Assembly: GCA_035264245.1 (NCBI GenBank)
Contig: DATFQO010000049.1
Location: 1,731-65,730 of the forward strand
DNA: 64,000 nucleotides
Direction: 5' to 3'
From: Solirubrobacterales bacterium
GTDB taxonomy: Bacteria > Actinomycetota > Thermoleophilia > Solirubrobacterales > 70-9
Shown: positions 1 to 64,000 of the stretch, piece after piece
How the letters are laid out: each line of letters opens with the position of its first letter
Numbering within the stretch: the stretch's first letter is position 1
The notes under the pieces: model-generated
Told to the model about the DNA's origin: nothing
Database searches by the model: none
The model's input: only the letters and a program-made list of their open reading frames with translations
Program-made: the position numbers and the translations under genes

Positions 1-54
1 TGGGTTGATTTTGCTTAGGCTAGATTCAGGATTAGAACTTCTTAGCGAGGTCCC

Positions 55-1014
55 ATGACCCGCGCGGGCACCGAGCCTCTATCTCTACTTGCGGCGCCGC
101 TCCATCTCCACATGCTCAAAGCCTTGCAGCAGGGTCCGCTGGAGCCGCTCGATCTACATCGCGCTGTCGGCTCCCCGCCACAGAGCACGATGCGCGTCTA
201 TTCGCGCAGGCTAGAAAAGCTGGGGCTCCTCGAGCGACGGCGGCGGAGCGAGCTCCAAGCCGCAACGCAGTACCGCAGTACACCGGCAGGGGAGTCCCTC
301 CTGGGCGTCGCGGCGTATCTGCAGGAGTGGCTCGGGGAGGCCCCGGACGGACCAATCATGCTCGGCAGCATCGCAGCGAAGAGCGCGACCAAGGCGCTGA
401 TCGGCGGCTGGTCGTCCAACATCGTGCGAGCCGTGGCAGCCCGGCCATTGTCGCTGACCGACTTGAACAAGCTGATCCTCAGGATCAGCTACCCCTCTCT
501 CGAGCGCAAGCTGATCGCGATGCGGATCGCAAAAATGGTCGAGCCGCAACCCGGCGACAGTCGAGGCACTCCATATAGAGCGACCGAATGGCTACACCGC
601 GCAGTCGTACCCCTTACGGCTGCGGCCGCGTGGGAGTTGAAATACATCCAGCTGCCCGCTGCGGCGATTAGCCGTACGGATATAGAGGCAGTTTTCCTTC
701 TCGCGGTCCCGTTGATGTCGCTGGACTCCCAGGTCACCGGCCGGTTCCGCTTTTCCGTAGAGCTTCGAGGTGGGACCACTCCCACCCACGCGGGCGTTCT
801 CGTCCACGTGGAGAAGGGGAGGGTCGTCTCCTGCTCCACCAGCCTGGAAGGAGAAGCCCAAACCTCAATCTCAGGCTCTCCCATGGATTGGATGCGGCAG
901 ATGAACGGGGGTCCCCGCGGTCAACTCGAGATCAGCGGTAACCGCTCCGTTGCGCAAAGGCTGCTGGATGCTCTTCGGGCAACGCCGAAATCCCTTGTGC
1001 TCGAGATGGGATAA
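55..1014 (+). CDS. winged-helix transcriptional regulator (two HxlR/MarR-like wHTH units, possible SCP2-like C-terminal region)
   Basis: 319-aa ORF. Two wHTH-like segments (LKALQQGPLEPLDLHRAVG..RRLEKLGLLERR and RPLSLTDLNKLI..SLERKLIAMRIAKMVE). AT-richer leader at 1-54. Family call is motif recall only. Confidence 0.55.
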   Translation: MTRAGTEPLSLLAAPLHLHMLKALQQGPLEPLDLHRAVGSPPQSTMRVYSRRLEKLGLLERRRRSELQAATQYRSTPAGESLLGVAAYLQEWLGEAPDGPIMLGSIAAKSATKALIGGWSSNIVRAVAARPLSLTDLNKLILRISYPSLERKLIAMRIAKMVEPQPGDSRGTPYRATEWLHRAVVPLTAAAAWELKYIQLPAAAISRTDIEAVFLLAVPLMSLDSQVTGRFRFSVELRGGTTPTHAGVLVHVEKGRVVSCSTSLEGEAQTSISGSPMDWMRQMNGGPRGQLEISGNRSVAQRLLDALRATPKSLVLEMG

Positions 1015-1088
1015 GTCTCAGAGCCGGGACCCTCGATACAGGGACCAAGCCAACCACCCCCCTTCCCGGTGCTGCGTAGGCTGGTCCC

Positions 1089-1955
1089 ATGCCCGCCCCC
1101 CTGCTTGCCGTCGATGCGCCCTCGATGCTGTTCCGCGCCTTCTACGCGCTGCCGAGCAAGATCGTCGGGCCGGACGGACGGCCGGTGAACGCGCTGCTGG
1201 GGACGGCGAACCTGATCCTGCGCGAGGTCGAAGTGCACCGGCCGCGGGCGGTCGTGCTCTGCTTCGGCCCCGACGCGGCCGCCTACCGGACCGCGCTCTA
1301 TCCCGCCTACCACGCCGAGCGCGAGGCGGCGATGCCCGACGAGCTGCCGCACCAGTTCGCCGACGCGCGCGAGTTCTTCGAAGCCTTCGGTTGGACGGTC
1401 GCGGTCGCCGACGACCTCGAGGCCGACGACCTGCTCGGCAGCTACGCGAAGCTCGAGGCCGAGGCCGGAGGCCGGGCGCTGTTGCTGACCGGCGACCGCG
1501 ACATGTACCAGTGCGCGGGGAAGGACGTGACGGTCCTCTACGTCCGCACCGGTGGCGGCAAAGGCGCCGAAGAGGTCGGGCCGGCGGAGGTGCGCGAGCG
1601 CTATGGGATCGATCCCGAGCTGGTGCCGGACTTCATCGCCCTGCGCGGAGATCCCTCCGACGGGCTGCCGGGCGCCAAGGGCGTCGGGCCGAAGACCGCG
1701 GCGGAGCTGCTGAAGGCGCACGGCTCGCTGGAGGCGATCCTCGACGGCGCGATCCGCGAGCGGCGACCGGCGCTGCGCGCGGCGCTGATCGAAGGACGCG
1801 AGGACCTGCTCAAGTTCAAGGACATCGCGACGCTGCGCGATGCCGGGGTGAAGCGGCCAAAGGACCGGGCGACCGACTGGGCCGGCGCCGCCGAGGCGGC
1901 GCGGGCGCGGGGGATGAAAAAACTTGCGGAGCGACTGGAGGCGAACGCCTCCTGA
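1089..1955 (+). CDS. 5'-3' exonuclease (FEN/Pol I N-terminal-like)
   Basis: 288 aa. Motifs LLTGDRDMYQC and FIALRGDPSDGLPGAKGVGPKTAAELL are typical of the 5'-3' exonuclease PIN plus H3TH domains. Confidence 0.9.
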   Translation: MPAPLLAVDAPSMLFRAFYALPSKIVGPDGRPVNALLGTANLILREVEVHRPRAVVLCFGPDAAAYRTALYPAYHAEREAAMPDELPHQFADAREFFEAFGWTVAVADDLEADDLLGSYAKLEAEAGGRALLLTGDRDMYQCAGKDVTVLYVRTGGGKGAEEVGPAEVRERYGIDPELVPDFIALRGDPSDGLPGAKGVGPKTAAELLKAHGSLEAILDGAIRERRPALRAALIEGREDLLKFKDIATLRDAGVKRPKDRATDWAGAAEAARARGMKKLAERLEANAS

Positions 1956-1970
1956 TGCTGGGCGACTTTG

Positions 1971-2210
1971 TCAACCAGTGGTTTGCAAAATCGCCCTGCT
2001 CAGACCCCAGGCGCTGACGATCGCCCAGACTCCCTCGAGCAGGACGAAGCCCCACTGCGCCGCGGCGATCGCGAGCATGGCGAGGATCGCTGAGCCGGCG
2101 AGGTTGAGTGCCAGGTAGAGGCGCGAGTCGGGCCGCATCCGGTCGAACTGGACCGCCGCAAAGGCGGCGAGGATCAGCAGCGCGCCGACGATCTGGGTCA
2201 GCTGGTCCAT
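1971..2210 (-). CDS. small integral membrane protein (2-3 TM helices)
   Basis: 79-aa hydrophobic ORF with GC-rich third positions, convergent with the exonuclease gene. Confidence 0.55.
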   Translation of the reverse strand: MDQLTQIVGALLILAAFAAVQFDRMRPDSRLYLALNLAGSAILAMLAIAAAQWGFVLLEGVWAIVSAWGLSRAILQTTG

Positions 2211-2227
2211 CGCGCGAGCCTATTGAG

Positions 2228-2266
2228 GTGTCGACTTCGTCTCCCTGGAGAGGACAAAGTCGACAC
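2228..2266. promoter_or_regulatory. 10-bp perfect inverted repeat GTGTCGACTT-N19-AAGTCGACAC in a divergent intergenic region
   Basis: Arms at 2228-2237 and 2257-2266, with an inner CTCC/GGAG pairing. Lies between the membrane-protein start (2210) and the DUF2804-like start (2286). Confidence 0.5.
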
Positions 2267-2285
2267 GGCCGGGTACCTTCGCCCG

Positions 2286-3068
2286 ATGGATCCCGCCCCC
2301 CTTCCCCTCTTCGACCACGGCCAGCTGCGCAAGCGCTGGCGCTACGTCGGCCTCTTCGCCGAGGAGCTGATGCTCTGCGCGGCGCGGGCCGAGGTCGGGC
2401 CGCTGACCCAGTCCTTCTGGGTGCTTCTGGACCGGCAGACCGGCCAGCAGTGGCACCACACCGCGCTGGTCCCCGGCAGCAAGGAGGTGACGCTGGATGG
2501 ACCGCGGCTGGAAATCGACGGGCCGAGCCTGCGAGCCAGCCTGCGGATCGGCGAGTGCGAGGCGATCGAGACGACCTGCCCGAGCGGCCGCTCCCTGGCC
2601 TGGACCCGCAAGCGGGTGGGGATGGCGATCGAGGGGACGGTCGAGGTGCCGGGACGGCGCTGGCAGGTCTCGGGGCGCGGCGTCGACGACGAGTCCGCCG
2701 GCCACCACAAGCGCGAGACCAGCTGGCGCTGGTCGGCGGGTGTCGGGGCCGCCGCCGATGGCCGGCCCGTCGCCTGGAACCTGGTCGAGGGGATCAACGA
2801 TCCGCCGAGTGGCAGCGAGCGGGCGATCTGGATCGATGGCGCGCCAAGCGAGCCGCCGCCCTCTCGATTCGACCGGCCCGATGAGATCGCCCTTGGTGAC
2901 GGCGGGTCCCTGCAGTTCAGCGGCGAGTCCGAACATACCCACGACGACAACTACCTCTTGATCCGCTCCCGCTACCGCCACCGCTTCGGCAGCTTCAGTG
3001 GCGCGCTCGGGGGTATCGAGCTGGCCCAGGGCCTCGGGGTGATGGAGGAGCACGATGCCCGCTGGTAG
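2286..3068 (+). CDS. DUF2804-like hypothetical protein
   Basis: The ORF opens at 2223, but the first ATG (2286, MDPAPLPLF..) follows the 2228-2266 palindrome. The RKRWRYVG motif resembles DUF2804. Weak family call. Confidence 0.5.
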   Translation: MDPAPLPLFDHGQLRKRWRYVGLFAEELMLCAARAEVGPLTQSFWVLLDRQTGQQWHHTALVPGSKEVTLDGPRLEIDGPSLRASLRIGECEAIETTCPSGRSLAWTRKRVGMAIEGTVEVPGRRWQVSGRGVDDESAGHHKRETSWRWSAGVGAAADGRPVAWNLVEGINDPPSGSERAIWIDGAPSEPPPSRFDRPDEIALGDGGSLQFSGESEHTHDDNYLLIRSRYRHRFGSFSGALGGIELAQGLGVMEEHDARW

Positions 3069-3741
3069 CGGCAAGCGCCGCAAGCTGACCCGGGTCCAGG
3101 TTGCCTGGCTGCGCCGCTCCGCCCGCAAGCGGGAGCGCTTCGTCGCCGAGTTCGAGTTCCCCAGCTACCTCTGGGACCGGGTGCGCAAACGTCTGCCGAA
3201 GCTGACGCCGGAGGAGATCGAGCTGGTCGAGCGCGGCCTGCGCCAGTGGTTCGTCTGCTGCGCCTGGCAGTGGAACACCCTGCTCGGGATGCCGTCCCGG
3301 GCGGTGGACGAGGCGTGGCATGAGTTCATCCTCGACACCCGCACCTACACCTCCTTCTGCCACGCGGCCTTCGGCCGCTACCTGCACCACACGCCGGACG
3401 AGGCGATGGGGACGCCGATGGGCGACGCACTGGCGGAGACCGTCCGCGCCTGGGACCGCTCGGACATGGGGCGGCTGGAGGATTCGATCCTCTGGGACCT
3501 CGACGAACGGCTCGGGCTGGAGCAGCCGCTGGGGATCGACGGCCTCCATCTCGCCGCCGTGCGCTCCCACACCAGCGGCCTCACCGTCCCGACCGGGGCC
3601 TACGCCGGGTACGTCGGTGGCTGCTTCGTCAGCCCGAGCGGGGGTGGCGAATCGGGCGGTTGCGGCGGCGGCGGAGGCTGCTCGGGTGGGGGCGGCTGCT
3701 CCGGCGGTGGGGGTGGTTGCGGAGGAGGGGGCGGCAGCTAG
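3055..3741 (+). CDS. glycine-rich-domain (GRDP/DUF1399-like) protein with Gly/Cys repeat tail
   Basis: 228 aa. The core VDEAWHEFILDTRTYTSFCHAAFGRYLHHTP resembles GRDP-type domains. The C-terminus is GGGESGGCGGGGGCSGGGGCSGGGGGCGGGGGS. Overlaps the preceding gene by 14 nt. Confidence 0.7.
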   Translation: MPAGSGKRRKLTRVQVAWLRRSARKRERFVAEFEFPSYLWDRVRKRLPKLTPEEIELVERGLRQWFVCCAWQWNTLLGMPSRAVDEAWHEFILDTRTYTSFCHAAFGRYLHHTPDEAMGTPMGDALAETVRAWDRSDMGRLEDSILWDLDERLGLEQPLGIDGLHLAAVRSHTSGLTVPTGAYAGYVGGCFVSPSGGGESGGCGGGGGCSGGGGCSGGGGGCGGGGGS

Positions 3742-3793
3742 AACGCAACCGACTTTCGCCCCACCCCGCTGTGCCAGGAGTCGGATGCGCCGC

Positions 3794-4501
3794 TCAGACC
3801 CGGTGCTCGGGGTTCGGGAAGTCGAAGTCGCAGCCCGCTTCCCACTCCTTCGGCTGATTGCCGTGGGCGGGGATGCCGCCGGCGTCCTTGAGGATGCGCG
3901 CCAGGTGCATCATGTTCCAGGCGGCGAAGGTGGTGTTGCGGTTGGTGAAGTCGTTGTCGGGGCCGCCTGAGCCCTCGTCCAGGTAGGAGGGGCCGGGACC
4001 GGCCTCGCCGATCCAGCCCGAGTCGGCCTGCGGCGGGATCGTGTAGCCGAGGTGCTGCAGCGAGTAGAGGACGTTCATCGCGCAGTGCTTGATCCCGTCC
4101 TCGTTGCCGGTGACGATGCAGCCGCCGACGCGCCCGTAGTAGGCCCACTGGCCGCGGTCGTTGAGCAGGCTCGAGTTGCCGTACAGGCGCTCGATCACGT
4201 GGGTCGCGACCGAGGACTTCTCCCCCAGCCAGATCGGCATCCCGAGGACGAGGATGTCCGCCGCCATCACCTGCTCGTAGATCACCGGCCACTCGTCGCG
4301 CTCCCAGCCGTGTTCGGTCATGTCGGGCCAGACGCCGATCGCGATCTCGTGGTCGATCGCCCGGATCGAGTCGACCTCGACCCCGTTGGCGCGCATCACC
4401 GCGATCGACTTGTCCATCAGCCCCTCGGTGTTCGAGGTCTCGGGGCTGCGTTTCAGCGTGCAGTTGATGAACAGCGCCTTGAGGTCGGAGTAGTCGGTCA
4501 T
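3794..4501 (-). CDS. flavodoxin-like NAD(P)H-dependent FMN reductase family protein
   Basis: Flavodoxin-fold motifs (KALFINCTLKRSP, ADILVLGMPIWLGE). ATG at 4501 is preceded by GAAAGGAA. An alternative GTG at 4519 forms a GTGA overlap with the upstream gene's stop. Confidence 0.8.
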   Translation of the reverse strand: MTDYSDLKALFINCTLKRSPETSNTEGLMDKSIAVMRANGVEVDSIRAIDHEIAIGVWPDMTEHGWERDEWPVIYEQVMAADILVLGMPIWLGEKSSVATHVIERLYGNSSLLNDRGQWAYYGRVGGCIVTGNEDGIKHCAMNVLYSLQHLGYTIPPQADSGWIGEAGPGPSYLDEGSGGPDNDFTNRNTTFAAWNMMHLARILKDAGGIPAHGNQPKEWEAGCDFDFPNPEHRV

Positions 4502-4515
4502 GGGTTCCTTTCGTG

Positions 4516-6078
4516 TCACCAGGTGTCAACGAAGCGGTGGGCGCCTGGCGGTCGGGCGCTGCCGGCGGCGATCAGGGTGGCGGCGATCAGGCCGCGGGTC
4601 GCGGCCGGGTCGACAACGTCGTCAAGCTCGAACAGCGCCGCCGCGTTCAGCGCCTTCGCATTCTCTTCGGCCTGTGCGGTGAGGTCGCGGACCCGCTGCT
4701 CGCGCTCGGCCTCGTCGGCGATCGCCTCGAGCTCCTTGCGCAGCGCCAGGCGCACCGCCCCCTCCAGCCCCATCGGCCCGAGGTGGGCGCTCGGCCAGGC
4801 GACCGTCAGCAGCGGCTCGTGCAGGCTGCCCCCGACCATCGCCTGGGCGCCGAGGCCGTAGCCGCGCCGCAGCACCACCGCGATCAGCGGCACCCGCAGG
4901 GCCGCCCCGGCGACCAGCAGGCGCGAGGCGTGGCGGACGAGGCCGGTCGCCTCGGCCTCGGTCCCGACCATGTAGCCGGGGGTGTCGACGAGGGAGAGGA
5001 CCGGCAGCCCGAAGGCGTCGCAGAGCTGCAGCAGGCGCGCCGCCTTGTCGCTGGCGTCGCTGGTCAGGCCGCCGGCGGTGTGGCGGGTGTCGTTGGCGAT
5101 GATCCCCAGCGGCCGTCCCTCGATCCGCGCCAGCGCGGTCACCATCTCCGGCGCGAAGCGCTCGCGCAGGAAGGTGACGCTGCCCTCGTCGCAGAGGGTC
5201 TCGACGATCGGCCGCGGGTCGTAGGCGCGGCGCTTGCGCTCCGGGATCGCCTCGCGCAGCCGCGCCTGGTCGGGTTCGGCGCCGGGCTCGGTCGCTCCCT
5301 GGAAGTAGGCGAGCAGTTTCTTCGTCACCGCCGTCGCCTCGGCCTCGTCGGCGACGGCGACGTCGACGACCCCGTTAGGCGCCTGCATCTCGATCGGCCC
5401 CACAGCGTCGGGATGAACCTCGCCGAGGCCGCCGCCGGCGATCATCGCCGGGCCGCCCATCCCCAGCGAGCTCTGCTCGGTGGCGACGATCAGGTCGGCG
5501 CAGCCGGCCAGCACCGCGTTGCCGGCGAAACAGCGCCCGTGGACTATCGCGATCCGCGGCACCAGCCCGGAGAGCTTCGCCCAGAGCGCGAAGGCGCGGG
5601 TGTCGAGGGCGGAGACGACCGGGTAATCGGTGTCGCCGGGCCGCCCTCCCCCGCCCTCGGCGTAGAAGACGACGGGGAGGCGCATCCGCTCGATCAGCCC
5701 GAAGAGGCGGTCCTTCTTGCGGTGGCCGAGGGCGCCCTGGGTGCCGGCGAGGACGGTGTAGTCATAGGAAAGGACCGCGCAGGCGGCGCGCTCGGGCGCG
5801 AAGAGGTCGCCGTTGACGCGGGCGGTGCCGCCGATCAGTCCGTCGGCGGGCGTGCGGGCGATCAGGTCGTCGAGCTCACGGCGGCCGCGCTGGGCGGCGA
5901 TCGCGAAGCGGCCGTACTCGACGAAGCTGCCCGGGTCGACGAGGTCGGCGAGGTTCTCACGCGCGGTGCGCCCGCCGGCGCCGTGTCGCTTCTCGACTGC
6001 GTCGGGCCGCGCCGCGTCCTCGGTCAGCGCCCGCCGCTCGAGCAGCTCCGCCAGGTCATCTCGCTCCCCCTCGGGCAC
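4516..6078 (-). CDS. acyl-CoA carboxylase carboxyltransferase (beta) subunit
   Basis: 520 aa with both carboxyltransferase halves (VLSYDYTVLAGTQG, GRCFAGNAVLAG, SLVDTPGYMVG). Confidence 0.9.
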   Translation of the reverse strand: MPEGERDDLAELLERRALTEDAARPDAVEKRHGAGGRTARENLADLVDPGSFVEYGRFAIAAQRGRRELDDLIARTPADGLIGGTARVNGDLFAPERAACAVLSYDYTVLAGTQGALGHRKKDRLFGLIERMRLPVVFYAEGGGGRPGDTDYPVVSALDTRAFALWAKLSGLVPRIAIVHGRCFAGNAVLAGCADLIVATEQSSLGMGGPAMIAGGGLGEVHPDAVGPIEMQAPNGVVDVAVADEAEATAVTKKLLAYFQGATEPGAEPDQARLREAIPERKRRAYDPRPIVETLCDEGSVTFLRERFAPEMVTALARIEGRPLGIIANDTRHTAGGLTSDASDKAARLLQLCDAFGLPVLSLVDTPGYMVGTEAEATGLVRHASRLLVAGAALRVPLIAVVLRRGYGLGAQAMVGGSLHEPLLTVAWPSAHLGPMGLEGAVRLALRKELEAIADEAEREQRVRDLTAQAEENAKALNAAALFELDDVVDPAATRGLIAATLIAAGSARPPGAHRFVDTW

Positions 6079-6094
6079 GCGATGACTCTACGGG

Positions 6095-6340
6095 CTAGCC
6101 GCGGATCGCCTTGCCGACGATGTGCTTGAGGCGGGTTTTGTCCCGCTTGCTGAGGCTGTCCGGCCGGCCCTTCGACTTCTTCAGCAGGTTCCAGAACTCG
6201 GTCTGCTCGCTCTGGGTCAGGTTCTGCTCGATCCGGTCCCTGCCTTTCTTCAACAGCCAGAGGGAGACCACCCAGACTTTCGCCCACGGCACCCGCTTCC
6301 AGAGGTGGGGTGCGGCTTTGCGTGCGATCCAGAACGGCAT
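6095..6340 (-). CDS. small basic hypothetical protein
   Basis: 81-aa ORF with GC-rich third positions, same strand as its neighbours. No recognisable motif. Confidence 0.4.
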   Translation of the reverse strand: MPFWIARKAAPHLWKRVPWAKVWVVSLWLLKKGRDRIEQNLTQSEQTEFWNLLKKSKGRPDSLSKRDKTRLKHIVGKAIRG

Positions 6341-6355
6341 GGGACGGGAGTCTCG

Positions 6356-6799
6356 CTATTCGACGACTTCGACGCTGCCGTGCATCGTCGGGTGGATTTC
6401 ACAGAAGTAGGTGAAGGTGCCCGCTTCCTTGAAGGTCTCCGAGCCGATCTTGCCTTTCTCGATCGTTCCGGTGTCGAAGCTGCCGTCGTCGGCGGTCGCG
6501 GTGTGCGGGGCGGTGTCCTGGTTCTGCCAGATCACCTTGCCGCCGACCCCGACCACGACCGGATCCGGCTGGTAGGTGAATTCGACGATGTCGACTTTTT
6601 CGGACTTCGAGGCCTCCCCGCTGGGGGCGGGTTCGCTTTCCGTCGATTCGGTTTCTTCGGTGGTCGTTTCTTCGCTCGCCGGCGGGGTGGTTTCCGCTTC
6701 TGAAGAGCTGGAATCGGAGCCGCCGCCACCGCATGCGGCAAGGCCGAGGGAGAGTGCGACCAGGGCAGCGATGAGCAGCGGCTTCAATTCCATGAGCAT
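6356..6799 (-). CDS. cupredoxin (plastocyanin/azurin-like) copper-binding lipoprotein
   Basis: Lipobox LGLAACGGGG, a Ser/Glu/Thr-rich linker, and type-1 Cu ligand pattern HTATADDG ... YFCEIHPTMHG. Confidence 0.8.
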   Translation of the reverse strand: MLMELKPLLIAALVALSLGLAACGGGGSDSSSSEAETTPPASEETTTEETESTESEPAPSGEASKSEKVDIVEFTYQPDPVVVGVGGKVIWQNQDTAPHTATADDGSFDTGTIEKGKIGSETFKEAGTFTYFCEIHPTMHGSVEVVE

Positions 6800-6865
6800 C
6801 CGGTTACCCGCCAGGGCGAAGTCGAATCAGTCATTTGCTGTGCAGGGCCCTAATACGCTGCCGCT

Positions 6866-8956
6866 GTGGTCACCGGATCACGAGGACGATGGCTCGCGGT
6901 CGCGGTCTGGCTGCTGATCGGCGCTGCCGGGCTGATCGCCCACGCCCACATCGACGACGTCACCGCCGCCGGGCAGAGCAGCTTCCTGCCGGCCGATTCG
7001 GAATCGACGCGGGCGCTCGACGCGCTCCAGCACGCCTCCTCCGGCCGGGAAGACGTCCCGGTCGTGATCGTCTTCGAACGCCGCGGCGGGCTCGAGGGGG
7101 CGGACCTGAAGGCGATCGGCCGGATCGGCGACGGCCTCGGCAAGCTCGGGCTGTCCGGCGCGACGCCGATCGCCGATCCCTTCTCCGGCGAATACCGCAA
7201 CCAGCTGACCAGGGTGGCGCGGCTGGCGAACGGGATCGGCCCAGTCTCGCGCGACGGCGAAGCGGCGCTGCTGGTGCTGGCGCTCGACGCCGAGGATCGC
7301 GGCGCGGTGGTTGAAGGTGTCGAGCAGATCCGCCGCTACCTGCGAGCGCACGATCGGCCGGGGCTCCATGCCTACGTAACCGGGCCGGGCGGGATCGCCG
7401 CCGACCTCGAGGCGATCGCCGCCGACGCCGGCCGCACCCTGCTCGTGGCCACCCTCGGACTCGTCCTCCTGCTGCTGCTCGTCGTCTACCGGGCGCCGCT
7501 GCTGGCCCTGCTGCCGCTGCTGGTCGTCGGCCTCGCCTACCTGGTCGCGATCGGGATCGCCTACCTGCTGATCGAGGCCGGCTGGATCACCGTCAACAGC
7601 GAGGGGACGATGCTCCTCCTGGTCCTCGTCTTCGGCGCTGGCACGGACTACTCGCTGCTGCTCGTGCACCGGTATCGCGAAGAGCAGGATCTCGCGCTCG
7701 CAGTCCGCGAGACCCGCCCCGCAATCCTTGCCAGTGGCGGCACCGTAATCGCCGCGATGCTGGTCCTCCTCTTCGCCGACCTGGAGTCGACTCACTGGCT
7801 CGGCCCGGTGCTGGCAATCGGCATCGCGGTGATGCTCGCCGCGGCCTTCACCCTGCTGCCGGCGCTGCTGGCGATTCTCGGGGACCGGGCCTTCTGGCCC
7901 GCCTCTTTGCCGAAACCGCAGGAGACGTCGAATATCGACGTCTCTCGCGGTCTCGGCGGCTGGGAGCGGGTGGCGGGGTTGGTTCGCAGACGCTCGGGGC
8001 GAATCGTCGTCTCCGTGCTGGCCCTGCTGGCGGTTCTTGCGCTCGGCAACCTGACGCGCCATGACACGCTCGGGTTCGGGCAGGGGGTGACGCGGCCGAC
8101 CAACTCCAGCCGCGGGACCGAAGCGCTGGAACGGCACTTCCCCGCCGGCCTCGGCGCGCCGCTGACCGCGGTCGTCGGGGCCGAGGCGGCCCCGAGGGTG
8201 GCGCGGGAGATGGAACGGCTCGACGCGGTGCAACTGGTGCTGCCCGCTCCGGCGCCGGGCGACGCGGCAGAGGCGGTGATCCTCCTCGTCCTCCGCGACG
8301 ACCCCTACGGTCGCGACGCCGAAGGCGCGGTTGAAGAGATCCGCGAACGCCTCCACGCCATCGCCCCGAGCGGGCTGCTCGGCGGCGTCCCGGTCGAGAA
8401 CCTCGACGTCGAGGAAGCCAACGCGCGGGACACGAAGCTGATCGTGCCGCTGGTGCTGCTCGTCGTCGGCCTGATCCTGATCGCGGTCCTGCGGGCGCTG
8501 GTCGCCCCTGCCTACCTGATCGCGACCGTGGTTGCCTCCTTCGCCGCCACGCTCGGCCTCGCCACCTTCGCCTTCACCGAGGTCTTCCAGACCGAAGGCC
8601 TCGCCTTCAACCTCGAGCTGATGGCCTTCATCTTCCTCGTCGCCCTCGGGGTCGACTACAACATCTTCCTGATGACCCGGGCCCGCGAGGAGGCGGCCGC
8701 GCGGGGCACCCGCGAGGGAACGCTCACCGCCCTGGTCGGCACCGGCGGCGTCGTCACCGGCGCCGGCCTGATCCTCGCCGGCACCTTCGCCACCCTGACC
8801 CTGCTGCCGCTCGAGGAGCTGGTCCAGATCGGCGCCACCGTCGCCGTCGGCGTCCTCCTCGACACCTTCCTCGTCCGCGCCCTGCTGATCCCAGCGATCA
8901 CCTACCGGCTCGGCGAGCGCGCCTGGTGGCCCGGCCGGGCCGACGACCCCGGCTAG
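6866..8956 (+). CDS. MMPL family (RND superfamily) membrane transporter
   Basis: 696 aa with two 6-TM bundles and periplasmic loops. GAGTDYSLLLVHRYREE and ALGVDYNIFLMTRAREE are typical MMPL motifs. Confidence 0.9.
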   Translation: MVTGSRGRWLAVAVWLLIGAAGLIAHAHIDDVTAAGQSSFLPADSESTRALDALQHASSGREDVPVVIVFERRGGLEGADLKAIGRIGDGLGKLGLSGATPIADPFSGEYRNQLTRVARLANGIGPVSRDGEAALLVLALDAEDRGAVVEGVEQIRRYLRAHDRPGLHAYVTGPGGIAADLEAIAADAGRTLLVATLGLVLLLLLVVYRAPLLALLPLLVVGLAYLVAIGIAYLLIEAGWITVNSEGTMLLLVLVFGAGTDYSLLLVHRYREEQDLALAVRETRPAILASGGTVIAAMLVLLFADLESTHWLGPVLAIGIAVMLAAAFTLLPALLAILGDRAFWPASLPKPQETSNIDVSRGLGGWERVAGLVRRRSGRIVVSVLALLAVLALGNLTRHDTLGFGQGVTRPTNSSRGTEALERHFPAGLGAPLTAVVGAEAAPRVAREMERLDAVQLVLPAPAPGDAAEAVILLVLRDDPYGRDAEGAVEEIRERLHAIAPSGLLGGVPVENLDVEEANARDTKLIVPLVLLVVGLILIAVLRALVAPAYLIATVVASFAATLGLATFAFTEVFQTEGLAFNLELMAFIFLVALGVDYNIFLMTRAREEAAARGTREGTLTALVGTGGVVTGAGLILAGTFATLTLLPLEELVQIGATVAVGVLLDTFLVRALLIPAITYRLGERAWWPGRADDPG

Positions 8957-8988
8957 GCGAAGCGGGCGCGGTGGGCGCCGCCCGCGCC

Positions 8989-10365
8989 TTAAAAGCCCGG
9001 ACTGCGCTTCATCTTCTTGCGCTCGTGAGGGTGGGCGCCGCCCTTCTTCTCCAGCGTCTCGCAGGCTTCCTTGATGTCGTCGGCGAGACGGTCGACCTGA
9101 GCGCGGCTCAGCGTCTCCTTGACCAGCGCGCGCATGATCTTCACGTCTTCGGCTTCCGGCGGCATCGTGTAGGCGGGGAGCATCCAGCCGCGCTCGGCCG
9201 AGAGCTGCCAGGAGACGTCGAACTCGTCGTAGTCGTGCCCGTCGGTGAGCCTGAAGGCGACCAGCGGCAGCTGCTCTTTGTCAGCGCCGATCAGCTCGAA
9301 GTTGCCGTTCGCCTCCAGCTTCCCCGCCAGCGCTTTCGCGTTCTGGTTCATCGCCTCCATCACGTGGGTGTAGCCCTCGTGCCCGAGCCGGACGAAGTTG
9401 TAGTACTGGGCGAGCACCATCGAAGCGCCGGTGGAGAAGTTGAGCGTGAAGGTCGCGTCGGTCTTGCCGAGGTAATTCTCGTAGAAAACGAGGTCCTCTG
9501 CCAGGTCGGATTTCTCGCGGAAGACGAGCCAGCCGATCCCCGGGTAGACGAGCCCGAACTTGTGGCCGGAGACGTTGATCGAGCGCACCTGCTCGAGCCG
9601 GAAGTCCCACTCGGAATGCGGGTAGAGGAAGGGCCAGACGAAGCCGCCGCTGGCGGCGTCGACGTGGAGCGGCACGTCGAGCCCCTGGGTCTCCTTGATC
9701 CGCAGCAGCAGGTCGTTGATCCCGGGGATGTCGTCGGCGTGGCCGGTGAAGGTGGTGCCGAGGACGGCGGCGACGCCGATCGTGTTCTCGTCGACGTGGG
9801 GCTCGACGTCCTCGGGCCCGATCACGAACTTGTCCTCCCGCAGGCGGACGATCCGCGGTTCGACGTCGAAGTAGCGGCAGAACTTTTCCCAGACGACGTG
9901 GACGTCGCCGCCGAAGACGAGGTTCGGCTTGTCGACGGGCTTCCCGGCCGCTTCCCGGCGCTGCTTCCACTTCCACTTCAGCGAGAGCGCCCCGAGCATG
10001 ATCGCCTCCGAGGAGCCCTGGGTGCGACAGCCGGTCGTCTCCCCGGGAGCGTGGTAGAGGTCGGCCAGCATGCGGATGCAGCGCTGCTCGATCTCGGCCG
10101 TGATCGGGTACTCGGCGTGGTCGATGAAGTTGCGGTGCAGGTTCTCGCTGACGATCCGCTGCGCCTCGGGCTCCATCCAGGTGGTGACGAAGGTGGCGAG
10201 GTTGCGCCAGGGATCCCCCTCCAGCACCAGTTCCTCGTCGACCAGCCGCATCGCGTCGAGCGCCGGCATCCCGGTGGCGGGGAAGTCCTTGGCGGGCGCG
10301 TCTTCGGTCAGGAAGCGGTTGCCGTAGAGCCTCGCGGCGTCCTCGGGGTTCTGGGACTGGTTCAT
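8989..10365 (-). CDS. gadB: glutamate decarboxylase (PLP-dependent)
   Basis: 458 aa. PLHVDAASGGF and the PLP-lysine motif SINVSGHKFGLVYPGIGW match the Gad family along the whole length. Confidence 0.93.
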   Translation of the reverse strand: MNQSQNPEDAARLYGNRFLTEDAPAKDFPATGMPALDAMRLVDEELVLEGDPWRNLATFVTTWMEPEAQRIVSENLHRNFIDHAEYPITAEIEQRCIRMLADLYHAPGETTGCRTQGSSEAIMLGALSLKWKWKQRREAAGKPVDKPNLVFGGDVHVVWEKFCRYFDVEPRIVRLREDKFVIGPEDVEPHVDENTIGVAAVLGTTFTGHADDIPGINDLLLRIKETQGLDVPLHVDAASGGFVWPFLYPHSEWDFRLEQVRSINVSGHKFGLVYPGIGWLVFREKSDLAEDLVFYENYLGKTDATFTLNFSTGASMVLAQYYNFVRLGHEGYTHVMEAMNQNAKALAGKLEANGNFELIGADKEQLPLVAFRLTDGHDYDEFDVSWQLSAERGWMLPAYTMPPEAEDVKIMRALVKETLSRAQVDRLADDIKEACETLEKKGGAHPHERKKMKRSPGF

Positions 10366-10477
10366 CGTCGGAAGCTCCTTCTCGGGGTCGAGGCGAGACT
10401 AACCGCCCCGGGTCTGGGCCGTGTACGCATAGGGTGAACGCATCGAGGTCCGGCTCACCCACATCGGCGGTCCCACG

Positions 10478-11230
10478 GTGCTGATCGAGTTCGGCGGCTG
10501 GCGGCTGCTGACCGACCCGACCTTCGATCCGGCCGGTGGCAAGTGCCGCTTCGGCTGGGGCACGGGCTCGACCAAGCTGACCGAGCCCTCGATCGCCGCC
10601 GGGGAGCTGGGGCCGATCGACGCGGTCCTGCTCAGCCACGACCATCACGACGACAACCTCGACGCCGCCGGCCGGGCGCTGCTGCCGCGGGCCGGGACGG
10701 TGCTGACGACCGAGGCCGGCGCGCGGCGCCTCGGCGGCAACGCCCGCGGGCTCGCGCCGTGGGGAACCGCCGAGCTCACGGCCGAGGGCAAACCGCGGAT
10801 CGAGGTCACCGCCACCCCCTGCCGTCACGGCCCGCCGCTGAGCAAGCCGCTGGTCGGCGATGTCGTCGGCTTCGCGCTGCGCTGGGAGGGACAGGAGCAC
10901 GGCGCGTTCTGGATCTCCGGTGACACCGTCCTCTACGACGGCGTCCGCGAGGTCGCCGACCGCCTCGAGGTCGGCACCGCGCTCGTCCACCTCGGCGGAG
11001 TCCGCTTCCCGGTCACCGGCCCGCTCCGCTACACGATGACCGCCGCCGAGGCGGTCGAGCTGCTCAGCTCGTTGCAGCCGCGGACGGCGATCCCGATCCA
11101 CTACGAGGGCTGGCGCCACTTCCGCCAGGGCCGGGAGCAGGTCGAGGCCGAGTTCGCCGCGGCACCGGCCGAGTTCGGCGAGCGTGTCCGCTGGCTGCCG
11201 CTCGGAGCAGGGACCACGGTCACCGTCTAG
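10478..11230 (+). CDS. MBL-fold metallo-hydrolase
   Basis: LLSHDHHDDNLD metal motif. The first canonical start is GTG 10478, but the conserved-looking N-terminal strand IEVRLTHIGGPT lies in frame upstream of it (see findings). Confidence 0.8.
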   Translation: MLIEFGGWRLLTDPTFDPAGGKCRFGWGTGSTKLTEPSIAAGELGPIDAVLLSHDHHDDNLDAAGRALLPRAGTVLTTEAGARRLGGNARGLAPWGTAELTAEGKPRIEVTATPCRHGPPLSKPLVGDVVGFALRWEGQEHGAFWISGDTVLYDGVREVADRLEVGTALVHLGGVRFPVTGPLRYTMTAAEAVELLSSLQPRTAIPIHYEGWRHFRQGREQVEAEFAAAPAEFGERVRWLPLGAGTTVTV

Positions 11231-11326
11231 CGCAACGGATCGCTGATCTTCATCCGAGCCGGAGGGGCATCGCGCTATGTTGACCCGGCTGCATAAGAAT
11301 TTCTTCCTAAAGAGAGGGCCGGGCCG

Positions 11327-11764
11327 ATGGAGATGACGAGTGAGATGGGGCCGATCGATTACCTGCTCGTCGAGTGGCCCGGGCGGCAGCCGAACGGCGA
11401 GGTGGCGCCCTACTTGGTCGACCTCGTCGACCGCGGCCTGGTCAGGATCCTCGACCTGAGCTTCATCGCCAAGGACGAGGACGGGACCGTCGTCGGCCTC
11501 GAGCTGTCCGACCTCGGTGATGGCGCCGCGGAGCTCTCGGTCTTCGAGGGCGCCTCCTCGGGCCTGCTCTCAGACGAAGATGTCAACGAGGCCGCCGGGG
11601 CGATGGAGCCCGGGACCTCGGCCGCCCTGCTCGTCTTCGAAAACACCTGGGCCGGGCCCTTCGCCGCCGCGGTCCGCCGCTCCGGTGGGCAGCTCGTCGC
11701 CAGCGGCCGCATCCCCGTTCAAGCCGTCCTCGCCGCGCTCGACGAGGCCGAGGCAAACGCCTAA
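11327..11764 (+). CDS. DUF6325/DUF1269-like protein
   Basis: 145 aa. The N-terminus GPIDYLLVEWPG...VRILDLSFIAKDEDGTV matches my recollection of the DUF6325 family. Confidence 0.6.
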   Translation: MEMTSEMGPIDYLLVEWPGRQPNGEVAPYLVDLVDRGLVRILDLSFIAKDEDGTVVGLELSDLGDGAAELSVFEGASSGLLSDEDVNEAAGAMEPGTSAALLVFENTWAGPFAAAVRRSGGQLVASGRIPVQAVLAALDEAEANA

Positions 11765-11778
11765 GAGAGGAATCACCC

Positions 11779-12048
11779 ATGCCAGGACTACTTCGAGGCG
11801 TCGCCCGCACCGCGGTCATCGCCGGCACCGCCACCTCCGTCAGCAACCGCGTCTCCAAACGGCAGGGCGAGCGCTGGTCGCAGCAGGAAGAACAGCAGCA
11901 GGCCGTCGCGCCGCCGCCGCCCGCTCCAGCAGCGCCGGCCGCGAGTTCGCCAATCGAGCAACTGAAGGAACTGGGCGAGCTGAAAGCCCAGGGCATCCTC
12001 ACCGAGGACGAGTTCGCGGCGCAGAAGGCGAAGATCCTCGGCTCTTAA
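11779..12048 (+). CDS. SHOCT domain protein
   Basis: The C-terminus IEQLKELGELKAQGILTEDEFAAQKAKILG is a textbook SHOCT motif. Confidence 0.75.
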   Translation: MPGLLRGVARTAVIAGTATSVSNRVSKRQGERWSQQEEQQQAVAPPPPAPAAPAASSPIEQLKELGELKAQGILTEDEFAAQKAKILGS

Positions 12049-12752
12049 TAGGAGAGCGAGTAGAAGACGTGAGCGACGCCGGGGGCCTCGACCACCCGCG
12101 TCTGCTCCAGCTTCACGCTCGGCGGGATCCCGTCGAGCAGGCGGGTCCCGCCGCCCAGGACCACCGGCACCTGGTTGACCAGCAGCTCGTCGAGCAGGCC
12201 GGCGCGGATCGTCTCCTGGATCGTTTCGCCGCCGCCGCCGATCGAGACATGGCCGCCGCCGGCAGCCTCGCGGGCCTGGGCGACGGCGCTCTCGATCCCG
12301 TCGGTGACGAAGTGGAAGGTCGTCTTGCCGAGGGTCACCGGCTCGCGCTCGTGGTGGGTGAGGACGAAGACGGGGACGCCGAACGGCGGCTCGTCCCCCC
12401 ACCAGCCGTTCCACAACGGCTCGGTCCACGGACCGCGGACGGGGCCGAACATGTTGCGGCCCATGACGATGGCGTTGCTGTCGGCCGAGGCCTCGCGCAC
12501 GACCTCGTCGCTGATCCCCCCTTCGCCGCCCTCGCGCCCGTGGATTTCCTGGAAGAAGCGCGTCTTGAAGGCCCAATCGTGCAGCGCCTCGGCGCCTTCG
12601 CCTAATCCGTGCTCCTCGCTCTGGTTGGGCCCGGCGAGGAAGCCGTCGGCGGAGACGGAGATCTGGCACTTGACCTTGCCCACGGCCCCACCGTTGCGCC
12701 CGGCGAACGTGTCTGAGCTTTTCCCCCGTATGTGACGGGAAAGCTCAGACAC
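12045..12752 (-). CDS. dihydrofolate reductase family protein (RibD C-terminal domain)
   Basis: KCQISVSADGFLAGP ... VFVLTHH ... LLDELLVNQVPVVLGGG pattern. The true start is probably an internal GTG near VGKVKCQ. Confidence 0.8.
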   Translation of the reverse strand: MSELSRHIRGKSSDTFAGRNGGAVGKVKCQISVSADGFLAGPNQSEEHGLGEGAEALHDWAFKTRFFQEIHGREGGEGGISDEVVREASADSNAIVMGRNMFGPVRGPWTEPLWNGWWGDEPPFGVPVFVLTHHEREPVTLGKTTFHFVTDGIESAVAQAREAAGGGHVSIGGGGETIQETIRAGLLDELLVNQVPVVLGGGTRLLDGIPPSVKLEQTRVVEAPGVAHVFYSLSY

Positions 12753-12829
12753 CCCTAGGGCAGGCCCTTGACGCGGAAACTATCGGCGCTATCCTGTTGG
12801 AGGACTAACTACAGAAAGTGGACTTGGTT

Positions 12830-15121
<2,292 letters not shown>

Positions 15122-15129
15122 GAATCGAG

Positions 15130-15438
15130 ATGACCCCCCGCTGCCGCAATTGCAATCCGGTCCCGACCGAGCTCCGCGCCGCCGCCGGGATCCTCGAGCG
15201 CCGCTGGACGATGGCGACGATCTACGCCTGCTCCAGCGGCGCCGCCCGCTTCAACGAGTTCCGCCAGTCCCTCCCCGGCGTCTCCCCGACGACCCTCTCC
15301 GAGCGGCTCGAGCAGCTGGAGGCGGCGGGAATCGTCGAGCGCCACCTCGTCCCCGGCCGTCCCCCCCACACCGAGTACGTGCTCACCGCGCGAGGCGAGC
15401 GCGTGGCTCGAGCCGTGGCCGGCCTGCTCCAGCACTAA
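15130..15438 (+). CDS. HxlR family transcriptional regulator
   Basis: 102 aa. CPV..A..ILERRWTMATIY....ARFNEFRQSLPGVSPTTLSERLEQLEAAGIVER is the HxlR signature. Confidence 0.85.
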   Translation: MTPRCRNCNPVPTELRAAAGILERRWTMATIYACSSGAARFNEFRQSLPGVSPTTLSERLEQLEAAGIVERHLVPGRPPHTEYVLTARGERVARAVAGLLQH

Positions 15439-15447
15439 CGCCCCGCC

Positions 15448-15490
15448 GAGACCGCAAAAACTGTCCTTGAGAGACCGTCTTTGCGGTCTC
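15448..15490. repeat. hairpin repeat copy 1 (GAGACCGCAAAAAC...TTTGCGGTCTC)
   Basis: 11-bp perfect outer stem, extendable to ~18 bp with 2 mismatches. Lies directly after the HxlR gene stop. Confidence 0.8.
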
Positions 15491-15494
15491 GCGC

Positions 15495-15716
15495 TCAGCT
15501 GAGGCGAGGTGGAAGGTCGGTAGGCGCGGGGGCTGCGGGGCGCTGGCGGTGGATCTCCACCAGGCGGAAGTAGAGGACCGAGGCGATCAGGGCGGCGACC
15601 GGCGCCGCGGCCGTCTGGGCGAGGACGGTGAAGACGAGGTGGACGACACGGCGGCGCTCGATCACGATCACCGGCGCGACCACCGCCCACGCCGCCAGCA
15701 GGTAGACGCCGGGCAC
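15495..15716 (-). pseudogene. possible truncated membrane-protein remnant
   Basis: The hydrophobic reading frame is open only from the stop at 15793-15795. It has a GTG start and no SD, and is bracketed by two copies of a hairpin repeat. Confidence 0.3.
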
Positions 15717-15919
15717 GACGAGGAGGAAGAGACCGCCGGCGACGCCGAGCGCGGTCAGGAAGCTGGCGCCGAGCAGCGGCCAGAAGACCGATCATGGAAG
15801 CTCTGACGATCGACGTGCTCGCCCGCACTCCAATCCGCGTCGGCGCGCTATCACCCCAACCGCAACTGGTTTGCATTTCGCGACCGAGGTCCACCGGGGG
15901 CTTACATCCTGTCGCTGCC

Positions 15920-15961
15920 GAGACGCAAAAACGGTCCTCCAAGAACCGTTTTTGCGGTCTC
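15920..15961. repeat. hairpin repeat copy 2 (GAGACGCAAAAACGGT...ACCGTTTTTGCGGTCTC)
   Basis: 16/17-bp stem with one bulge. It shares its arms and the trailing CGCG with copy 1 and lies 35 nt upstream of the HDAC gene. Confidence 0.8.
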
Positions 15962-15995
15962 GCGAATTTGTGCTTGCGCCGGGTAGATTCACCCG

Positions 15996-16937
15996 ATGCT
16001 CTACTTCAGCCATCCGGCCTGCTTGGAGCACGATCCGCGGCAGGGGCTGCCCGGCCACCCTGAGTCGCCGCAGCGGTTGCGGGCGATCGAGGCGGCGCTG
16101 GAGGAGCGCGGCTGGCTCGGCTGGGAGCGGCGCGAGGCACCTGCCGCGACCGAGGCGGAGCTGGAGCTCGTCCATCCACCCGGGCACGTCGAGCGGATCC
16201 ACGACCTCTGCCGCTCCGGCGGCGGCGCGATCGACGCCGACACCTCCGCCGGCGGGGCTTCCTGGGAGGCGGCGCTGCGCTCGGCCGGGGCGGCCTGCGA
16301 GATGACCCGCTCGCTGCTCCGCCGCGAGGCCGAGGTCGGCTTCGCGGCTGGCCGCCCGCCCGGCCACCATGCCGAACCCGAGCGGGCGATGGGCTTCTGC
16401 CTCTTCGACAACGTCGCCGTCGCCGCCGCGCTGGCGATCGCCGAGTTCGGCCTCGAGCGGGTGTTCATCCTCGACTGGGACGTCCACCACGGCAACGGCA
16501 CCGCCGAGATCTTCCGCGAGCGCGCCGACGTCCTCTTCGCCAGCATCCACCAGGGCGGGATCTTCCCCGGCAGCGGCGCCCGCGAGGACACCGGCTCCGG
16601 CGCGGGCGAGGGCTTCACGATCAACCGGCCGGTTGCGGCGGGCAGTGGCGAGGACGTCTGGCTGACGCTGCTCGCGGAGGAGCTGCTGCCCGCGGCCGCC
16701 CGGTTCGAGCCGCAGCTGGTACTGATCTCGGCCGGGTTCGACGCCCACCGCGACGACCCGCTCGCGGAGTGCCGGCTGGAGACCGCGTCCTTCGCCCGCA
16801 TGGCCGACCTCGTCCGCGCCGCCGCGGCGGACTGGGGCGCGCCAGTCGGCGCCGTGCTCGAGGGCGGTTACGCTCTCGACGCGCTGGCCGGGTCTGTGGT
16901 GGCTACGATGGCCGCGCTCGGGGGCGGAGAGCGCTGA
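15996..16937 (+). CDS. histone deacetylase family (AcuC/Aph-like) deacetylase
   Basis: 313 aa. GRPPGHHAE, DWDVHHGNGT and GGY motifs of class I/II HDAC-type zinc deacetylases. Confidence 0.9.
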   Translation: MLYFSHPACLEHDPRQGLPGHPESPQRLRAIEAALEERGWLGWERREAPAATEAELELVHPPGHVERIHDLCRSGGGAIDADTSAGGASWEAALRSAGAACEMTRSLLRREAEVGFAAGRPPGHHAEPERAMGFCLFDNVAVAAALAIAEFGLERVFILDWDVHHGNGTAEIFRERADVLFASIHQGGIFPGSGAREDTGSGAGEGFTINRPVAAGSGEDVWLTLLAEELLPAAARFEPQLVLISAGFDAHRDDPLAECRLETASFARMADLVRAAAADWGAPVGAVLEGGYALDALAGSVVATMAALGGGER

Positions 16938-18286
16938 TGGCGGCGCTGCGCGAGGTGGCGATCGAGGCCGCTCCCCTGGAGCGCTTCCGCCCGCTGGTCG
17001 GCGACCGTTTCGCGGCGATCGAAGCCGCCGCGGAGGCGGCCCGCGAGAGCTTCGACGGGCGGCGGATCTGGCACGTCAACTCGACCTCACAGGGGGGCGG
17101 GGTGGCCGAGATGCTGCGAGCCCTGCTGCCCTACGCGAGCGGCGCCGGAGTCGACGTCCGCTGGGTTGTCCTCGACGGGGACGACCGCTTCTTCGAGCTG
17201 ACCAAGCGCATCCACAACCGCCTGCACGGAGACGAGGGCGACGGTGGGAAACTCGACCGTGCGGCGCGGCAGGCGTACGCCGACGCCTCCGCCCAGTCCG
17301 CCGAGCGGCTGAGCGCGATGGTCGAGCCCGGCGACGTGATCTACCTCCACGACCCGCAGCCTGCGGGTTTGGTGCCGGCGATGAAGGAGGCGGGCCTGAC
17401 CGTCGTCTGGCGCTGCCACATCGGCGTCGACGAGCCGAACGATGTCGCCCGCGAGGCCTGGGACTTCCTGCGCCCCTACGTCGAGCCGGCCGACGCCTAC
17501 GTCTTCTCCCGCCGCGCCTACCTCTGGGAGGGGCTGGACCAGAGCAAGGCCTGGATCATGCCGCCGGTGATCGACCCCTTCTCGGCCAAGAACGAGGACC
17601 TGGACGACGAGCGGATCGCGGCGGTTCTGGCCACGGTCGAGAAGCGGGCGACGATCCTGCAGGAGGAACCGGTGCCGGCCGGGGCGACTGTCGTGACCCA
17701 GGTCTCCCGCTGGGACCGCCTCAAGGACCACGAGGGCCTGCTCCAGACCCTCGCGCGGCACCTCGACGACCCCTCGCTCCACCTCTGCCTCGTCGGCCCC
17801 GAGACCGAGGGCGTCCACGACGACCCGGAGGGCGCCGCCGTCTACGAGCGGGTCGCGGCCCGCTGGCGCGACCTCGAGGATGAGCGCCGCCGCCGCGCCC
17901 ACCTCTTCAGCCTGCCGATGGACGACCTGACTCAGAACGCCGCGATGGTCAACGCGCTGCAGCGCCGCAGTGACCTGATCGTCCAGAAGAGCCTCGCCGA
18001 GGGCTTCGGGTTGACCGTGGCGGAGGCGATGTGGAAGTCCAAGCCGGTGGTCGCCAGCCGCGTCGGCGGCATCCAGGACCAGGTGATCGACGGGCAGACC
18101 GGGGTCCTGATCGACGACCCCCGCGACCTGCCGGCCTTCGCCGCGGCGATCTGCGCTCTCGCCGCCGACCCGAGCCGAGCCGCCGAGCTCGGCGCCGCCG
18201 GACGCGAGCACGTGCGCGACAGCTACCTCGCGATCGACCGCCTGCGCGAATACGTCGAGCTGCTCGGCGCCCTCGTCTCCGACTAG
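16937..18286 (+). CDS. GT4 glycosyltransferase, trehalose synthase (TreT)-like
   Basis: ATG at 16937 overlaps the HDAC stop (TGATG). The N-terminus IWHVNSTSQGGGVAEMLRALLPY..VDVRWVVL..FFELTKRIHNRLHG is typical of TreT-type enzymes. C-terminal E-x7-E region LAEGFGLTVAEAMW. Confidence 0.8.
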   Translation: MAALREVAIEAAPLERFRPLVGDRFAAIEAAAEAARESFDGRRIWHVNSTSQGGGVAEMLRALLPYASGAGVDVRWVVLDGDDRFFELTKRIHNRLHGDEGDGGKLDRAARQAYADASAQSAERLSAMVEPGDVIYLHDPQPAGLVPAMKEAGLTVVWRCHIGVDEPNDVAREAWDFLRPYVEPADAYVFSRRAYLWEGLDQSKAWIMPPVIDPFSAKNEDLDDERIAAVLATVEKRATILQEEPVPAGATVVTQVSRWDRLKDHEGLLQTLARHLDDPSLHLCLVGPETEGVHDDPEGAAVYERVAARWRDLEDERRRRAHLFSLPMDDLTQNAAMVNALQRRSDLIVQKSLAEGFGLTVAEAMWKSKPVVASRVGGIQDQVIDGQTGVLIDDPRDLPAFAAAICALAADPSRAAELGAAGREHVRDSYLAIDRLREYVELLGALVSD

Positions 18287-18295
18287 CCGCGCCCT

Positions 18296-20548
18296 CTAAG
18301 GAGCGACGGGTTGTGGGACGGTCCGCCGCTGGACGACGTCGCCGCCGCCGTTGAAGCGCCGCCAGGTCATCGCCAGGGTTCCGCCGGGCCCCCAGACGAG
18401 CGCGGGGTCGCTTGCCGCACGACCGGCGACCGAGAGGTTCTGGGTGGTGCCGAGGGTGCCGTTGCCGAGCAGGTCGCGTCGCTGGGCGATGAAGTTGGCG
18501 CCGTCGAACCGGCTCCAGAGAATCGTGGCCAAGCCCCCCGGGGAGATCGCGACCTGGGGATCGGCGGCATCGCGGCCCACCGCCGAGAGGTCGACTACCG
18601 ACGCGCCGACCACGCCGGCCGAATCGAGGCGGCGCGCCTGGACGACGAAGCTGCTGCCGTCGAAGCGGTCCCAGACCACGGTGGCGACGCCGTTGGAGCC
18701 GACGGCGACGTGGGGCTCGGCGGCATTCCGCCCCGTCGCCGAGAGGTTGTTCACGCCCCCGGCAAGCGCCCCGGCGGCGGTCAGCCGCCGCTCCTGGACG
18801 ATCCAGTTGGCGCCGTTGAACCTGTTCCAGACGACGGTCGGCACGCCGCCGGGACCGATCCCGAGCTGCGGCTGGAGCCCGCTCTCGCCGCTGGCGGAGA
18901 GGTTCAGGATCGTGGCCCTGGGCGCCCCTCCCACGGCGATCTGCCGCCCCTGGACGATCCCGTCGTAACCGTCGTAGCGGCTCCAGACCACCGTCGCGGT
19001 GCCGTCGCCGGCGACCGCCACCTGAGGTTCGACGGCGTCCTGGCCCGTCGCGGAGAGAATGTGAGCAGAGCTCTCCACCGCCCCGGTGGCGAAGATCTGG
19101 CGCTCCTGGACGTAGTAGTGGGCGCCGTCGAACCGCTTCCAGACCACCGTCGCGGTGCCGTCGGCGGCGACCGCCACCTGCGGGGCCGCCGCGTCCTGCC
19201 CCGTGCCCGAGAGGGTCTTGGTGCTTTCCTCCGGCGTCCCCGCAGCCGTGATCCGCCGCGCCTGAACGACGAAGTTGGCGCCGTCGGAGCGGACCCAGGT
19301 GACGACCGCCAGGCCCCCCGCGGTCACGGCGACCTGGGGCGCGAGCGCATCCTGTCCCGAGGTGGAGAGCTGGCGGATCGTGCCGAGCGTGCCGTTGGGA
19401 GCGATCCTGCGGGTGAAGACCGTGAAGGCGCCGCCGCTGCCGCGGGCGCTCCAGACGACGGTCGAGGTGCCGTCACGGGCGACGCCGACGTCGGGCCCGC
19501 TCGCCATCTCGGCCGCGGGCGACAGGTCGGCGGCCTGCGCCGCTTCGCCGCTGGTGGCGGCCGGGGCCTTCACTTTGGTCAGCGCCGGCAGGGACAGCGG
19601 CCGGGGGACGAAGAGGCCGCTCTGGACCGCCTTGCGGAACTGCTGCTGTGCCGGTGCCGAGCTCTCGATCGGCCAGTCCTCCCGTGATCCGTTCTTCAGC
19701 AGGTTCCAGTTGAACCAGAGATAGGCCTTGATCTCCGGGTGGTGCGGCAGGTAGGTGGTCAGCATTTCCCGGATCCAGTCGGTCTTGTTGCCGCCGTACT
19801 CGGTCGAGGCGTTCTCGACGATGATCAGTGGCTTGGTCGGCGCGACCGCCCTGATGATCTTCAGCGTCGGCGTGATCGTCTGCTCGGGGGTGATCCACTT
19901 GTCCGGCTGGGCGGGCATCCGGCCCCAGTTGTAGGAGTCGAGCCCGGTCCAGTCGACGTAGGCGTCGCCTGGGTAGTACTTGGTCGGATTGGATTCGGGG
20001 TCGAACCAGACGCTGTTGGCGACCCAGGTCCAGGTGACGTTGGTCGCTCCCTGGCCGACGACCAGGTCGTGGAAGCGGCGCCAGGCGGCGACGAAGTCGG
20101 GGCTGCGGCCCCAGGCGAACCAGGCGCCGTTCATCTCCCACCAGGGGGCGAAGAGGAACGGGTATCCCCACGCCTTCGCTTCCTGCGCCCACCTCTTGAT
20201 CGCCGCGTCCTGGCTGCCGTTGGCGATGTCGGCGAGCTTCATTTCCTTGCCCAGCCCCATCGTCACCAGCGGGATCGCGCCGCGGGCGCGGGTCGCCTCC
20301 ACCTCGTACTTGTCGAAGCTGGTCCACGACTGCCCCTGGTTGACGATCGCGGCCTTCTTGCCGGCGTGGCGCTCGAAGAGGTCCCAGGCCTGGAGGTTGT
20401 TGGGGGCGTTGCCGGTCTGGCCGTAGGTCTCGCCGCTGATCGTGGCGCCGAAGTACATCGACGCGCTCGCGCCGGACGGCGCGAACAGCAGCAACGCCAG
20501 CGCGCACAGGCACGCGGCGATCGCCTTGGCAAGTCCTCCCGAGGCCAC
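18296..20548 (-). CDS. secreted GH26-like glycoside hydrolase with 8 C-terminal ~47-aa propeller-like repeats
   Basis: Signal peptide. GH26-type acid/base region FAPWWEMNGAWFAWG and nucleophile region IIVENASTEYG. Eight repeats of type TVVWxRFDGxxxxVQxRR. Confidence 0.85.
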   Translation of the reverse strand: MASGGLAKAIAACLCALALLLFAPSGASASMYFGATISGETYGQTGNAPNNLQAWDLFERHAGKKAAIVNQGQSWTSFDKYEVEATRARGAIPLVTMGLGKEMKLADIANGSQDAAIKRWAQEAKAWGYPFLFAPWWEMNGAWFAWGRSPDFVAAWRRFHDLVVGQGATNVTWTWVANSVWFDPESNPTKYYPGDAYVDWTGLDSYNWGRMPAQPDKWITPEQTITPTLKIIRAVAPTKPLIIVENASTEYGGNKTDWIREMLTTYLPHHPEIKAYLWFNWNLLKNGSREDWPIESSAPAQQQFRKAVQSGLFVPRPLSLPALTKVKAPAATSGEAAQAADLSPAAEMASGPDVGVARDGTSTVVWSARGSGGAFTVFTRRIAPNGTLGTIRQLSTSGQDALAPQVAVTAGGLAVVTWVRSDGANFVVQARRITAAGTPEESTKTLSGTGQDAAAPQVAVAADGTATVVWKRFDGAHYYVQERQIFATGAVESSAHILSATGQDAVEPQVAVAGDGTATVVWSRYDGYDGIVQGRQIAVGGAPRATILNLSASGESGLQPQLGIGPGGVPTVVWNRFNGANWIVQERRLTAAGALAGGVNNLSATGRNAAEPHVAVGSNGVATVVWDRFDGSSFVVQARRLDSAGVVGASVVDLSAVGRDAADPQVAISPGGLATILWSRFDGANFIAQRRDLLGNGTLGTTQNLSVAGRAASDPALVWGPGGTLAMTWRRFNGGGDVVQRRTVPQPVAP

Positions 20549-20557
20549 GAGGTTCCC

Positions 20558-23248
20558 CTACCCGCGGAGCTTCTTCTTCAGCCGCAGGCTGAGGTCGCGG
20601 CTGTTCGGCAGCCCGCCGCGCGGGACGAAGGTGACGGTCAGCCTCAGGCGCACGCTGCCGCCGCGGCTGAGGGCCTGGCGGGCCGGACGTTTGGGAGCGA
20701 CCCGCAGGGTCACCTTGCCGGCCGCCTCGACCTGACGTTGCCGGGGCACGGCGCCGTCGAGGGCGAGCATCCCCGGCCCAGGCACCGCGATCACCAGCTT
20801 GGCGGTCCCGTGGGCGCGGTCGAGACGGATGGCGCTGATCTGGAACGAGTTGTCAGGGGCGACGGCGGTCGCGGCAGGCGGGGTGCCCACCCCGTCCCCA
20901 TCGGACCGCGGCTCGGGATCCGGATCCGTCGTCGGCGGTGGTGGCGGAGGAGGTGGTGGCGGAGGAGGTGGCGGAGGAGGTGGTGGCGGAGGAGGTGGTG
21001 GCGGAGGAGGCTGAACGCTGTTCGCCTGCACGACCGCGCCGCGCCCGGCTGAGCGCCGCCAGACCATCGCCAGGGTCCCGTCCCCGCCGCGGGCGAGGCT
21101 CGGATCACCGGCGCTGCGGCCCGCCGCCGAGAGCGTGACGGTGGCGGCGAGGGCGCCCGCGCCGTCGAGGTCGCGCCGCTGCACGACCCAGTTGGCGCCG
21201 TCGAAGCGGCTCCAGAGCACGGTCGCGCCGCCGCCGGGCCCAGCCCCGACATGCGGGTCGCCGGCGTCGCGGCCGGCGGCCGAGAGCTGGACCGGTGCCG
21301 CGAGCGGGTTGCCGGCGGCGTCGAGCCGCCGCGCCTGGACGACGAAGTTGGCGCCGTCGTAGCGGTCCCAGACAACCGTCGCGGTGCCGTCGGCGCCGAC
21401 CGCGAGTTGGGGCTCGGCGGCGCTGCGGGTGGTGGCGGAGAGGTTGAGGACGCCTCCCGCGGGCGCGGCGCCGGAGGTGAGCCGCTGGCCCTGGACGATC
21501 CAGTTGGCGCCGTCGAAGCGGTTCCAGACGACCGTCGCCCCGCCACCGGGGCCGATCCCCACCTGCGGTTGAATCGCGCTCTCGCCGGTCGCCGAGAGGT
21601 TGGTCGTGGTCGCGGCCGGGGTCCCGGAGGGTTCGACCCGCCGCGCCTGGACGATCGAGTCGGAGCCGTCGAGGCGACTCCAGGCCACCGTCGCGGTGCC
21701 GTCGTCGGCGACCGCGACGGCCGGTTCGACCGCGTCCTGGCCGGATTCCGAGAGCCGCTGCGAGGATCCTTCGGAGGTCCCGTCGGTGGCGATGCGCCGC
21801 ACCTGCGCGAGGTAGTGGAAGCCGTCGAAGCGCTTCCACACCACGGTCGCCTCGCCGTCGGGGGCGACGTCGACCCGCGGCGCCAGCGCGTTCTGCCCGG
21901 AGCCCGAGAGCGTCCGCGTCGCCGCCTCGACCGCACCATCGGCGGCAATCCGCCGCTCCTGGATGCGGAAGTTGGCGCCATCCCAGCCGATCCAGACGGC
22001 GACCGCGGTCCCGTCGGGGGCCACCGCGACTTGCGGCGCCAGCGCGTCGCCGCCCGGCGTTGAGAGCTGCTGGGCCGCCCGGCGCGACCCGTCGGCCTTT
22101 ATCTGCCGCGCGAAGACGGCGAACTCGCCGGCACTGCGCGCGCTCCAGACGACGGTCGCGGTCCCGTCGTCGCCGGCGTCGACGTCGGGACCGGCGGCCA
22201 TTTCCGCCGCAGGGGCCAGGTCCGCAGCTTGCGCCGGGTCCGCGCTCCCGCCGCTCGGCGGCGGCACTTTGGTCAGCGCCGGCAGCGAGACCGGCCCGGG
22301 TACGAAGAGGCTGCTCTGAATCCCCTTGCGGAACTCCTGCTGGGCCGGCGCCGAGCTCTCGATCGGCCAGTCGGCGCGTTTATCGCCCTTCTCGAAGTTC
22401 CAGTTGAACCAGAGGAAGGCGCCGATCTCCGGGTGGTGCGGGAGGTAGGTGGTCAGCATCTCCCGGGTCCAGTCGGTCTTGTTGCCGCCGTACTCGCTCG
22501 AGGCGGTCTCGACGATCGCCAATGGCTTCGTCGGCGCCACTTCCCTGATGATGTCCAGGGTCGGGGTGATCGTCTGCTCGGGATTGATCCACTTGTCCGG
22601 CTGGGCGGGGTTGCGGCCCCAGTTGTAGGTGTCGAGGCCGGTCCAGTCGACGTAGGCGTCGCCCGGGTAGTAGGGCGAGGGGTTCGAGGCCGGGTCGTAC
22701 CAGATGCTGTTCACGACCCAGGTCCAGGTGACGTTGGTCGCGCCCTGACCGACGACGAGGTCGTGGAAGCGACGCCAGGCTGCGATGAAGTCGGGGCTCC
22801 GCCCCCAGGCGTACCAGCCGCCGTTCATCTCCCACCAGGGCGCGAAGAGGAACGGGTGCCCGAAGGCTTTCGCTTCCTGCGCCCATTTTTTGATCGCCGC
22901 GTCCTGTTTGCCGGCGGCGACGTCGGCAAGGGTGATGCCTTCGCCAAGGCCCATCGTCACCAGCGGGATCGCGCCGCGGGCGGCGGTCGCGTCGACCTCC
23001 AGCTGGTCGAACGTCGCCCATTTCTGCCCCTGGTTGAGGATCGCGACCTTCCGGCCGGCGTGACGCTCGAACAGGTCCCAGGCTTCGAGGCTGCGCGGGG
23101 CGTTGCCGGTCTTGCCGTACGTTTCGGCGCTGATCGTCGCGCCAAAGTACATTGCCGCGCCAGCAGGCGCGGCAGCCAACGTCGACGCGATCAGCGCGAG
23201 CGCGCACAAGCACACGATCGCCGACTTGGCAAGACCCCCCTGGACCAT
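20558..23248 (-). CDS. secreted GH26-like glycoside hydrolase paralogue with 8 repeats, Pro26 linker and basic C-terminal domain
   Basis: By eye about 80 percent identical to the neighbouring gene over the catalytic domain. Has 8 repeats, 26 consecutive Pro codons (20933-21010) and a ~130-aa C-terminal extension. Confidence 0.85.
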   Translation of the reverse strand: MVQGGLAKSAIVCLCALALIASTLAAAPAGAAMYFGATISAETYGKTGNAPRSLEAWDLFERHAGRKVAILNQGQKWATFDQLEVDATAARGAIPLVTMGLGEGITLADVAAGKQDAAIKKWAQEAKAFGHPFLFAPWWEMNGGWYAWGRSPDFIAAWRRFHDLVVGQGATNVTWTWVVNSIWYDPASNPSPYYPGDAYVDWTGLDTYNWGRNPAQPDKWINPEQTITPTLDIIREVAPTKPLAIVETASSEYGGNKTDWTREMLTTYLPHHPEIGAFLWFNWNFEKGDKRADWPIESSAPAQQEFRKGIQSSLFVPGPVSLPALTKVPPPSGGSADPAQAADLAPAAEMAAGPDVDAGDDGTATVVWSARSAGEFAVFARQIKADGSRRAAQQLSTPGGDALAPQVAVAPDGTAVAVWIGWDGANFRIQERRIAADGAVEAATRTLSGSGQNALAPRVDVAPDGEATVVWKRFDGFHYLAQVRRIATDGTSEGSSQRLSESGQDAVEPAVAVADDGTATVAWSRLDGSDSIVQARRVEPSGTPAATTTNLSATGESAIQPQVGIGPGGGATVVWNRFDGANWIVQGQRLTSGAAPAGGVLNLSATTRSAAEPQLAVGADGTATVVWDRYDGANFVVQARRLDAAGNPLAAPVQLSAAGRDAGDPHVGAGPGGGATVLWSRFDGANWVVQRRDLDGAGALAATVTLSAAGRSAGDPSLARGGDGTLAMVWRRSAGRGAVVQANSVQPPPPPPPPPPPPPPPPPPPPPPPPPPTTDPDPEPRSDGDGVGTPPAATAVAPDNSFQISAIRLDRAHGTAKLVIAVPGPGMLALDGAVPRQRQVEAAGKVTLRVAPKRPARQALSRGGSVRLRLTVTFVPRGGLPNSRDLSLRLKKKLRG
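20933..21010 (-). repeat. coding microsatellite (CCN)26 encoding poly-proline
   Basis: The plus strand reads imperfect GGTGGTGGCGGAGGA units. In the frame of the 896-aa ORF it gives 26 Pro between NSVQ and TTDPDPEP. Confidence 0.95.
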
Positions 23249-23279
23249 TGTTCGATGCTGGCGAAGCTCGGGCTGTTAG

Positions 23280-24803
23280 TCAAGCGGCGGGGGTAGGGGG
23301 AACCGGCGGTTCAGTCCCCTTCCCGGGGAGCGACTGAGGCTTCTGGGCCTGGGGCGGCAGACTGGGTGCCGCCCCCTGAGGAGGGTTTTCGGACGCCCCT
23401 TTCGGTGGCGGAGCCGGCGGTTCTGAATCCGGCGGAGAGGACGGTTCCGCCGGAGCCGCATCGGGAGCCACCTCCTTTTCCTTGTCCTTTTCCTTGGCCC
23501 CGCCTTCGTCCGGCGGCGGCTTGTTCTCGGCTGCGGTTTCCTGTCCGCCCGCGGCGGGCTGCGACGGTTGCTTTTCCTGACCGTGGCCCCCAGCGTTCTC
23601 GGCTGGCGCGCCCTGCGCCTGGGGGACGGCGGGGCCCTCAGCAGGTTGATGGCCGTGCCCCCTGGCCTGCGACTGGCCATGAGCGGCCTGGTCGCTGCTG
23701 CTGCCGACACCGGTCTCGCCCTTCCCCGACCCGACCGCCGGCTTCTCCCCCGTCTTCGCCCCGCCGGCAACGTTGCCGGCGCCCGCGCCGGGCTCGGAGG
23801 AGCTTCCCTTTTCGTGCGACGGGTGGCTCGCCCCCGGGGCCGCCGGGCCAGACTTGCCGCTGCTCTCGCCCGGCAGGCCGAGGTGGATGACGCCGCCGCG
23901 GTCGGCGGCGGTGACCCCTACCGCGGCGACGACCGCGACCGTCGCCAGCCCTTTAGCCGCCGCCGAGGCGCCGATCGTTTTCGCCGCGCCGCCCCCGAGC
24001 GCCGTCGCCAGGCCACCGCCGGAGGCGGCCTGCGAGCCGCCGCCCAGCAGTCCCTGCAACATGCCCGCCGCCGCCACCCCGGAGAGGGGCGCCAGCGCCG
24101 CCAGGTCCTGCCGACGGCCCTTGAGTTCGTCTCCGAAAGCGCGGCAGCTGGCGCAGGAGCGCAGATGGGCGCGCACGTCGCGGCGACGGGTAACCCGTCC
24201 GTCGCCGTCGGACAGCGCCCGGGTCACCGCATCGCAACCCATCTCACGCCCCTCCTCCATCTGCCGCAGGCTTTTCCGCGCCTCGTAGAGGGTCTGCCGG
24301 GCAACCGCGCCGCTGGTCTCCAGCGCGGCGCCGATCTCCTCGAAGTCCAAGCCGGAAAGCTCGCGCAGCACCAGCACCTCGCGCTGGCGCTCCGGCAGCT
24401 CGCGCAGGTCGACGAGCAGGCGCCGCAGGCGTTCCCGCGTCGCCGCGTCCTCGGCCAGGCCGTACCCCGGAGCGATCTGCTCGACGTCGAGCTCGCGCGT
24501 CTCCCGCCGCCGCCGCAGCAGGTCGATCGACTCGTTGTGGGCGATCCGGTAGAGCCAGGGCTTCAGCTCGATCTTGCGCTCCTCCCCCGGCAACGCCCGC
24601 AGCACCTTGATCATCGTGTTCTGCAGGGCGTCCTGAGCGTCCTCCGGATTGCCGACGATCGCCAGGCAGAAGCGGTAGAGGCTCTGGTGGTAGCGGCGGA
24701 AGATCGCCGCGAAGGCCCGCTCGTCGCCGCCAACGGCACGGCGGGTCAAGCGCTCGTCGGAGAGCATGCGGCTGAAACCCGCCGGGGCAGCTGCTTCGCT
24801 CAT
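23280..24803 (-). CDS. ECF sigma factor fused to a zf-HC2 anti-sigma-like segment and a long disordered tail
   Basis: Sigma-70 regions 2 and 4 in residues ~1-190, then CDAVTRALSDGDG....AHLRSCASC (zf-HC2 pattern), a Gly/Ala-rich hydrophobic stretch and ~230 aa of low-complexity Pro/Gly/Glu/Lys sequence. Confidence 0.8.
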   Translation of the reverse strand: MSEAAAPAGFSRMLSDERLTRRAVGGDERAFAAIFRRYHQSLYRFCLAIVGNPEDAQDALQNTMIKVLRALPGEERKIELKPWLYRIAHNESIDLLRRRRETRELDVEQIAPGYGLAEDAATRERLRRLLVDLRELPERQREVLVLRELSGLDFEEIGAALETSGAVARQTLYEARKSLRQMEEGREMGCDAVTRALSDGDGRVTRRRDVRAHLRSCASCRAFGDELKGRRQDLAALAPLSGVAAAGMLQGLLGGGSQAASGGGLATALGGGAAKTIGASAAAKGLATVAVVAAVGVTAADRGGVIHLGLPGESSGKSGPAAPGASHPSHEKGSSSEPGAGAGNVAGGAKTGEKPAVGSGKGETGVGSSSDQAAHGQSQARGHGHQPAEGPAVPQAQGAPAENAGGHGQEKQPSQPAAGGQETAAENKPPPDEGGAKEKDKEKEVAPDAAPAEPSSPPDSEPPAPPPKGASENPPQGAAPSLPPQAQKPQSLPGKGTEPPVPPTPAA

Positions 24804-24991
24804 TAGACGATCTTCCCATTGCGGGCCATCCGATCAAGGGTAGAGGCGTGCCAACTTTCGATGAAACGGATCCTCCCGCGCGGTTGTCAGTGCCTTGTTG
24901 GGAATGGCCTGACAGATTGGAGACGCGTCCGTTTGTTAAAGAAATCAGTCCAATGGCGGGGTATCTCGCCGGGGGAGACAGGAGGGTCTAC

Positions 24992-25126
24992 ATGATTGGA
25001 GCGCTGATCGGGCTGCTCATCATCGTCGCGATCGTGCTGGTGCTGCTCAACGTCGCGGTCGCCGGAGGAGTCCTGGGCCTGATCGCGCTGATCCTCCTGA
25101 TCCTCCTCCTCCTGGGCCGGATCTGA
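24992..25126 (+). CDS. 44-aa hydrophobic micro-protein (two predicted TM helices)
   Basis: ATG at 24992 is preceded by AGGAGG 7 nt upstream. Sequence MIGALIGLLIIVAIVLVLLNVAVAGGVLGLIALILLILLLLGRI. Confidence 0.4.
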   Translation: MIGALIGLLIIVAIVLVLLNVAVAGGVLGLIALILLILLLLGRI

Positions 25127-25178
25127 GCCTCATCACCGGAAAAATCTGCCTGGCTTATCGCCAGGCGAGGAGGGTACG

Positions 25179-26840
25179 GTGGAGGCGATGAAACTCGTCC
25201 TCGGTCCGCTGCTGCGCTACGTCTCCGACACCGAGGCGACGGTCTGGGTCGAGACCAGCGAGGCCTGCGAGGTCGAGATCCTCGGCCGCACGGAGCACAC
25301 CTTCCGGGTCGAGGGGCACCACTACGCCCTCGTCTCCATCGACGACCTCGAGCCGGGCACGCGCTACGAGTACGAGGTCAAGCTCGACAGCGAAGTCCAC
25401 TGGCCCGAGCCTGATTCCGACCTGCCGCCGAGCGCGATCCGCACGATCGACGCCGACCGCGACCTCGACATCTGCTTCGGCTCCTGCCGCGTCGCCGTCC
25501 CCCACGAGGCGCCCTTCACCGAACCGAAAGACGAGACCGAAATCGGCCACGAGGTCGACGCCCTCTGGGTGCTGGCGAAACAGATGTGCGAGGGCGAGCG
25601 CGACGACTGGCCCGAGCAGCTGTTCCTGCTCGGCGACCAGGTCTACGTCGACGAGGGCTCACCGAAGACGCGGAAGAAGATCAAGGACCGGCGCGGCACC
25701 GACACGCCCCCGTTCGACGAGGTGACCGACTTCGAGGAGTACACCTGGCTCTACCGCGAGAGCTGGGAGGAGCCGCTGATCCGCTGGCTCTTCTCCTGCG
25801 TCTCGGTCTCGATGCTGTGGGACGACCACGACATGAGCGACGACTGGAACATCTCCCGCGGCTGGCTGCTGGAGATGCAGCAGAAGTCCTGGTGGCACCG
25901 GCGCGTGGTCGGCTGCGTCGCCAGCTACTGGATCTACCAGCACATCGGCAACCTCTCCCCGCGCGAGCTGGCCGAGAACGAGGTCTACCAGCGGATGCGC
26001 GGCAACCAGAAAGGCGAGGAAGAGCTGTTCGCCTGGGCGCACCGGATCCAGGCGATGGGCGACGGGACGCGCTGGAGCTTCTGCCGCGACTTCGGCCGCA
26101 CCCGGGCGGTCTTCATCGACGCCCGCGCGGCGCGGGTGCTCGAGGACGGGCGGCGGGCGATCGTCGACGACGAGGAGTGGGAATGGATCGTCGAGCACGC
26201 GAGCGGCGACTTCGACCACCTGCTGATCTGCACGACGATCCCGTGGCTCCTCTCCCCCGCCTTCGAGCGGATCGAGGCCTGGAACGAGCACGTCTGCGAC
26301 GGCGCCTGGGGGCAGCCGGCAGCCTGGGCGAGCGAGAAGCTGCGGCGCGAAGTCGACTTCGACCACTGGCCCGCCTTCGGCGAGTCCTTCGCCAAGCTGC
26401 GCGACCTCCTGCACGAGGTCGCCAGCGGCGAGCGCGGCAAGGTGCCGGCCTCGGTCGTCGTCCTCTCCGGCGACGTCCACCACGCCTACCTCAGCGAGGT
26501 CGCCTTTCCGAAGCCGGCCGACGGAGACGGCGCCGACCGCGCTCCCGTCTACCAGGCGGTCTGCTCCCCCTACCGCAACCCGCTCGACGAAAAAGAGCGG
26601 CGGGTGGTGCGCACCGGCTTCGGCAAACCGCTGACCGTCGTCGCGCGGCTGCTGGCCAAGGCGGCCGGGGCGCCGGACCCGGGCATCCGCTGGCGCACCC
26701 TGGAGGGACCCTGCTTCGACAACCAGGTCGCGACCCTCGAAATCGACGGCCGCCAGGCCCTGATGCGCCTCGACAAGACCGTGCCCGGCGAAGACGGCAA
26801 GGACGCGCTCGAGGAAAGCTTCTCCCGCCGCCTCGCCTGA
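25179..26840 (+). CDS. PhoD-like alkaline phosphatase / metallophosphoesterase family protein
   Basis: N-terminal FN3-like strand pattern (EATVWVETS..YEYEV), LFLLGDQVYVDE, MLWDDHDMSDDWN, LSGDVHHAY. Confidence 0.72.
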   Translation: MEAMKLVLGPLLRYVSDTEATVWVETSEACEVEILGRTEHTFRVEGHHYALVSIDDLEPGTRYEYEVKLDSEVHWPEPDSDLPPSAIRTIDADRDLDICFGSCRVAVPHEAPFTEPKDETEIGHEVDALWVLAKQMCEGERDDWPEQLFLLGDQVYVDEGSPKTRKKIKDRRGTDTPPFDEVTDFEEYTWLYRESWEEPLIRWLFSCVSVSMLWDDHDMSDDWNISRGWLLEMQQKSWWHRRVVGCVASYWIYQHIGNLSPRELAENEVYQRMRGNQKGEEELFAWAHRIQAMGDGTRWSFCRDFGRTRAVFIDARAARVLEDGRRAIVDDEEWEWIVEHASGDFDHLLICTTIPWLLSPAFERIEAWNEHVCDGAWGQPAAWASEKLRREVDFDHWPAFGESFAKLRDLLHEVASGERGKVPASVVVLSGDVHHAYLSEVAFPKPADGDGADRAPVYQAVCSPYRNPLDEKERRVVRTGFGKPLTVVARLLAKAAGAPDPGIRWRTLEGPCFDNQVATLEIDGRQALMRLDKTVPGEDGKDALEESFSRRLA

Positions 26841-26909
26841 GCGTCGGGGTTCCAGTACCGAGTATCGGGTAGAGAGAGCTCGTCCCTGGGAACGAGGAGC
26901 GGAGAGCTT

Positions 26910-29099
26910 GTGAGCAAGGTGCGGTGTAGGTCGATGTCGGGCGCTGCGGTGCTTGCGCTACTGGCGGTCTTGATGCTCGCGCCGACGGCCCAGGCCGACT
27001 TCGCGACCCTCTACGGCGGCGACGTCGCCTGCGCCGCGCAGCCGGCCAACGGCGACGTCCGCCTCTGCGGCGGCGAGACGACCACCTGGGACGGGAAAAC
27101 GCAGATCGACCTCAACGTCGTCCTGCCGCCGCCGCCGAGCGCGGGTGACGACGGGCCGTACCCCCTGATCGGCGTCTTCCACGGCTGGGGTGGCCACAAG
27201 ATCGGGCTCGAAGACGCCCGCGTCCAGGACTGGGCGGAGGCCGGCTACGCGGTGTTCAGCATCAGCGATCGCGGCTGGGGCGAATCGTGCGGCGGTCAGG
27301 ACCCCGACCGGCTGACCGAACCCGAAGCCTGCGCCGCCGGATACAACCATCTGCTCGACACGCGCTACGAGGTCCGCGACGCCCAGTACCTGATCTCGGT
27401 CCTCGCCGACGAAGAGGTCGCCGAGCCGAAGAAGATCGGCGCCACCGGCGTCTCCTACGGCGGCGGCATGTCGCTGGCGCTGGCGGCATTGCGCAACCGC
27501 ACGATGCTGCCCGACGGCTCGCTGGTCCCCTGGAAAAGCCCCGCCGGCACGGCGATGGAACTCGCCGCCGCGGTCCCGCAATGGCCCTGGAGCGACCTCG
27601 CCTACTCGCTGATGCCGAATGGCGGCACCCTCGACTACGCCACCGACTCCCCCTACCGCGGCACCGACGGCAACGCCCCGATCGGGGTCGAGAAGTCCTC
27701 ATACGTGAGCGGCCTCTACGGCCTCGGCCTCGCCAGCAGCAACTACGCCCCGCCAGGGACCGACCCCGACGCCGACCTGACCACCTGGTACGGGCTGATC
27801 AACGCCGGCGAGCCCTACGACTCCAACCCGCTGGCGAACTCGATCATCGACGAGATCACCGCCCACCACTCCTCCTATTACATCGACCACTCGCAGGCGC
27901 CGGCGCCGCTGCTGATCCAGAGCGGCTGGAACGACGACCTCTTCCCGGTTGACGAGGGGGTGCGCTTCTACAACCGCACCCGGGCGCAGTATCCGGGTGA
28001 CCCGATCTCCCTCTTCCTGATGGACGACGGCCACGCCCGCAGCCAGAACAAGCCGGCCGACGAGGCACTCTTCCTGCAGCGCGAGAACGCTTGGTTCGAC
28101 CACTACCTGAAGGGGGCGGGGACGACGCCAAGCTCCAGCGCCGAGGCGCTGACCACCACCTGCGGCGGCCCCTCCGAAGGCCCGTTCGAGGCCGGGGACT
28201 GGCAGAGCCTCTCACCCGGCGAGATCCGCTTCGGCGGCGAGGCGGCTCAGACCGTCCTCCCGGCGGCGGGGGATCCCTCGATCGGCGCCGCCTTCGATCC
28301 GATCGCCGGCAGCGGCGCCTGCGCCACCGCTTCGGGCACCGACCAGGCCGGCGCCGCGAACTACCGTCTCTCCGTCCCGGCGCCCGGCTTCACCCTGCTC
28401 GGCTCGCCGACGGTGATCGCCGACCTGGGGACCGCCAACGCTGACTCGGCCCTCGCCGCCCGCCTGCTCGACGTCGGTCCCGACGGCAAAGAGCGCCTCG
28501 TCGCCCGCGGCCTGCTGCGTCCCGGCAGCGGCGGCGCGGACATCGTCTTCCAGCTCCACCCGCAGGGCTACCGCTTCACCGGCGGCGACACGGTGAAGCT
28601 CGAGCTGCTGCCCTCCGACCCGCCCTACTCGCGGCCGTCGAACATGCAGGCGCCGATCACGGTCTCCAACCTCGAGCTGCGCCTGCCGGTGCGCGAGCAA
28701 CCGGGGGATCTCGGCGGCCTGGTGCAGACCCCGACGGCGCCCGGGCGTGCCGCCGAGCCTTCGCGGGATGGCACCGCCGCTGCCGCACCCATGGGAATCG
28801 CGGGCCTCGTCGGGCGGCTGCGCGCAACGCGCAAGGCGGTACGGGCGCCGATTCAATGTGCCGGCGGCAACTGCAGCGGCAAGCTGTCCCTGAAGCTCGG
28901 CCGGCGGACGCTGACCGCCGGCCCCTACGCAACGCCAGTCGGCCGCTCCCGCCTCACCCTCCCGCTGACCAAATCCGGCCGCCGGGCGCTAGCCAACAAG
29001 CGCCGCGCCGGCAAACGAGGTCTGCGAGTCAAGCTCCACCTGGAAGACGCCGGCCGCCACGCCCCAGTCGACCTAACCCGCCGCCTCCGCCTGCGTTAG
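26910..29099 (+). CDS. secreted alpha/beta hydrolase, CocE/NonD (S15 X-Pro dipeptidyl-peptidase-like) family, with basic C-terminal extension
   Basis: Signal peptide, nucleophile elbow GVSYGGGMS, beta-sandwich C-domain, then a ~100-aa Arg/Lys/Leu-rich tail. Confidence 0.75.
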   Translation: MSKVRCRSMSGAAVLALLAVLMLAPTAQADFATLYGGDVACAAQPANGDVRLCGGETTTWDGKTQIDLNVVLPPPPSAGDDGPYPLIGVFHGWGGHKIGLEDARVQDWAEAGYAVFSISDRGWGESCGGQDPDRLTEPEACAAGYNHLLDTRYEVRDAQYLISVLADEEVAEPKKIGATGVSYGGGMSLALAALRNRTMLPDGSLVPWKSPAGTAMELAAAVPQWPWSDLAYSLMPNGGTLDYATDSPYRGTDGNAPIGVEKSSYVSGLYGLGLASSNYAPPGTDPDADLTTWYGLINAGEPYDSNPLANSIIDEITAHHSSYYIDHSQAPAPLLIQSGWNDDLFPVDEGVRFYNRTRAQYPGDPISLFLMDDGHARSQNKPADEALFLQRENAWFDHYLKGAGTTPSSSAEALTTTCGGPSEGPFEAGDWQSLSPGEIRFGGEAAQTVLPAAGDPSIGAAFDPIAGSGACATASGTDQAGAANYRLSVPAPGFTLLGSPTVIADLGTANADSALAARLLDVGPDGKERLVARGLLRPGSGGADIVFQLHPQGYRFTGGDTVKLELLPSDPPYSRPSNMQAPITVSNLELRLPVREQPGDLGGLVQTPTAPGRAAEPSRDGTAAAAPMGIAGLVGRLRATRKAVRAPIQCAGGNCSGKLSLKLGRRTLTAGPYATPVGRSRLTLPLTKSGRRALANKRRAGKRGLRVKLHLEDAGRHAPVDLTRRLRLR

Positions 29100-29135
29100 C
29101 CGGGGATCGACCGGCGCCAAGAGCAGCCGCGCGCC

Positions 29136-29186
29136 GAAGTCGTGGTTCCTTTTTCACCTATGGCGTCTAAAAGGAACCACGACTTC
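29136..29186. repeat. perfect 18-bp-stem hairpin (core CGTGGTTCCTTT / AAAGGAACCACG)
   Basis: GAAGTCGTGGTTCCTTTT (29136-29153), 15-nt loop, AAAAGGAACCACGACTTC (29169-29186). No U-tract follows. Confidence 0.9.
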
Positions 29187-29207
29187 CACTCCGAGGCCCG
29201 CTGCGCC

Positions 29208-29256
29208 ATCCCGTGGTTCCTTTGTCCTGACATAGCGGACAAAGGAACCACGGGAT
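29208..29256. repeat. perfect 20-bp-stem hairpin sharing the same core
   Basis: ATCCCGTGGTTCCTTTGTCC (29208-29227), 9-nt loop, GGACAAAGGAACCACGGGAT (29237-29256). Confidence 0.9.
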
Positions 29257-29264
29257 TCGCTGCG

Positions 29265-30251
29265 CTACCCGGAAGCCTCCGGGGCTAAGAAGGTCGCCGG
29301 GAGCTTCGCTTCCTGGCGCCGCTCCCACCAGGTCCAGGCCGCCATCACCGCGCCGGCGTAGACCCAGCCTAGGGCGACGTCGAAGAAGTAGTGCTCGCCG
29401 GTCGCCATCAGGGTCAGGCCCATCAGCAGCGGATAGAGAAGCAGCAGCGGTCGCAGCCAGCGGCGCCGCACCCGGCTCCAGAGGAAGAGCGCGACCAGGG
29501 TGACGAAGGCGGTATGCAGCGAGGGGACCGCGGCGACGAGGTTGCTGCTCGCCTGGCCCTTGGAGAAGAGCGAGGCGGTGCCGACGCTGACCACTTCCCA
29601 GCCCTTGCCGGTGGTGCGGTGGACTTCGTCGATCAGGCCCATTTCGCCCGCCATCCAGGGCGGTGCCGCCGGGAAGAGGATGTAGGTCGCGAGCCCGGCC
29701 AGCGCCAGGGTCACCAGCCGCCGGGTGAAGCGATGGAAGGCGCCGCGGTCACGAGCCCAGAGGTAGCCGGCCAGCGCGAAGGGGACGATGAAGTAGGAGG
29801 TGTAGACGAAGGTGAAGAGGACGTCCCACCAGTGGACGACGCCGGGATCGTAGAGCCGGTCCTGCAGCCACTCGGTCGGGGTTTCGCCGAAGAAGACGAA
29901 GCTGTCGAGGTCGATCATCGTGTGGACGTGGACGCCGATCCCGAAGGAGTCGGCCGCCCCTCGGGTCAAGTCGTAGACCCAGAGCACCGCGACGATCGGC
30001 AGCCAGTCGAGCACCAGCTGGACGATTTCCCGCGGCGGCCGCCCGATCGAGGCGCAGGCCAGCGCGCCGCAGGTCCAGAGGATGACCAGCTCACGCTGGA
30101 CCGGGATCCCGTAAGTGGCGGTCCAGAGGATCAGCGCGACGGCGTAGAGGCCGAACGCGTAGGGACGGAACGCCGCCCAGGAGGCGAAGCGGAAGTCCGC
30201 TTCCTGCTCGCTTCGGTTCTCTACATATTCACCGCCGGCCATGCCCGCCAT
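29265..30251 (-). CDS. PAP2 superfamily membrane phosphatase/phosphotransferase
   Basis: Multi-TM protein with the PSLHTAF ... GEHYFFDV PAP2_3-type motifs. Confidence 0.8.
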   Translation of the reverse strand: MAGMAGGEYVENRSEQEADFRFASWAAFRPYAFGLYAVALILWTATYGIPVQRELVILWTCGALACASIGRPPREIVQLVLDWLPIVAVLWVYDLTRGAADSFGIGVHVHTMIDLDSFVFFGETPTEWLQDRLYDPGVVHWWDVLFTFVYTSYFIVPFALAGYLWARDRGAFHRFTRRLVTLALAGLATYILFPAAPPWMAGEMGLIDEVHRTTGKGWEVVSVGTASLFSKGQASSNLVAAVPSLHTAFVTLVALFLWSRVRRRWLRPLLLLYPLLMGLTLMATGEHYFFDVALGWVYAGAVMAAWTWWERRQEAKLPATFLAPEASG

Positions 30252-30284
30252 GCTAGGCGGGCGCTCGGAGGAGCGGGGTCGCGC

Positions 30285-31307
30285 TCAGCCTGGCGGCGCG
30301 ATCGGGCTGTTCTGGATCGCCCCGAACACGTTCTGCTCGAACCCGCGCCGCAGTTCCCGGCCGAAAGCGCCGGCGGCGGCCGCGGAGTCGAGCGGCCAGT
30401 CGATCCCGCCGTCGATCTTGTTGAACCAGATCAGGGCCCGGACCTTGTCGAAGCGATGGCGCAGGGCGGCGAACATGCCGTGGATCCAGTAGGCCTTGGC
30501 TTCCGGGGTTCCGCTGGTGGCGACCTCGCCGATCATCATCGGCTTGTGGGGCGCGATCCGCTCGACGATGCGGTGGTAGGTGGGGCCGAGGAGCTCGGGG
30601 AAGCTGTGCCACGGCTGCGAGGCTTCGGGGCCCCAGTTGTAGGTGTCGAGGCAGGTCCAGTCGACGTAGCGGTTGCCGGGATAGAAGGGCCGCAGTCGCA
30701 GCGACTTGGTGCCGCTGGCGTAGGGGCACCAGACCCAGGTCGCGTTGGTCGCCCCGGCCTGGTCGAAGAACTTCTGGACCCGTCGCCAGGCGGTCCTGAA
30801 TTCAGCCGCGGTGTTGCCGTTGACACCCGCGCCCCAGACAAACCAGGGGCCGTTCATCTCCCAGTTGAAGCGAAGGAAGAAGGGGTGGCCCCAAGCGGCG
30901 GCGGCGGCGGCGAATTCCTGGATGTAGGCGTCGTAGCGCCCCGCATTGAGGTCGGCGAGCTGAAAGTCAGCCGGATCGCCGCCGGAGGCGCCGGAATTCC
31001 AACCGAAGACGGGGATCGCCCCGTAGGCGCGGATCTTTTCCATCTCCGTGGTCGGGAAGGTGTAGAAGCTGCACTCGCCCTCCTCGCAGCGGGCGAACGG
31101 AGCCGAGAACTGCAGCAGCGAGAGCCCGCTGCCGACCTTGGCTTCCAGGCTGCTGGCGGCGGCCATGTCCCAGGGCGCTTCCCGCCCGGTCAGCTGCGAC
31201 CCGATCCAGGCGCCCCAGTAGAGCTCGCGCGGCTGCGCCGCGGCCGCGGCACTCGGCGCCGCCAGTAGGACCAGGACTCCGAATATGTAGATGGCCGCAC
31301 GCCTCAC
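30285..31307 (-). CDS. secreted GH26-like glycoside hydrolase (catalytic domain only)
   Basis: GTG at 31305-31307 gives VRRAAIYIFGVLVLLAAPSAAAAA (signal peptide). FFLRFNWEMNGPWFVWG and MMIGEVATSG motifs. The longer 682-aa track ORF upstream overlaps the SBP gene and is rejected. Confidence 0.8.
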   Translation of the reverse strand: MRRAAIYIFGVLVLLAAPSAAAAAQPRELYWGAWIGSQLTGREAPWDMAAASSLEAKVGSGLSLLQFSAPFARCEEGECSFYTFPTTEMEKIRAYGAIPVFGWNSGASGGDPADFQLADLNAGRYDAYIQEFAAAAAAWGHPFFLRFNWEMNGPWFVWGAGVNGNTAAEFRTAWRRVQKFFDQAGATNATWVWCPYASGTKSLRLRPFYPGNRYVDWTCLDTYNWGPEASQPWHSFPELLGPTYHRIVERIAPHKPMMIGEVATSGTPEAKAYWIHGMFAALRHRFDKVRALIWFNKIDGGIDWPLDSAAAAGAFGRELRRGFEQNVFGAIQNSPIAPPG

Positions 31308-31384
31308 CGTCGCGCGCCTACTCTGGCAGCCCCAGGTCGCCGGTAGGACCGCGGAGGGATGAAATTCGACCAGTCGGCGCCGGC

Positions 31385-33022
31385 CTATTCGGCGAGCGCG
31401 AGGGTGGCCAGGTCCTGGCCGTAGATCGGGCTGACGACGAGCTCGTCGAGATCGATCGAGTCGGAGACGAAGGTGCCGAGGGTGAGCGTCCCGAACGGCG
31501 CCCAGGGCGCCTGCTTCATCACCGTCCGGTCGAGGTCGGCGTATTCGCCTTCCTGCCGCGGGCCGAGCTGCTGCCGCGCCAGCTGGTTGATCTTCGCGTC
31601 GACCGACGGGTCGGCGAAACGGGCCCAGTTGGTGTTGCCGTTGGCGATGATGCTTTCGCCCGAGAGCTGCGGCTGGAAATAGTCGTTCGGATGCGGGTAG
31701 TCGAGCAGCCAGTTGGCGAAGCCGGTGTCGAGGTCGGGCGTGCTGGCGTTGCCGATCACGGTGAAGTAGTTGGCCGCGTCGATGATTTTCAGCTGGGCGT
31801 CGAAGCCGAGCTTGGCCAGGACCTGCTGGTAGTACTCGCCCGCTTCGTCGGTCGGCGCCAGGTTGAAGGTCCAGACCGTGACCTCGCGATCGGTCGGGTC
31901 GGCGCGTTCGATCAGCCGCTTGGCCCGCTCGAGGTCGTGCGGGTAGAACTCGAAGTGGCGGTAGCCCGGCATCTGCGGCGGCAGGACCTGCTGGGTCGGT
32001 TGCACCGTCCCGGCGAAGATCCGTTCCAGCGCTTCCGGATCGATCGCGTAGTTGACCGCGCGCCGCACCCGCAGGTCGTCGAACGGCGGCTGCTGGGTGT
32101 TCATCCAGAAGTAATAGACGCTGATCGTGGGCGCCTGGCGGAACTGGGTCCCCTCGAAGCGCTGCTTCACTTCCGCGTAGCGCTGGACGGGCGGCGGGTT
32201 CCTCATGAAGTCGGTCTTGCCGCGTTCGACTTCGTCGACCTGGGTGTTCTGGTTCGCCTGGACGCGGAAGACGATCTTGTCGGCGTGGCCATCGGGGAAG
32301 TCCGGCATCGCCGGACCGTTGGCGCTCGCCCAATTCGGATTGCGCTCGTATTCCCAGCCGCGGCCGGGACGGACCTCGGTGATCACGTAGGGACCGGTCG
32401 CCGGCGGCGGGTTGCGGGTCTGGTCCTCGACCGGCGTGTCCGGCGGCAGCGGCGCGCTGAACGGCAGCGCCAGGACGTAGGAGAAGGTGCCGCTCGGTTC
32501 GGTCAGATGGATGACGATCGTGCCGCTGTCATCGTCGGTCTCGATCCCTTTGATCCCGCCCTTCTTCGTCGTCATGAACCGTTCGGCGCCGACGATCCCC
32601 GCGTAGAAGGAAGCGCCGGCGGAATTGAGCCGGATCAGCCGTTCGACCGCGAAGCGGAAGTCCGAGGCGCGCACCGGCGTCCCGTCGGAGTACTCGAGGC
32701 CGGGTCGCAGGCGCAGCGTGTAGCGGCGGCCGCCCGCGTCGATCTTCGGCAGGCTGCGCGCCAGCCCGGGGATCAGCTTCGTCCCGGCTTTGCCGTCGGC
32801 GGAGGGATAGGTGAGCAGCGGGATGTAGCTGTCGTGCAGCGCGGTCGCCGCTTCGAGGCTGAAGGCCAGCGCCGGATCGAGGTAGTCGGGAAAGGAGGCG
32901 TCGGTGCCTTCGATCGTCTGGTCCTCGCTCGAGCCCTCGCCGCCGGATCCGCAGCCCGCCAGGGCGATGCAGACGACGACCGCGATCGCGATCCAGCTGA
33001 AGGTAGATTTCGATTTCCTCAC
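31385..33022 (-). CDS. ABC transporter substrate-binding lipoprotein, family 5 (peptide/nickel type)
   Basis: Lipobox LAGCGSGG. Full-length resemblance to DppA/OppA-type SBPs. The GTG start forms a GTGA overlap with the upstream K+ channel stop. Confidence 0.88.
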   Translation of the reverse strand: MRKSKSTFSWIAIAVVVCIALAGCGSGGEGSSEDQTIEGTDASFPDYLDPALAFSLEAATALHDSYIPLLTYPSADGKAGTKLIPGLARSLPKIDAGGRRYTLRLRPGLEYSDGTPVRASDFRFAVERLIRLNSAGASFYAGIVGAERFMTTKKGGIKGIETDDDSGTIVIHLTEPSGTFSYVLALPFSAPLPPDTPVEDQTRNPPPATGPYVITEVRPGRGWEYERNPNWASANGPAMPDFPDGHADKIVFRVQANQNTQVDEVERGKTDFMRNPPPVQRYAEVKQRFEGTQFRQAPTISVYYFWMNTQQPPFDDLRVRRAVNYAIDPEALERIFAGTVQPTQQVLPPQMPGYRHFEFYPHDLERAKRLIERADPTDREVTVWTFNLAPTDEAGEYYQQVLAKLGFDAQLKIIDAANYFTVIGNASTPDLDTGFANWLLDYPHPNDYFQPQLSGESIIANGNTNWARFADPSVDAKINQLARQQLGPRQEGEYADLDRTVMKQAPWAPFGTLTLGTFVSDSIDLDELVVSPIYGQDLATLALAE

Positions 33023-33909
33023 GTGCTCACGGGTCCATGTTCGGAGCGATAGTGGCGGAGCGTCTCGTCGGTTCCCTCGCCGGGCATCCGCAGCCGCGTC
33101 CGCAGCGTCTCGGCAAAATCGTCGATCGCCATCTCAAGTATCTCTGCTCGCACCCTCAGTGAGTGCGGACGGCCCTCCTCCCCCGCCTCGGCGGCGAGCG
33201 AGTGGAGGAACGGGAGCAGCCCGGCAAGCGCCCGCTCCTCGTCCTCGGTGCGGAAGTAATGGGTGATCGGAAAGTGGATCACGTCGCGGCGGGCGCGGAT
33301 CAGCTGCGGCGCGAACCCGGCGAGCAGCGACTCCAGCAGCCCCGGGTCGGCGTCGGCGAGTTTCTCCCCCAGCCGCTCCTCGGTCTCCTTCGCCAGGTGC
33401 ACCTCGTGCGCGAACGAGTCGCGGTGGGCGATCGCGCCGTAGATCGAGAGCAGCCAGGAGATGCTGGCGGTCAGCAGGCCAAGGCCGAACATGGTCTCCA
33501 CCGGTCCCAGGATCCGCAGCAGCGGCGCCGCGGGTGAGATGTCGCCGTAGCCGAGGCTGGTCAGGTTGACGAGCGAGACGTAGAGCGCGTCGGCGAAGCC
33601 GGAGTGCCGCGCCGGGTCGAGGGCGGGGTCGAAGTTGAAGCCGCCCGGCAGCTGCGGCCAGAAGACCAGCGCCCAGCCCACCGCCAGCAGCGCCGCCCAG
33701 GTGCCGACCACGGCGACGTAGCCGAGGGGGCCCGCCAGCAGGCCGAGGGTGCCGCCCCCGCCGGGGAACTTCCGCGCCAGCGCGGCGACGCCGCGCACCA
33801 CCCGCCGCGCCACCATTCCGCGACCCAGCGGGTGGAAGAGGACGTCGAAGATGTCCCGTAGCGCGACGAGAATCAGGGCGACGCCGAGCAGGGTCCAGAC
33901 GATGTCCAC
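33019..33909 (-). CDS. potassium channel family protein (2-TM pore domain plus cytoplasmic domain)
   Basis: Selectivity filter TSLGYGD. Confidence 0.85.
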   Translation of the reverse strand: MDIVWTLLGVALILVALRDIFDVLFHPLGRGMVARRVVRGVAALARKFPGGGGTLGLLAGPLGYVAVVGTWAALLAVGWALVFWPQLPGGFNFDPALDPARHSGFADALYVSLVNLTSLGYGDISPAAPLLRILGPVETMFGLGLLTASISWLLSIYGAIAHRDSFAHEVHLAKETEERLGEKLADADPGLLESLLAGFAPQLIRARRDVIHFPITHYFRTEDEERALAGLLPFLHSLAAEAGEEGRPHSLRVRAEILEMAIDDFAETLRTRLRMPGEGTDETLRHYRSEHGPVST

Positions 33910-33918
33910 TCCTAGACG

Positions 33919-35286
33919 CTAGTTGACCCCGGGCCGATCGGGGGCCGATGCGGTATCGATCGTGCGGACGACCCCCGCCAGCTCCTCCCCCAGACGCGAC
34001 CAGGAGAAGCGCTCGACCGCCTCCGCCCGCGCCCGCTCGCCGCGCCGCCGGCGGCCGGCCTCGTCGTCGACCGCGGCGACGATCGCCCGGGCGAGCGCAT
34101 CGACGTCGTCGGGCTCGACCAGCCAGCCGGTCTCCGGATCGTCAACGATCGTCGCCGGGCCGCCGCGCTCGACGGCGATCACGGGCAGGCCACAGGCCAT
34201 CGCCTCGACCAGCACCTGGCCGAAGGCCTCCCAGACCGAGGCGTGGACCAGCAGATCGCCGGCGCGCAGCGAGGGCGTCAGCTCGTCGTGGCGGTGCCAG
34301 CCGGCGAGGAAGACGTTGCGGGCCCCGATGCGCTCGACCGTCTCCAGCGGATGCTCTCCCTCCCACTCGCCGGGATGGCCGCCGATCAGGATCAGCGCCG
34401 CCCGTTCCTCGAGCTCGTCCTGGGCGCGGGCGAAGGCTTCGACCAGCAACGGCAGCCGCTTGACCTCGGTGAAGCGGCCGACCGCCAGCAGCACGACGCC
34501 GTCGAGGGCATCGAGGTCGCGCTCTTCATAAGAGACGCTCCCCGGCGCCTCGCCGGGCCGCCAGCCGCGCGGCTCCTCGACGAGGTGGCGGCGCCAGTGG
34601 GCGCGGCGGTCGATCGGCGCCGGGGTGAAGATCGGATCGAAGCCGTTGGGGACGCAGGCGAAGCGGTCCCGGTCGAGGTCGAGCAGCTCGGCGGCGCGCT
34701 CGAGGCCGCTGCGGTCGTTGACGACGATGCGGCCGCAGGCGGCGGCCCAGCGGCAGATCCGCTCCCGCCACTCCTCGGCGTGGGTCCAGCTGGCGGGCGC
34801 CCCGGCGGCGATCCGTTCCAGCATCAGCAGCTCGGTGCCGTGCACGTGGCCGACGATCGGGACCTCCGGCAGGACCCGCGCGGCAGCCTCGTTCAGCGGC
34901 GTCAGGTGGTGCAGGTAAAGGACGTCGACCCCCGGGGCGGCGGCCGCGCCCATCGCCTCCGCCCAGACCTCGACCTGCCGCTCGAAGGCTTCGTCGTCGA
35001 AGCCGGCAAGTACGCGATCGGGCGCCCCGGGCCGGTCCTCGTAGGAGCCGTGGATCGGCGCCGGCCCGGCGGGCTCGAACTCGACCGCGTGCAGGTCGAT
35101 GCCCGCGTAGAAGTCCGCCGCCCGGGCCTCGCCGCCGAGATCGGAGCGCGACCCGGCGAGCAGGGTGACCTCGAGCCCGTTCGTCGCGAGCTCGCGGGCG
35201 ATCGAGCGGCAGGAGTGGGCGGACCCGCCGCGAGGATAGAAGTAGATCCCGATCAGCACTCTCTTCGACTCGGGATCCACGACCAC
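33919..35286 (-). CDS. GT4 glycosyltransferase
   Basis: N-terminus RVLIGIYFYPRGGSAHSCRSIARELATNG and C-terminal EAFGQVLVEAMACGLPVIA. GTG start at 35286 (or 35280). The rest of the 827-aa track ORF overlaps the methyltransferase gene and is rejected. Confidence 0.85.
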   Translation of the reverse strand: MVVDPESKRVLIGIYFYPRGGSAHSCRSIARELATNGLEVTLLAGSRSDLGGEARAADFYAGIDLHAVEFEPAGPAPIHGSYEDRPGAPDRVLAGFDDEAFERQVEVWAEAMGAAAAPGVDVLYLHHLTPLNEAAARVLPEVPIVGHVHGTELLMLERIAAGAPASWTHAEEWRERICRWAAACGRIVVNDRSGLERAAELLDLDRDRFACVPNGFDPIFTPAPIDRRAHWRRHLVEEPRGWRPGEAPGSVSYEERDLDALDGVVLLAVGRFTEVKRLPLLVEAFARAQDELEERAALILIGGHPGEWEGEHPLETVERIGARNVFLAGWHRHDELTPSLRAGDLLVHASVWEAFGQVLVEAMACGLPVIAVERGGPATIVDDPETGWLVEPDDVDALARAIVAAVDDEAGRRRRGERARAEAVERFSWSRLGEELAGVVRTIDTASAPDRPGVN

Positions 35287-35391
35287 CGAGGCTACCGATG
35301 CGGCTGCCTCAGGTTCGGCGGCGCGGCGCGAAGTGCAGGACGGTGGCGACAGCACCGGCAGGACGCGACCGCCGCCGACTAGGATCGGGCG

Positions 35392-36156
35392 ATGCAAGGC
35401 GGCGACGCGGCAAAGCAGGCCTACGACGTCATCGCCCCGACCTACGACGAGTTCGTGCACGGCTACATGTACGAGCGCTGGACCGCCCGCCTGCTCGAGG
35501 AGGCACGCGCCCACGGCCTGGAGGGGAAACGGCTGCTCGACGTCGGCTGCGGCACCGGGCTGAGCCTGATCTCGATGGTCGAGCGCGGCTGGGAGGTGAC
35601 CGGCTGCGACATCTCCGCCGAGATGCTCGAGCTGGCGCGGGCGAAGGTGAGCGGGCGCGCCGAGCTGGTCGTCGCCGACATGCGCGAGCTGCCGGTCCTT
35701 GGCGGGTTCGACCTGGTCTGGGCCGTCAACAACCCCTTCAACTACCTGCTCGGCGTCGATGAGCTCGTCGCCACCCTGAGCGGGATGCGCGGCAACCTGG
35801 CGCCCGGTGGGATCGTCCTCTTCGACCTCGCCACGTTGGCGACCTTCCGCGGCCTCTTCAGCGAGGAGCACAAGGTCGAGGCCGACGGGCGATCCCTGCT
35901 CTGGCAGGGCCAGGCGGCCGCTGGCGACCTGCTCCCGGGAGCGACCGCCGAGGCGAGCTACGAGGCGAGCGGCGAGCCGGCCAGCGCCCACGTCCACCGC
36001 CAGCGCCACTTCGCCGAAGCCGAAGTCACGGCCGCGATCGGGGCCGCGGGCCTGCGCTGCCTCGGCGTCTCCGGCGAGCTGGAGAGCGACCTCCACCAGC
36101 CGCTCGACGAAGAGCGCCACAACATGGCCGTCTACGTCTGCGCCGCGGCAAGATGA
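35392..36156 (+). CDS. class I SAM-dependent methyltransferase
   Basis: Motif [12 protein letters not shown], followed by ADMRELP. Confidence 0.85.
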
Positions 36157-37157
36157 TCCCGCTCTCGATCCTCGACCTCGCCGCCGTCGGCCGCGAGGAG
36201 ACGATCGCCGAGAGCTTCGCCGGCAGCGTCGAGCTGGCGCGGGCGGCCGAGCGCGGCGGCTACCGCCGGGTCTGGTACGCCGAGCACCACAACATCTCCT
36301 CGATCGCCTCCTCGGCGACCGCAGTCCTCGTCGCCCACGTCGCCGCCCACACCGAGACGATCCGGCTCGGCGCCGGCGGGGTGATGCTGCCCAACCACTC
36401 ACCGCTGGTGATCGCCGAGCAGTTCGGGACGCTGGAGACGCTGCACCCGGGGCGGATCGACCTCGGCCTGGGCCGCGCGCCGGGCACCGACCAGCGGACC
36501 TGGATGGCGCTGCGGTGCGACCCGGCCGCCAGCGACCGTTTCCCCCAGGACGTGGTCGAGCTGCAGCGCTTCCTCGCCGACGAGGAGCCGCTACCGGGAC
36601 TGCGGGCGATCCCCGGCCAGGGCACCAGGGTGCCGCTCTACATCCTCGGCTCCTCCCTCTTCGGCGCCGAACTGGCCGCCCAGCTGGGGCTGCCCTACGC
36701 TTTCGCCTCCCACTTCGCGCCGCGCCACCTGCACGAGGCGCTCGCGGCCTACCGCCGCGAGTTCAAACCCTCCCAGCAGTTGTCGGAGCCCTACGCGATC
36801 GCCGGCGTCGGCGTGATCGCCGCCGAGAGCGAGGAGAGCGCCCGTGCCCAGCACGAGGCCGCCCGCCGGATCCGCGCCCGCGCCCTCTTCGGCCGCGGCC
36901 GCAAGCTCAGCGAAAACGACGTCACCACCCTGCTCGAGTCCCCGCAGGCCGCGGTCGTCGACGAAATGCTCGCCTACACCGCCGTCGGCGTCGCCGAGGA
37001 GGTCACCGCCTACCTGGAGCGCTTCGCCGCCGACACCGGCGCCGACGAGTTGATCACCGCGCATTACTCCGACTCGGTGCCGAACCGTCTGCGCTCGGTC
37101 GAGCTGGTCGCACCGGGCACGCACGGGCTGAGGAAGAGCTGGGCTCAGCGGCAGTAG
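36153..37157 (+). CDS. LLM class (luciferase-like) flavin-dependent oxidoreductase
   Basis: ILDLA...[16 protein letters not shown]...[42 protein letters not shown]. 4-nt overlap with the methyltransferase stop. Confidence 0.9.
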
Positions 37158-37211
37158 ACGTAGACGGTCATCTTCGCGGACTCCGTCGGGATCTCCACGA
37201 ACCCACAGGCC

Positions 37212-38741
37212 TCATCTGATCCGGTACCGGGCGAGGGCGAGTCCCTGGCCGGTCGCGAGAGCCCCGAGGGAGACTGGACCAGCAAGCAGGAAGCGGTTCG
37301 AACTCGGGAAGAGGACCTCACTGGCAGCAGCGGTCGATCGCGACCCGAAACGGGTCTCGAGCAAGCCGGCGTCCCCAAAGCTCCGGTCGCGCCTGCCCGC
37401 GGGCGAATACCGCGCGGCCGCAAAGGAGGAGTTGCGAAAGGGCCGGACCACACGCCGAATCCGAACTCCCGCCAGCACCACACCATTGCGTCGATCGACA
37501 GCGAGCGAATTGAAGTGGCTATGGCGGCCCGGGATGCGAGCCAGCGCGCGGCCAGCGCGGGCAAAGCTCCGGTCGATCGCGCCGCTCGGGCTCAGCCTGA
37601 ACAGTGCCGCCAGCTTGAACCTGGGTCTCGGCGGCCGTTCGACAGGCGTCCCCGGTTCGGAGCCGAGCACGAGAATCCGCCCCTGGCGGTCGAGGGCCAG
37701 GTCCCGCGGGGATTCCTCCTGTCGCGGCAGCGGCCTCCAGCCATCGCCGTCGAAGGCTTGGTCGAGGTTTCCGCCTGGATCGAGCCGCCCGACGCCGCCA
37801 GGCCGCAGGCCATCGCAGCCGGTGTACCGGGCTGCGGGGTAAAGGATGCGACCGCGCCGGTCAAGCAGGGGCGAGCCAACCGCGCGCAAGCCGGGGTCGA
37901 CCCTGACCCCGCCGACGGCGAAGCTCTCGTCAAGCCCTCCGTCCGGCAGGAGCCGGGTTATAAAGGCCTCAGTGACAGCTTCGATCGACTCCCGGCAGAA
38001 TTCCTCGATGGCGTAGAAGGACCCGGTGAGAACGATGCGACCAGTCGCATCGAGGGAGAGGCCGGTGACGGTTAGCGCCGGAGGCAGACTTTCCCTCGGG
38101 AGCCGCAGGACCGGCGCCGGCAGTCCGAGGTCGGTGACGAGGATGCCGCCGACGCCGAAGGCCGGATCGGGACTGCCGTCAGACAGGAGGCGAACCAGCA
38201 CCGCCCGTTCCCGCCGTACCGGGCTCGCAGCTCCGTCGGGAACGTACGTGGGCTGGGAGTCGGAGAGAAGAGTACCGCCGACGACGACGCGCCCCTGGTC
38301 ATCGGCGGCAAGCCCTGCAAGGTCGAATTCAGTACCGGCAAGCAAGGGCACCGTGGCGATGCCGGCTTCTCCAAAGAACGGATCGAGGCGGCCATCGGAG
38401 CGGTAGCGGGCAACGGCGGTGGACTTTGCGACCAGCAGGCCGCCGTCGACATAGCGTGCCGCCTGCACCCTCGCCGGCCCTTGGGGCAGCGTCGTCACCA
38501 CGCGGCCGTTCGTACCGAAGCTCGGGTCCAGCTCGACCGGGCTGGCCACGGCGGTCGCGGCGGACACCACCAGGGCCAGGGCGAGCAAGGCGGTGAGAAC
38601 AGCGGGGAAGTGAAGGGTATGCCGATGCAAAGGTCTCCCTATCTGTCTTCTGGCAGAGATGCTGTCCCAACCCGAGGGGCCGGCAGAGGTTGCGTAGGCC
38701 GCGGCTTCAGAGAACGAATCGTCATCGGGCGGGCCTTTCAT
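37212..38741 (-). CDS. secreted delta-60 repeat (beta-propeller type) protein
   Basis: At least 7 repeats of type G.LD.SFG..G (LDPSFGTNGRVV, LDPFFGEAGIA, PDPAFGVGGIL, LDESFAVGGVR, LDQAFDGDGW, IDRSFARAGRA, RDRSFGDAGLL). A TTG at 38630 just before the signal peptide is a likelier start. Confidence 0.72.
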   Translation of the reverse strand: MKGPPDDDSFSEAAAYATSAGPSGWDSISARRQIGRPLHRHTLHFPAVLTALLALALVVSAATAVASPVELDPSFGTNGRVVTTLPQGPARVQAARYVDGGLLVAKSTAVARYRSDGRLDPFFGEAGIATVPLLAGTEFDLAGLAADDQGRVVVGGTLLSDSQPTYVPDGAASPVRRERAVLVRLLSDGSPDPAFGVGGILVTDLGLPAPVLRLPRESLPPALTVTGLSLDATGRIVLTGSFYAIEEFCRESIEAVTEAFITRLLPDGGLDESFAVGGVRVDPGLRAVGSPLLDRRGRILYPAARYTGCDGLRPGGVGRLDPGGNLDQAFDGDGWRPLPRQEESPRDLALDRQGRILVLGSEPGTPVERPPRPRFKLAALFRLSPSGAIDRSFARAGRALARIPGRHSHFNSLAVDRRNGVVLAGVRIRRVVRPFRNSSFAAARYSPAGRRDRSFGDAGLLETRFGSRSTAAASEVLFPSSNRFLLAGPVSLGALATGQGLALARYRIR

Positions 38742-40425
38742 GCTTCGAGTCGACGATTCCCGACCCCAGGTAGGCGGTCGCGCGGAAAACGGTGCCGTCC
38801 GCCACGCCAGGGTAGTCCGCGGCCTTCGCGTTGAAGATCATTTCGGCCTGCGAGAGGATCCTCGAGGTGCGTGGATCGAAGATGTACTGGCGACCGAATC
38901 CGCGTTCCCTGAGCCAGGCGATCGCGTCGCCCCGGCGACCGGCGACATCGGCCACGTCGCGCTCGAACCCGATACCCGGTATTTCGGCAAGTGCCCTGAA
39001 GGCGGCCGCGCGCAGGGCCGGGCTGGCGAGCGGTTCGCCGAGGATTTCCAGGAGCCTTTCGACCGTCGCGCCGCCGCGGGGCGAGGTGGCCGGCGAGGGT
39101 TCGAGCGGCAAGTCCCCGCCCCGGCGGTGTTCCGCCGCCAGGCGCAGGGCTTCGGGCTCGGTTGGCAATTGGGAGAGCCTTGACATGTAGGTGAATTCGT
39201 GGCGGCCCCGAAACGCCATGGACGCGAAATCCTTCACCAGGCGCCCGGAGGCGTCGCGGCCCACGTCGTGTTCGCCGGGATCGAAGGCCCAGGGTGGGGG
39301 CGAGCCCGCCTCCTCCCAGCGGAGCTGGTCGTCCGCGGAGAGGAACTCGACCCCGCTCAGGGTTTCGCGCTCGCGGGTCTTCCCGTTCGAATCCGTCCAG
39401 ACCTGCTTCAGGGTCGACACCAGGGCGGGCATCGCACTGCTCTCGCCCAGCTGCCTGTCGGTGAAGTACCTCGGCTTCGTCTTGGACCCAGAAGGATTGC
39501 TGGGGTCCCAGGCTTCGAGGTGGGCCTCGATCGTCTTCACGTAGAGGAGCTCGCCGGGACCGGGCGGCGCCTCGACCTGGGGGTCGGATGCTTCGGCAAC
39601 GGAGGCGGCGCGGCGCAGATCGGCGGCGATGGCGGCATGGCCCAGGGACTTGTCGCCGCGCGGGATGTAGCCGGGGCCTCCTCCTGGGCTCAGCCCGAAG
39701 GGCCCGCCGCTGCCGCTGGGCAGCGCCGGTACCGGCTCGCAAGGTTCGGCCGGGCCTTCGGCGATTCCGAACTTCGCGATGCTCCCCCCTTCGGGGTCAC
39801 CGTCATAGGGAGCGGGAGATCCGGAGAGGACCACGCTCTGATCGCGGCGGAACTGCGCGGGGTCGAGGGTGACGTTCCCGGTCGCGGCGTAGAACTCCTC
39901 GCCGGAGATCTCCCCGCGGAAGTATCTCCGGCGCTGGGCACGGTACTCCTCGGTGCTCATCACCCCGATCGTCCAGACCTCCGGGCCGCCCCCGCTGAAC
40001 CCGCCGATTTTTCCGCCCAGGGCCGTTTTCACCTCCGACGGCGTGTAGTGCGGTTCGCGGCAGGTCATCCCGGCCGGCAGCCAGTTGACCTGCGACGGAA
40101 TCCCAGCGTCGGCCAGCGCCTCTTCCAGGCCCGCGGATTCTTCGAGGCTGTAGACCCTGATCGTCACCCCGCCGCCCTCCTGCGGTTCGACGGCAAAGGC
40201 CCTGGAGGAGTTGCCGCCGCCGGCGCTGACGATCAGCGCGACCGCGACGGCGACAAGGGCCACGACGCCGCCCAGCGCCAGGCGCGGTCCGCGCCGGCGC
40301 AAGGCGGTCGCGGGCCGGCGGGGTACCTCGTCAGCGCGGACCGCCTCGACGAGCGCCGCCCGGCGCGCCTTCAGGGTCGCGTCGTCGGGCAGGAGAGGTG
40401 AAAGGTCTGGCTTGGGCTTGGTCAC
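38722..40425 (-). CDS. single-pass membrane protein, probable ECF anti-sigma partner with large extracytoplasmic domain
   Basis: GTG at 40425 forms a GTGA overlap with the sigma-factor stop. Short cytoplasmic N-terminus, TM LALGGVVALVAVAVALIV, and a ~480-aa outside domain. Confidence 0.7.
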   Translation of the reverse strand: MTKPKPDLSPLLPDDATLKARRAALVEAVRADEVPRRPATALRRRGPRLALGGVVALVAVAVALIVSAGGGNSSRAFAVEPQEGGGVTIRVYSLEESAGLEEALADAGIPSQVNWLPAGMTCREPHYTPSEVKTALGGKIGGFSGGGPEVWTIGVMSTEEYRAQRRRYFRGEISGEEFYAATGNVTLDPAQFRRDQSVVLSGSPAPYDGDPEGGSIAKFGIAEGPAEPCEPVPALPSGSGGPFGLSPGGGPGYIPRGDKSLGHAAIAADLRRAASVAEASDPQVEAPPGPGELLYVKTIEAHLEAWDPSNPSGSKTKPRYFTDRQLGESSAMPALVSTLKQVWTDSNGKTRERETLSGVEFLSADDQLRWEEAGSPPPWAFDPGEHDVGRDASGRLVKDFASMAFRGRHEFTYMSRLSQLPTEPEALRLAAEHRRGGDLPLEPSPATSPRGGATVERLLEILGEPLASPALRAAAFRALAEIPGIGFERDVADVAGRRGDAIAWLRERGFGRQYIFDPRTSRILSQAEMIFNAKAADYPGVADGTVFRATAYLGSGIVDSKHERPAR

Positions 40426-41000
40426 AGGACTTCCTCCGCGGGTCTGGTCTCCGTCGGGGCGGGAAAGGCATCGCCGAGGCGGGTCCGGGCGCGGGCGAGG
40501 CGGGAGCGCACCGTGCCGATCGGCAGGCCAAGGGCTGCGGCGATCTCGCCATACGACAGATCGCTCCATGCGAGCAGGGCGAGCACCTCACGCTCACGCT
40601 TCGGCAACCCGCGGATCGCCGCGCCACCCGCGCGCAGCTGGTGGATCGCGTCGATCCGGGCGATCGCCTCGTCCTCGAGGTCGGTGGGATTCTGGCCGGC
40701 GTTTCGCACCCGCTCGAGCGTGTCTCGATAGCGTCGCTGGCTCCGCCACTGGCGGCGGACGACGTTGTTGGCGATCCCCAGCAGCAGCGGCGCGGCGCTG
40801 TCGGTGCTCAGGGTCAGGCGCTGTCGCTTTCGCCAGGCTTCGAGAAAGACGGTCGCCGTGGCGTCCTCGGCGGCGAGGACATCAGCTGTGCGCCAGAGGC
40901 AATAGGAATGGACCGCGCGCGCGTGGCGCTCGTAGAGGTCGCCGAACGCCTCGGCGTCGCCGGACCGAGTGCGCTCCCATAGCTGCGAGTCGTCTGCCAT
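40422..41000 (-). CDS. ECF (group 4) RNA polymerase sigma factor
   Basis: 192 aa. Region 2 (FGDLYERHARAVHSYCLWR) and region 4 (REVLALLAWSDLSYGEIAAALGLPIGTVRSRLARAR). Confidence 0.9.
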   Translation of the reverse strand: MADDSQLWERTRSGDAEAFGDLYERHARAVHSYCLWRTADVLAAEDATATVFLEAWRKRQRLTLSTDSAAPLLLGIANNVVRRQWRSQRRYRDTLERVRNAGQNPTDLEDEAIARIDAIHQLRAGGAAIRGLPKREREVLALLAWSDLSYGEIAAALGLPIGTVRSRLARARTRLGDAFPAPTETRPAEEVL

Positions 41001-41065
41001 TACGTCTACATGCCCGCGAGCGGCGAATCGGTTCCCATTTCAGTCTGGTGCAACACCATCCACGT

Positions 41066-42109
41066 TCAGCGGGGACCCCGTACGAGCTCACATCGCCCAT
41101 CGCGCAGGACGTCCTTCCGGTCGGCCACCGCTTCGTCCGCGCCCGTGCCACAGCTGATCGCATCGGCGCCTCCGCGGCGGGCGTCGATGTAGTCGTCGCC
41201 GGAGCCGCCGGAATAGGAGTCGGGCGGAATGTCGGGCCGCTCGGCTGAACGTCCTTGGCCGTAGATGAAGTCGGCGCCCGGCCCGCCGACCGTGAGGTCG
41301 GAGCCGGCGCTTGGATAGAGGAAGTCGCGCCCGCCGCGGCCAAAAAGGCGGTCGGGCCCCACGCCACCCTCCAAATGGTCTTCCCGTTCGGTGCCGAGCA
41401 ATGCGTCCTTGCCGTCGTCGCCCGCGAGGAGCAGGGAGCGGACCAGGCCGCGATGACCGTCGAAGCTCCGAGCGTCGAGCACATCGCCCCCGCCCCCGCC
41501 ATGAAGCTTCAATTCAACCGTTTGCGGCGGCGCGCTGAGGATCAGATCGGGGTCCAGCGCGTCGCCCTCGGGCCAGGACCCGAGGCTCACCGCCAGGCGG
41601 CCACCGACGCCGTCGACGCGGATGCTGTCACGCCCGTCGCCGGCGAGAATCTGTACGTGGGGGCGGGCCTGCGGCTGTGGCGGCAGGACCACTTCGACCT
41701 CGATCTCCGAGTCGACGGCCTCCGGGCTCGCCCCGGGTCCCAGCGGGCCCTCCCGCTCGTCGAGGAGAATCTGGTGTTCCCGCCGCAGCGGCAACGGGAC
41801 TCCCCGGTACACGACCCGGTCGATGTTCGTCACCGTCGCCTCCTGACCGCAGGTCACCGGCTCGAAGTCGCGGGGCCCGTTGCCGGCGCTGGTGCCGACG
41901 AGGATCAGGTTCCCCTCGCGCCGAACCTGAGCGTTGTCGTTGCCCGTGACCTCGAGGAAGTTGCCGGCCGCCCCCGGTGGCCCGCCGTCGACGTATTCGC
42001 AGTCGAGCCAACGCGGCTCTGCCCGCGCCGAGACCGGCATAAGGGCCAGGGCAAGAAGGGCAACCAAAGGGGCGAACAACAGGGATTGGGTGCGGAGATT
42101 CCGTTGCAT
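41066..42109 (-). CDS. secreted calcium-binding protein with RTX/hemolysin-type repeats
   Basis: Signal peptide from MQRNLRTQSLLFAPLVALLALALMPVSARA. C-terminal nonapeptide-like repeats (GGGGGDVLDA, GDDGKDALLG, GGVGPDRLFG, GGPGADFIYG, GGSGDDYIDA). Confidence 0.7.
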   Translation of the reverse strand: MQRNLRTQSLLFAPLVALLALALMPVSARAEPRWLDCEYVDGGPPGAAGNFLEVTGNDNAQVRREGNLILVGTSAGNGPRDFEPVTCGQEATVTNIDRVVYRGVPLPLRREHQILLDEREGPLGPGASPEAVDSEIEVEVVLPPQPQARPHVQILAGDGRDSIRVDGVGGRLAVSLGSWPEGDALDPDLILSAPPQTVELKLHGGGGGDVLDARSFDGHRGLVRSLLLAGDDGKDALLGTEREDHLEGGVGPDRLFGRGGRDFLYPSAGSDLTVGGPGADFIYGQGRSAERPDIPPDSYSGGSGDDYIDARRGGADAISCGTGADEAVADRKDVLRDGRCELVRGPR

Positions 42110-42172
42110 TTCATTCACGGTGACAAGAAAAGGTGACCCGAATCGAGCCAAGATTGGCCCGAAGCAGCCAGC

Positions 42173-42730
42173 TCAGACGAGCACCAGCTCGCAGTAGCTG
42201 CCGGCGACGAGGTCGTCGTCCCCCACTCCAAGAGCGTTCCGCAGCTCCCCGAGAACCTTTTCGCGGCCGGCTCGGTCGCCGCCGGCCGGATCCGCCAAGG
42301 CCTCCAGCTCGATGAAGCGACCCAATCCCTCCACCCGGTCGAGGTGGATCCGGACTCCGTCATAGAGGAAGAGGCGCCTGGTTTTCCGTACCTCCACCAC
42401 GACTCCCAAGGCGGCGGACAGAGCAGCCTCGAGTTCGGCCGCCGCAATCACCGGCATGACGCGATAGCGACTCGCCTTTACTCCCTGGTCGTCGGGGCGC
42501 TCGTAAGCGATCAGCTGAGCGATGCCGTCGTTCTCATATCGCAGCTTGAGGCGGCCGTGGGGGACGCTGAAATAGACGTCCCGCTGCCGCAGAACCCCTC
42601 CCCCCTCGGCACCGAGCTCTTCGCATGCCCGCACGGTGCGCTCAGGCGCGGAATCCCGCGCCTTCAGCTCCAGATTGAGACTCTCGTCCACGGACTGCAG
42701 GCTAACACCCGCGCAAAAGGTTAAAACCAT
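42173..42730 (-). CDS. CYTH domain protein / class IV adenylate cyclase (CyaB-like)
   Basis: LELKAR ... QRDVYF ..GRLKLR .. LIAYERPD ... KTRRLFLYDGVRIHLDRVEGLGRFIELEA. The start is uncertain (ATG 42730 or GTG 42691). Confidence 0.8.
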   Translation of the reverse strand: MVLTFCAGVSLQSVDESLNLELKARDSAPERTVRACEELGAEGGGVLRQRDVYFSVPHGRLKLRYENDGIAQLIAYERPDDQGVKASRYRVMPVIAAAELEAALSAALGVVVEVRKTRRLFLYDGVRIHLDRVEGLGRFIELEALADPAGGDRAGREKVLGELRNALGVGDDDLVAGSYCELVLV

Positions 42731-42977
42731 TCATCTGTCTATAAAGAACCATGCACACTTTCGATCTAGATCGCTCCGAGGCCGAATCGAGCTTCCGCTG
42801 CCGGCTTGATTCGCGGCCCTGCGCCACTTGCCGCTCGCCGCGCGGCTACCTCGTCCGCCCCGGCCGCCACGCCTTCCGGCTCCACGCACCGACACAGCTG
42901 GAAACCGAGATTCCACTCCCGCTGCCTTCCACTTCAGGGTTCGCCGGGCAGCCTGAGTGCTGACAGCGTCTGGTGAC

Positions 42978-44009
42978 TTACGCAGCGCTCCTGCTTCGCC
43001 ACATTTTCATGAAGTAGAAGCCGCTTATCAGCACGGCAGCCGCCCACAGGAGGGTCAGCCATACACCCGGCAGCCCAGACCGCCCCTCATCCGGAGATGC
43101 GACTTCCCCATTCAGGATCGCCACCGGTTGATTGGCGTTGGCCGCGAGGGCCTGAAGTTCGAGCTTGAACTCTCCGGTCTTCTTGCCGACGACGCGGAAT
43201 ATGCCGCTCCTCCTTCCAGTCAGGTCACCGAACCAAATCGTTCGTCGACCGACGATCCGGAATTCGTCCCCTGGTATCAATATCTCGACCCCAACCCCGT
43301 GCGCCGGGGCGTCGCCGATGTTCTCGAGATCGAAGCCGACCTCGAACTCCTGGCCGACTCTGGGCACCTGCTCCGGCTCGTCAGGCTCCAGCGCAAGTTG
43401 CGCGCGATAGGTATCGCTTACCTCGAGGCCCGAGCTCGGCAAAACGACGGCTCGATCGAGCTTGATACCGCCGATCTTCTGCAGCACGAACTGCAACCGC
43501 GTCCTCCCCGGCTTGACTCCGCAAAAGGGAAGGTAATTGGAGAACTTCAGACGCTGGGTCCGATCCTTCACCCTTCGACTGCGGATGCCGTGGATCAACT
43601 CCGTGGTGTTCCAGCTGATGATCGGAGTCCGTCCGGGTCGCCGCCGGACATGCACGTTCATCTGCGCACTGGGGCATCCGTTCGTGATGCCGCTGATAAC
43701 CGCCACCCCACTACCGCTGAATCGGCTCACCTCCAAGAGCAGGTTCATATGGATGAGATAGGACAATGATCGGGGGGACGGCTGCCGCGGCTGACTGGCG
43801 GCCGGCGGGAAGGCCACCGGAACCGATCGTCGCCCGACCTTCCCCTCCACCGGCAGGCGAAGCCCGGTCGCACCGAGCTCCGGGAGCGTCCAGCTGCCCT
43901 GCCCGTGCAGTACGACCGGGCTGTCTTGCTCACCAGCCGCGGCTGGGGCAGCCGCCAGCGAGCCGGCAACCGCCACGGCAACCGCCAAAGCCAAACCAGC
44001 AGGCTTCAC
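42978..44009 (-). CDS. membrane-anchored surface protein with CARDB-like domain
   Basis: Signal peptide MKPAGLALAVAVAVAGSLAAAPAAA. CARDB-like segment VGQEFEVGFDLENIGDAPAHGVGVEILIP. C-terminal TM WLTLLWAAAVLISGFYF plus basic tail. Last gene of the giant-protein operon. Confidence 0.6.
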   Translation of the reverse strand: MKPAGLALAVAVAVAGSLAAAPAAAGEQDSPVVLHGQGSWTLPELGATGLRLPVEGKVGRRSVPVAFPPAASQPRQPSPRSLSYLIHMNLLLEVSRFSGSGVAVISGITNGCPSAQMNVHVRRRPGRTPIISWNTTELIHGIRSRRVKDRTQRLKFSNYLPFCGVKPGRTRLQFVLQKIGGIKLDRAVVLPSSGLEVSDTYRAQLALEPDEPEQVPRVGQEFEVGFDLENIGDAPAHGVGVEILIPGDEFRIVGRRTIWFGDLTGRRSGIFRVVGKKTGEFKLELQALAANANQPVAILNGEVASPDEGRSGLPGVWLTLLWAAAVLISGFYFMKMWRSRSAA

Positions 44010-44037
44010 CGAGGGTTCGTCGCCCTAGGGTCGGGCA

Positions 44038-45669
44038 TCACGGGTTGTACGTGTACCCAAGTGACATCTCCGTCGTCTGACCTTCGCAATTAGATTGGGC
44101 GGAGACGAAATGTCCGCCCGGATACCAGCAGCGGTAGATCTGAAGCGTGGGGACCCCGGGAGGGGGAGAATCGTAGGCGTACCCCTCTAGCGCGAGGTAC
44201 TCCTGCCCCTCGCAATTACGATTAAGACTGATGAAGTGATCTCGGGCGCTGGCGTTGTGCCTGCACGAATAAAGCGGGTGGCGATTCGCCGCATAACCCT
44301 GAACCAGCTGCCCCATGAAGCCCTCGAGGGTGGCCCCGGCTGGACCTCGGCCAGTCGTCACATGATGGTCGACTCCTCCGCCGAGGTATCGTCGGAGTGG
44401 GCCGGAGCCCTTCAGGTATCCCAGGGACCCCCGGATCGGATAGCTTTCGCACGTCGTGCTCTCGAAGATCTCATTGCCTATCCGGCAGCTTTTCAACGGA
44501 GTGGAAGCGGCCACGCTCTGCGACGTGTAAATGTAACCTACGATCCCATCATTGTCACCAGGGTCGCAACTCACGTCCCGAGAGAGGAAGTGTTCAGTTG
44601 CGTTCTCCTCACATTCGTAAAGTGGTGCGGTCCCGGGTACGAGACTCGTCTCAAGGAATCCGAGCGTCCCCTCGACGACGTCGTAGGTGGAATCAGCTTT
44701 TCCCGTGGTGACCCAGTGGTCCCCACTCCCCCCTCCTTCGTGGTAGTTGTAGTAGCGCGTCAACGCCGCGGAGGGATAGGGGTTGAATGGTTCCCCAGGA
44801 GGGACGGTGCTGGCGCTGGCAGCTGCATTGAGGACGATCCGACTCGCCCTACCGTCGCTCAGCCAGATGTGATTACCATCCGTACGGCCCGTCAATCCGG
44901 TGCCCTCAACGGGGAACCCATCTCCAACCTCACGATTTGCCATCCACACCTTGTCAGAGTAGACGGCCCTGACTCCTGAAGATAGCTGGCGGGCCTTTGC
45001 TACAACCCAGTTCTCGACCCTCTCGCTGTTGCCGAACCATTGGAACCCGTGGTTGTAGTGGAAAGTGTGGCCGGCTACCGTCCACTGACACTCATTGTGG
45101 TCCTCGTGCGAGGTCGCAAATACGTAGTAGGTCCACTGCGGCGAATACATTGAGTCTGCGCGTGCTCCGCGATAGTCGAGGGGCTCTCGTGGAGCATAGA
45201 TACGGATATGGTGGGTTCCTTTGTTTGGGCCTGTCCCAATATGAAGGTCATCCTTGGCGCTGCACCCGTAATCCTTCATTCCCTTGTCGGTGTCGCAGAA
45301 CCCATGGGTGCTGTCGGACGCACAGCCGGTCATCGGGCTACGCGACTGCTTCCAAATGAAATCCGGGATCGGCTCGTCGTTCGTCTGGGAAATGTGGTGC
45401 GGAAAGAACGGGCTGAAAACGCTGTTGACGATCGGAACCGATGCTCCGTTCGTGAAGAAGAGATTGACAGGCCAATCGTATTCCTTGATCTCCCCATCTT
45501 CGAGCTTGTAATCGTAGTTGAGGATTCTGTCCTCTCGAATCGGCTGGTAGCCCGGGAAATTGTTAGGCGTTGCCGCAGTTACCTGGCGCAACCCAACAGC
45601 AACCGGCAGGCTCGCCACCAGCACGAACAAGACGACACCGACCAGAGTGAGTCTTGCGTTCTGGCTCAT
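44038..45669 (-). CDS. secreted protein: His-rich N-terminal domain of unknown fold plus five Cys-containing DUF5648-like repeats
   Basis: ATG at 45669 overlaps the upstream stop (TGATG). Signal/anchor LTLVGVVLFVLVASLPVAVG. C-terminal repeats of type PLY.C......DHF.S....CEG......GY.Y. Confidence 0.65.
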   Translation of the reverse strand: MSQNARLTLVGVVLFVLVASLPVAVGLRQVTAATPNNFPGYQPIREDRILNYDYKLEDGEIKEYDWPVNLFFTNGASVPIVNSVFSPFFPHHISQTNDEPIPDFIWKQSRSPMTGCASDSTHGFCDTDKGMKDYGCSAKDDLHIGTGPNKGTHHIRIYAPREPLDYRGARADSMYSPQWTYYVFATSHEDHNECQWTVAGHTFHYNHGFQWFGNSERVENWVVAKARQLSSGVRAVYSDKVWMANREVGDGFPVEGTGLTGRTDGNHIWLSDGRASRIVLNAAASASTVPPGEPFNPYPSAALTRYYNYHEGGGSGDHWVTTGKADSTYDVVEGTLGFLETSLVPGTAPLYECEENATEHFLSRDVSCDPGDNDGIVGYIYTSQSVAASTPLKSCRIGNEIFESTTCESYPIRGSLGYLKGSGPLRRYLGGGVDHHVTTGRGPAGATLEGFMGQLVQGYAANRHPLYSCRHNASARDHFISLNRNCEGQEYLALEGYAYDSPPPGVPTLQIYRCWYPGGHFVSAQSNCEGQTTEMSLGYTYNP

Positions 45670-48600
45670 CAGTATTCCCATCCATTCGGGTCGATTTCGA
45701 ATCCTTCGAGGGTTTCGGGGCTATAAGTGACTTCGCCGGCTTCGTCGGCGACCGGTTCGATCATCACTACTTCGCCGCCGACAAGATTGCCGTTAACGTC
45801 GGTTTCCGCATCCAGCTGCACGATCAGGGTCGTCACCTCGGTGGCCGCAGCTTTCATTTCTGCTTCCAGGTACGTGCCCTCCGCGTAGTAGCTCGGATCC
45901 TCCAAGTCATAGCCAATCACGGGCCATACCCTGTCCTCCCAGTCATGGGGGGTGACCATCGCCACCGTTGCGGTGACACCCACTAGGTTGGTCGTTTGAG
46001 TGGCCGTCGTCTCCGTCCAGGGCCCAACGGTCATCGCGTAGTTGTCACCCTGGATCGCCGACTGGAAGGCTGGGTCGGCCGCGATCAGCGTCTGCGCTTC
46101 TTCAACCTGTTCTTCGGTCAGTGTGGGCGCTGGATCGGTGAGCTCCAAGGCCGGCTCTCCGCTCTCCGGCGTGGCCGAAATGTCCGGCGTGCTGAGCGCC
46201 AAGTCGGTCTGCGTGCCGGAATCGAAGCTCGTGCCGACGGCCGCGCAGTCCGCTGCCGCTGGACATGAAATCGCACTCAGCTTGCTGTTAGGGGTGCTGA
46301 TGCCGTTAGCTCGGTTAGGGGTCGGCTCCACGTACCAGCCTGTTCCGTTCCAGCTCATCGCCAGCGTGTGGAAACCAGAAGCTTCTTTCGCTTGGTAATG
46401 CCCCACCGCCACACACCGGCCCTGGCCGAAGCAGGAAACATCGCTGAGGTAGGTGGCCGTTGCGTTTTCAGGAGCTGGGATGGCCAATTGGTTCCAGCTG
46501 GTTCCGTTCCAACTCACCGACAACGGGTAGGAAGACACCCCGATCGTGTATTGACCGACCGCTTTGCAGCTGGTGTTGGACTGACAGTCCACCCCCATCA
46601 CTTCGGTCCCGGCACTCGCCGGCGCATCCGCTACCGTCACCACGGACCAGACAGTCCCGTTCCATCGCTCGCCCAGTGGCCGCTTTACCCCGCTGGCGTC
46701 CTTGTAGGTGCCGACCGCCATACAGCTGTTCGAGGCCGGACAGGACACGTCTTCCAACCAGGCCTGGGTCGCACCGGCCGGAAGTGGGGCAGTCTGCGTG
46801 GACCACGACGTGCCATTCCAGACCTCGATCAGGACTACGGCTTTGGAGGCGCTCGTGTATCTGCCTACAGCTACGCAGCTGTTGCTCGACGGGCATGACA
46901 GCCCAGCGAGAGAATGCGCACTTCCCGTGGGGTTCGGCGTGGGCAGTACGGACCACTGGATCCCATCCCAACGCTCTGCCAACGTGCCCGCGGCCTGAGA
47001 TCCGACGGCAGTGCAGGAGCTCAGGCTCGCGCATGCGACGTCGAGGAGCGAGCCTTCCCGAACACCGGGCATCGCCTGTGCCGTCCAGCCGGAGTCTTCG
47101 AGCTGCCACGCCACCTCCGTTCGATCCGCTAGGCCGGATTCGATCCTGCCCACGGCCATGCAGCCCGCCTGAAGGCAGGTGATTCCTGCAAGGCCTGACA
47201 TCTCCCCTCGGTTGTCAAGCTCGGCGCCCCAGATCTGAACCAGGGCTCGTTTCTGGACTTTTTCGTCGCTGAAGTTGCCCACCGCCAAACAGGGCGAGGT
47301 GGAGCCCCCGTAGGTTCCGCAAGAGACGCCCTGCGGACTCGCCCCGCTGAATGGGTACGGTTCCTCGACCGTGCTATTGGCCCACGCCGTCCCGTTCCAC
47401 GCCTGAATCAGCTCCGTGAGCGGGATGCCAGACACCTGGGACACGCCGACTGCCACGCAGGACGTGGATGACGTGCAGGTGACGTCCCTCAGTTCACTTC
47501 CGTATCCGCTGAGACCGTTCGGAGTGCCTACGGTCGTCCACACCGTCCCGTTCCAGATCACTCCGCGCGTTTTTCGTTCCGTGCTGATCGTGTCGTAGCC
47601 GACTGCGGCGCACCAAGTCGTAGACGTACAGGCGACACCTGTGAGGGCGCTTCCTTTCGATTCGCTGTTGATCGGAATAGCCACCGCCGACCAGGAAGTC
47701 CCATTCCATTTCATCGCGAGGTTCTTGGCGGTGGATTCCGTATAGGTGCCAGTCGCCATACAGAAGTTTGTTGCGGTACAGGAGACGGCTTGGAGTTCGC
47801 TGGGAACCGTGCTACCGCCAGGGGCCGGAGTCGCCACAACGGACCACGCCGATCCATTCCAGCTCATCGCGAGGGTCTTTTTCACGCCGGAAAGGGTGTA
47901 ATCGCCGACCGCGGTGCAGGAAATGGCGGAGACACAAGCCACTCCCGTCAGCTCGCTTGCCGTCGCCCCTGCCGGCGAGGGCACTGAAGCGATGGACCAC
48001 GCCGTACCGTTCCATTCCATCGCCAGTGATTTCTTTACACCCGAAGAGGTGTAATTACCAACGGCCGTGCAGCCGGTCGCGCTTGAACAATGGACGTCCA
48101 CCAGCTCGGTTGCTGACGCACCGGCGGGTTTGGGGGTGCTGGCAATGGTCCAGTCGCCGGGGTACCCCGTTGCGGAAAACGGCCCAGCCGCCCCCGATAC
48201 GGTGGCCTTACCCACCGCCACGCAGCTCGCGGAAGCGAAGCAGAAGACATCACGCAGTTCGCCGCTGGATGCCCCGCTTGGTTCGGCTGAGGAATCGACA
48301 GCCCAGGTTGCGCCCGACCAATTCGCCACGATGACCCGGCGGGTCGCCCAGTTGTCGAGGTGATCGCCGATTGCCATGCAGCCAGTTCCCGAGAGACAGG
48401 CGATCGATCGCAGGCTCCATTCATCGGTTTTTGCAGGCTCGGGAGCCCGGCCCAGAGTCCAAGCTCCACCGGTGCCGTTGAGCACCAGTCCCTGACGGTG
48501 CCCGGCCTCGTCGGCGTACTCCCCTACCGCAACGCAGGCGGAGGGGGAGATGCAGTCGACCCCGAAGAGCTTCGTCCACCGCGATTCGCCCGGACTCGGC

Positions 48601-50561
48601 AACGAGATGGCGGACCAGGACGTCCCACCGCTCCAGCGGAGGTTGAGGCCATGAACGATGCCTGACGGGTCCCGGTAGCTGCCTACGGTCGAGCAGAAGG
48701 TGGGGCCAGCGCAGCTGATTCCGGTGAGGGCGGTACCCAGTGCACCAGTTGGCTCCGCCGGAAGCGAGGCGATCGACCACGCCGAGCCATTCCAATCGAG
48801 AGCCAGCTGATGGGTGGTGTTGCCGTCTTCGAAGATGCCAACCGCCTTGCAAAGGGCGGTGCTCGTGCAGGACACGTCTTGTAGCGATACACCGACGGCG
48901 CCGCTCACGGTGGGAGTCGACGCGATCGACCATGCGGTGCCGTTCCAGCTCATCGCCAAGGCGCGCTTTTCCCCTCCCGAATCGACATAGCGCCCAACCG
49001 CCGCACAGGAACCGGTGACGCACGAGACCCCGGACAGATGGCTGGCCAGCGAACCGCTCGGAGCGGGAGTCGTCCCGCTGGACCAGGCGGTTCCATTCCA
49101 GGTGACGCTGAGAGAACGTTCGCTTCCGGTCGAATCGAGGTAGACACCGACCGCGACGCAGTCGGAGGTGCTGCGGCAAGCCACACCCTCGAGGGCGGTC
49201 GATTTGGCACCAGCGGGAAAGGGGACATATTGCGCAGCCCAGGTAAATCCGGTCCAGCGCTGTATGAAAGCCCGTTCCACGTCCCTGCCGCGCTGGTAGG
49301 TGCCGACCCGAATGCACCACGAGAGTGAGGCGCAGGCAAGTCCCATCCTTTCGGCAGCACCGCTCTGCCCCGGAGACTGGTCCGACCAGGTCCGCTCGTA
49401 GCCGCCTGCTTCGGTCAGAGCCCACCCCGTCCCGTCGTATCTGAGGGCGAGGTTGCGATTGGCGGCGACATGGCCGTAAACAATTGACCCGCTGGCGTGA
49501 CAGAACGTTTGCGTTAAACATGCGACAGCGGTCAAATCGCTCCCGACCGCACCGACGCTCGAGATGTCCACGGACTGCAGGCTCCAGGAGGTTCCATTCC
49601 ACCACAGCGCATGCGGAAGATCGTCCTGCCCTTTGTGGAAGGTACCTACCGCGGAGCAGACCGAGGCAGAGCTGCAGGAGATTGCTTTGAGCTGGCTGCT
49701 GGTCCCGGACGGCTCCGGCGCCGACATGATCGTCCAAGTGCTGCCGAGCCACTGCACCGCGAAAGACTTCTGGATTCCGACGGAATCGAAATAGCTACCT
49801 ACTGCCTTGCAGTTGTTGGTAAGGCACGAGACTCCGGACAGGGACCCGAAGGTCGCGCCACTGGGTATCGGGATTGAGCTGGTTGACCAGGAGGTGCCGT
49901 TCCACGAGAGTGCCAGTGGTTTCGTTACCCCCGTTGAATCGGCGTAGTTCCCAACCGCAAAGCATGAGGTCGCACTGGAGCAGGAAATCGAGCTCAGATC
50001 GTTCGATTTGGAACCGCCGATGTTCGGCGAGGAGGCGACGCTCCATGAGCCTCCGTTGAAACTGATTGCGAGCGTCTGTCGAGCATTGGACGAGTTCACG
50101 TACGTCCCAACCGCCTTACAGGCCGAAGCGGAGGTACAAGCGAGGTCCGTAAGCCAGCTTGCCTTCGTACCGCTGGGCTCGGAAACAGTGGAGACCGTCC
50201 ATGCGGAGCCGTTCCATGCCATAGCCAGAGCGTGTTTCACGTTCATGCCATCGGTAGCGCTCCCAACCGCGAAGCAGGTGCTTGCCCCGGGGCAAGCAAC
50301 GCCCGAGAGAGAGCTGAGGCTGGCCCCGTCCGGCACCGGAGTGGTCTGCCTGGCCCACACCGTGCCATTCCACGCTGCGGCCTGCACCTGACTCGTCCCG
50401 ATCACATCGGAGCCTCCCACGGCAATGCAACTACTTGACGACGGGCAGGCCATATCCGCGAAATCACTCGTGGCGGATGCGGCGGCGGGTGCGAAGAGCA
50501 GCAACAGACCCAGGACCAACGCCAGTCGAGCAGTCCAGACCGTCTTTTGACCTGGGTTCAT
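45669..50561 (-). CDS. giant secreted repeat protein (1630 aa, about 27 repeats of ~48 aa)
   Basis: ATG at 50561 gives MNPGQKTVWTARLALVLGLLLLFAPAAASA. Repeat consensus L.gVSC.S...C.AVG.Y......k.LA..WNGT.WS....P.P.G. Non-repetitive acidic ~170-aa C-terminal domain. Confidence 0.85.
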   Translation of the reverse strand: MNPGQKTVWTARLALVLGLLLLFAPAAASATSDFADMACPSSSSCIAVGGSDVIGTSQVQAAAWNGTVWARQTTPVPDGASLSSLSGVACPGASTCFAVGSATDGMNVKHALAMAWNGSAWTVSTVSEPSGTKASWLTDLACTSASACKAVGTYVNSSNARQTLAISFNGGSWSVASSPNIGGSKSNDLSSISCSSATSCFAVGNYADSTGVTKPLALSWNGTSWSTSSIPIPSGATFGSLSGVSCLTNNCKAVGSYFDSVGIQKSFAVQWLGSTWTIMSAPEPSGTSSQLKAISCSSASVCSAVGTFHKGQDDLPHALWWNGTSWSLQSVDISSVGAVGSDLTAVACLTQTFCHASGSIVYGHVAANRNLALRYDGTGWALTEAGGYERTWSDQSPGQSGAAERMGLACASLSWCIRVGTYQRGRDVERAFIQRWTGFTWAAQYVPFPAGAKSTALEGVACRSTSDCVAVGVYLDSTGSERSLSVTWNGTAWSSGTTPAPSGSLASHLSGVSCVTGSCAAVGRYVDSGGEKRALAMSWNGTAWSIASTPTVSGAVGVSLQDVSCTSTALCKAVGIFEDGNTTHQLALDWNGSAWSIASLPAEPTGALGTALTGISCAGPTFCSTVGSYRDPSGIVHGLNLRWSGGTSWSAISLPSPGESRWTKLFGVDCISPSACVAVGEYADEAGHRQGLVLNGTGGAWTLGRAPEPAKTDEWSLRSIACLSGTGCMAIGDHLDNWATRRVIVANWSGATWAVDSSAEPSGASSGELRDVFCFASASCVAVGKATVSGAAGPFSATGYPGDWTIASTPKPAGASATELVDVHCSSATGCTAVGNYTSSGVKKSLAMEWNGTAWSIASVPSPAGATASELTGVACVSAISCTAVGDYTLSGVKKTLAMSWNGSAWSVVATPAPGGSTVPSELQAVSCTATNFCMATGTYTESTAKNLAMKWNGTSWSAVAIPINSESKGSALTGVACTSTTWCAAVGYDTISTERKTRGVIWNGTVWTTVGTPNGLSGYGSELRDVTCTSSTSCVAVGVSQVSGIPLTELIQAWNGTAWANSTVEEPYPFSGASPQGVSCGTYGGSTSPCLAVGNFSDEKVQKRALVQIWGAELDNRGEMSGLAGITCLQAGCMAVGRIESGLADRTEVAWQLEDSGWTAQAMPGVREGSLLDVACASLSSCTAVGSQAAGTLAERWDGIQWSVLPTPNPTGSAHSLAGLSCPSSNSCVAVGRYTSASKAVVLIEVWNGTSWSTQTAPLPAGATQAWLEDVSCPASNSCMAVGTYKDASGVKRPLGERWNGTVWSVVTVADAPASAGTEVMGVDCQSNTSCKAVGQYTIGVSSYPLSVSWNGTSWNQLAIPAPENATATYLSDVSCFGQGRCVAVGHYQAKEASGFHTLAMSWNGTGWYVEPTPNRANGISTPNSKLSAISCPAAADCAAVGTSFDSGTQTDLALSTPDISATPESGEPALELTDPAPTLTEEQVEEAQTLIAADPAFQSAIQGDNYAMTVGPWTETTATQTTNLVGVTATVAMVTPHDWEDRVWPVIGYDLEDPSYYAEGTYLEAEMKAAATEVTTLIVQLDAETDVNGNLVGGEVVMIEPVADEAGEVTYSPETLEGFEIDPNGWEY

Positions 50562-50827
50562 CTCAGCACCAGACGTCGCATCATGACCCTCCGAAATGCA
50601 CACTTGCAACTCATTGGCGAAGCCCCCCTGCGAACCAGACGCATTTGCATCGTTGGCGAGATTGATAGACAAACACATGTTCTTGTGAAGGAAGGAACAT
50701 GGTTTTAGTTACGGGATCTATACCACAAATCTAGATCCAGCTCTAACTCGGGTCCGATCACCGCCAAGCAGGGAAGGGTCGACTTGGCTCACACGCTACG
50801 GCGGCCCACGGAAACCGTGATCTATCC

Positions 50828-50856
50828 TTGACAAAACCTTTGACTAGGACTAGGTT
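50828..50856 (+). promoter_or_regulatory. near-consensus sigma-70-type promoter TTGACA-N17-TAGGTT
   Basis: TTGACA 50828-50833, 17-nt spacer, TAGGTT 50851-50856. No protein gene lies downstream on this strand, only the leader-like segment and the terminator. Confidence 0.45.
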
Positions 50857-50861
50857 GTCTT

Positions 50862-51030
50862 GGCAGCTGCTTCGGGGAGGACTGGCCGATGGCGAGCCCC
50901 CGGCGTGTCCGGACAACGGTTTCCCTGCCGCTCCGGGTTTAGGGCTGCACCCCACCCCGGCTACCTCGCCTTCCCTGTCGAGGTGAGCCCGTAAAACGAC
51001 TCCCGGTTCCCCGCCGGGGGTCGTTTTATG
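50862..51030 (+). ncRNA. candidate ~165-nt orphan transcript homologous to the TetR gene leader (sRNA or deletion scar)
   Basis: Lies between the 50828 promoter and the 50993-51027 terminator. Four colinear blocks are shared with 61780-61917 (see findings). Only a 3-codon ORF (GTG AGC CCG TAA, 50983-50994) sits where the TetR start aligns. Confidence 0.3.
50993..51027. terminator. bidirectional intrinsic terminator
   Basis: AAAACGACTCCCGG / loop TTCCCCG / CCGGGGGTCGTTTT: a 14-bp stem (one G-U) with an A-run on one side and a T-run on the other. It lies 11 nt past the stop of the 51038 gene on the minus strand and is also correctly oriented for the plus strand. Confidence 0.75.
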
Positions 51031-51037
51031 GGGGCTC

Positions 51038-51823
51038 CTATCCGCGCGCGCGGCAGCTGCGGATCAAGGTGGAGCTGAGGGTCTTGCCACCGTCGAAGCC
51101 GAAGCTCGTCCGCGCAAGGGGGAAGACGGCGCTCGAAAAGCCGGCGGGGGCAGGACAGCCGGCGAGGAGGTAGCTGCGGCTGCGGCCGCCGGCGCGGAAG
51201 CTGCGACCCAGGGTGAGCTGGATGCCGGTGACGAAGCCGGCCTGGCCGGTGACTTGCGGCAGCGAGGCGCTCAACGTGGTCGCAAAGGTGCCCTTGGCGT
51301 GGCCGATGAACAGGGGCAGCGTGTAGGAGGTGGGAACGGGGTCGGTGCCGTAGACGTGGGCAAAGATCACCGGGCGGCCGCCTTCGACGCCGTTGAAGGC
51401 GATCACCTTGCCGCGCGAGGGGAAGGGAGCCTGGCCGGGGATCGCGACGTTGGCGGAGAAGCGGCCTTCCCCCACCTTCGCGCCGCGGCAGGCCGCCAAC
51501 GCCTTCTGGGTCGTGGAGGGCTGGATCTGTTCGAGCCTGCAGGCGGGGAGGCCCTGGCGGTCGATGCGGCCCTCGCGGTTGATCGCGATCTCGATGCGAC
51601 GAAGCTGCGGCGGTTCGGAGCCGTCGGCGGTGGTGATCCTGCCGCCGATGCGGACGGTGACCGGGCGGGTGCCCTGGCGGGGCAGCTCGTGGGGAGTCAG
51701 CTGGCCGTCGAACTTCACCCGCAGACCACCCTGTTGGGCGGTCTCCGCCTCAGAGGCCGCGGCGAAGGCGGCGAGCCCCGCAAAGGCGACAAGGCCCGCG
51801 AGCTTGAGCGAGCGCAGCCTCAT
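51038..51823 (-). CDS. secreted protein C1 (single Cys-pair module, unknown family)
   Basis: ATG at 51823 forms an ATGA overlap with the B1 stop. Signal peptide MRLRSLKLAGLVAFAGLAAFAAASEA. Clear paralogue of 63225-63998. Confidence 0.75.
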   Translation of the reverse strand: MRLRSLKLAGLVAFAGLAAFAAASEAETAQQGGLRVKFDGQLTPHELPRQGTRPVTVRIGGRITTADGSEPPQLRRIEIAINREGRIDRQGLPACRLEQIQPSTTQKALAACRGAKVGEGRFSANVAIPGQAPFPSRGKVIAFNGVEGGRPVIFAHVYGTDPVPTSYTLPLFIGHAKGTFATTLSASLPQVTGQAGFVTGIQLTLGRSFRAGGRSRSYLLAGCPAPAGFSSAVFPLARTSFGFDGGKTLSSTLIRSCRARG

Positions 51824-54729
51824 CGCCGCCCGCGCTTTCGCTTGTGCTGCTTGTGCTTGGCGCATTTGACGGCGATCGGCGGCGCCGATATCGCGGTGGA
51901 GTTGTCGTGGGCGATGAAGCGGGCGCTGGCCAGTTGCGGGGCGGAGCAGAGGTTCTCGGAGTTGACGAGCAGGCCGTGCTTACCGCCGGCGAGGTTCATG
52001 GTGAACTTCGTGACGGGGGCATCAGGCAGGAGTTCGAAGGTTCCGCGCAGGCCGCCCCCCCGCGCCCTGTCGATCCGGCCCACGACTTCGACCTCGAAGC
52101 CCTGGCCGGAGAGATAGGCGACCACGTCAGGTAACAGGTTGGTCGAGGAGCGCAGGTAGACGGGGCCGCTGAGCGGTTCGGCGAGCAGTGGAGTGAGAGC
52201 TCTGGCGTAGCCGATTCGCGAGTTGGCTGGACAGGTCTTGGCCCGGAAGCGTGGCATCGTGCAGACCTGGCCGATGTGCTCCTGGGCCAAGAAGACCGAG
52301 TTCGGCAGGCTGACTGCAACTGACTTCAGGTTGGGGTCGCCGGGGCGGGGCGTGTAGGTGGCTTTCAGGGCCGGGTAGCGCCCCCGCTTCGTGCCACCCT
52401 TCAGCTTCAGGTGCAGCCTCGGCTTGAAGATGAACCCGGAGCAGTCGCTGAGCTGGAAGCGATCGCTGCTGGTAGTGGCGGGGTCGTCGGCAGGGCTGTA
52501 GAGATCCAGGCCGGCGCCGGTCAGGGTCGAGATGGTCGTGAGCGGGTCGCAGTTGGTCGGGTTGAGCGTGAAGTCGGGGCGATCGACGTCGACGCGGATA
52601 TCGCGCAGGTGGATCGGGATGCCCCTGATGATGTGGGGGATCGGATCTGAGCCGGCGGAGTCGATCGAGGCTTGCGCGCTGCGGGGGTCGATGCGGATCG
52701 CCGAGCGCACCACGACCACTCCGAGGTCGAAGGGACCGACAACGGCCGAGTCGATCGCAACCGTGGAGAGTTGGGCGCCGTGGTAGGGGCCGGCGAGGTA
52801 GAGGGCACCGGGGGCATATGCGAGGGTCCCCCCCACTCCGTAGCCGGCGAGGGTGGTGCCGATTCGGCTGGAGGCGGGGCAGCTGGGCCCCGCCAGCTCT
52901 TCGGCGCCGCCGTGGATTCCGGTGCGGGCCCGGGCGGCGGCGATCGCGGAGTCGGGGCAGACCCCGACCCCGGCCAGCTTCGCCAGGAGGCCCGGTGGGA
53001 AGGTGGCCGAGTAGGAGGTGATCTCCTGCTCGGCGTCGGTGCGGGTCATGCGCAGCTCGAAGGGCGAGTAGAAGCCGGCGGTGGGATTGAGCGAGCCTGC
53101 CTCCAGGCCCGGGTGGAAAGGCGGCAGGCCCGGGGGCGGGCACTCGCCGCCGTCGGCGCCGCGGTTGATCGGGAAGCTGGAGAAGCTCTCGAGGCGAAGG
53201 CCCGGGTCTGACCAGGGCCAGTAGTGCAACTGGGCGATGTGGGCGCCGCAGGTCGGTGGGGAGACCATCGCCGCGCGCTGGCCTTCGCGCAGGTTCAAGG
53301 TGAAGAGGTCGTAGTGGATCGGGGGCAGGTCTTCGAAGCTGACCACCAAGCGCCCGGTGGCGGGGTCGGGCTCGGCCTTGCCAAAGGACTTGAAGTAGAG
53401 ACCGCGGCGCGGCGAGGAGAGGGTGATGTAGAGCGCTATCAGGTTCTTGGCGGGGTTGGCGAAGGGGGTGGCGAGGAAGACCGAGCCTTTGAGGACTGCG
53501 GGAAGGCCTAGCAAGCCGTTGACAGAGACGGTGCCGATCTTCGAGTTGTTGGGGCAACCCGAACCCGGGAGCGAGGTGGCGCTCTCACGGACGAACTCGG
53601 CTTCGGAGCAGGTTCCGAGACCGGCGCCGAGGGACGGGTTGATGCTGAGCCCTTCGGGCAGGAGGGCGCTGACCCGTTGGATCGGCGAGCGGACCCGGCC
53701 GTTGACGTTGAGAAAGCCACCGCCGTCGTTGACGTTCAGCTCGAAGGCGATGCCGGTGGCCGCGGCGGCGCGATCGGTGAGCAGACGCAGCCTCGGGATC
53801 GCCAACACCTCGATGCAGTCGCTGACGGTGAGCGGGTCACCGCCGCTATCGCGGGAGAGGACGTTCCTGTGCTCCGCGCCGCCCTGCCAAGAGCTGACCG
53901 CCGCGCCCCATTGCAGCTGCCCGCCGCAGGTGGTGGGCAGGGTCAGGTAGGAATGGATGTGGTCGAGCGAAAGCGAGATGAAACAGGTGCCCGCGTGGAA
54001 TTCCGGGTCAGTGCTTGGATAGCGCCGCTCGATCCCGTCTTTCCAGTAGGAGGCCTCACCGTTGAAGTCGGCCGGGCTCACCTCGTTGAGGCAGTTGCCG
54101 CGTTCGACGTCGTATTTGTATTCCCACGGGGTGCCCCAGAGGGTGAGGTCGAGCGACTGGATGTTCAGCGCCTGAGTGAGGTTCTTGAGCTCGAAGTCGA
54201 GGGTGGCTTGGTCGCTGCGGTAGCGCCCGGCGAGGATCACCGGCACCCCGAAGGGGGCGAAGCCGATCGCCTCGGCGCTGCCGAAGGGTGCGGCGAGGTT
54301 GAAGAGGCCGAAGTGGCGGGTCGTGCCGCCGGCGCCGCCGGTGTGGACGGCGACGACGCCGATCTGGCTGGAGCCGGGACAGCTCTCCCCGGAGAGGCTC
54401 GCTTCGTAGGGAGAAGAGCGCCGGGTGACGAACTCACCGGCGGAGCACTCGTCGAGGGCGGCAGGGTTGGCGATCACACCGGCGGGGAGGGTAAGCCGGA
54501 GGTCGCGCAGGTCACCGTCGCTGTAATCGCCGGCCGTGTTGAGGGCAAGGTGGACCTGAAGCAGGTCAGGATGGGTGCCGGCGCCGCTCACCGGCGCGCC
54601 TTCACGCTCGATCGCGACGTCGAAGCCTTCAGGGCCTGGGAGCAGGCCAAAATCGGCGCTGGCGCTGGCCGGGGCGATAACCACCAGGCCCAGCGCGGCC
54701 AGGGCCAGCCACAGCGCCGGGTGCCTCAT
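51820..54729 (-). CDS. large secreted protein B1 (four Cys-pair modules, polybasic C-terminal tail, unknown family)
   Basis: ATG at 54729 forms an ATGA overlap with the A1 stop. Signal peptide MRHPALWLALAALGLVVIAPASASA. Paralogue of B2. Tail KCAKHKQHKRKRGRR. Confidence 0.8.
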   Translation of the reverse strand: MRHPALWLALAALGLVVIAPASASADFGLLPGPEGFDVAIEREGAPVSGAGTHPDLLQVHLALNTAGDYSDGDLRDLRLTLPAGVIANPAALDECSAGEFVTRRSSPYEASLSGESCPGSSQIGVVAVHTGGAGGTTRHFGLFNLAAPFGSAEAIGFAPFGVPVILAGRYRSDQATLDFELKNLTQALNIQSLDLTLWGTPWEYKYDVERGNCLNEVSPADFNGEASYWKDGIERRYPSTDPEFHAGTCFISLSLDHIHSYLTLPTTCGGQLQWGAAVSSWQGGAEHRNVLSRDSGGDPLTVSDCIEVLAIPRLRLLTDRAAAATGIAFELNVNDGGGFLNVNGRVRSPIQRVSALLPEGLSINPSLGAGLGTCSEAEFVRESATSLPGSGCPNNSKIGTVSVNGLLGLPAVLKGSVFLATPFANPAKNLIALYITLSSPRRGLYFKSFGKAEPDPATGRLVVSFEDLPPIHYDLFTLNLREGQRAAMVSPPTCGAHIAQLHYWPWSDPGLRLESFSSFPINRGADGGECPPPGLPPFHPGLEAGSLNPTAGFYSPFELRMTRTDAEQEITSYSATFPPGLLAKLAGVGVCPDSAIAAARARTGIHGGAEELAGPSCPASSRIGTTLAGYGVGGTLAYAPGALYLAGPYHGAQLSTVAIDSAVVGPFDLGVVVVRSAIRIDPRSAQASIDSAGSDPIPHIIRGIPIHLRDIRVDVDRPDFTLNPTNCDPLTTISTLTGAGLDLYSPADDPATTSSDRFQLSDCSGFIFKPRLHLKLKGGTKRGRYPALKATYTPRPGDPNLKSVAVSLPNSVFLAQEHIGQVCTMPRFRAKTCPANSRIGYARALTPLLAEPLSGPVYLRSSTNLLPDVVAYLSGQGFEVEVVGRIDRARGGGLRGTFELLPDAPVTKFTMNLAGGKHGLLVNSENLCSAPQLASARFIAHDNSTAISAPPIAVKCAKHKQHKRKRGRR

Positions 54730-56327
54730 CGCCCCGCCTTCGCGCGTTCGGAGCGCCCGCCCTCGTGCCGGTGGTGGGCACGGTGGTGGCGGCGCTTGCA
54801 CCCCTTGTGCTTGCGCCTCTGCTTGTGTGGCTTGCAGTTGCGAGGGAAGCTGACCGCGCGATTGCCGAGCCCCGGCAGCGAGGCGGTGGGCGGAGGTTCA
54901 TAGTCGGGCACCGGTGAGGGGCCCTGGCAGTCATCGCCGAAGCAGACCTGGGCTTCGGGTTCGGGGAAGCCACCGCCGACGCGGGCGTCATAGAGGTCGA
55001 GGGCGGCGTCGGGGTCCCGGGGCAGCAGCGGGGCACTGGTGACGAAGTAGGCATCGTCGCCCGAGGCACTGGCGCCGGCGAAGGCAGCGCCGCCGAGGCG
55101 CCCGTCAGAGATCAGAGCGAGGCAGCCGCCCGCCTGCACGCAGGTGCCCCGGCCCCCCGCCTCCCACTCATAGACGTCGGCGCTGCCGTCGGTGTCGTGG
55201 AAGAGGAGCGCGGCGGGCGAGGTGAAGAAGAAGCGGGCGCCGTCGGCGCTGGCCTGGGCACGTCCGCTCGCCGGCGGGAGGGTCGAAGGCCCAGTGGCGA
55301 GGAGCCGGGTTGAGGCACCGGCGGCAAAGCGGTGCAGGCCGTTGCTGGTGACGTAGTAGATGACGCCACCGTCGTCAGAGAGGCCGATGACGGCGAGTGC
55401 CCCGCCTGCGGAGGTGAGGTCGCTGAGGGCTTCGCTCGTCGCCTGGTAGCGGTACAGGTGTTCGCCCTGGATGAAGTAGGCCCGGGAACCGTCTCGAGAG
55501 GCAGTCTGGAAAGAGGCACCGGCGGCAACCAGGCGGCTGCCGCCGCCTTCGCGCAGGTGCAGGTTGCCGGCGAGGGTCCAGTAGACGCGCGAGCCGTCGG
55601 CGGAGACGGCGCCGGGCCCGCTGGCGAGGGCGGCGCCGGGGTCGGAGCTGATGACTTCGACGAAGCCCTCGCTCCACTCATAGAGGCTGCCCTCGGCGGA
55701 GAAGACGACGTGGTGCAGGTCGGGGCTGGCGCCTTCGAAGGCGAGCTGGAAGTCCTGAGGTTCGCTCGGCAGACTCGGAAAGGTGCTGGTGACGAGCGGC
55801 GTGAAGGTGTCGGCCTCCCGCAGGTAGAGGTTGCGGTAGCCCGGCGGAGCCCCAGGGGCCAGCGGTGGGTTCTCCACCGCGCAGGAGCCAGAGCCGTCGC
55901 GACAGCGCCAGCCGTTGTTGAGGATCGCGCTGCCGAGGTCGGCGGAGAAGAGCTCGTAGGCACCGGCGCTGTAGGTGCCGGAGAGGGCGGAGGGGGTCAC
56001 GTTCTCGCTGCTCCAGCCGGCGGCGCCGCGGGTGGCGAGGTACTGGTTGACCGGCAGTGAGCCGACCGCCTCGCCGAAGGAGGCGGGCGAGCCAAAGGCA
56101 ACTGCTCCGTCCTGCACGCCGGCCTGCAGGACGCCTGTGAAGAAGCTACCCGGCGGCCCGACCACGCCGCCGTTCTTCTCGACCGGGGAGACCAGCTCGA
56201 AGGCGCGGGAATCGAGCCCGCCGGGCGGCCCCGCCGCCGTGGCTGGGCCGGCGAGGGCGAGCAAGGCGGCGGCGCAAAGCGCCGCCGCGATTCCCGCCGC
56301 GCGGGGGTGCCGAGAGCCCGCGCTCAC
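54726..56327 (-). CDS. secreted PD40/TolB-like beta-propeller protein A1 with Cys-containing polybasic tail
   Basis: GTG at 56327 forms a GTGA overlap with the B2 stop. Signal peptide. PD40-like strands (VSADGSRVYWT, ASRDGSRAYF, ASADGARFFFTS, DVYEW). C-terminal LDLYDARVGGGFPEP..C.GDDCQG plus tail. Confidence 0.8.
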   Translation of the reverse strand: MSAGSRHPRAAGIAAALCAAALLALAGPATAAGPPGGLDSRAFELVSPVEKNGGVVGPPGSFFTGVLQAGVQDGAVAFGSPASFGEAVGSLPVNQYLATRGAAGWSSENVTPSALSGTYSAGAYELFSADLGSAILNNGWRCRDGSGSCAVENPPLAPGAPPGYRNLYLREADTFTPLVTSTFPSLPSEPQDFQLAFEGASPDLHHVVFSAEGSLYEWSEGFVEVISSDPGAALASGPGAVSADGSRVYWTLAGNLHLREGGGSRLVAAGASFQTASRDGSRAYFIQGEHLYRYQATSEALSDLTSAGGALAVIGLSDDGGVIYYVTSNGLHRFAAGASTRLLATGPSTLPPASGRAQASADGARFFFTSPAALLFHDTDGSADVYEWEAGGRGTCVQAGGCLALISDGRLGGAAFAGASASGDDAYFVTSAPLLPRDPDAALDLYDARVGGGFPEPEAQVCFGDDCQGPSPVPDYEPPPTASLPGLGNRAVSFPRNCKPHKQRRKHKGCKRRHHRAHHRHEGGRSERAKAGR

Positions 56328-59300
56328 CGCTCCGTGGCGCGCTTGCCCTTGCGGCCCTTACCGCAATCGGCCTTGAGCGCCGGCCTGCTGTCGCCGATCC
56401 TGCCGTTTTGGCCGTCGAACTCGGCGATCGCCCTGTGGGTCGCCGCACAGAGGTCGGCGCTGTTTTCCAACAGGCCCTTCTTGCCACCCTGCATCGAGAG
56501 CACGAACTTCGTGACCGGGGCGTCGGGGACGTCTTCGAACGTGGTGCGGATGCCGCCGTCCATGGAGTCGATCCGACCCACCAGGTTGACGTCGATCTGC
56601 CCGTGCAGGGCAGCCACCAGGTCCGGTAGCGAGTTATCGGAGGAGCGCAGGTAGACCGGGCCGGCAAGCGGGTAATCGAGCAGCGGGCTGGTGGCCCTCG
56701 CCCTGCCGTAGATCGACCGCTTGGGGCAGCCGCCGCCGTTGCCGCCGCCGGCGGCAAACTGGACCCGGGTACAGATGGTGCGGATGTGGCCCTGGGCCAA
56801 GAACTCCGAGTGCGGCAGGGCGACCGAGGCGCGCTCGACATTGGCACCGCCCAGGGGCATCGTCAGGGTCGCCCGCAGCGCCGGGTGCTTGCTGCGGGTC
56901 GTCCCGCCCTCGAGCGCCAGGGTTAGCTTGGGCTTGAAGGCCAGGGCGCCGCAGTCAGAGGCCTGGAAGCGATCGGAGACGTTGGCTACGTCGCCATTGC
57001 TGGCTTCGATGGCGGCCCTGACCGCTTGCGGTTCGCAGCTGGTCGGGTTGAGGGTGAAGCCGGGCCGATCGACCAGCACTCGCAGGTCGCGGTAGGAGAC
57101 CGGGATGCCGCCATAGATCTGGGGCAGCGGGTCCGAGAGGACCGTGGCCTGGGTGGTGGTGGGATTGATCTGGAGGGCCGAGCGCACCGCAACCGTGCCG
57201 AGGTCGAAGGGACCGGCCTGGGCGGGTACCGAGGCGATGACGCTGTAGGGGGCGGATTTGTAGGGGCCGGCCAGGTAGACGGCGCTGGGGGCCTTCCCCG
57301 GTTGGGGCAGGAAGAGCGGTAGGGAGCCCTCGCCGATACCGGTCTGCACGCTGCCGATGCGGCTGGCAGCCGGACAGGCCAGGGCTGCCGCCTCGGCATC
57401 GGAGCAGACGCCGACGCCGGCGAGCTTTGCCAGCTCGCCCTCGGGCAGGGTGGCGTCGATGCGGGAGATGTTGGGTTGGCCGGAGTCGCGGGTGACCCGC
57501 AGGAGGAGGGGCGAGAAGGCGCCCGCCTTGGAATCGGTGACGCCCGCCCGGAAGCCGGGCGCGAAGCCAGGTGCATTGCAGCCCTGGTCGACGCTGATGC
57601 CGGGTGCGAGCTTGACCGTCTTGCCGTTCCAGCCGGTCAGGGTTGCTTGGGCGGCGTAGGTGCCGCAGGCCTGCGGCGTCGTCAGCGGCGCCCGCGGACC
57701 GGTCTTCAGTTGCATATGCATCGATTCGAAGGGCAGCTGCGGCAGGTCTTCGAACGTGGTCGTCAGCTGGCCGGTCGTCTTGTTCACCACCAGCGAGCCG
57801 GGCAGTTTCACGTCAACTCCGCGCTCGGCCGAATGCAGGACGATCGCGAGCCGGTACATCTGGCCCGATTCGGGGTCCTGCGAGTTCTGGGTCCGCAGGT
57901 AAACCGAGCCGCCGATCGCTTCGGCGAGCAGCGGCGTGTCGACTTCAACGGAGCCGAGTCTCGAGGCTTCGGGGCACTCCGCAGGCCCCTCGCGCCCAAT
58001 CCGCAGTTGCGCGTCAGTGCAAGTGGCGAGCCCGTCCGCGGCCGCGGGGTTGAGGGAGATGCCCCGGGGCATCTCCAGGGAGACGCTTTTCACGTCGGCA
58101 GTGGCGATTCCGTCAGGCCCACTTCCCTGGGGCAAGGTCAGGTCGACTGCAAGACCACTCGCGCTGTGGGCGGAGCCGTCGGTCGGAGCCAGACTTACGT
58201 GGGGTTCGAAGGGAACACTGTCGCATCCAGTGGTCGCCGGCGTGGTGGCGGATCTCCTATGGAGGATATCCGGGTGCAGGTAAGTATCCATTTCCATCTC
58301 CCACCGCAGCGGTTCGCCGGAGCATGAGGTCGGAAGCCGTAACAACGGAGACTTCGAAGCACTGGAAAGTAGGCACCTTTCGCCGCTGGCGCCAGAAAGA
58401 CCCCGAATGCATTGAGGCCGAAGGTCGTCATGGAAGCTGTCGGCGGGGGTGCCCCAGAAAACGGTCTGGATGCTCGTCAGCTGGTCAGCAGTGGCTGCCC
58501 GGACCGTATAGAGATCCACTCCGTAGTCAGAGGGGCGCAATTTGGCCGGAATGATGACGGGCACTCCCTGGTAGTAGAGCCCAAACTCTGCCGGGACCCC
58601 CGCGGAAGGCACCAAGTTGTACATCGGCGTCAGATCCTTACCATTGAGCAGAGCGTAGCCCACCTGACTGTCATCGGGGCAACTCGGTACCTGATTGTTT
58701 TTGGCGTCAGGGTCGTGATTGGAAAACGACAATTGCCCAGCCGTACACCGCGAGCCGGTGGCCGTGGGATCTCCGACGAATCCAACCGGTAGGTGCGTCG
58801 ACAGGTTGCGGAAGCTCTCAGGCGTTGCAATGAAGGTGAAAGCTGGTTCGAGATCCAGCGGCGTTGCGGCATGGCCATAGAACGAGGCCCTAGCGGACAC
58901 TTCGCGTGGATGGGACCCCGCCTGTGCGGTGGGCAGTTTAGGATTGTCGGCGATCGCCATTTCGAAGGCCTTGAACTGGAAGGGGCCAACAGGACCGGTA
59001 TCGAAGCTGAGCGGATAGGTGGCCGGGTTGGATGCTCCGCCGCCGGTAACCTGGACCTCAGCGTTGAGCGTGCTTTCGGCTCCGGCTTCGACAAACGTAA
59101 GGAGCTTGAAGGTCATCAGGTGATGGGGGGCCATGACGCTGGCGTCAGCGGTGCATTCGACTTCCTGAGCGGATGACGTGCAGACGGTGTTTTCCGGCAA
59201 TGCTTCGGAATCGGCGAACGATGAGGCGAGTCCCTCATCAAACGTGTATCGAAGGGTGAGGGTGCCGCTCATCGCTTCATCGCCTTCATTGTGGATGGCG

Positions 59301-59482
59301 ACTATCATTGCCAACCACTTTCCCGGAGTGACCTGGTCCGGAGAAGATCCGGTGATGCTCAGCACCGGCGCAGCGCTGGCAGCGGAAGCGGCGGCGCCAA
59401 AGGCGCCGATCGCAGCCAGTGCTGCCAGTGCGAACGACACGAGGCGACGCGTGACGCGGTTTTGACGGAAGGGTCGGTTCAT
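56324..59482 (-). CDS. large secreted protein B2 (CARDB-like N-domain plus four Cys-pair modules, polybasic tail)
   Basis: ATG at 59482 is preceded by AAGGAGA and gives the signal peptide MNRPFRQNRVTRRLVSFALAALAAIGAFGAAASAASA. An upstream in-frame ATG at 59545 would make an ATGA overlap with the A2 stop. Tail DCGKGRKGKRATER. Confidence 0.8.
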   Translation of the reverse strand: MNRPFRQNRVTRRLVSFALAALAAIGAFGAAASAASAAPVLSITGSSPDQVTPGKWLAMIVAIHNEGDEAMSGTLTLRYTFDEGLASSFADSEALPENTVCTSSAQEVECTADASVMAPHHLMTFKLLTFVEAGAESTLNAEVQVTGGGASNPATYPLSFDTGPVGPFQFKAFEMAIADNPKLPTAQAGSHPREVSARASFYGHAATPLDLEPAFTFIATPESFRNLSTHLPVGFVGDPTATGSRCTAGQLSFSNHDPDAKNNQVPSCPDDSQVGYALLNGKDLTPMYNLVPSAGVPAEFGLYYQGVPVIIPAKLRPSDYGVDLYTVRAATADQLTSIQTVFWGTPADSFHDDLRPQCIRGLSGASGERCLLSSASKSPLLRLPTSCSGEPLRWEMEMDTYLHPDILHRRSATTPATTGCDSVPFEPHVSLAPTDGSAHSASGLAVDLTLPQGSGPDGIATADVKSVSLEMPRGISLNPAAADGLATCTDAQLRIGREGPAECPEASRLGSVEVDTPLLAEAIGGSVYLRTQNSQDPESGQMYRLAIVLHSAERGVDVKLPGSLVVNKTTGQLTTTFEDLPQLPFESMHMQLKTGPRAPLTTPQACGTYAAQATLTGWNGKTVKLAPGISVDQGCNAPGFAPGFRAGVTDSKAGAFSPLLLRVTRDSGQPNISRIDATLPEGELAKLAGVGVCSDAEAAALACPAASRIGSVQTGIGEGSLPLFLPQPGKAPSAVYLAGPYKSAPYSVIASVPAQAGPFDLGTVAVRSALQINPTTTQATVLSDPLPQIYGGIPVSYRDLRVLVDRPGFTLNPTSCEPQAVRAAIEASNGDVANVSDRFQASDCGALAFKPKLTLALEGGTTRSKHPALRATLTMPLGGANVERASVALPHSEFLAQGHIRTICTRVQFAAGGGNGGGCPKRSIYGRARATSPLLDYPLAGPVYLRSSDNSLPDLVAALHGQIDVNLVGRIDSMDGGIRTTFEDVPDAPVTKFVLSMQGGKKGLLENSADLCAATHRAIAEFDGQNGRIGDSRPALKADCGKGRKGKRATER

Positions 59483-59541
59483 GGAAGGGTCTCCTTGGTC
59501 CAAAGTCGAGAAGCCGGTAGTCAGCGCCTGCTCACGACCCC

Positions 59542-61605
59542 TCATCGAGAGGTCCCGAGGCGGGCGGAGGACTCGCGCTTGCGGCCCGCGCGGTGTTTCT
59601 TGCGCTTCACGCAACGCACCTTTCCGTGCCGCTTGAGATGACGTTGGTTTTTGCCGCAGGGCCTCCGCGGCCTGAGGTTGCCGCGAGCGACGGCCCCCGA
59701 AGCGACGGAAGGGCCGAGGGGCGAAGCAGCGGACCCACCCTGACAGGCTTCGCCGGAGCAGGGGCCGACGGGCGTGCCTCTGGGTTCGTCGAATCCACCG
59801 CCGACGCGGGAGTCGTAGAGGTCGATGAAATCATCGGAGTCGGAGGGGACGAGCCGGGAGCGGGTAACGAAGAAGACATCGTCGCCGCTCTTGCTGGCGT
59901 CGGCGAATTCGCTCGGTTCGCTGCTTACGCCCGAACTGACGAGGCTCAACTGGCCGGTGGGGCCATCGTAGGAGTAGACGTCGGGGACACCGTTGGTGTC
60001 CTGCGGAAGCAAGCTGTTCGCGGTGGTAAAGAAAACACGGCCGTCATCGGTGAGGTAGCGCGAGCGAAAACCGGGGGGTTCGACGCCTCCCGAAGCGGTC
60101 AAGGTGGGAACATAGGCGGCTTCCTCCCGAAATTGGAAAAGTTCACCAGGACAGGTGGTGCAGGTCACCGTTCCGGCGTCGTGGTTATAAAGAAAAAGCT
60201 GCCCTCCTGCAACATATGCAAGCCACTTGCCGTCCGGTGACACTCGAGAGTATCCGGGATTTGCTGAGGCGAGTCTCAATACGCGAGACTTGTAGGCTTC
60301 CTCGGCAACACTTCGAATAAAGGTACTCGTACCCGCCTCCAACACTCTGAGGTCGCCGTTATTCTCCTTGGTGTAGACACGGGTTCCGTCATCGCTCATT
60401 CCGACTAGTGCCCCGGTAGTGCCATCGAAGCTCGTAATCGCGCTGCCGCTGTTGGTCAGCAAAGTGAGGTTCGGTTCGTGCTCGGGGTCTGGGCCGAAGG
60501 TCCAGCGATAGAGGTCTGGGCCACCTGCCGTGTCGCCGGGAAGCAAGGGCGACTCGGTGGTGAAGAAGAGGGTTTCGCCATCCGGGGTCATGCCTTCAAA
60601 ATGGACGTTCTGCGCTTCTTCGGCGAAGGCCGGGTTTTCCGACTCCGATACCAGGACGGTATAGCTGTCGTCCACCCGCAGGAAGACCTGCTTGGGGCCG
60701 AACGCCGGGGCCGAAAAGGGGAGTCGGGAGCCGTCTACCGAGATCCCTCCCCTGTAGCTCTCTGGTTCAAGGGTCGAGCCACCTGGCGGCACCGTGCCGT
60801 CGGGGAGAATGCCGGCGAGATGGATGGTTCCTTCGTCCCAGCTATAGGCGTTTTTACTGGCGTTCGGGTATTCGCCTGGGATCGCGGGGACCAGCTGTCC
60901 CGTTGCCGCGAAGCTGAGATGATGGAGATCGGGGGAGTTGCCCCATCCCTCTTCGGCGAGAAAATTGCCAAAGAAGTACTTGATCGGGTCGCCTTCGCCG
61001 GTCTGAGAACCGGTGACGGACTGCAGTTTGCGATCAGCGGTGTCCTCGATATAGAGGTTCATGCGATCAGGGGTATCGTCGACCGCGTCAGGAAGGTCAT
61101 AGGCGCGCGTTAGGACATGGGACATGTCCTCTGAGAAGACCTCGGTGTAGGTGCCAACCCTGACGAGGTTGGCGTCCGGGTTCCCCCTGGGGGTGAGGGC
61201 GTGAGTCGTCCAGCCGGCCGCGCCACGCTCGGAGAAATAGGTAATGCGCCCTTGTGCACCCGATCCTTCGCTATCGGCGAAGCCGATCCGCGATTCGAAG
61301 GCGGCGGCGTTACCGTCGGCGCCAGCGGTTATTCCGCCATTCTCGGCCACGATGTCACCGCCCCCCTTGTCGGCGGGGGTCACGCGCTCGAAGGCGCGGC
61401 AGCCGCCGACCTGCGTCGCGCGCTGGGCAATCCGGATCGCTTCGTTGGCGCACGCCCCGTCAGCGCCGGCAGGCGGGGCGCCGGCCCCAAGCAGAGATGC
61501 GAAGGCGACGGCGCTGGCAAAAGCCAACAGCGCCCCCAACAGGATCATGCTCCGGTGCGTGCCGGATCGGCCAGCCGTGGCTGCGGAAACGTCCCTTGCC
61601 TTCAA
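59542..61605 (-). CDS. secreted PD40/TolB-like beta-propeller protein A2 with Cys-containing polybasic tail
   Basis: TTG at 61605 is preceded by AAGGAG plus a 6-nt spacer. Signal peptide MILLGALLAFASAVAFASLLGA region. VSPDGKWLAYV and DVYSYDG strands. IDLYDSRVGGGFDEP..CSGEACQG plus tail. Confidence 0.8.
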   Translation of the reverse strand: MKARDVSAATAGRSGTHRSMILLGALLAFASAVAFASLLGAGAPPAGADGACANEAIRIAQRATQVGGCRAFERVTPADKGGGDIVAENGGITAGADGNAAAFESRIGFADSEGSGAQGRITYFSERGAAGWTTHALTPRGNPDANLVRVGTYTEVFSEDMSHVLTRAYDLPDAVDDTPDRMNLYIEDTADRKLQSVTGSQTGEGDPIKYFFGNFLAEEGWGNSPDLHHLSFAATGQLVPAIPGEYPNASKNAYSWDEGTIHLAGILPDGTVPPGGSTLEPESYRGGISVDGSRLPFSAPAFGPKQVFLRVDDSYTVLVSESENPAFAEEAQNVHFEGMTPDGETLFFTTESPLLPGDTAGGPDLYRWTFGPDPEHEPNLTLLTNSGSAITSFDGTTGALVGMSDDGTRVYTKENNGDLRVLEAGTSTFIRSVAEEAYKSRVLRLASANPGYSRVSPDGKWLAYVAGGQLFLYNHDAGTVTCTTCPGELFQFREEAAYVPTLTASGGVEPPGFRSRYLTDDGRVFFTTANSLLPQDTNGVPDVYSYDGPTGQLSLVSSGVSSEPSEFADASKSGDDVFFVTRSRLVPSDSDDFIDLYDSRVGGGFDEPRGTPVGPCSGEACQGGSAASPLGPSVASGAVARGNLRPRRPCGKNQRHLKRHGKVRCVKRKKHRAGRKRESSARLGTSR

Positions 61606-61726
61606 CTCTCTCTCCTTGTGTCTCGAGGGCCCCCTGGTGGCCCTTTTCCCTTAGGGCGGCGGCTACCCGAGCCGCCTCCCTTCTCCTGCCATCGCCCGAA
61701 CACCGGCCGTATGGAAAAGCAGCGGT

Positions 61727-61756
61727 ACCCTAGCGAATGATTTGTGGTGATGTCAA
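61727..61756 (-). promoter_or_regulatory. candidate promoter of the A2-B2-A1-B1-C1 operon (TTGACA-N18-TAGGGT)
   Basis: The minus strand reads TTGACA (61756-61751), an 18-nt spacer, then TAGGGT (61732-61727). This implies a ~115-nt 5' UTR containing two short hairpins (61626-61644, 61658-61676). Confidence 0.4.
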
Positions 61757-61779
61757 GGATGAGTTCTGGTTTCCCGGAA

Positions 61780-61815
61780 AAGACTTAATGGTCTTGGCAG
61801 CTCGTCAAGGGGAGG
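61780..61815 (+). promoter_or_regulatory. conserved block AAGACTTAATGGTCTTGGCAGCT-N6-GGGGAGG (candidate TetR operator / leader 5' end)
   Basis: Contains the inverted repeat AAGAC-N6-GTCTT. It matches 50846-50868 at 18 of 23 positions, and GGGGAGG follows in both loci. Confidence 0.4.
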
Positions 61816-61907
61816 GGATCTGCGCTGCAAGCCGGATCGAACGCCGATGGGAGCTCCATTTAGAAGTACCGGTGTACCCTTGAGCACCCACGCCTCCGGA
61901 GGTCGAG

Positions 61908-63218
61908 TTGGCCGGTTATGTTCCGCCCGAAATGGTCACCACGCCCTGGGGAGACGCGAGCACTCTGCGGGATCGCCGCCTCTCCCCGGGACGGGGCACG
62001 CCGCGCGAGGAGGTATGTCAGAACCAGCGCGAACGGCTCTTCGCAGCGATGGTGGCGGTGACCGCGGAGAAGGGGTACGCCGAGACCTCGGTCGCCGACC
62101 TCGTGGAGCTCTCGGGAGTCTCGAGCCGCAGCTTCTACCAGCACTTCGCGGACAAGGAGGAGTGCTTCCTGGCCGCGATGGACGAGATCCTCGGCGGTGT
62201 GCAGGGGCGGACGACGGTCGCGCTGCAGGGGGACGGCGATCAGCGCAAGCGGGTGGAGGACACCGGGAAGAAGCTGATCGAAACGCTGGCGCTGCAGCCC
62301 GCGGCGGCAAGGCTGTGGCTGGTGGAGTCCTTCTGCGCGGGCGAGCGGGCACAGGCGCGCATGAACCAGGCGCTCGACGGCTTCGCCCCGCTGCTGCAGG
62401 CGGTCCTCGACCAGATCCCCGAGCGGCGGGGGATGCCGCCGCAGCTGACCGAGGCCCTGCTCGGCGGCGTCTCCGGAGTGATCTACGGCCGCCTTGCGAA
62501 CGGGAAGGTCGACTCGGTGCGACGCCTGGCGCCGGCCCTCTCAGAGTGGGCGTTGAGCATCCCGCCACCGCCCCATGCGCTGCGCTCACCGGATCGGCGC
62601 AAGCGGATTCCCGGCACGAACCCGCCGCCCTTCGCCGCGCACGTGCCGGGGGAGCGGATCCTGCGCGGCTTCACCTCGGTGGTCGCGGAAAAGGGGTACG
62701 CGGCGGCGACGATCGCCGACACGGCGGCGGCCGCGTCGATCTCCCAGAACACCTTCTACGCGCACTTCCGTGACAAGGAGGACGCCCTGCATGCCGCCCT
62801 CGACTCCAGCGGCGCCCAGCTCGTCGCGGCGACCCTGCCGGCGGTGCGCCGAGCGCCGCCGTGGCCGGCGGCGCTGCGGGTGGCGCTGGAGGCGGCGTTC
62901 GGCTTCCTTGCCGCCGAGCCGGAGTTCGCACACCTGCGCGCCGTCGAGGTCTACGCGATCGGGCCGGAGGCGGTCGAGCTGCGCAACAGGCAGGGCGGGG
63001 AGATCGTGCAGGTGCTGCGATCGATGGCGGCCGATGCTCCTACCGAGATCGCCCCGATCCCGCTCGAAGCGACTCTGGCGGCGGTCAACTCACTCCTCTA
63101 CCAGTGGGTGCGCCACGAGGGCGCGCGCAGGCTGCCCGAGCTGGTGCCGCTGGCGACCTATCTGGTGTTGGCCCCCCTGATCGGGGCCGAGGAGGCCCAC
63201 GAGACCGCCTGCGGGTGA
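61908..63218 (+). CDS. tandem-duplicated TetR family regulator (two HTH plus ligand domains in one chain)
   Basis: TTG start preceded by GGAGG 5 nt upstream. Two TetR_N signatures: RLFAAMVAVTAEKGYAETSVADLVELSGVSSRSFYQHFADKEECF and ILRGFTSVVAEKGYAAATIADTAAAASISQNTFYAHFRDKEDAL. Confidence 0.85.
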   Translation: MAGYVPPEMVTTPWGDASTLRDRRLSPGRGTPREEVCQNQRERLFAAMVAVTAEKGYAETSVADLVELSGVSSRSFYQHFADKEECFLAAMDEILGGVQGRTTVALQGDGDQRKRVEDTGKKLIETLALQPAAARLWLVESFCAGERAQARMNQALDGFAPLLQAVLDQIPERRGMPPQLTEALLGGVSGVIYGRLANGKVDSVRRLAPALSEWALSIPPPPHALRSPDRRKRIPGTNPPPFAAHVPGERILRGFTSVVAEKGYAAATIADTAAAASISQNTFYAHFRDKEDALHAALDSSGAQLVAATLPAVRRAPPWPAALRVALEAAFGFLAAEPEFAHLRAVEVYAIGPEAVELRNRQGGEIVQVLRSMAADAPTEIAPIPLEATLAAVNSLLYQWVRHEGARRLPELVPLATYLVLAPLIGAEEAHETACG

Positions 63219-63224
63219 GCGACC

Positions 63225-63998
63225 TCAGCCTCCTACCCGGCAGTTGCGAATCAGGGTCGAAGACAGCGTTCCCACGGTCCTGAAGGAGAAGCTGGCTCGC
63301 GCCAGCGCAAAGACCGCCCCTGAAAACCCCTCCGGCGCCGGGCAGCCGGCGGAGACGTAGCCCCGCGTCTTCCCCCCCACCTCGAAGCGCCGGTTGAGCG
63401 TCAGCGAGATCCCGGTGACGTAGGCGACGTCGGCGGTGACCGCGGGCAAGGCGGCTCTGAGCACCGTTCCCCAGGTCCCCTTGCCGGCGCGCATGCTCAA
63501 GATCAGGGTGTAGGAGAGGGGGACGGGGAGGGTGCCGTAGACGTGGGCCAAGATCACCGGCCTGCCTTTGTCGATGCCGTTGAAAGCGACGATCTTGCCC
63601 TCGGATGGAAACGGCGATTGTTCGGGGATGAGGACATTGGCGGCGAAGGTTCCTTCGCCGACCTTGGCGGGCCCACAGGCCGCCTGGGCACCGGCCGTGG
63701 TCGAGGGCTGGATCTGGGCGTAGGTGCAGCTCGGAAGGCCTTTGGGATCGATGTGCCCGGCGCGGTTGAGCGCGATCTCGATTCCCTGCAGCTGCGGTGG
63801 CGGAGCGCCGTCGAGGGTGGCGATCCGGCCGCCGACCGTGACCGCGATCGGCGCTGCTCCCAGGCGCGGGAGCGCGGCCGGGCTGATCTTGCCGCTGAAG
63901 GAGACGCGGAGGTTGGCCTTCTGAGCGGTCTCCGCCCGGGCCAGGGGAACAGCTGCTGACAAGAGCACCGCCGCGACGAGCAGAACGGGCCTCCTCAT
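63225..63998 (-). CDS. secreted protein C2 (paralogue of C1)
   Basis: 257 aa with a signal peptide, colinear with C1 (LRV.F.G...P..LPR.G..P..V..GGRI.T.DG..PPQL..IEIA.NR.G.ID..GLP.C...QIQPSTT). The start ATG sits in an ATGA at 63995-63998. Confidence 0.75.
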   Translation of the reverse strand: MRRPVLLVAAVLLSAAVPLARAETAQKANLRVSFSGKISPAALPRLGAAPIAVTVGGRIATLDGAPPPQLQGIEIALNRAGHIDPKGLPSCTYAQIQPSTTAGAQAACGPAKVGEGTFAANVLIPEQSPFPSEGKIVAFNGIDKGRPVILAHVYGTLPVPLSYTLILSMRAGKGTWGTVLRAALPAVTADVAYVTGISLTLNRRFEVGGKTRGYVSAGCPAPEGFSGAVFALARASFSFRTVGTLSSTLIRNCRVGG

Positions 63999-64000
63999 TT

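What the first reader, a model, noticed from the sequence alone, without database searches (positions are those of the whole stretch)
45669..50561. 1630-aa secreted protein built from about 27 Cys-pair / WNGTxW repeats
The repeat unit is about 48 aa. It reads L.gVSC.S...C.AVG.Y (two Cys 4-6 residues apart), then a variable loop, then LA.(S/M)WNGT(A/S)WS, then P.P.G.

I count 27 W/F-N/D-G-x-x-W cores, enough for roughly four 6-8-bladed propellers. The WNGTxW core resembles the Asp-box/BNR signature (S-x-D-x-G-x-T-W) but does not fit it.

The DNA copies have diverged and there are no long identical repeats, so the array is old and under selection. A non-repetitive acidic ~170-aa domain ends the protein, and it has no basic tail or anchor. 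I do not recognise this repeat family.
Basis: partly seen in the sequence, partly recalled or inferred. Interest (0 to 1): 0.7.

Follow-up and report, generated by a model that had tools for sequence, protein, structure and literature searches.

The report
Four-propeller secreted protein, shortened Asp-box repeats
This is a real 1630-residue secreted protein from an uncultured soil actinobacterium, built from 28 disulfide-stapled blades that fold into four seven-bladed beta-propellers; the repeat is a diverged, so far unmodelled branch of the known Asp-box (BNR/sialidase-type) propellers, and its acidic tail ties it to two conserved partner genes of unknown function.

Summary
The ORF (window 45669-50561, minus strand) has a signal peptide, 28 units of about 51 aa (not 27 of 48), and a 157-aa acidic C-terminal domain (CTD). 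All 56 cysteines sit in 28 C-x4-5-C pairs.

AlphaFold2 models are confident (pLDDT 84-85). They give four strands per unit and seven units per propeller. In 243 relatives the unit count is nearly always 14, 21 or 28.

No Pfam, NCBIfam or PDB sequence match exists. The family is nevertheless a derived Asp-box propeller. It aligns unit for unit (33% identity, E 1e-16) with a Legionella protein that has the same Cys pair but a canonical SxDxGxTW and passes Pfam BNR_2. WNGTxW is that Asp-box with one residue deleted, and it sits in the same strand 3-4 hairpin.

The family is very large: 60,035 cluster representatives, mostly from Solirubrobacterales and Acidimicrobiia MAGs.

No blade-specific polar residue is conserved, so I read the array as a non-catalytic binding scaffold.

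The CTD always precedes a gene for an uncharacterised His/Asp/Cys-rich domain (X), with a membrane-anchored protein (Y) nearby. CTD and X are fused in one metagenomic ORF. The likely role of the CTD is docking the array to X/Y.

Verdict: a new variant of a known kind, of moderate interest.

The parts
45669..50561 (-). CDS of the 1630-aa secreted four-propeller protein, stop codon 45669-45671 included. The ORF extends upstream to an ATG at 50678. NCBI record HKF82315.1 calls it a hypothetical protein from a Solirubrobacterales bacterium.
50472..50561 (-). Signal peptide, aa 1-30 (n-region K/R, hydrophobic core, AAS-A cleavage-type end)
   Evidence: Read directly from the sequence. pLDDT is below 50 for aa 1-30. 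No signal-peptide predictor was available.
49410..50471 (-). Propeller 1, units 1-7 (aa 31-384)
   Evidence: AF2 gives 4 strands per unit with pLDDT mostly above 90. Unit alignment.
49353..49409 (-). Disordered linker between propellers 1 and 2 (aa 385-403)
   Evidence: pLDDT below 50 for aa 385-403. Unit 7 carries an 11-residue insert.
48261..49352 (-). Propeller 2, units 8-14 (aa 404-767)
47196..48260 (-). Propeller 3, units 15-21 (aa 768-1122). It was not modelled. It is inferred from the unit count and the rule of seven.
46188..47195 (-). Propeller 4, units 22-28 (aa 1123-1458). Unit 28 lacks the WNG hairpin.
   Evidence: AF2 model 2, pLDDT mostly above 90. Unit alignment.
46143..46187 (-). 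Low-confidence linker, aa 1459-1473
   Evidence: model residues 346-363 have pLDDT below 50
45672..46142 (-). Acidic C-terminal domain (CTD), aa 1474-1630. Predicted as two helices followed by four long antiparallel strands. Net charge about -29. This is the element that defines the link to X and Y.
44038..45681 (-). Partner gene X (547 aa). It has an N-terminal signal or anchor, a conserved His/Asp/Cys-rich domain (aa ~41-300) and Cys-containing C-terminal repeats. Its start overlaps the array's stop codon (TGATG).
42978..44009 (-). Partner gene Y (343 aa). It has a signal peptide, a beta-rich ectodomain, and a C-terminal transmembrane helix with a basic tail.
50562..51037 (-). Upstream non-coding or leader region. 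A terminator-like hairpin at 51002-51023 ends the preceding gene, so the array-X-Y genes form their own transcription unit.

Best explanation
The gene encodes a Sec-secreted protein made of four consecutive seven-bladed beta-propellers, joined by flexible linkers and ending in a small acidic alpha/beta domain (CTD).

Each 51-aa unit is one four-stranded blade.
- The invariant Cys pair flanks the strand 1-2 turn. It most likely forms one disulfide per blade, 28 in all (inferred).
- WNGTxW is the strand 3-4 hairpin. It is an Asp-box that has lost one residue (shown by alignment to a canonical Asp-box relative).
- So the array belongs to the Asp-box (BNR/sialidase/GH74/Ycf48-type) propeller lineage.

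Everything conserved across the family is scaffold. No blade-specific polar residue is invariant. Relatives place the same 7n-blade array next to Rhs toxins, subtilases, LamG lectin domains, FN3 arrays and dockerins. I therefore read the array as a non-catalytic, multivalent extracellular binding platform (inferred). Its ligand is unknown.

The protein has no anchor of its own. Its CTD is always encoded directly upstream of gene X, a membrane-associated protein with a conserved His/Asp/Cys-rich domain. Gene Y, a protein with a C-terminal transmembrane helix, is always nearby. In other loci the CTD stands alone, and in one it is fused to X. The likeliest mechanism is that the CTD docks onto X (and Y), holding the propeller array at the cell surface or pairing it with X's activity (inferred from gene fusion, gene order and translational coupling).
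For: Architecture:
- 28 units.
- AF2 models have pLDDT 85.4 and 83.9, with 4 strands per unit and a disordered linker after unit 7.
- Unit counts in 243 relatives are 14 (134 proteins), 21 (27) and 28 (5). Where FN3 domains interrupt the array, the units come in blocks of exactly 7 or 14.

Asp-box descent:
- tblastn of the family consensus hits the Legionella 'sialidase family protein' WP_125466284.1 (E 5e-7).
- Its blades read SASCSGATCIAAGYY...SADSGATW...PALPSG, and it passes the Pfam BNR_2 threshold (40.1 bits against a cut-off of 31.4).
- BLASTP of the query against it gives 33% identity over 354 aa, E 1e-16, in register. It pairs N with D, opens a one-residue gap, then pairs G with G and W with W.
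- hhalign of single-unit profiles gives E 1e-4 in the same register.
- The motif lies between strands 3 and 4, as published for Asp-boxes and short Asp-boxes (PMC2716378).
- Foldseek top hits include GH74 tandem propellers (E 1e-13), Ycf48 and sortilin.

Non-catalytic reading:
- The invariant columns of a 21-protein, 14-unit alignment are only C, G, W, A, L, P and V.
- Between orthologs, scaffold positions are 84% and 76% identical, while loops sit at background level, 63% and 44%.
- There is no FRIP motif.
- Fusion partners are all extracellular.
- Precedent: CyRPA has a sialidase fold, one disulfide per blade and no enzymatic activity, and it works as a scaffold in a complex (PMC5349852).

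CTD-X-Y link:
- The triad is present in the window and in L001, L002, L003, L004, L051, L086 and L091, each in a different genomic context.
- The CTD stands alone upstream of X in L089, L090 and L093, and is fused to X in L094.
- The array's stop codon overlaps X's start as TGATG.
Against: - No ligand, binding site or conserved surface patch was identified. 'Binding scaffold' rests largely on the absence of catalytic signatures and on domain context.
- Foldseek matches are generic for 7-bladed propellers. Kelch and CylK rank as high as Asp-box proteins for the single-propeller model.
- No Pfam BNR model hits the query itself or the family consensus.
- The S/T at position 1 of the Asp-box is not conserved in this family (R 33%, S 14%).
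- About 90% of family members lack the CTD, so the docking idea covers only this sub-family.
- The CTD-X interaction is inferred, not shown. The CTD could equally be a chaperone or inhibitor of X.
- X and Y have no detectable homologs of known function.
Confidence: 0.6

Rival explanations
1. The array is an enzyme. It could be a GH74-like or novel glycoside hydrolase, with substrate held in clefts between adjacent propellers, as in GH74 xyloglucanases.
For: - The top Foldseek hits are GH74 tandem 7-bladed propellers.
- Family members always have at least two propellers.
- Some 14-unit relatives end in a dockerin.
- From my own knowledge, that matches the architecture of the dockerin-bearing Clostridium thermocellum Xgh74A.
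Against: - No sequence similarity to any GH74 or other PDB chain, even with a profile.
- No invariant acidic or other polar residue at any specific blade in the 14-unit alignment.
- The blades are minimal and regular, without the long irregular loops that build GH74 clefts.
- The inter-propeller linker is predicted disordered and pTM is only 0.55.
- Counts of 21 units (three propellers) do not fit an obligate pair.
Confidence: 0.12
2. The CTD is not a docking tag. It is a pro-domain-like chaperone or inhibitor of X, which would be a hydrolase. The propeller array then merely targets or regulates X's activity on a substrate.
For: - In L094 the CTD directly precedes X in one polypeptide, like an N-terminal pro-domain.
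- The CTD is predicted as a small helix-plus-sheet domain.
- X has invariant His, Asp, Glu and Cys residues (H118, H152, D154, E157, C100, H231) that suggest catalysis or metal binding.
- Translational coupling implies 1:1 production.
Against: - X matches no enzyme family in Pfam or PDB.
- The CTD fold could not be searched on its own, because the propeller dominated the Foldseek results.
- The role of Y is left unexplained.
Confidence: 0.15
3. The protein is a passive structural or surface-coat component, such as an S-layer-like or matrix protein, with no specific ligand. The repeats only provide a stable, protease-resistant, disulfide-rich bulk.
For: - Very high copy number of the family, with several paralogs per genome.
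- Only scaffold positions are conserved.
- S/T/A/G-rich composition.
Against: - The same array is fused to Rhs toxins, proteases, lectin domains and dockerins. That is the typical position of a targeting or binding module, not a lattice former.
- No self-assembly domain was recognised.
Confidence: 0.1

Closest known systems
Asp-box (BNR) beta-propellers: GH33 sialidases, GH74 xyloglucanases, Ycf48, the sortilin Vps10 domain (Quistgaard & Thirup 2009, PMC2716378)
   Same: - Four-stranded blades with a conserved hairpin motif in the strand 3-4 loop.
- Seven-bladed propellers, in tandem as in GH74.
- Demonstrable sequence homology through a Legionella intermediate that passes Pfam BNR_2.
   Different: - The motif is x-W-N-G-(T/S)-x-W: one residue shorter than S-x-D-x-G-x-T-W, with Asn for Asp, no conserved Ser, and an added Trp.
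- It occurs in nearly every blade, and the blades are very regular. Classical Asp-box propellers are irregular.
- Every blade has a Cys pair.
- No catalytic residues are conserved.
- Arrays reach 28 or more blades.
- No BNR Pfam model detects it.
Short Asp-box (s-Asp-box), S/t-x-D/n-x-x-x-W/f/y (PMC2716378)
   Same: The D/N-to-aromatic spacing is the same (three residues between), and so is the location in the strand 3-4 loop.
   Different: - The published s-Asp-box lacks the Gly and is usually found in only one or two blades.
- Here Gly is 91% conserved directly after Asn, the S/T is not conserved, and the motif is in about 24 of 28 blades.
Legionella longbeachae plasmid pLLO-F1157CHC 'sialidase family protein' WP_125466284.1
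   Same: - Same blade plan: L..SC-x4-C.A.G.Y, loop, LLA, hairpin, P.LPSG.
- 33% identity over 354 aa, in register.
   Different: - Canonical SADSGATW Asp-box and a 56-aa period.
- A single propeller of 7-8 nearly identical blades (94% identity), so recently amplified.
- From a gammaproteobacterium.
- No CTD, X or Y.
Plasmodium falciparum CyRPA (PMC5349852)
   Same: - Sialidase or Asp-box-lineage propeller with one disulfide inside each blade.
- No enzymatic activity.
- Acts as a scaffold within a multi-protein extracellular complex.
   Different: - Six blades, a single Asp-box, eukaryotic.
- No detectable sequence similarity to the query. There is only a sub-threshold Pfam CyRPA hit on the Legionella intermediate (E 0.027).
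Pfam DUF2510 (PF10708) and DUF6087 (PF19565)
   Same: The family consensus and some relatives hit the C-terminal half of DUF2510 (positions 14-34, the ...WDGxxW... piece) and a short stretch of DUF6087.
   Different: - The hits cover only 15-35 residues of a 51-aa unit.
- The query itself gives no hit at E up to 1.
- Neither model describes a propeller blade or the Cys pair.
- Both are of unknown function, and no paper in the library mentions them.

Membership tests
BNR/Asp-box repeat (Pfam PF02012, PF13088) | Repeat consensus S-x-D-x-G-x-T-W | tested here: not met
   The family logo is x-W(84%)-N(67%)/D(14%)-G(91%)-T/S-x-W(99%). It is one residue shorter, and position 1 is R/S/H. Only unit 12 (RWSGGTSW) keeps the canonical length.
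BNR/Asp-box repeat (Pfam PF02012, PF13088) | Motif forms the hairpin between strands 3 and 4 of a four-stranded propeller blade | tested here: met
   AF2 DSSP example: strand 109-116 ends at W116 and strand 121-124 starts at W121. The pattern repeats in each unit. The published location is in PMC2716378.
BNR/Asp-box repeat (Pfam PF02012, PF13088) | Significant match to the curated profile | tested here: not met
   No BNR, BNR_2, PSII_BNR or Sortilin hit for the query at E up to 1, nor for the family consensus at E up to 10.
BNR/Asp-box repeat (Pfam PF02012, PF13088) | Homology to a bona fide member | tested here: met
   BLASTP E 1e-16, 33% identity over 354 aa, in register, with a Legionella protein that scores 40.1 bits on BNR_2 (cut-off 31.4) and carries 8 canonical S.D.G.TW boxes. 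hhalign of single units gives E 1e-4, probability 58%.
GH74 xyloglucanase | Two tandem seven-bladed propellers | tested here: met
   AF2 model of aa 1-770 and Foldseek E 1e-13 to 6mgl, 6p2n, 7kn8 and 2cn2. TM-scores are only about 0.33 because the relative orientation of the domains is uncertain.
GH74 xyloglucanase | Sequence membership and the catalytic Asp pair in the inter-propeller cleft | tested here: not met
   No PDB sequence hit, even with a profile. No invariant acidic residue at any specific blade in the 14-unit alignment.
GH33 sialidase | Six-bladed propeller with an N-terminal (F/Y)RIP motif and catalytic Arg triad, Tyr and Glu | tested here: not met
   The propellers have seven blades. 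There is no RIP motif in the protein. There are no invariant Arg, Tyr or Glu columns.
Kelch, YVTN, WD40, PD40 repeats | Match to the curated repeat profiles | tested here: not met
   No Pfam hit at E up to 1. Kelch domains appear only as generic fold matches at 9-16% identity.
DUF2510 (PF10708) | Full-length match to the 35-residue model | tested here: not met
   Only model positions 14-34 match, and only in the consensus or in relatives. There is no hit in the query.
CTD-X-Y three-gene module (defined here) | An acidic CTD encoded immediately upstream of an X-domain gene, with a Y gene (C-terminal TM helix) adjacent | tested here: met
   Window genes are 45669-50561, 44038-45681 and 42978-44009. 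The same triad occurs in L001, L002, L003, L004, L051, L086 and L091. CTD-X adjacency or fusion occurs in L089, L090, L093 and L094.

The most novel reading that the evidence does not exclude
CTD + X + Y may be a previously undescribed cell-surface module of soil Actinomycetota and Chloroflexota. In it, a portable acidic alpha/beta domain (the CTD) couples interchangeable passengers to a membrane-associated, enzyme-like protein X and a transmembrane partner Y. The passengers seen here are propeller arrays of 14 to 28 blades, LamG-propeller chimeras, other domains, or nothing at all. This would be a new protein display or activation system. The Cys-stapled, shortened-Asp-box array would be its main ligand-binding cargo, and would also be a very large propeller family still missing from the Pfam and NCBIfam copies searched here.
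Probability: 0.3. Interest if true: 0.65.

Novelty: new variant of a known kind. Interest (0 to 1): 0.5.

Why it matters
- **Annotation gap.** A profile of the array finds 60,035 cluster representatives at 50% identity, and 20,961 of them at E<=1e-30. In GTDB species genomes the scan confirmed at least 518 matching stretches; of the best 80 loci, most are in uncultured Solirubrobacterales, Acidimicrobiia and related soil lineages. Yet Pfam and NCBIfam give nothing, and NCBI calls the protein 'hypothetical'. A single blade model would annotate a large block of actinobacterial secreted-protein dark matter.
- **Propeller evolution.** The Legionella intermediate documents a clear transition: a canonical Asp-box became a one-residue-shorter W-N-G-x-x-W hairpin that then fixed in every blade, together with a per-blade Cys pair. 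The strict 7n arrays (14, 21, 28 blades) are a clean natural example of amplification by whole propellers.
- **New functional lead.** The CTD-X-Y gene triad, including a CTD-X fusion, gives a concrete and testable handle on how such anchorless giant proteins may be held at, or used on, the cell surface.

Tried and rejected
- Pfam, NCBIfam and PHROGs on the query and neighbours gave nothing useful. The exceptions were a sub-threshold DUF2922 hit on the CTD and one PHROG of unknown function.
- PDB sequence search with the protein and with a 14-unit profile found no propeller hit. The only matches were dockerins contributed by relatives in the alignment.
- The search for related loci with the broad alignment A1 failed because it has no conserved 7-10 column stretch. 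A synthetic family consensus used as the query solved this.
- I tried to learn the CTD fold by Foldseek of the propeller-4-plus-CTD model against PDB and BFVD. The propeller dominated every hit, so nothing was learnt about the CTD.
- X and Y against PDB (single sequence and profile) and Pfam at E up to 10 gave nothing. Word-indexed homolog searches for X returned only 5-6 proteins, all hypothetical.
- By eye, X's N-terminal domain recalled LssY_C, its C-terminal repeats recalled DUF5648, and Y recalled a CARDB-like Ig domain. No profile supported any of these, so I do not claim them.
- Phage genomes gave no tblastn match to the family consensus.
- Literature searches for the motif strings, DUF6087 and DUF2510 found nothing relevant.
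- I considered the NG(T/S) sequon as an N-glycosylation site. I rejected it as the primary explanation: T/S is only 73% conserved and sits in a structural hairpin homologous to the Asp-box. It was not tested.
- I considered the Cys pairs as metal sites. I rejected this because there are only two Cys per blade, on either side of one beta-turn, in a secreted protein.

Full report
**1. What is in the sequence**

The minus-strand ORF 45669..50678 contains an ATG at 50561. From there a 1630-aa protein begins with a textbook Sec signal peptide, MNPGQKTVWTARLALVLGLLLLFAPAAASA. It has no lipobox and no twin-arginine.

After the signal peptide come 28 units, each with a Cys pair. Most pairs are C-x5-C, four are C-x4-C and one is C-x9-C. 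They start at aa 39, 90, 142 ... 1433, with a median spacing of 51-52 aa. An HMM built from the units finds all 28. All 56 cysteines of the protein are in these pairs.

The strict [WFY][ND]G..W core occurs 19 times, by hand count from the list. A relaxed pattern gives 23. Units 13, 15, 21, 22 and 28 are degenerate.

The copies are old. Mean pairwise identity is 33% and the maximum is 61% (units 16 and 17). The longest exact DNA repeat is 19 nt, and Tandem Repeats Finder sees no array.

The last 157 aa are non-repetitive and very acidic, with 31 D/E against 2 K/R.

The region from 42 to 52 kb has lower G+C (0.58-0.65) than the rest of the window (about 0.70).

NCBI holds this protein as HKF82315.1, a 'hypothetical protein' from a Solirubrobacterales bacterium MAG.

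**2. Fold**

I made two AlphaFold2 runs with family alignments.
- Residues 1-770: mean pLDDT 85.4, most 10-residue blocks above 90.
- Residues 1115-1630: mean pLDDT 83.9.

Every unit is four beta-strands, that is, one blade. The Cys pair flanks the turn between strands 1 and 2. W-N-G-T-x-W spans the turn between strands 3 and 4; for example, one strand ends at W116 and the next begins at W121.

Independent evidence says seven units make one structural module.
- In 243 family proteins the unit count is 14 in 134 cases, 21 in 27 and 28 in 5. Most of the rest are one short, at 13 or 20.
- In relatives where FN3-like domains interrupt the array, the units come in blocks of exactly 7 or 14. P0024, for example, reads 7+7+7+7.

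The protein is therefore four seven-bladed propellers on flexible linkers. The pTM of 0.55 means the relative orientation of the propellers is not defined. Propeller 3 was not modelled and is inferred.

**3. Which propeller lineage**

No curated model recognises the protein. Pfam and NCBIfam give nothing at E up to 1. phmmer and a 14-unit profile find no PDB chain apart from dockerins contributed by some relatives. Relatives and the family consensus give only fragmentary hits to DUF2510 (the ...WDGxxW... half) and DUF6087.

Foldseek places the two-propeller model nearest to GH74 xyloglucanases (E 1e-13), then CylK, Ycf48 and sortilin. The single-propeller model matches CylK, Kelch (KLHDC2), Ycf48, DAIP and GH74 about equally well. 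Fold alone is therefore not decisive.

The decisive link came from tblastn of a family consensus against plasmids. A Legionella longbeachae plasmid protein, annotated 'sialidase family protein', has 56-aa blades that read FLQSASCSGATCIAAGYYSTGSGSYPLLARSADSGATWTYAIDSSTPALPSG.
- It has the same L..SC-x4-C.A.G.Y start, the same LLA strand and the same P.LPSG end as the query's units.
- It carries a canonical Asp-box, SADSGATW, eight copies in all.
- It passes the Pfam BNR_2 gathering threshold, 40.1 bits against 31.4.

BLASTP of query residues 1-770 against it gives 33% identity over 354 aa with E 1e-16, unit by unit. It aligns 'TWN-GTAWS' with 'SADSGATWT': N to D, a one-residue gap, G to G and W to W. 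hhalign of the two single-unit profiles finds the same register (E 1e-4, probability 58%).

Quistgaard and Thirup (PMC2716378) describe the Asp-box as the strand 3-4 hairpin of propeller blades. They also describe a one-residue-shorter 's-Asp-box', S/t-x-D/n-x-x-x-W. The family logo from 1910 units is x-W(84%)-N(67%)/D(14%)-G(91%)-T/S-x-W(99%). It has exactly that spacing, but it keeps a Gly, lacks the conserved Ser and adds a Trp.

This is a derived Asp-box. It fails the BNR motif and profile tests, but it is homologous to bona fide members.

Chromosome-sized records of Embleya and Nonomuraea in the plasmid collection carry relatives. The Embleya copy, which I read, lacks the Cys pair (D.WAVG...WNGTSW).

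**4. How big and where**

A profile of the 14-unit alignment finds 60,035 cluster representatives (50% identity clusters) at E<=1e-3, and 20,961 at E<=1e-30, among 1.84 billion.

The best 80 loci are all in MAGs. Most come from Solirubrobacterales, Acidimicrobiia/Acidimicrobiales, Gaiellales and other Actinomycetota. A few come from Chloroflexota, Chthoniobacterales and Burkholderiales bins. Some genomes hold several paralogs. Phage genomes gave no match.

The array is fused to many extracellular partners:
- Rhs/YD-shell toxins, where it sits N-terminal after the signal peptide;
- subtilases;
- LamG/ConA-like domains;
- FN3 arrays;
- SGL/NHL and RCC1 propellers;
- dockerins.

**5. What it probably does**

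Across 21 diverse 14-unit proteins the invariant columns are only Cys, Gly, Trp, Ala, Leu, Pro and Val, which are scaffold residues. Between the query and its two orthologs (69% and 54% identity) the scaffold positions are 84% and 76% identical. The strand 2-3 loops (63% and 44%) behave like all other non-scaffold positions (58% and 41%). There is no FRIP motif and no blade-specific carboxylate.

A glycosidase active site is therefore unlikely, despite the GH74-like architecture and the dockerin-bearing relatives.

The domain contexts place the array where targeting or binding modules normally sit. CyRPA is a precedent: a sialidase-fold propeller with one disulfide per blade, no activity and a scaffold role in an extracellular complex (PMC5349852).

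I therefore favour a non-catalytic, multivalent, disulfide-stabilised binding platform. The ligand is unknown. This part is inference.

**6. The C-terminal domain and its partners**

The array gene is followed by gene X (547 aa, 44038-45681) and then gene Y (343 aa, 42978-44009). The array's stop codon and X's start overlap as TGATG, with an alternative ATG 13 nt upstream.

X has three parts:
- an N-terminal hydrophobic anchor or signal;
- a roughly 250-aa domain with invariant D29, N38, D90, K96, C100, H118, R120, H152, D154, E157, S179, E180, N209 and H231;
- Cys-containing C-terminal repeats.

Y has a signal peptide, a beta-rich ectodomain and a C-terminal TM helix with a basic tail. Neither X nor Y matches Pfam, NCBIfam or PDB.

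The same three genes accompany CTD-bearing relatives in otherwise unrelated genomic contexts.

| Locus | Array | Note |
|---|---|---|
| L001 | 28 units | |
| L002 | 28 units | |
| L003 | 21 units | X domain at the N-terminus of a 2549-aa FG-GAP protein; Y upstream |
| L004 | 14 units | X is a stand-alone 219-aa protein |
| L051 | at least 18 units detected | |
| L086 | called gene is 451 aa (6 units + CTD) | |
| L091 | 21 units | |

The CTD occurs in only 23 of 243 family members. None of the 79 CTD-less loci showed X or Y within their 3-kb flanks. The short flanks limit that negative result.

Searching metagenomes for X gave more. A CTD profile hits stand-alone 200-250-aa proteins directly upstream of X in L089, L090 and L093. 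In L094 a single 945-aa ORF carries a CTD-like domain (aa 528-624, E 7e-8) followed by X (aa 698-935, E 2e-29).

The CTD is therefore a portable domain whose constant neighbour is X. The propeller array is one of several passengers.

Fusion, fixed adjacency and translational coupling argue for a physical CTD-X partnership. The simplest reading is that the CTD docks the anchorless array onto membrane-associated X and Y. The alternative is that the CTD acts as a pro-domain-like chaperone or inhibitor of an X enzyme.

AF2 predicts the CTD as two helices plus four long antiparallel strands. Its fold could not be searched on its own.

**7. Verdict**

Four seven-bladed propellers is right. 'Unrecognised family' is true for the curated libraries, but the repeat is a diverged Asp-box lineage.
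- Novelty: a new variant of a known kind.
- The family's size, its absence from Pfam and NCBIfam, the clean evolutionary intermediate and the CTD-X-Y module together make it moderately interesting (0.5).
- Confidence is high for architecture and lineage, moderate for the non-catalytic binding role, and lower for the docking mechanism.

Noticed in passing
window 42978-45681 (-); L001, L002, L003, L004, L051, L086, L089-L094: There is a conserved module made of the acidic CTD, an X-domain protein and a Y protein with a C-terminal TM helix. The CTD is found at the end of propeller arrays, as a stand-alone small protein, or fused to X (L094 ORF 312-3146). X and Y have no known homologs.
   Followed up: partly
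window 45667-45681: The stop codon of the array gene overlaps the start of gene X (TGATG; an alternative ATG lies 13 nt upstream). This indicates translational coupling.
   Followed up: yes
window 51820-61605 (-): A duplicated two-gene module of secreted proteins with almost no family matches. The 993-aa and 1096-aa proteins are paralogs (36% identity over 967 aa). The 533-aa and 687-aa proteins are paralogs (27%), and the 687-aa one gives a trace PD40 hit.
   Followed up: partly
window 42001-52000 and 58001-62000: G+C drops to 0.58-0.65, against about 0.70 elsewhere. The array-X-Y genes lie in the first low-GC stretch and sit in different genomic contexts in relatives, which suggests horizontal movement of the cassette.
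   Followed up: no
L087:829-2925 (Legionella longbeachae plasmid pLLO-F1157CHC): A 'sialidase family protein' with 7-8 nearly identical (94%) 56-aa blades, each with a Cys pair and a canonical Asp-box. It is a recently amplified propeller, and it is the evolutionary intermediate that links the query family to BNR.
   Followed up: yes
window 48615-48641 (aa 641-649, unit 12): Unit 12 reads RWSGGTSW, which keeps the canonical eight-residue Asp-box length. All other units have the one-residue-shorter form.
   Followed up: no
window 44041-44781 (X, aa ~300-547): The C-terminal half of X holds 3-4 repeats of the form lY.C....dHF.S....C..q....GY.y. There is no Pfam match. In L003 the X domain is instead followed by about 2200 aa of FG-GAP repeats.
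   Followed up: no
L088:1687-4020 (Embleya sp. NBC_00888): A cultured actinomycete carries a Cys-less cousin of the blade (D.WAVG ... (W/Y)(N/D)G.(S/A)W). It is unannotated in the PLSDB table.
   Followed up: no
L086:5440-9013: In this locus the array gene is called as only 451 aa (6 units plus CTD), with broken ORFs upstream. It could be a pseudogenised or mis-assembled array, next to intact X and Y genes.
   Followed up: no
window 51002-51023: A GC-rich hairpin followed by a T-run on both strands (terminator-like), between the upstream 275-aa gene and the array gene.
   Followed up: no
window 37212-42151 (-): Further secreted repeat proteins lie downstream: a DUF5122 beta-propeller protein (37212-38741), an RTX calcium-binding repeat protein (41066-42151) and a CYTH-domain protein (42173-42730).
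   Followed up: no

Follow-up and report, generated by a model that had tools for sequence, protein, structure and literature searches.

Gene organization of the locus

The window, by which we mean the whole stretch of 64,000 nucleotides analysed here, comes from an uncultured member of the Solirubrobacterales, an order that is abundant in soil. The 275-aa C protein that it encodes matches, at 100% identity, a hypothetical protein from a metagenome-assembled genome of the Solirubrobacterales, and among the more than 2000 homologues of this protein, all of those with a source name belong to the same order. The C gene belongs to an operon on the minus strand whose large products lack Pfam domains. 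A spacer (IGR1), which sits in a low-GC stretch of the window and contains the candidate RNA element described here, separates it from the gene of a large repeat protein, while a second spacer (IGR2) lies between the operon and a divergent double TetR gene (Table 1). An earlier, sequence-only reading of the window had placed a C-family gene to the right of both the IGR1 element and the TetR gene, which is correct; both C-family genes are on the minus strand.

Table 1. Coordinates of the genes, spacers and predicted RNA features in the window
Feature	Coordinates	Strand	Remarks
1669-aa repeat protein gene	45669-50678	-	signal peptide suggests that the true start is 50561
IGR1			360-nt spacer between the 1669-aa gene and the C gene; contains the RNA element
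Upstream element GGAAACC	50810-50816	+	11 nt 5' of the -35 box
-35 box TTGACA	50828-50833	+	invariant in 6/6 copies
-10 box TAGGTT (TAnnnT)	50851-50856	+	17-nt spacer to the -35 box
Predicted sRNA transcript	50863-51030	+	about 168 nt; start inferred about 7 nt after the -10 box, end at the T-run
5' hairpin S1	50872-50903	+	GGGGAGG pairs with CCCCC in the MFE fold
Hairpin H2	50908-50937	+	apical loop UUCCCU (50921-50926); dG -13.6 kcal/mol
H3 position	50941-50958	+	weak 3-bp hairpin and unpaired C-rich run CACCCCACCCC (50948-50958)
Hairpin H4	50959-50989	+	apical loop UUCCCU (50971-50976); dG -14.9 kcal/mol
Terminal hairpin T2	50991-51029	+	17-18 bp, loop UUCCCCG (51007-51013), then UUUU; matched by a terminator scan on both strands
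C gene (275 aa)	51038-51865	-	stop codon at 51038-51040
Operon of large proteins without Pfam domains	ends 61605	-	275 (C), 993, 533, 1096 and 687 aa
IGR2	61606-61907		302-nt spacer between the operon and the TetR gene
Operon promoter in IGR2	61727-61756	-	GGAAACC at 61768-61774
Double TetR gene	61908-63218	+	divergent from the operon
Second C-family gene	63225-63998	-	

The plus strand of IGR1 carries a promoter and, beside the C gene, a terminator. Both had been described in the earlier reading and are present, the former as TTGACA, a 17-nt spacer and TAGGTT, the latter as a hairpin of 17-18 bp followed by TTTT. A simple promoter scanner did not list this promoter because TAGGTT shares three of six bases with TATAAT; it fits the form TAnnnT. 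Counting both strands, the 64-kb window has the pattern TTGACA-N16-19-TAnnnT at exactly two places, 50828-50856 (plus strand) and in IGR2 (minus strand); about 1 Mb of related loci has it 14 times, again with both strands counted. GGAAACC stands 11 nt upstream of both window promoters. The promoter in IGR2, GGAAACC-N11-TTGACA-N18-TAGGGT, faces the operon and not TetR, and it coincides with the block that is conserved in all four orthologous spacers (those of loci L076, L063, L004 and L011). Because the IGR2 copy faces the operon, the likeness between IGR1 and IGR2 is that of two promoters with one architecture on opposite strands.

Homologues of the IGR1 element

Comparison of IGR1 with 80 GTDB loci around C homologues using blastn and nhmmer produced no match. 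The same was true of the nearest C relatives (L081 to L090, 70-78% identity; blastn and nhmmer), in which homology ends at the C stop codon. The distribution of the element is thus patchy, since the closest relatives by C protein lack it directly after C.

Homologues were reached by three routes. In a scan of about 1 Mb of related loci for perfect promoters, which yielded the 14 mentioned above, L004 has a promoter on the strand opposite C, 205 nt from the C stop codon, compared to 210 nt in the window; another scanned promoter, in L081 to L083, has the same TTGACAAAACC as the window. A pattern scan of metagenomes for the terminator loop gave 108 matches. Only two of these, L136 and L175, were relevant, and L175 proved to be a new, diverged copy. 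Finally, the contigs of four further homologues of the L081/L175 TetR led to L201 and L202/L203. Together with the window, there are six distinct copies (window, L202/L203, L201, L081, L175 and L004), all from Solirubrobacterales, several of them uncultured soil members; L202/L203 and L201 are metagenomic contigs, and all genome records retrieved are metagenome assemblies. The sequence-only reading had made conservation in relatives a test of its proposal, and the element is present in five other distinct Solirubrobacterales sequences.

The window copy aligns over its full length with L202/L203, to which positions 50814-51026 (plus strand) are 72.6% identical over 223 nt from promoter to terminator (blastn, E = 6e-30), and with L201 (69.8% over 169 nt; blastn, E = 3e-16). 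No direct nhmmer link was obtained between the window copy and L004. To connect the copies we used two covariance models. R1 was built from L081, L175 and L004 only, and its top match in the whole window, searched on both strands with filters off, was 50960-51031 on the plus strand (23.7 bits, E = 1.4e-3), followed by a next match of 15.2 bits. R1 also recovered L201 and L202, in each case exactly 3' of a gene for a 188-aa secreted protein. Conversely, R2, built from the window, L202 and L201, recovered L081 (26.1 bits, E = 3e-4) and L004 (20.7 bits, E = 5e-3), while 0.97 Mb of other related loci gave it no match at E<=0.1. The link of the window to the L081/L175/L004 subgroup consists of these covariance-model scores of 20-26 bits together with promoter and geometry. 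The -35 box and the end of the terminal hairpin are 202 nt apart in the window and 197-208 nt apart in the five relatives.

The surroundings of the copies differ. Gene order in L081, L175, L201 and L202 is TetR, a wHTH regulator, the 188-aa secreted protein gene and the RNA element. In L004 the element adjoins conjugation genes; in the window it lies in the low-GC stretch. Global alignment of L081 with L175 showed 49-54 of 60 positions identical within the element (83-90%), compared to about 25-40 of 60 (50-60%) in the adjacent 188-aa gene, whose products share 41% amino-acid identity, and about 20 of 60 (~33%) in the DNA upstream of the -35 box. The element is therefore conserved above its neighbouring DNA while holding no conserved ORF, as expected of a stand-alone sRNA gene.

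Several apparent similarities were set aside. The spacer scored 23-27 against the 5' region of the ftsE gene that follows C in nine relatives, but a remnant of ftsE was rejected: tblastn with FtsE gave no match in the expected strand or frame, and the score was put down to GC-rich noise repeated across orthologues. The 11-mer GGTTCCCCGCC, common to the window terminator and a hairpin of L081, served as a lead only and is not counted as evidence, because the L081 hairpin is collinear with H4 rather than with the window terminator and similar hairpins occur in unrelated gut bacteria. The occurrence of GTCTTGGCAG at the start of the 188-aa gene of L199 was attributed to chance, the 10-mer being found six times in 1.14 Mb, mostly in coding DNA.

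Promoter conservation and coding potential

The promoter is kept in the homologues. Each of the six copies has the ACC of the upstream element unchanged, 11 nt ahead of the -35 box, which itself does not vary, and the spacer between the -35 and -10 boxes is 16-17 nt throughout. In the -10 boxes of the homologues (TAGATT, TAGCTT, TAAGTT, TACGCT and TACGGT), T1, A2 and T6 are kept and the middle positions are variable. The window sequence GAAACCGTGATCTATCCTTGACAAAACC and the L175 sequence GAAACCATGATCTTTTTTTGACAAAACC are identical at 24 of 28 positions, as counted by eye, and the L175 promoter, GAGAAACCATGATCTTTTTTTGACAAAACC, is a few bases off that of the window. A stand-alone bacterial sRNA gene is expected to keep a promoter of its own in its homologues, and this is what we observed.

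We considered whether the transcript could be the mRNA of a small protein, encoded either by a 17-codon ORF from ATG 50888 or by a 44-codon TTG ORF at 50860. Both ORFs are listed or readable, and the former, with GGAGG 7 nt before its start, is the sole ORF with a good ribosome-binding site. However, the ATG is replaced by ATC in L202 and by ATT in L201, and the alignment indels are 1, 2 and 4 nt long, so that no reading frame is kept. The ORFs of L004 also differ in length and frame. Taken together, these observations make a small-protein mRNA scarcely credible.

Predicted RNA structure

The predicted RNAs of the six copies are 163-174 nt long. The window RNA has a minimum free energy (MFE) of -85.7 kcal/mol, with a z-score of -2.7 relative to dinucleotide shuffles, compared to -0.9 for the opposite strand, and the z-scores of the six copies are -2.7, -5.7, -4.8, -3.7, -4.4 and -3.9. 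All six share one order of hairpins at nearly equal positions: a 5' hairpin, H2, H3, H4 and a terminal hairpin.

The 5' hairpin, S1, holds the second and third blocks that the sequence-only reading had compared with the TetR leader; L202 and L201 retain its GGGAG/CUCCC helix, in which one pair is compensatory. The loops equivalent to that of H2 are AUUCCCUG in L202, UCCCC in L201, UCCCU in L004 and L081, and CCC (from UACCCUG) in L175. At the H3 position, the string GGGCUGCACCCCACCCCGGC is identical in L202, and L004, L081 and L175 have a hairpin, GUGGC-NNN-GCCAC, at the same place. In H4, CGCCUUCCCUG is common to the window, L202 and L004, while L201 has AUCCCUG and L081 and L175 have UUCCCCG; between L081 and L004 compensatory changes preserve the H4 helix. 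C-rich apical loops with three or four C each, mostly UUCCCU(G) or UUCCCCG, thus recur at equivalent hairpins, although individually the CCC-containing loops are weakly enriched over shuffles (P from 0.015 to 0.36).

The terminal hairpin, T2, is more stable on the plus strand (-26.9 kcal/mol) than on the minus strand (-20.4 kcal/mol) because of G-U pairs, and three compensatory pairs in it separate the window and L202 from L201. A terminal hairpin, as an intrinsic terminator requires, is found in every copy, with a clear U-run only in the window and L202. In all six copies a convergent gene has its stop codon 8-20 nt from this hairpin; the gene is C in the window and L004 and the 188-aa protein gene elsewhere.

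In the alignment of L081, L175 and L004, 96.8% of cells were paired, compared to 35-56% when the partners were slid, with four compensatory pairs among the three sequences. The alignment of the window, L202 and L201, also of three sequences, had 89.7% of cells paired and four compensatory pairs. The covariation statistics are thin, because the six distinct sequences fall into two triplets, a set size below what a formal covariation test requires. Related sequences can also beat shuffles without structure.

Comparison with the TetR leader

The sequence-only reading had taken the segment for an orphan, copied from the leader and first codons of the TetR gene (61780-61917). All strings quoted in support of this are present at their coordinates, including AGGACTAGGTTGTCTTGGCAGCT (50846-50868) and AAGACTTAATGGTCTTGGCAGCT (61780-61802), which are identical at 18 of 23 positions, and the GGGGAGG that follows this first block in both loci. 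The locally alignable part comprises the first 35 nt only, GACT..GTCTTGGCAGCT..GGGGAGG. The pairwise alignment that had been proposed as a test gave a divided answer: these 35 nt beat dinucleotide shuffles (0 of 1000), but they do not beat real sequence. Within the 64-kb window the block has a blastn E value of 1.2 and a better match in coding DNA at 19661-19683, and its local score is reached by 10 of 1402 real windows. The score of the full alignment of 149 nt with 138 nt is equalled or exceeded by 22 of 2752 real windows (maximum 25, compared to 20.5). Blocks 3 to 5 are colinear only with indels of about +24, -21 and -12 nt and represent short GC-rich words at inconsistent spacing. By an estimate from 4^12, about 2.7 exact 12-mers are expected by chance between the 360-nt spacer and the rest of the window.

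When IGR2 was aligned with the spacers of L076, L063, L004 and L011, the conserved parts were 61715-61775, a box at 61859-61878 and the TetR N-terminus. The block highlighted in the earlier reading has diverged in L076, and L004 and L011 have lost it by deletion. With filters off, R2, which includes the window copy, had no match in the 61.6-61.9 kb region, and tblastn found no TetR remnant in IGR1 on either strand. Among the true homologues of the RNA, the conserved parts of the 5' end are GCAGC, GGGAG and GGCC(G)AT, and the 12-mer common to the RNA and the TetR leader is specific to the window genome. The TetR leader (Table 1, IGR2) and the RNA therefore resemble each other in having GTCTTGGCAGCT and GGGGAGG in the same order, and differ in that the shared block is unconserved in the leader's orthologues and the leader has no covariance-model match. 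The real promoter likeness is with the minus-strand operon promoter of the TetR spacer rather than with the TetR leader.

Two related candidates were also rejected. The closest relatives have a co-directional TetR after C, and tblastn found no remnant of it here. The palindrome AAGAC-N6-GTCTT at 61780-95 could be read as a TetR operator, but this block is unconserved in the orthologous spacers.

The earlier reading further proposed that a leader-TetR-C unit had been duplicated and had then lost TetR at the IGR1 locus, leaving a partly decayed copy that might act as a decoy RNA. Relatives do carry a TetR between C and the RNA, so TetR is indeed missing by comparison, and C-family genes follow both spacers; the 35-nt block, with an exact 12-mer and then GGGGAGG in the same order, does exceed dinucleotide shuffles. 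However, the TetR beside the RNA in relatives is a different one, 30% identical to that of the window, and it lies on the opposite strand and convergent to the RNA, so that the RNA is not its leader. The match has E = 1.2 in the window, with 22 of 2752 real windows as good or better, and the RNA has full-length homologues of its own elsewhere that do not adjoin a TetR start. Because the block is unconserved in TetR leaders and a TetR remnant was not found, a duplication and its scar are unsupported. Given also that the TetR spacer has no covariance-model match, the similarity is at the level of real-sequence background, and we regard the orphan-leader interpretation as highly improbable and largely refuted. 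The other proposal of the same reading, that a plus-strand RNA of about 165 nt may be functional, fared well, with conservation from promoter to terminator in six copies, a structured RNA and no conserved ORF.

Comparison with known RNA families

A scan against Rfam 15, suggested in the sequence-only reading as a way to examine the region, returned no family at gathering score in the window, and in 50600-51200 (601 nt) and in L175 there was only noise at E<=10. ARAGORN detected neither a tRNA nor a tmRNA. A literature search produced no paper on small RNAs in the order Solirubrobacterales or the class Thermoleophilia.

The closest parallel is the 6C sRNA (B11), which we take to be Rfam RF01066. 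It is under 100 nt long. Like the RNA predicted here, 6C (Mycobacterium, Streptomyces and Corynebacterium) is a stand-alone small RNA of a high-GC Gram-positive phylum, the Actinomycetota, and the idea of several hairpins with C-bearing apical loops is similar. The present RNA is longer, at about 170 nt, with 4-5 hairpins, some of them additional to those of 6C; its loops, UUCCCUG and UUCCCCG, are shorter and differ in sequence, with three or four C each, whereas 6C has longer C runs; and it comes from the Thermoleophilia and from a different genomic context. The Rfam 6C model had no match at E<=10 in the locus region 50600-51200 or in L175, and because this test failed, the likeness is one of mode and not of family. 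The C-rich loops of 6C bind the G-rich ribosome-binding-site regions of many mRNAs without Hfq or ProQ (PMC6486639).

Two further types of sRNA share features with this RNA. RoxS/RsaE (Bacillus and Staphylococcus) are sRNAs with C-rich regions that are thought to target G-rich Shine-Dalgarno regions. They likewise present UCCC-type motifs unpaired in a hairpin-rich sRNA with an intrinsic terminator, but Rfam scans showed no sequence or model similarity, they belong to another phylum, and no redox or TCA-cycle link is known here. The RNA also resembles convergent sRNAs of the GadY type, which overlap a neighbouring mRNA at its 3' end, in that it is always convergent with a gene and has a terminal hairpin common to the 3' end of that gene, but the predicted overlap is the terminator hairpin only, the partner gene varies and the conserved loops lie outside the overlap.

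Interpretation of the element

These findings suggest that the plus strand of the window from 50814 to 51030 is a stand-alone gene for a structured sRNA of about 170 nt that belongs to an uncatalogued family and whose loops pair with G-rich mRNA. We consider this statement as a whole moderately probable. Its parts differ in strength: that the element is a conserved, structured non-coding RNA gene is very probable, and the RNA is probably regulatory, while pairing through C-rich loops is a tentative proposal drawn from analogy. In the proposed mechanism, a housekeeping-type promoter (ACC-N11-TTGACA-N16/17-TAnnnT) would direct transcription from a predicted start near 50863. The RNA would fold into the 5' hairpin, two hairpins with UUCCCU loops and a C-rich segment between them, and a strong terminal hairpin with a U-run, which would double as the terminator of the convergent gene and end transcription at about 51030. 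By analogy with the actinobacterial 6C sRNA, the RNA may then act in trans, its exposed UUCCCUG, UUCCCCG and CCCCACCCC loops pairing with G-rich stretches (AGGGAA or GGGG, for example) at or close to the ribosome-binding sites of its targets, and this pairing could change the translation or stability of the targeted mRNAs. UUCCCU is an imperfect anti-Shine-Dalgarno sequence for the AAGGAG-type sites of this DNA, and a 6-nt complement such as AGGGAA is too frequent in 64 kb to inform target prediction. The convergent gene would also require a terminal hairpin regardless of any RNA gene, which weakens the hairpin as evidence for one.

The main rival to action in trans is an effect in cis on the stability or processing of the convergent mRNA, in the manner of GadY and gadX or of a 3'-overlapping antisense RNA. 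The 3' end of the RNA would be complementary to that of the convergent mRNA, because the terminal hairpin is shared and the genes are always convergent. That the hairpin stays within 8-20 nt of the convergent stop codon in all six copies even though the partner differs, and that it scores as a terminator on both strands, would fit such a role. However, the overlap is the terminator hairpin alone, and the most distinctive conserved parts (H2, H4 and the C-rich loops) are outside any overlap. The partner gene, C or that of the 188-aa protein, is not conserved either. Bidirectional terminators between convergent genes are common, and a shared one needs no regulatory meaning. Overall, we consider action in cis unlikely.

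The locus could also be read as having no RNA gene at all, with the hairpin acting as the terminator of C, the DNA upstream of it as the promoter and 5' UTR of the minus-strand 1669-aa gene, and the plus-strand promoter as a chance occurrence or relic. The hairpin does lie 8 nt beyond the stop codon of C and serves the minus strand as well, the promoter of the 1669-aa gene must lie somewhere in 50562-50830, and the spacer is in a low-GC stretch. Yet the conservation with L202 and L201 runs from the plus-strand promoter (50814) to the hairpin in contigs whose neighbouring genes are all different and that lack a 1669-aa gene. Six genomes retain the -35 box, the TAnnnT -10 box and their spacing, the folding signal is specific to the plus strand, and the internal hairpins carry compensatory changes. 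We therefore find the absence of an RNA gene very unlikely.

If the element is an sRNA gene, as we favour, more specific roles can be envisaged. It might be a regulator specific to this lineage and reserved for the clusters of very large secreted proteins, lacking known domains and present in multiple copies (the 687/1096/533/993/C genes and the 188-aa protein), that fill Solirubrobacterales genomes. The RNA would be encoded at the 3' edge of such a cluster, under a promoter with the same architecture as that of the cluster operon, and could act on G-rich operon leaders or on the 3' ends of convergent mRNAs. We consider so dedicated a role quite unlikely. Similarly unlikely, the RNA gene may mark a place where acquired DNA repeatedly has its boundary or inserts; it lies next to a low-GC stretch in the window and beside conjugation genes in L004.

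Implications

The putative family is new; the kind of mechanism proposed for it is already known. A conserved sRNA with C-rich loops, if real, would extend regulation in the style of 6C and RoxS to a deep actinobacterial lineage. The element is a candidate family for Rfam and for genome annotation, and it may help to explore how the large, uncharacterised secreted-protein clusters that adjoin it are regulated.

Conserved elements of the TetR/operon spacer

The 302-nt spacer between the large secreted-protein operon and the divergent TetR gene carries the operon promoter, which is its most highly conserved part and is strongly conserved across the window and the orthologous spacers of four related or metagenomic contigs, L004, L011, L063, and L076. 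This promoter has the same architecture as that of the sRNA gene, and its TAGGGT is followed by the conserved ACCGCTGCTTTTCC. Two boxes in the spacer, TTTAGAAGTACCGGTGTACC and GCGGTACCCTAGCG, stand in an inverted relation (TAG..GTACCG) with a separation of ~130 nt, and are candidates for TetR operators or else for a long-range leader structure.

Many relatives carry a conserved promoter-leader region with the motif AATTCGCTAG(T/C)CT between C and ftsE. This region lies ~1-130 nt past the C stop codon in contigs L035, L044, L046, L047, L052, L053, L070, and L072. The TTCGCTAG of these ftsE leaders was also found 5' of the -10 box in the window's operon promoter, and may represent either an extended -10 region typical of the clade or a common regulator site.

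Features of the window (window positions)
Feature	Position	Strand	Details
Gene for 1669-aa protein	45669-50678	minus	dozens of WNG(T/S)xWS repeats; signal peptide
Perfect inverted repeat	50714-50738		GGATCTA-N11-TAGATCC; upstream of 1669-aa gene
Operon for 275-, 993-, 533-, 1096-, and 687-aa proteins	51038-61605	minus	
Box GCGGTACCCTAGCG	61722-61735		kept in 5/5 orthologous spacers
Promoter of large secreted-protein operon	61722-61774	minus	GGAAACC-N11-TTGACA-N18-TAGGGT
Box TTTAGAAGTACCGGTGTACC	61859-61878		kept in 5/5 orthologous spacers
C-family copy	63225-63998	minus	grouped with operon 51038-61605

Surroundings of the proposed sRNA gene

Within the divergent promoter region, the inverted repeat is a possible binding site for a regulator; GATCTAT occurs again at 50820-50826, immediately 5' of the sRNA -35 box. 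The 1669-aa repeat protein had no Pfam match. Around its gene, GC content is 0.56-0.66 across 42000-51000, compared with ~0.70 on both flanks, and this low-GC stretch may be acquired DNA whose end is at the sRNA gene.

In contig L004 (7128-12253), the genes that follow the sRNA gene encode an ArsR/MarR-type wHTH protein, a conjugative-transposon protein of the TcpC family, and a 1117-aa AAA_10-domain protein, which suggests that an integrated conjugative element adjoins the sRNA gene there. Contigs L081 (5431-7841), L175, and L199-L203 share a conserved module in which a double-TetR gene (~417-447 aa) is accompanied by an overlapping wHTH gene in antisense orientation (105-130 aa) and by a gene for a fast-evolving 188-191-aa secreted protein; downstream of the module in L199 and L200, the sRNA model had no match at E<=0.1.

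A terminator-loop pattern scan of metagenomes returned an identical hairpin, TCCCGGTTCCCCGCCGGGG then CTTTTTGTGTTATACTTTCATCAAC, in many human-gut contigs (L091, L095-L097, and ~40 other loci). It is probably the terminator of one abundant species beside a promoter, unconnected with the sRNA gene.

The large-protein operon and the C family

Pfam domains were absent from the five operon proteins except for one weak PD40 repeat. The 275-aa C family has >2000 homologues, with several paralogous copies in each Solirubrobacterales genome. The operon, together with the neighboring C-family copy, is a large, uncharacterized, multi-copy gene-cluster family.

Follow-up and report, generated by a model that had tools for sequence, protein, structure and literature searches.

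The Gram-positive adhesins (PrgB, antigen I/II, ClfA/B, and other MSCRAMMs) are Sec-exported, all-beta chains of Ig-like domains, an architecture not confined to sortase-anchored proteins, and they provided the best structural matches to the B proteins of the locus described herein, an operon of three secreted protein families (A, B, and C) from a Solirubrobacterales bacterium. Unlike these adhesins, the locus had neither an LPXTG motif nor a sortase, showed no sequence-family match, and comprised three separate subunits, disulfide-rich and including a propeller partner, with a polybasic tag in place of covalent anchoring. A second comparison is with integrin alpha: B and C matched integrin legs, A is a propeller, and natural A-B fusions run from the propeller into the Ig-like modules. 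Here, in contrast, the propeller was of the PD40 type with no FG-GAP match, a transmembrane segment was absent, and the subunits were usually separate polypeptides; given the low TM-scores, the likeness is one of layout and not of homology. The surface layer protein of Nitrosopumilus maritimus (8c8o) is a long acidic beta-sandwich chain outside the cell, where B would also reside, but its TM-score to B was 0.12, and B was devoid of known anchoring domains such as SLH and CWB2. Finally, the periplasmic chaperone and usher of chaperone-usher pili were unmatched in the five operon products and in C2 (a second C-family protein encoded nearby), and the host is monoderm.

The Solirubrobacterales, an order of Actinomycetota widespread in soil, are represented almost exclusively by metagenome-assembled genomes, and our literature searches on the envelope or surface proteins of this order, of Thermoleophilia, and of Conexibacter found nothing relevant. 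The reading that we favour, although we place it slightly below an even chance, is that the products of the operon make up a Sec-exported complex of several subunits, located on the envelope of this monoderm actinobacterium. Since dozens of related genomes carry A, B, and C together, and no described family corresponds to them, these proteins probably represent an unstudied cell-surface assembly. The first-pass annotation had put forward a multi-component extracytoplasmic assembly, an interpretation that our results support; that the three families form one assembly is what we infer. Defining the B and C families would provide a concrete target for learning how Solirubrobacterales attach to particles, polymers, or each other. 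The five genes, which span positions 51038-61605 on the minus strand of the window (the whole stretch of 64,000 nucleotides that was analysed), were recovered by ORF calling where that annotation had placed them:

59542-61605, minus strand: A2, 687 aa, secreted PD40-type beta-propeller protein, acidic (net charge -21), with a polybasic C-terminal tail
56324-59482, minus strand: B2, 1052 aa, secreted, with four Ig-like modules, an extra N-terminal domain of ~170 aa, and a basic tail
54726-56327, minus strand: A1, 533 aa, secreted PD40-type beta-propeller protein with a His/Arg/Lys-rich C-terminal tail
51820-54729, minus strand: B1, 969 aa, secreted all-beta protein of four homologous modules
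51038-51823, minus strand: C1, 261 aa, secreted beta-sandwich protein, strongly basic (net charge +18)

A2 opens with a TTG codon 5 nt past the Shine-Dalgarno sequence AAGGAGAGAGAG, and public gene calls prefer an ATG 19 codons downstream, yielding 668 aa; B2 starts with ATG and has AAGGAGA ahead of its start. Read from the sequence, 4-nt overlaps joined the start of A1 to the stop of B2 (GTGA, 56324-56327), that of B1 to the stop of A1 (ATGA, 54726-54729), and that of C1 to the stop of B1 (ATGA, 51820-51823). The in-frame ATGA that had been reported alongside these three overlaps at the A2/B2 junction (59542-59545) also exists, and the better-supported B2 start (59482) leaves a gap of 59 nt there. 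In another genome (L001), in which B1 was 67% identical, the five-gene order was the same and 4-nt overlaps occurred at all four junctions, a recurrence that makes the overlaps more than chance. Translational coupling could hold the subunits in fixed proportions, with one transcript giving two cognate A-B pairs and one C.

On sequence grounds, A belongs to a PD40-repeat propeller family. The Pfam PD40 model (PF07676) matched A2 (E = 3.8e-5), in which PD40-like S.DG...F.S repeats were visible, and was found in 16 of 30 A-family members; it is this repeat that A shares with TolB and other PD40 propellers. A had, however, neither the TolB N-terminal domain nor tolQRA/pal genes (Pfam, NCBIfam, and neighbouring genes), and, in contrast to TolB, had a C-terminal region rich in Cys as well as a polybasic tail and came from a monoderm host. 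Sequence relatives of A in the PDB were absent by both profile and single-sequence search. The earlier claim that A1 and A2 align over their full lengths held for the family profile, which covered both end to end, but BLASTP aligned the C-terminal two thirds only (29% identity, E = 7e-26). In the envelope complex, A would form the head, its PD40 beta-propeller being proposed to bind a ligand and to give the complex a possible binding (adhesive) role.

In the case of B, the protein is a chain of Ig-like modules. Specifically, B1 comprised four (residues 26-330, 331-545, 546-770, and 771-955), which hhalign identified as homologous internal repeats (probability 91-98%), and ended in the tail KCAKHKQHKRKRGRR; its AlphaFold2 model was all-beta (pLDDT 79.6, pTM 0.68). 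B1 and B2 were 36% identical over 967 columns (E = 9e-152), and the full-length alignment that had been claimed for them applies to these columns but not to the N-terminal region of ~170 aa present in B2 only. A profile search with B returned 9,128 cluster representatives at 50% identity, and giant homologues reached 7,161 aa with up to 18 matched module stretches, so that the module can evidently be concatenated. Neither B nor C from the window matched Pfam or NCBIfam, a Pfam scan of 25 B-family and 30 C-family members likewise gave 0 matches, and both families lacked sequence relatives in the PDB and matches in PADLOC or PHROGs. Together with Foldseek results that were generic for B and non-significant for C, this bears out the earlier view that the two lie outside any characterised family. 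For their thousands of members there is neither a name nor a solved structure, and neither Pfam nor NCBIfam has a model; defining the two families would bring annotation to a substantial set of soil-metagenome proteins now labelled 'hypothetical'. A phage or defence origin was rejected, as PADLOC, PHROGs, and a viral structure library gave nothing specific; among 2.9 million viral contigs, a single relative was found.

The best Foldseek match of the B1 model was to the Ig-like domains of PrgB (8beg, E = 5e-12), the second best to the in situ Nitrosopumilus S-layer protein (E = 8e-9), and others were to integrin alpha legs and to the AgI/II and ClfB adhesins (4tsh, 3au0), with TM-scores that were low throughout (at most 0.18). 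The C1 model was a beta-sandwich (pLDDT 87, pTM 0.81) for which Foldseek returned nothing below E = 1e-3, and C resembled integrin calf and Gram-positive pilin domains weakly (TM-score at most 0.37). Because of these low TM-scores, the fold evidence says only 'chains of Ig-like sandwiches', a point that counts against the envelope complex as well. We consider it unlikely that B builds, jointly with A and C, the principal envelope layer of the Solirubrobacterales by self-assembly, with the paralogous clusters as alternative lattice variants. Such an S-layer-like lattice would accord with the second-best B match, with acidic proteins that have a basic anchoring element, with many paralogues per genome, as in variable S-layer gene families, and with a literature search that gave no envelope description for the group. 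The TM-score of that match was just 0.12, however, SLH and CWB2 domains were absent (Pfam), and a three-subunit, TetR-controlled operon is unlike typical S-layer genes, which are constitutive and highly expressed.

It is distinctly improbable that B is instead joined end to end in a polymerising fibre or pilus (by strand exchange, disulfides, or other cross-links), with A as the tip and C as the terminator or base. Although the Foldseek matches included chaperone-usher subunits (SafDAA, CfaE/CfaB) and Gram-positive pilins, these are generic to Ig-like folds; similarly, the concatenated module of the giant homologues and the single C at the end of each operon would suit a fibre, but the cluster had no sortase, usher, chaperone, or secretion ATPase and no LPXTG motif, and nothing points to an unpaired strand or cysteine. 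Foldseek also listed Salmonella alpha-2-macroglobulin, complement C3/C4/C5, and TEP1, as would be expected of an alpha-2-macroglobulin-like protease trap or a complement-like thioester protein, which we regard as extremely improbable: the Foldseek probabilities were 0.14-0.44 and the TM-scores <0.1, there were no MG or A2M Pfam domains, and the CxEQ motif was present in none of the six proteins, an absence that effectively refutes the relationship. Under the envelope complex that we favour, B would serve as a stalk or scaffold of four tandem, disulfide-stabilised Ig-like modules, and C would join the C-terminal end of B1-type stalks. The C search retrieved 2,158 homologues, none of them named. 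Similar motifs had raised by eye the suspicion that C represents a single B module in free-standing form, which was rejected at an hhalign probability of <1% for each module; an earlier strong match of C to B arose because B-C fusion proteins sat inside the B alignment.

A1, A2, B1, B2, C1, and C2 all had a basic N-terminus, a hydrophobic core, and an A-x-A-like site, as in Sec-type signal peptides, confirming for all five operon products the N-terminal signal peptides previously assigned to them, and no lipobox or Tat motif was found in the five or in C2. Invariant cysteines numbered 17 in the B family (B1 has 18 cysteines and B2 has 20) and 4 in the C family, and about 10 were conserved in the A family.

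At the opposite terminus, A and B shared a conserved polybasic tag, (K/R/H)n-G-G-R-R, without a transmembrane helix. Net charge in the last 20 residues was at least +4 in 99% of 120 A and 91% of 120 B proteins, the last residue was Arg in 95 of the 120 in each family, and Gly was enriched at positions -4 and -3; median net charge was +16.5 for C, -13.5 for A, and -4.5 for B. Among 360 family members, none had a C-terminal hydrophobic segment; in the window proteins, C-terminal LPXTG motifs were absent, the sole LP.[TSA]G match being internal (B1 residue 387). With the checks against NCBIfam tag models, these results agree with the statement in the first-pass annotation that no known sorting signal is present, and its report of no catalytic motif, transporter, sortase, or secretion ATPase also stood, in that the cluster contained no sortase or secretion ATPase, transporter genes were not consistently linked, and neither a catalytic motif nor an enzyme family was detected. 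PEP-CTERM, GlyGly-CTERM, and PGF-CTERM-like tags have a basic cluster in common with the tag described here, which differs in having no transmembrane helix and no NCBIfam tag-model match. The mycobacterial surface adhesin HBHA, which has no signal peptide, binds polyanions through a lysine-rich C-terminal tail and is likewise an actinobacterial surface protein with a basic C-terminal tract. Its fold is unrelated, however, and the tails in our operon, rich in K/R/H and closing with G-G-R-R, are common to two or three unrelated families.

In our view the polybasic tag may be a retention signal of a novel kind, and as such it is a directly testable candidate for a new way to hold proteins on a monoderm surface. 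Retention would be electrostatic, with the tags on acidic A and B, and basic C, binding polyanions, whether in the wall, in the membrane, or outside the cell. The catalogued wall-binding domains (SLH, CWB1/2, LysM, SH3b/GW, SPOR, PGB, and WxL; PMC5817068) were absent by Pfam from the six window proteins and from 25 B, 30 C, and 30 A relatives, which speaks against an envelope complex. So does the finding that B-C and A-B fusions keep the polybasic tract as a linker inside the chain, from which it follows that the tract need not be a free C-terminal signal; the idea that the C domain replaces the polybasic tail in fusions proved wrong for the same reason.

Synteny was assessed for 86 B1-type genes in 78 loci from Solirubrobacterales/Thermoleophilia genomes. 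A was the next gene upstream in 69 of the 86 and C the next downstream in 61, bearing out the co-localisation of A-type genes with B homologues elsewhere, and the whole A2-B2-A1-B1-C1 order recurred in about 20 loci. B2-type orthologues always had an A or B gene immediately after them, and never a C. Because the five-gene order recurs, the duplication is ancient; the module duplication described earlier is therefore not a recent event, and what it reflects is two orthologous module types whose pairing is old and conserved. Natural B-C fusions, with C at the C-terminus of B, were found in P0010, P0031, P0056, P0081, and P0091, alongside the A-B fusions introduced above, fusions of an NHL propeller to C, and one of an NHL propeller to B (P0252). 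The B-C and A-B fusions lend independent support to a physical or functional link. We give little credence to the alternative in which A, B, and C form no complex and are secreted members of an expanded, lineage-specific family that are co-regulated but act independently: some loci had no A or no C beside B, but gene order and 4-nt overlaps were kept across genomes sharing just 40-70% identity, and the fusions were of several independent kinds. Building on the envelope complex, we tentatively propose, as possible rather than probable, that A, B, and C form an undescribed Sec-dependent envelope structure characteristic of Solirubrobacterales/Thermoleophilia, be it a head-stalk-base complex or a lattice, and that (K/R/H)n-G-G-R-R is a new retention or sorting tag free of a transmembrane helix.

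The operon was flanked by the following regulatory features:

61908-63218, plus strand: divergent regulator, 436 aa, a single chain carrying two TetR units in tandem (two TetR_N matches)
61727-61756, minus strand: promoter candidate, with -35 TTGACA (61756-61751), an 18-nt spacer, and -10 TAGGGT (61732-61727)
61606-61726, minus strand: 5' leader of ~120 nt, G-rich, ending in the Shine-Dalgarno sequence AAGGAGAGAGAG
50993-51027, minus strand: terminator-like hairpin, AAAACGACCCCCGG...CCGGGAGTCGTTTT with a T-run, 11 nt past the C1 stop

The single promoter proposed earlier was upheld in part. Its sequence is present, and TTGACA, with a T/A-rich hexamer 17-18 nt downstream, was kept in six orthologous TetR/A intergenic regions (L002, L004, L017, L062, L071, and L077), but a consensus scan did not call it because the -10 box matches at 3 of 6 bases only. 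The leader carried a 12-nt inverted repeat (61653-61681), and orthologous leaders, 100-170 nt long, appeared by eye to have a hairpin and AGGGA(A/C) elements in common. A riboswitch or known RNA in the leader was rejected, Rfam giving no match at E <= 1. When a palindromic TetR operator was sought in the 302-nt intergenic region, the single hit was a 12-nt inverted repeat inside the leader, and no operator conserved across loci was established. Downstream of C1, both sequence and scan (hairpin core 51002-51023) corroborated the one terminator reported.

Double-TetR orthologues stood at the same position, divergent from the A gene, in L002/L026, L004, L017, L062, L071, and L077, which upholds the earlier description of a dedicated divergent regulator, and TetR genes, often several, adjoined nearly every cluster. 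Genomes held several paralogous clusters; each may have its own TetR-type repressor, in which case the version on display could change with the small-molecule cue. Catabolic or efflux genes are more usual targets of TetR control than structural surface layers are, and this, too, counts against an envelope complex. We assign a low probability to the clusters being inducible extracellular capture machinery, loosely analogous to substrate-specific loci of other phyla, in which PD40/NHL propellers would bind soluble or polymeric substrates and each cluster would be switched by its own ligand via TetR. The near-universal TetR genes, the interchangeable heads (PD40, NHL, and fn3 additions), and the strong paralogue expansion fit such machinery, but genes for transporters, hydrolases, or binding proteins were not consistently linked, and neither a catalytic motif nor an enzyme family was detected.

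Tail-to-tail with the TetR gene of the window lay C2, which closes a B3-C2 module situated upstream:

63225-63998, minus strand: C2, 257 aa, second C-family gene, 60% identical to C1
63995-64000, minus strand: 3' end of B3, which belongs to the B family, encodes 942 aa, and runs off the window

The stop of B3 overlapped the start of C2 by 4 nt (L081 gene calls and translation from the public contig), and the end of a fourth B gene lay further upstream of B3. Within the window, a profile search gave no copies of A, B, or C beyond the six genes. C2, B3, and the polybasic C-terminal tag on A and B were absent from the first-pass annotation. Additionally, the operon had other secreted proteins and a glycosyltransferase as neighbours, and the only neighbours to recur across loci were further propeller or collagen-like proteins and housekeeping genes.

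Our reading of the operon and its flanks placed the following features, where A denotes a family of secreted PD40-type propellers, B long proteins of Ig-like modules, and C small, basic secreted proteins:

50993-51027, minus strand, hairpin with T-run (sequence reading and scan)
51038-51823, minus strand, C1
51820-54729, minus strand, B1
54726-56327, minus strand, A1
56324-59482, minus strand, B2
59542-61605, minus strand, A2
61908-63218, plus strand, double-TetR regulator, a single chain carrying two TetR DNA-binding domains (Pfam/NCBIfam)
63225-63998, minus strand, C2, a second C gene, 60% identical to C1

The ORF list and translations bore out the five co-oriented minus-strand genes that had been proposed, and the reported 4-nt overlaps were read directly from the sequence as GTGA at 56324-56327 (B2 stop/A1 start), ATGA at 54726-54729 (A1/B1), and ATGA at 51820-51823 (B1/C1). 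A further ATGA, noted at 59542-59545 in the first-pass annotation, is present, but the most likely B2 start is the ATG at 59482, which is preceded by an AAGGAGA ribosome-binding site and leaves a 59-nt gap after A2. Because a locus from another genome (L001) has the same five-gene order with 4-nt overlaps at all four junctions, the coupling is no local accident. The predicted terminator was recovered as the hairpin 3' of C1. At the promoter proposed at 61727-61756, TTGACA, 18 nt, and TAGGGT can be read, but a consensus scan made no call there; TTGACA followed 17-18 nt on by a T/A-rich hexamer is positionally conserved in six orthologous loci. G+C content was 0.57-0.65 in 44000-51000 and 58000-61000 (A2, the 5' part of B2, and the downstream repeat-protein genes) and 0.68-0.72 across the remaining operon and the regulator. 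The leaders of A genes were long (100-170 nt) and G-rich (61606-61726 in the window; also L004, L017, L062, L071, and L077), and by eye had in common a GC hairpin and then AGGGA(A/C), upstream of a GGAGAG ribosome-binding site; an Rfam search of the 61606-61726 leader gave no match.

On a public contig reaching past the window end (L081, 1-4206), the C2 start has a 4-nt overlap with a 942-aa B gene, B3, and the 3' tail of a fourth B gene, B4, lies upstream of B3. The minus-strand layout is therefore B4, then B3-C2, then the TetR gene on the opposite strand, then A2-B2-A1-B1-C1, such that C2 closes a B3-C2 module and a single double-TetR gene has at least four B paralogues grouped around it. 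Profile searches of the window's first 44 kb revealed no other A, B, or C copies. Double-TetR orthologues were found transcribed divergently from A genes in six further loci, and ordinary TetR genes were common beside the clusters of the 78 loci examined. In the mechanism proposed below, expression of each paralogous cluster would be gated by its own TetR-type regulator; inducible substrate capture is a rival to that mechanism.

Sec-type N-terminal signal peptides were present on every operon product, as had been claimed, while searches of the same products for a lipobox, Tat motif, or LPXTG found none. Full-length paralogy was upheld for B1 and B2 (36% identity, 967 columns); for A1 and A2 it extended end to end by family profile but not by BLASTP, in which only the C-terminal two thirds aligned. 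Seventeen Cys are invariant in B and four in C, and A proteins have a median of 10; judged from sequence, this conservation is compatible with oxidative folding outside the cytoplasm.

The assertion that these proteins belong to no assignable system was borne out by family searches, in which B1, B2, C1, C2, and A1 had no Pfam or NCBIfam match and the sole match of A2 was the PD40 repeat. At E <= 0.01, Pfam matched none of 25 B relatives and none of 30 C relatives, and PD40 was matched in 16 of 30 A relatives; A1 has at least five PD40-like 'S.DG...F.S' repeats. Single-sequence and profile searches of the PDB with all three families returned no relatives. The B1 search yielded more than 1,044 proteins, all 'hypothetical', and those with C1 and A1 yielded 2,158 and 1,780, respectively. 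Against 1.84 billion cluster representatives, the B profile matched 9,128 at E <= 1e-3 and 3,424 at E <= 1e-30, including very large proteins, up to 7,161 aa, in which the module is repeated many times. A scan of species-representative genomes gave 569 confirmed stretches, from which 78 loci were kept, all from Solirubrobacterales, Thermoleophilia, or Actinomycetota MAGs, with several per genome. The source of the window, a 100% match to P0001, is itself a metagenome-assembled genome of Solirubrobacterales. Together, these data make a strong case that the A/B/C system is real, large, and undescribed. The only B relative on a viral-classed contig (L083; IMGVR_UViG_3300043481_000001, 42570-52316; 39% identity) lies near the contig end, and its presence there probably reflects either host sequence beside a prophage or a misclassified contig.

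The AlphaFold2 model of B1 is entirely beta (pLDDT 79.6, pTM 0.68), and B comprises four homologous modules by hhalign of B-alignment segments (probability for modules 1 and 2, 96%; 2 and 3, 96%; 2 and 4, 98%), conservation being highest in module 3 and lowest in module 1. Foldseek against the PDB matched the model to Ig-like sandwich chains only, with TM-scores <= 0.18: PrgB Ig-like domains, a Nitrosopumilus S-layer, integrin alpha legs, Saf and CFA pilus subunits, AgI/II and ClfB adhesins, and macroglobulin domains. Hits in a viral structure library (DUF11, tail-fibre, and FN3 proteins) were equally generic. Matches of this breadth include representatives of two rival readings, an S-layer-like lattice and a polymerising fibre, as well as of a macroglobulin-like trap, which is effectively excluded because the CxEQ motif is absent. 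C1 was modelled as a beta-sandwich (pLDDT 87, pTM 0.81), for which Foldseek gave only weak matches, none below E = 1e-3, to integrin calf and Gram-positive pilin domains; hhalign detected no relationship between C and the B modules.

Gene order was then compared across the 78 loci, searched with the window proteins. B homologues did co-localise with A genes: A was next upstream in 69 of 86 B1-type genes, and C was next downstream in 61, being adjacent in 33 of these and ~1 kb away in 19. The latter distance reflects long C proteins of ~600 aa, in which an N-terminal NHL-repeat propeller is fused to the C domain (L020 12721-14559, L039 7423-9309, L036, L042, and L045). The gene directly 3' of B2-type genes (n = 30) was never C, but A or B instead. 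The A2-B2-A1-B1-C1 order is found complete in about 20 loci, so the supposed module duplication is better described as an old and conserved pairing between two types of module. In each of the B-C fusions (P0010, P0031, P0056, P0081, and P0091), the junction falls precisely on the signal-peptide cleavage site of C, and A-B (P0314 and P0348) and NHL-B (P0252) fusions also occur. That the products form no complex at all is a rival reading, against which the conserved order and the fusions count. Large NHL-repeat proteins and small collagen-like proteins were further recurrent neighbours; no recurrent transporter, enzyme, sortase, or ATPase was found near the clusters.

A and B have no sequence relationship, and each is acidic as a whole (median net charge -13.5 and -4.5, respectively), yet the last 20 residues carry a net charge >= +4 in 99% of A and 91% of B proteins. 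The final residue is Arg in 95 of 120 A and 95 of 120 B proteins, with Gly enriched at -4 and -3, giving a consensus of (K/R/H)n-G-G-R-R-COOH in which composition, not sequence, is conserved. No C-terminal hydrophobic segment occurred in any A or B member examined. Some NHL propellers in the clusters also have the tract, and fusion proteins keep it as an internal linker. The tract is missing from C proteins, which are nevertheless strongly basic along their whole length (median net +16.5; C1 +18). None of the known wall-binding domains catalogued in the portion consulted of a review of monoderm surface display (PMC5817068) is present in the operon proteins, nor does that portion describe a bare polybasic tract.

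We tentatively propose, as a possibility just short of an even bet, that the products leave the cell by Sec and form an envelope complex of head, stalk, and base. Propeller heads (A, sometimes NHL) would serve in binding, B would form a disulfide-stabilised Ig-like stalk, and C would sit at the C-terminal end of B1-type stalks, with translational coupling fixing their stoichiometry. The basic tracts, together with basic C, would keep the complex in place by binding polyanions, either external or of the envelope. The conservative choice, from sequence, is that the products may be non-covalently held multi-domain surface proteins. Ig-like-chain adhesins and S-layers are nearest in fold class and integrin alpha subunits in layout, but the operon proteins lack the defining features of LPXTG/sortase anchoring, SLH and other wall-binding domains, Tol-Pal, thioester proteins, FG-GAP integrins, chaperone-usher pili, and defence or phage systems, and the A/B tract lacks those of C-terminal tags with a transmembrane helix. 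The components are new families, and we found no described counterpart of the tag and three-part operon.

Several features of the surroundings were also observed. NHL propellers elsewhere are separate genes between B and C, some polybasic-tailed. The collagen-like proteins (~280 aa) carry a membrane anchor at the N-terminus and contain a G-X-Y tract, and the motif G[ST]WAVTA is conserved at their C-terminus; their genes occur in L059 (5382-6347, directly upstream of an A gene) and 11 other loci (L019, L028, L032, L048, L055, L057, L060, L061, L066, L076, and L080). In L002, which is from a different genome, a group II intron reverse transcriptase/maturase (RVT_1 and GIIM; 18939-20216) is inserted between two A-B modules, near a PIN/MazE toxin-antitoxin pair. 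Adjoining the terminator downstream in the window, two overlapping minus-strand genes (44038-50678) encode secreted proteins of 1,669 and 547 aa, neither matched by Pfam; the former consists of ~25 Cys-containing 'WNGT.W' repeats and has relatives close to B clusters in L008 and L033. Beyond these, 33919-42151 (minus strand) is rich in envelope-related genes, as seen in a Pfam scan of the neighbourhood:

33919-36402, minus strand, GT4 glycosyltransferase
37212-38741, minus strand, DUF5122 propeller protein
38722-40569, minus strand, 615-aa protein with no Pfam match
41066-42151, minus strand, RTX-repeat protein
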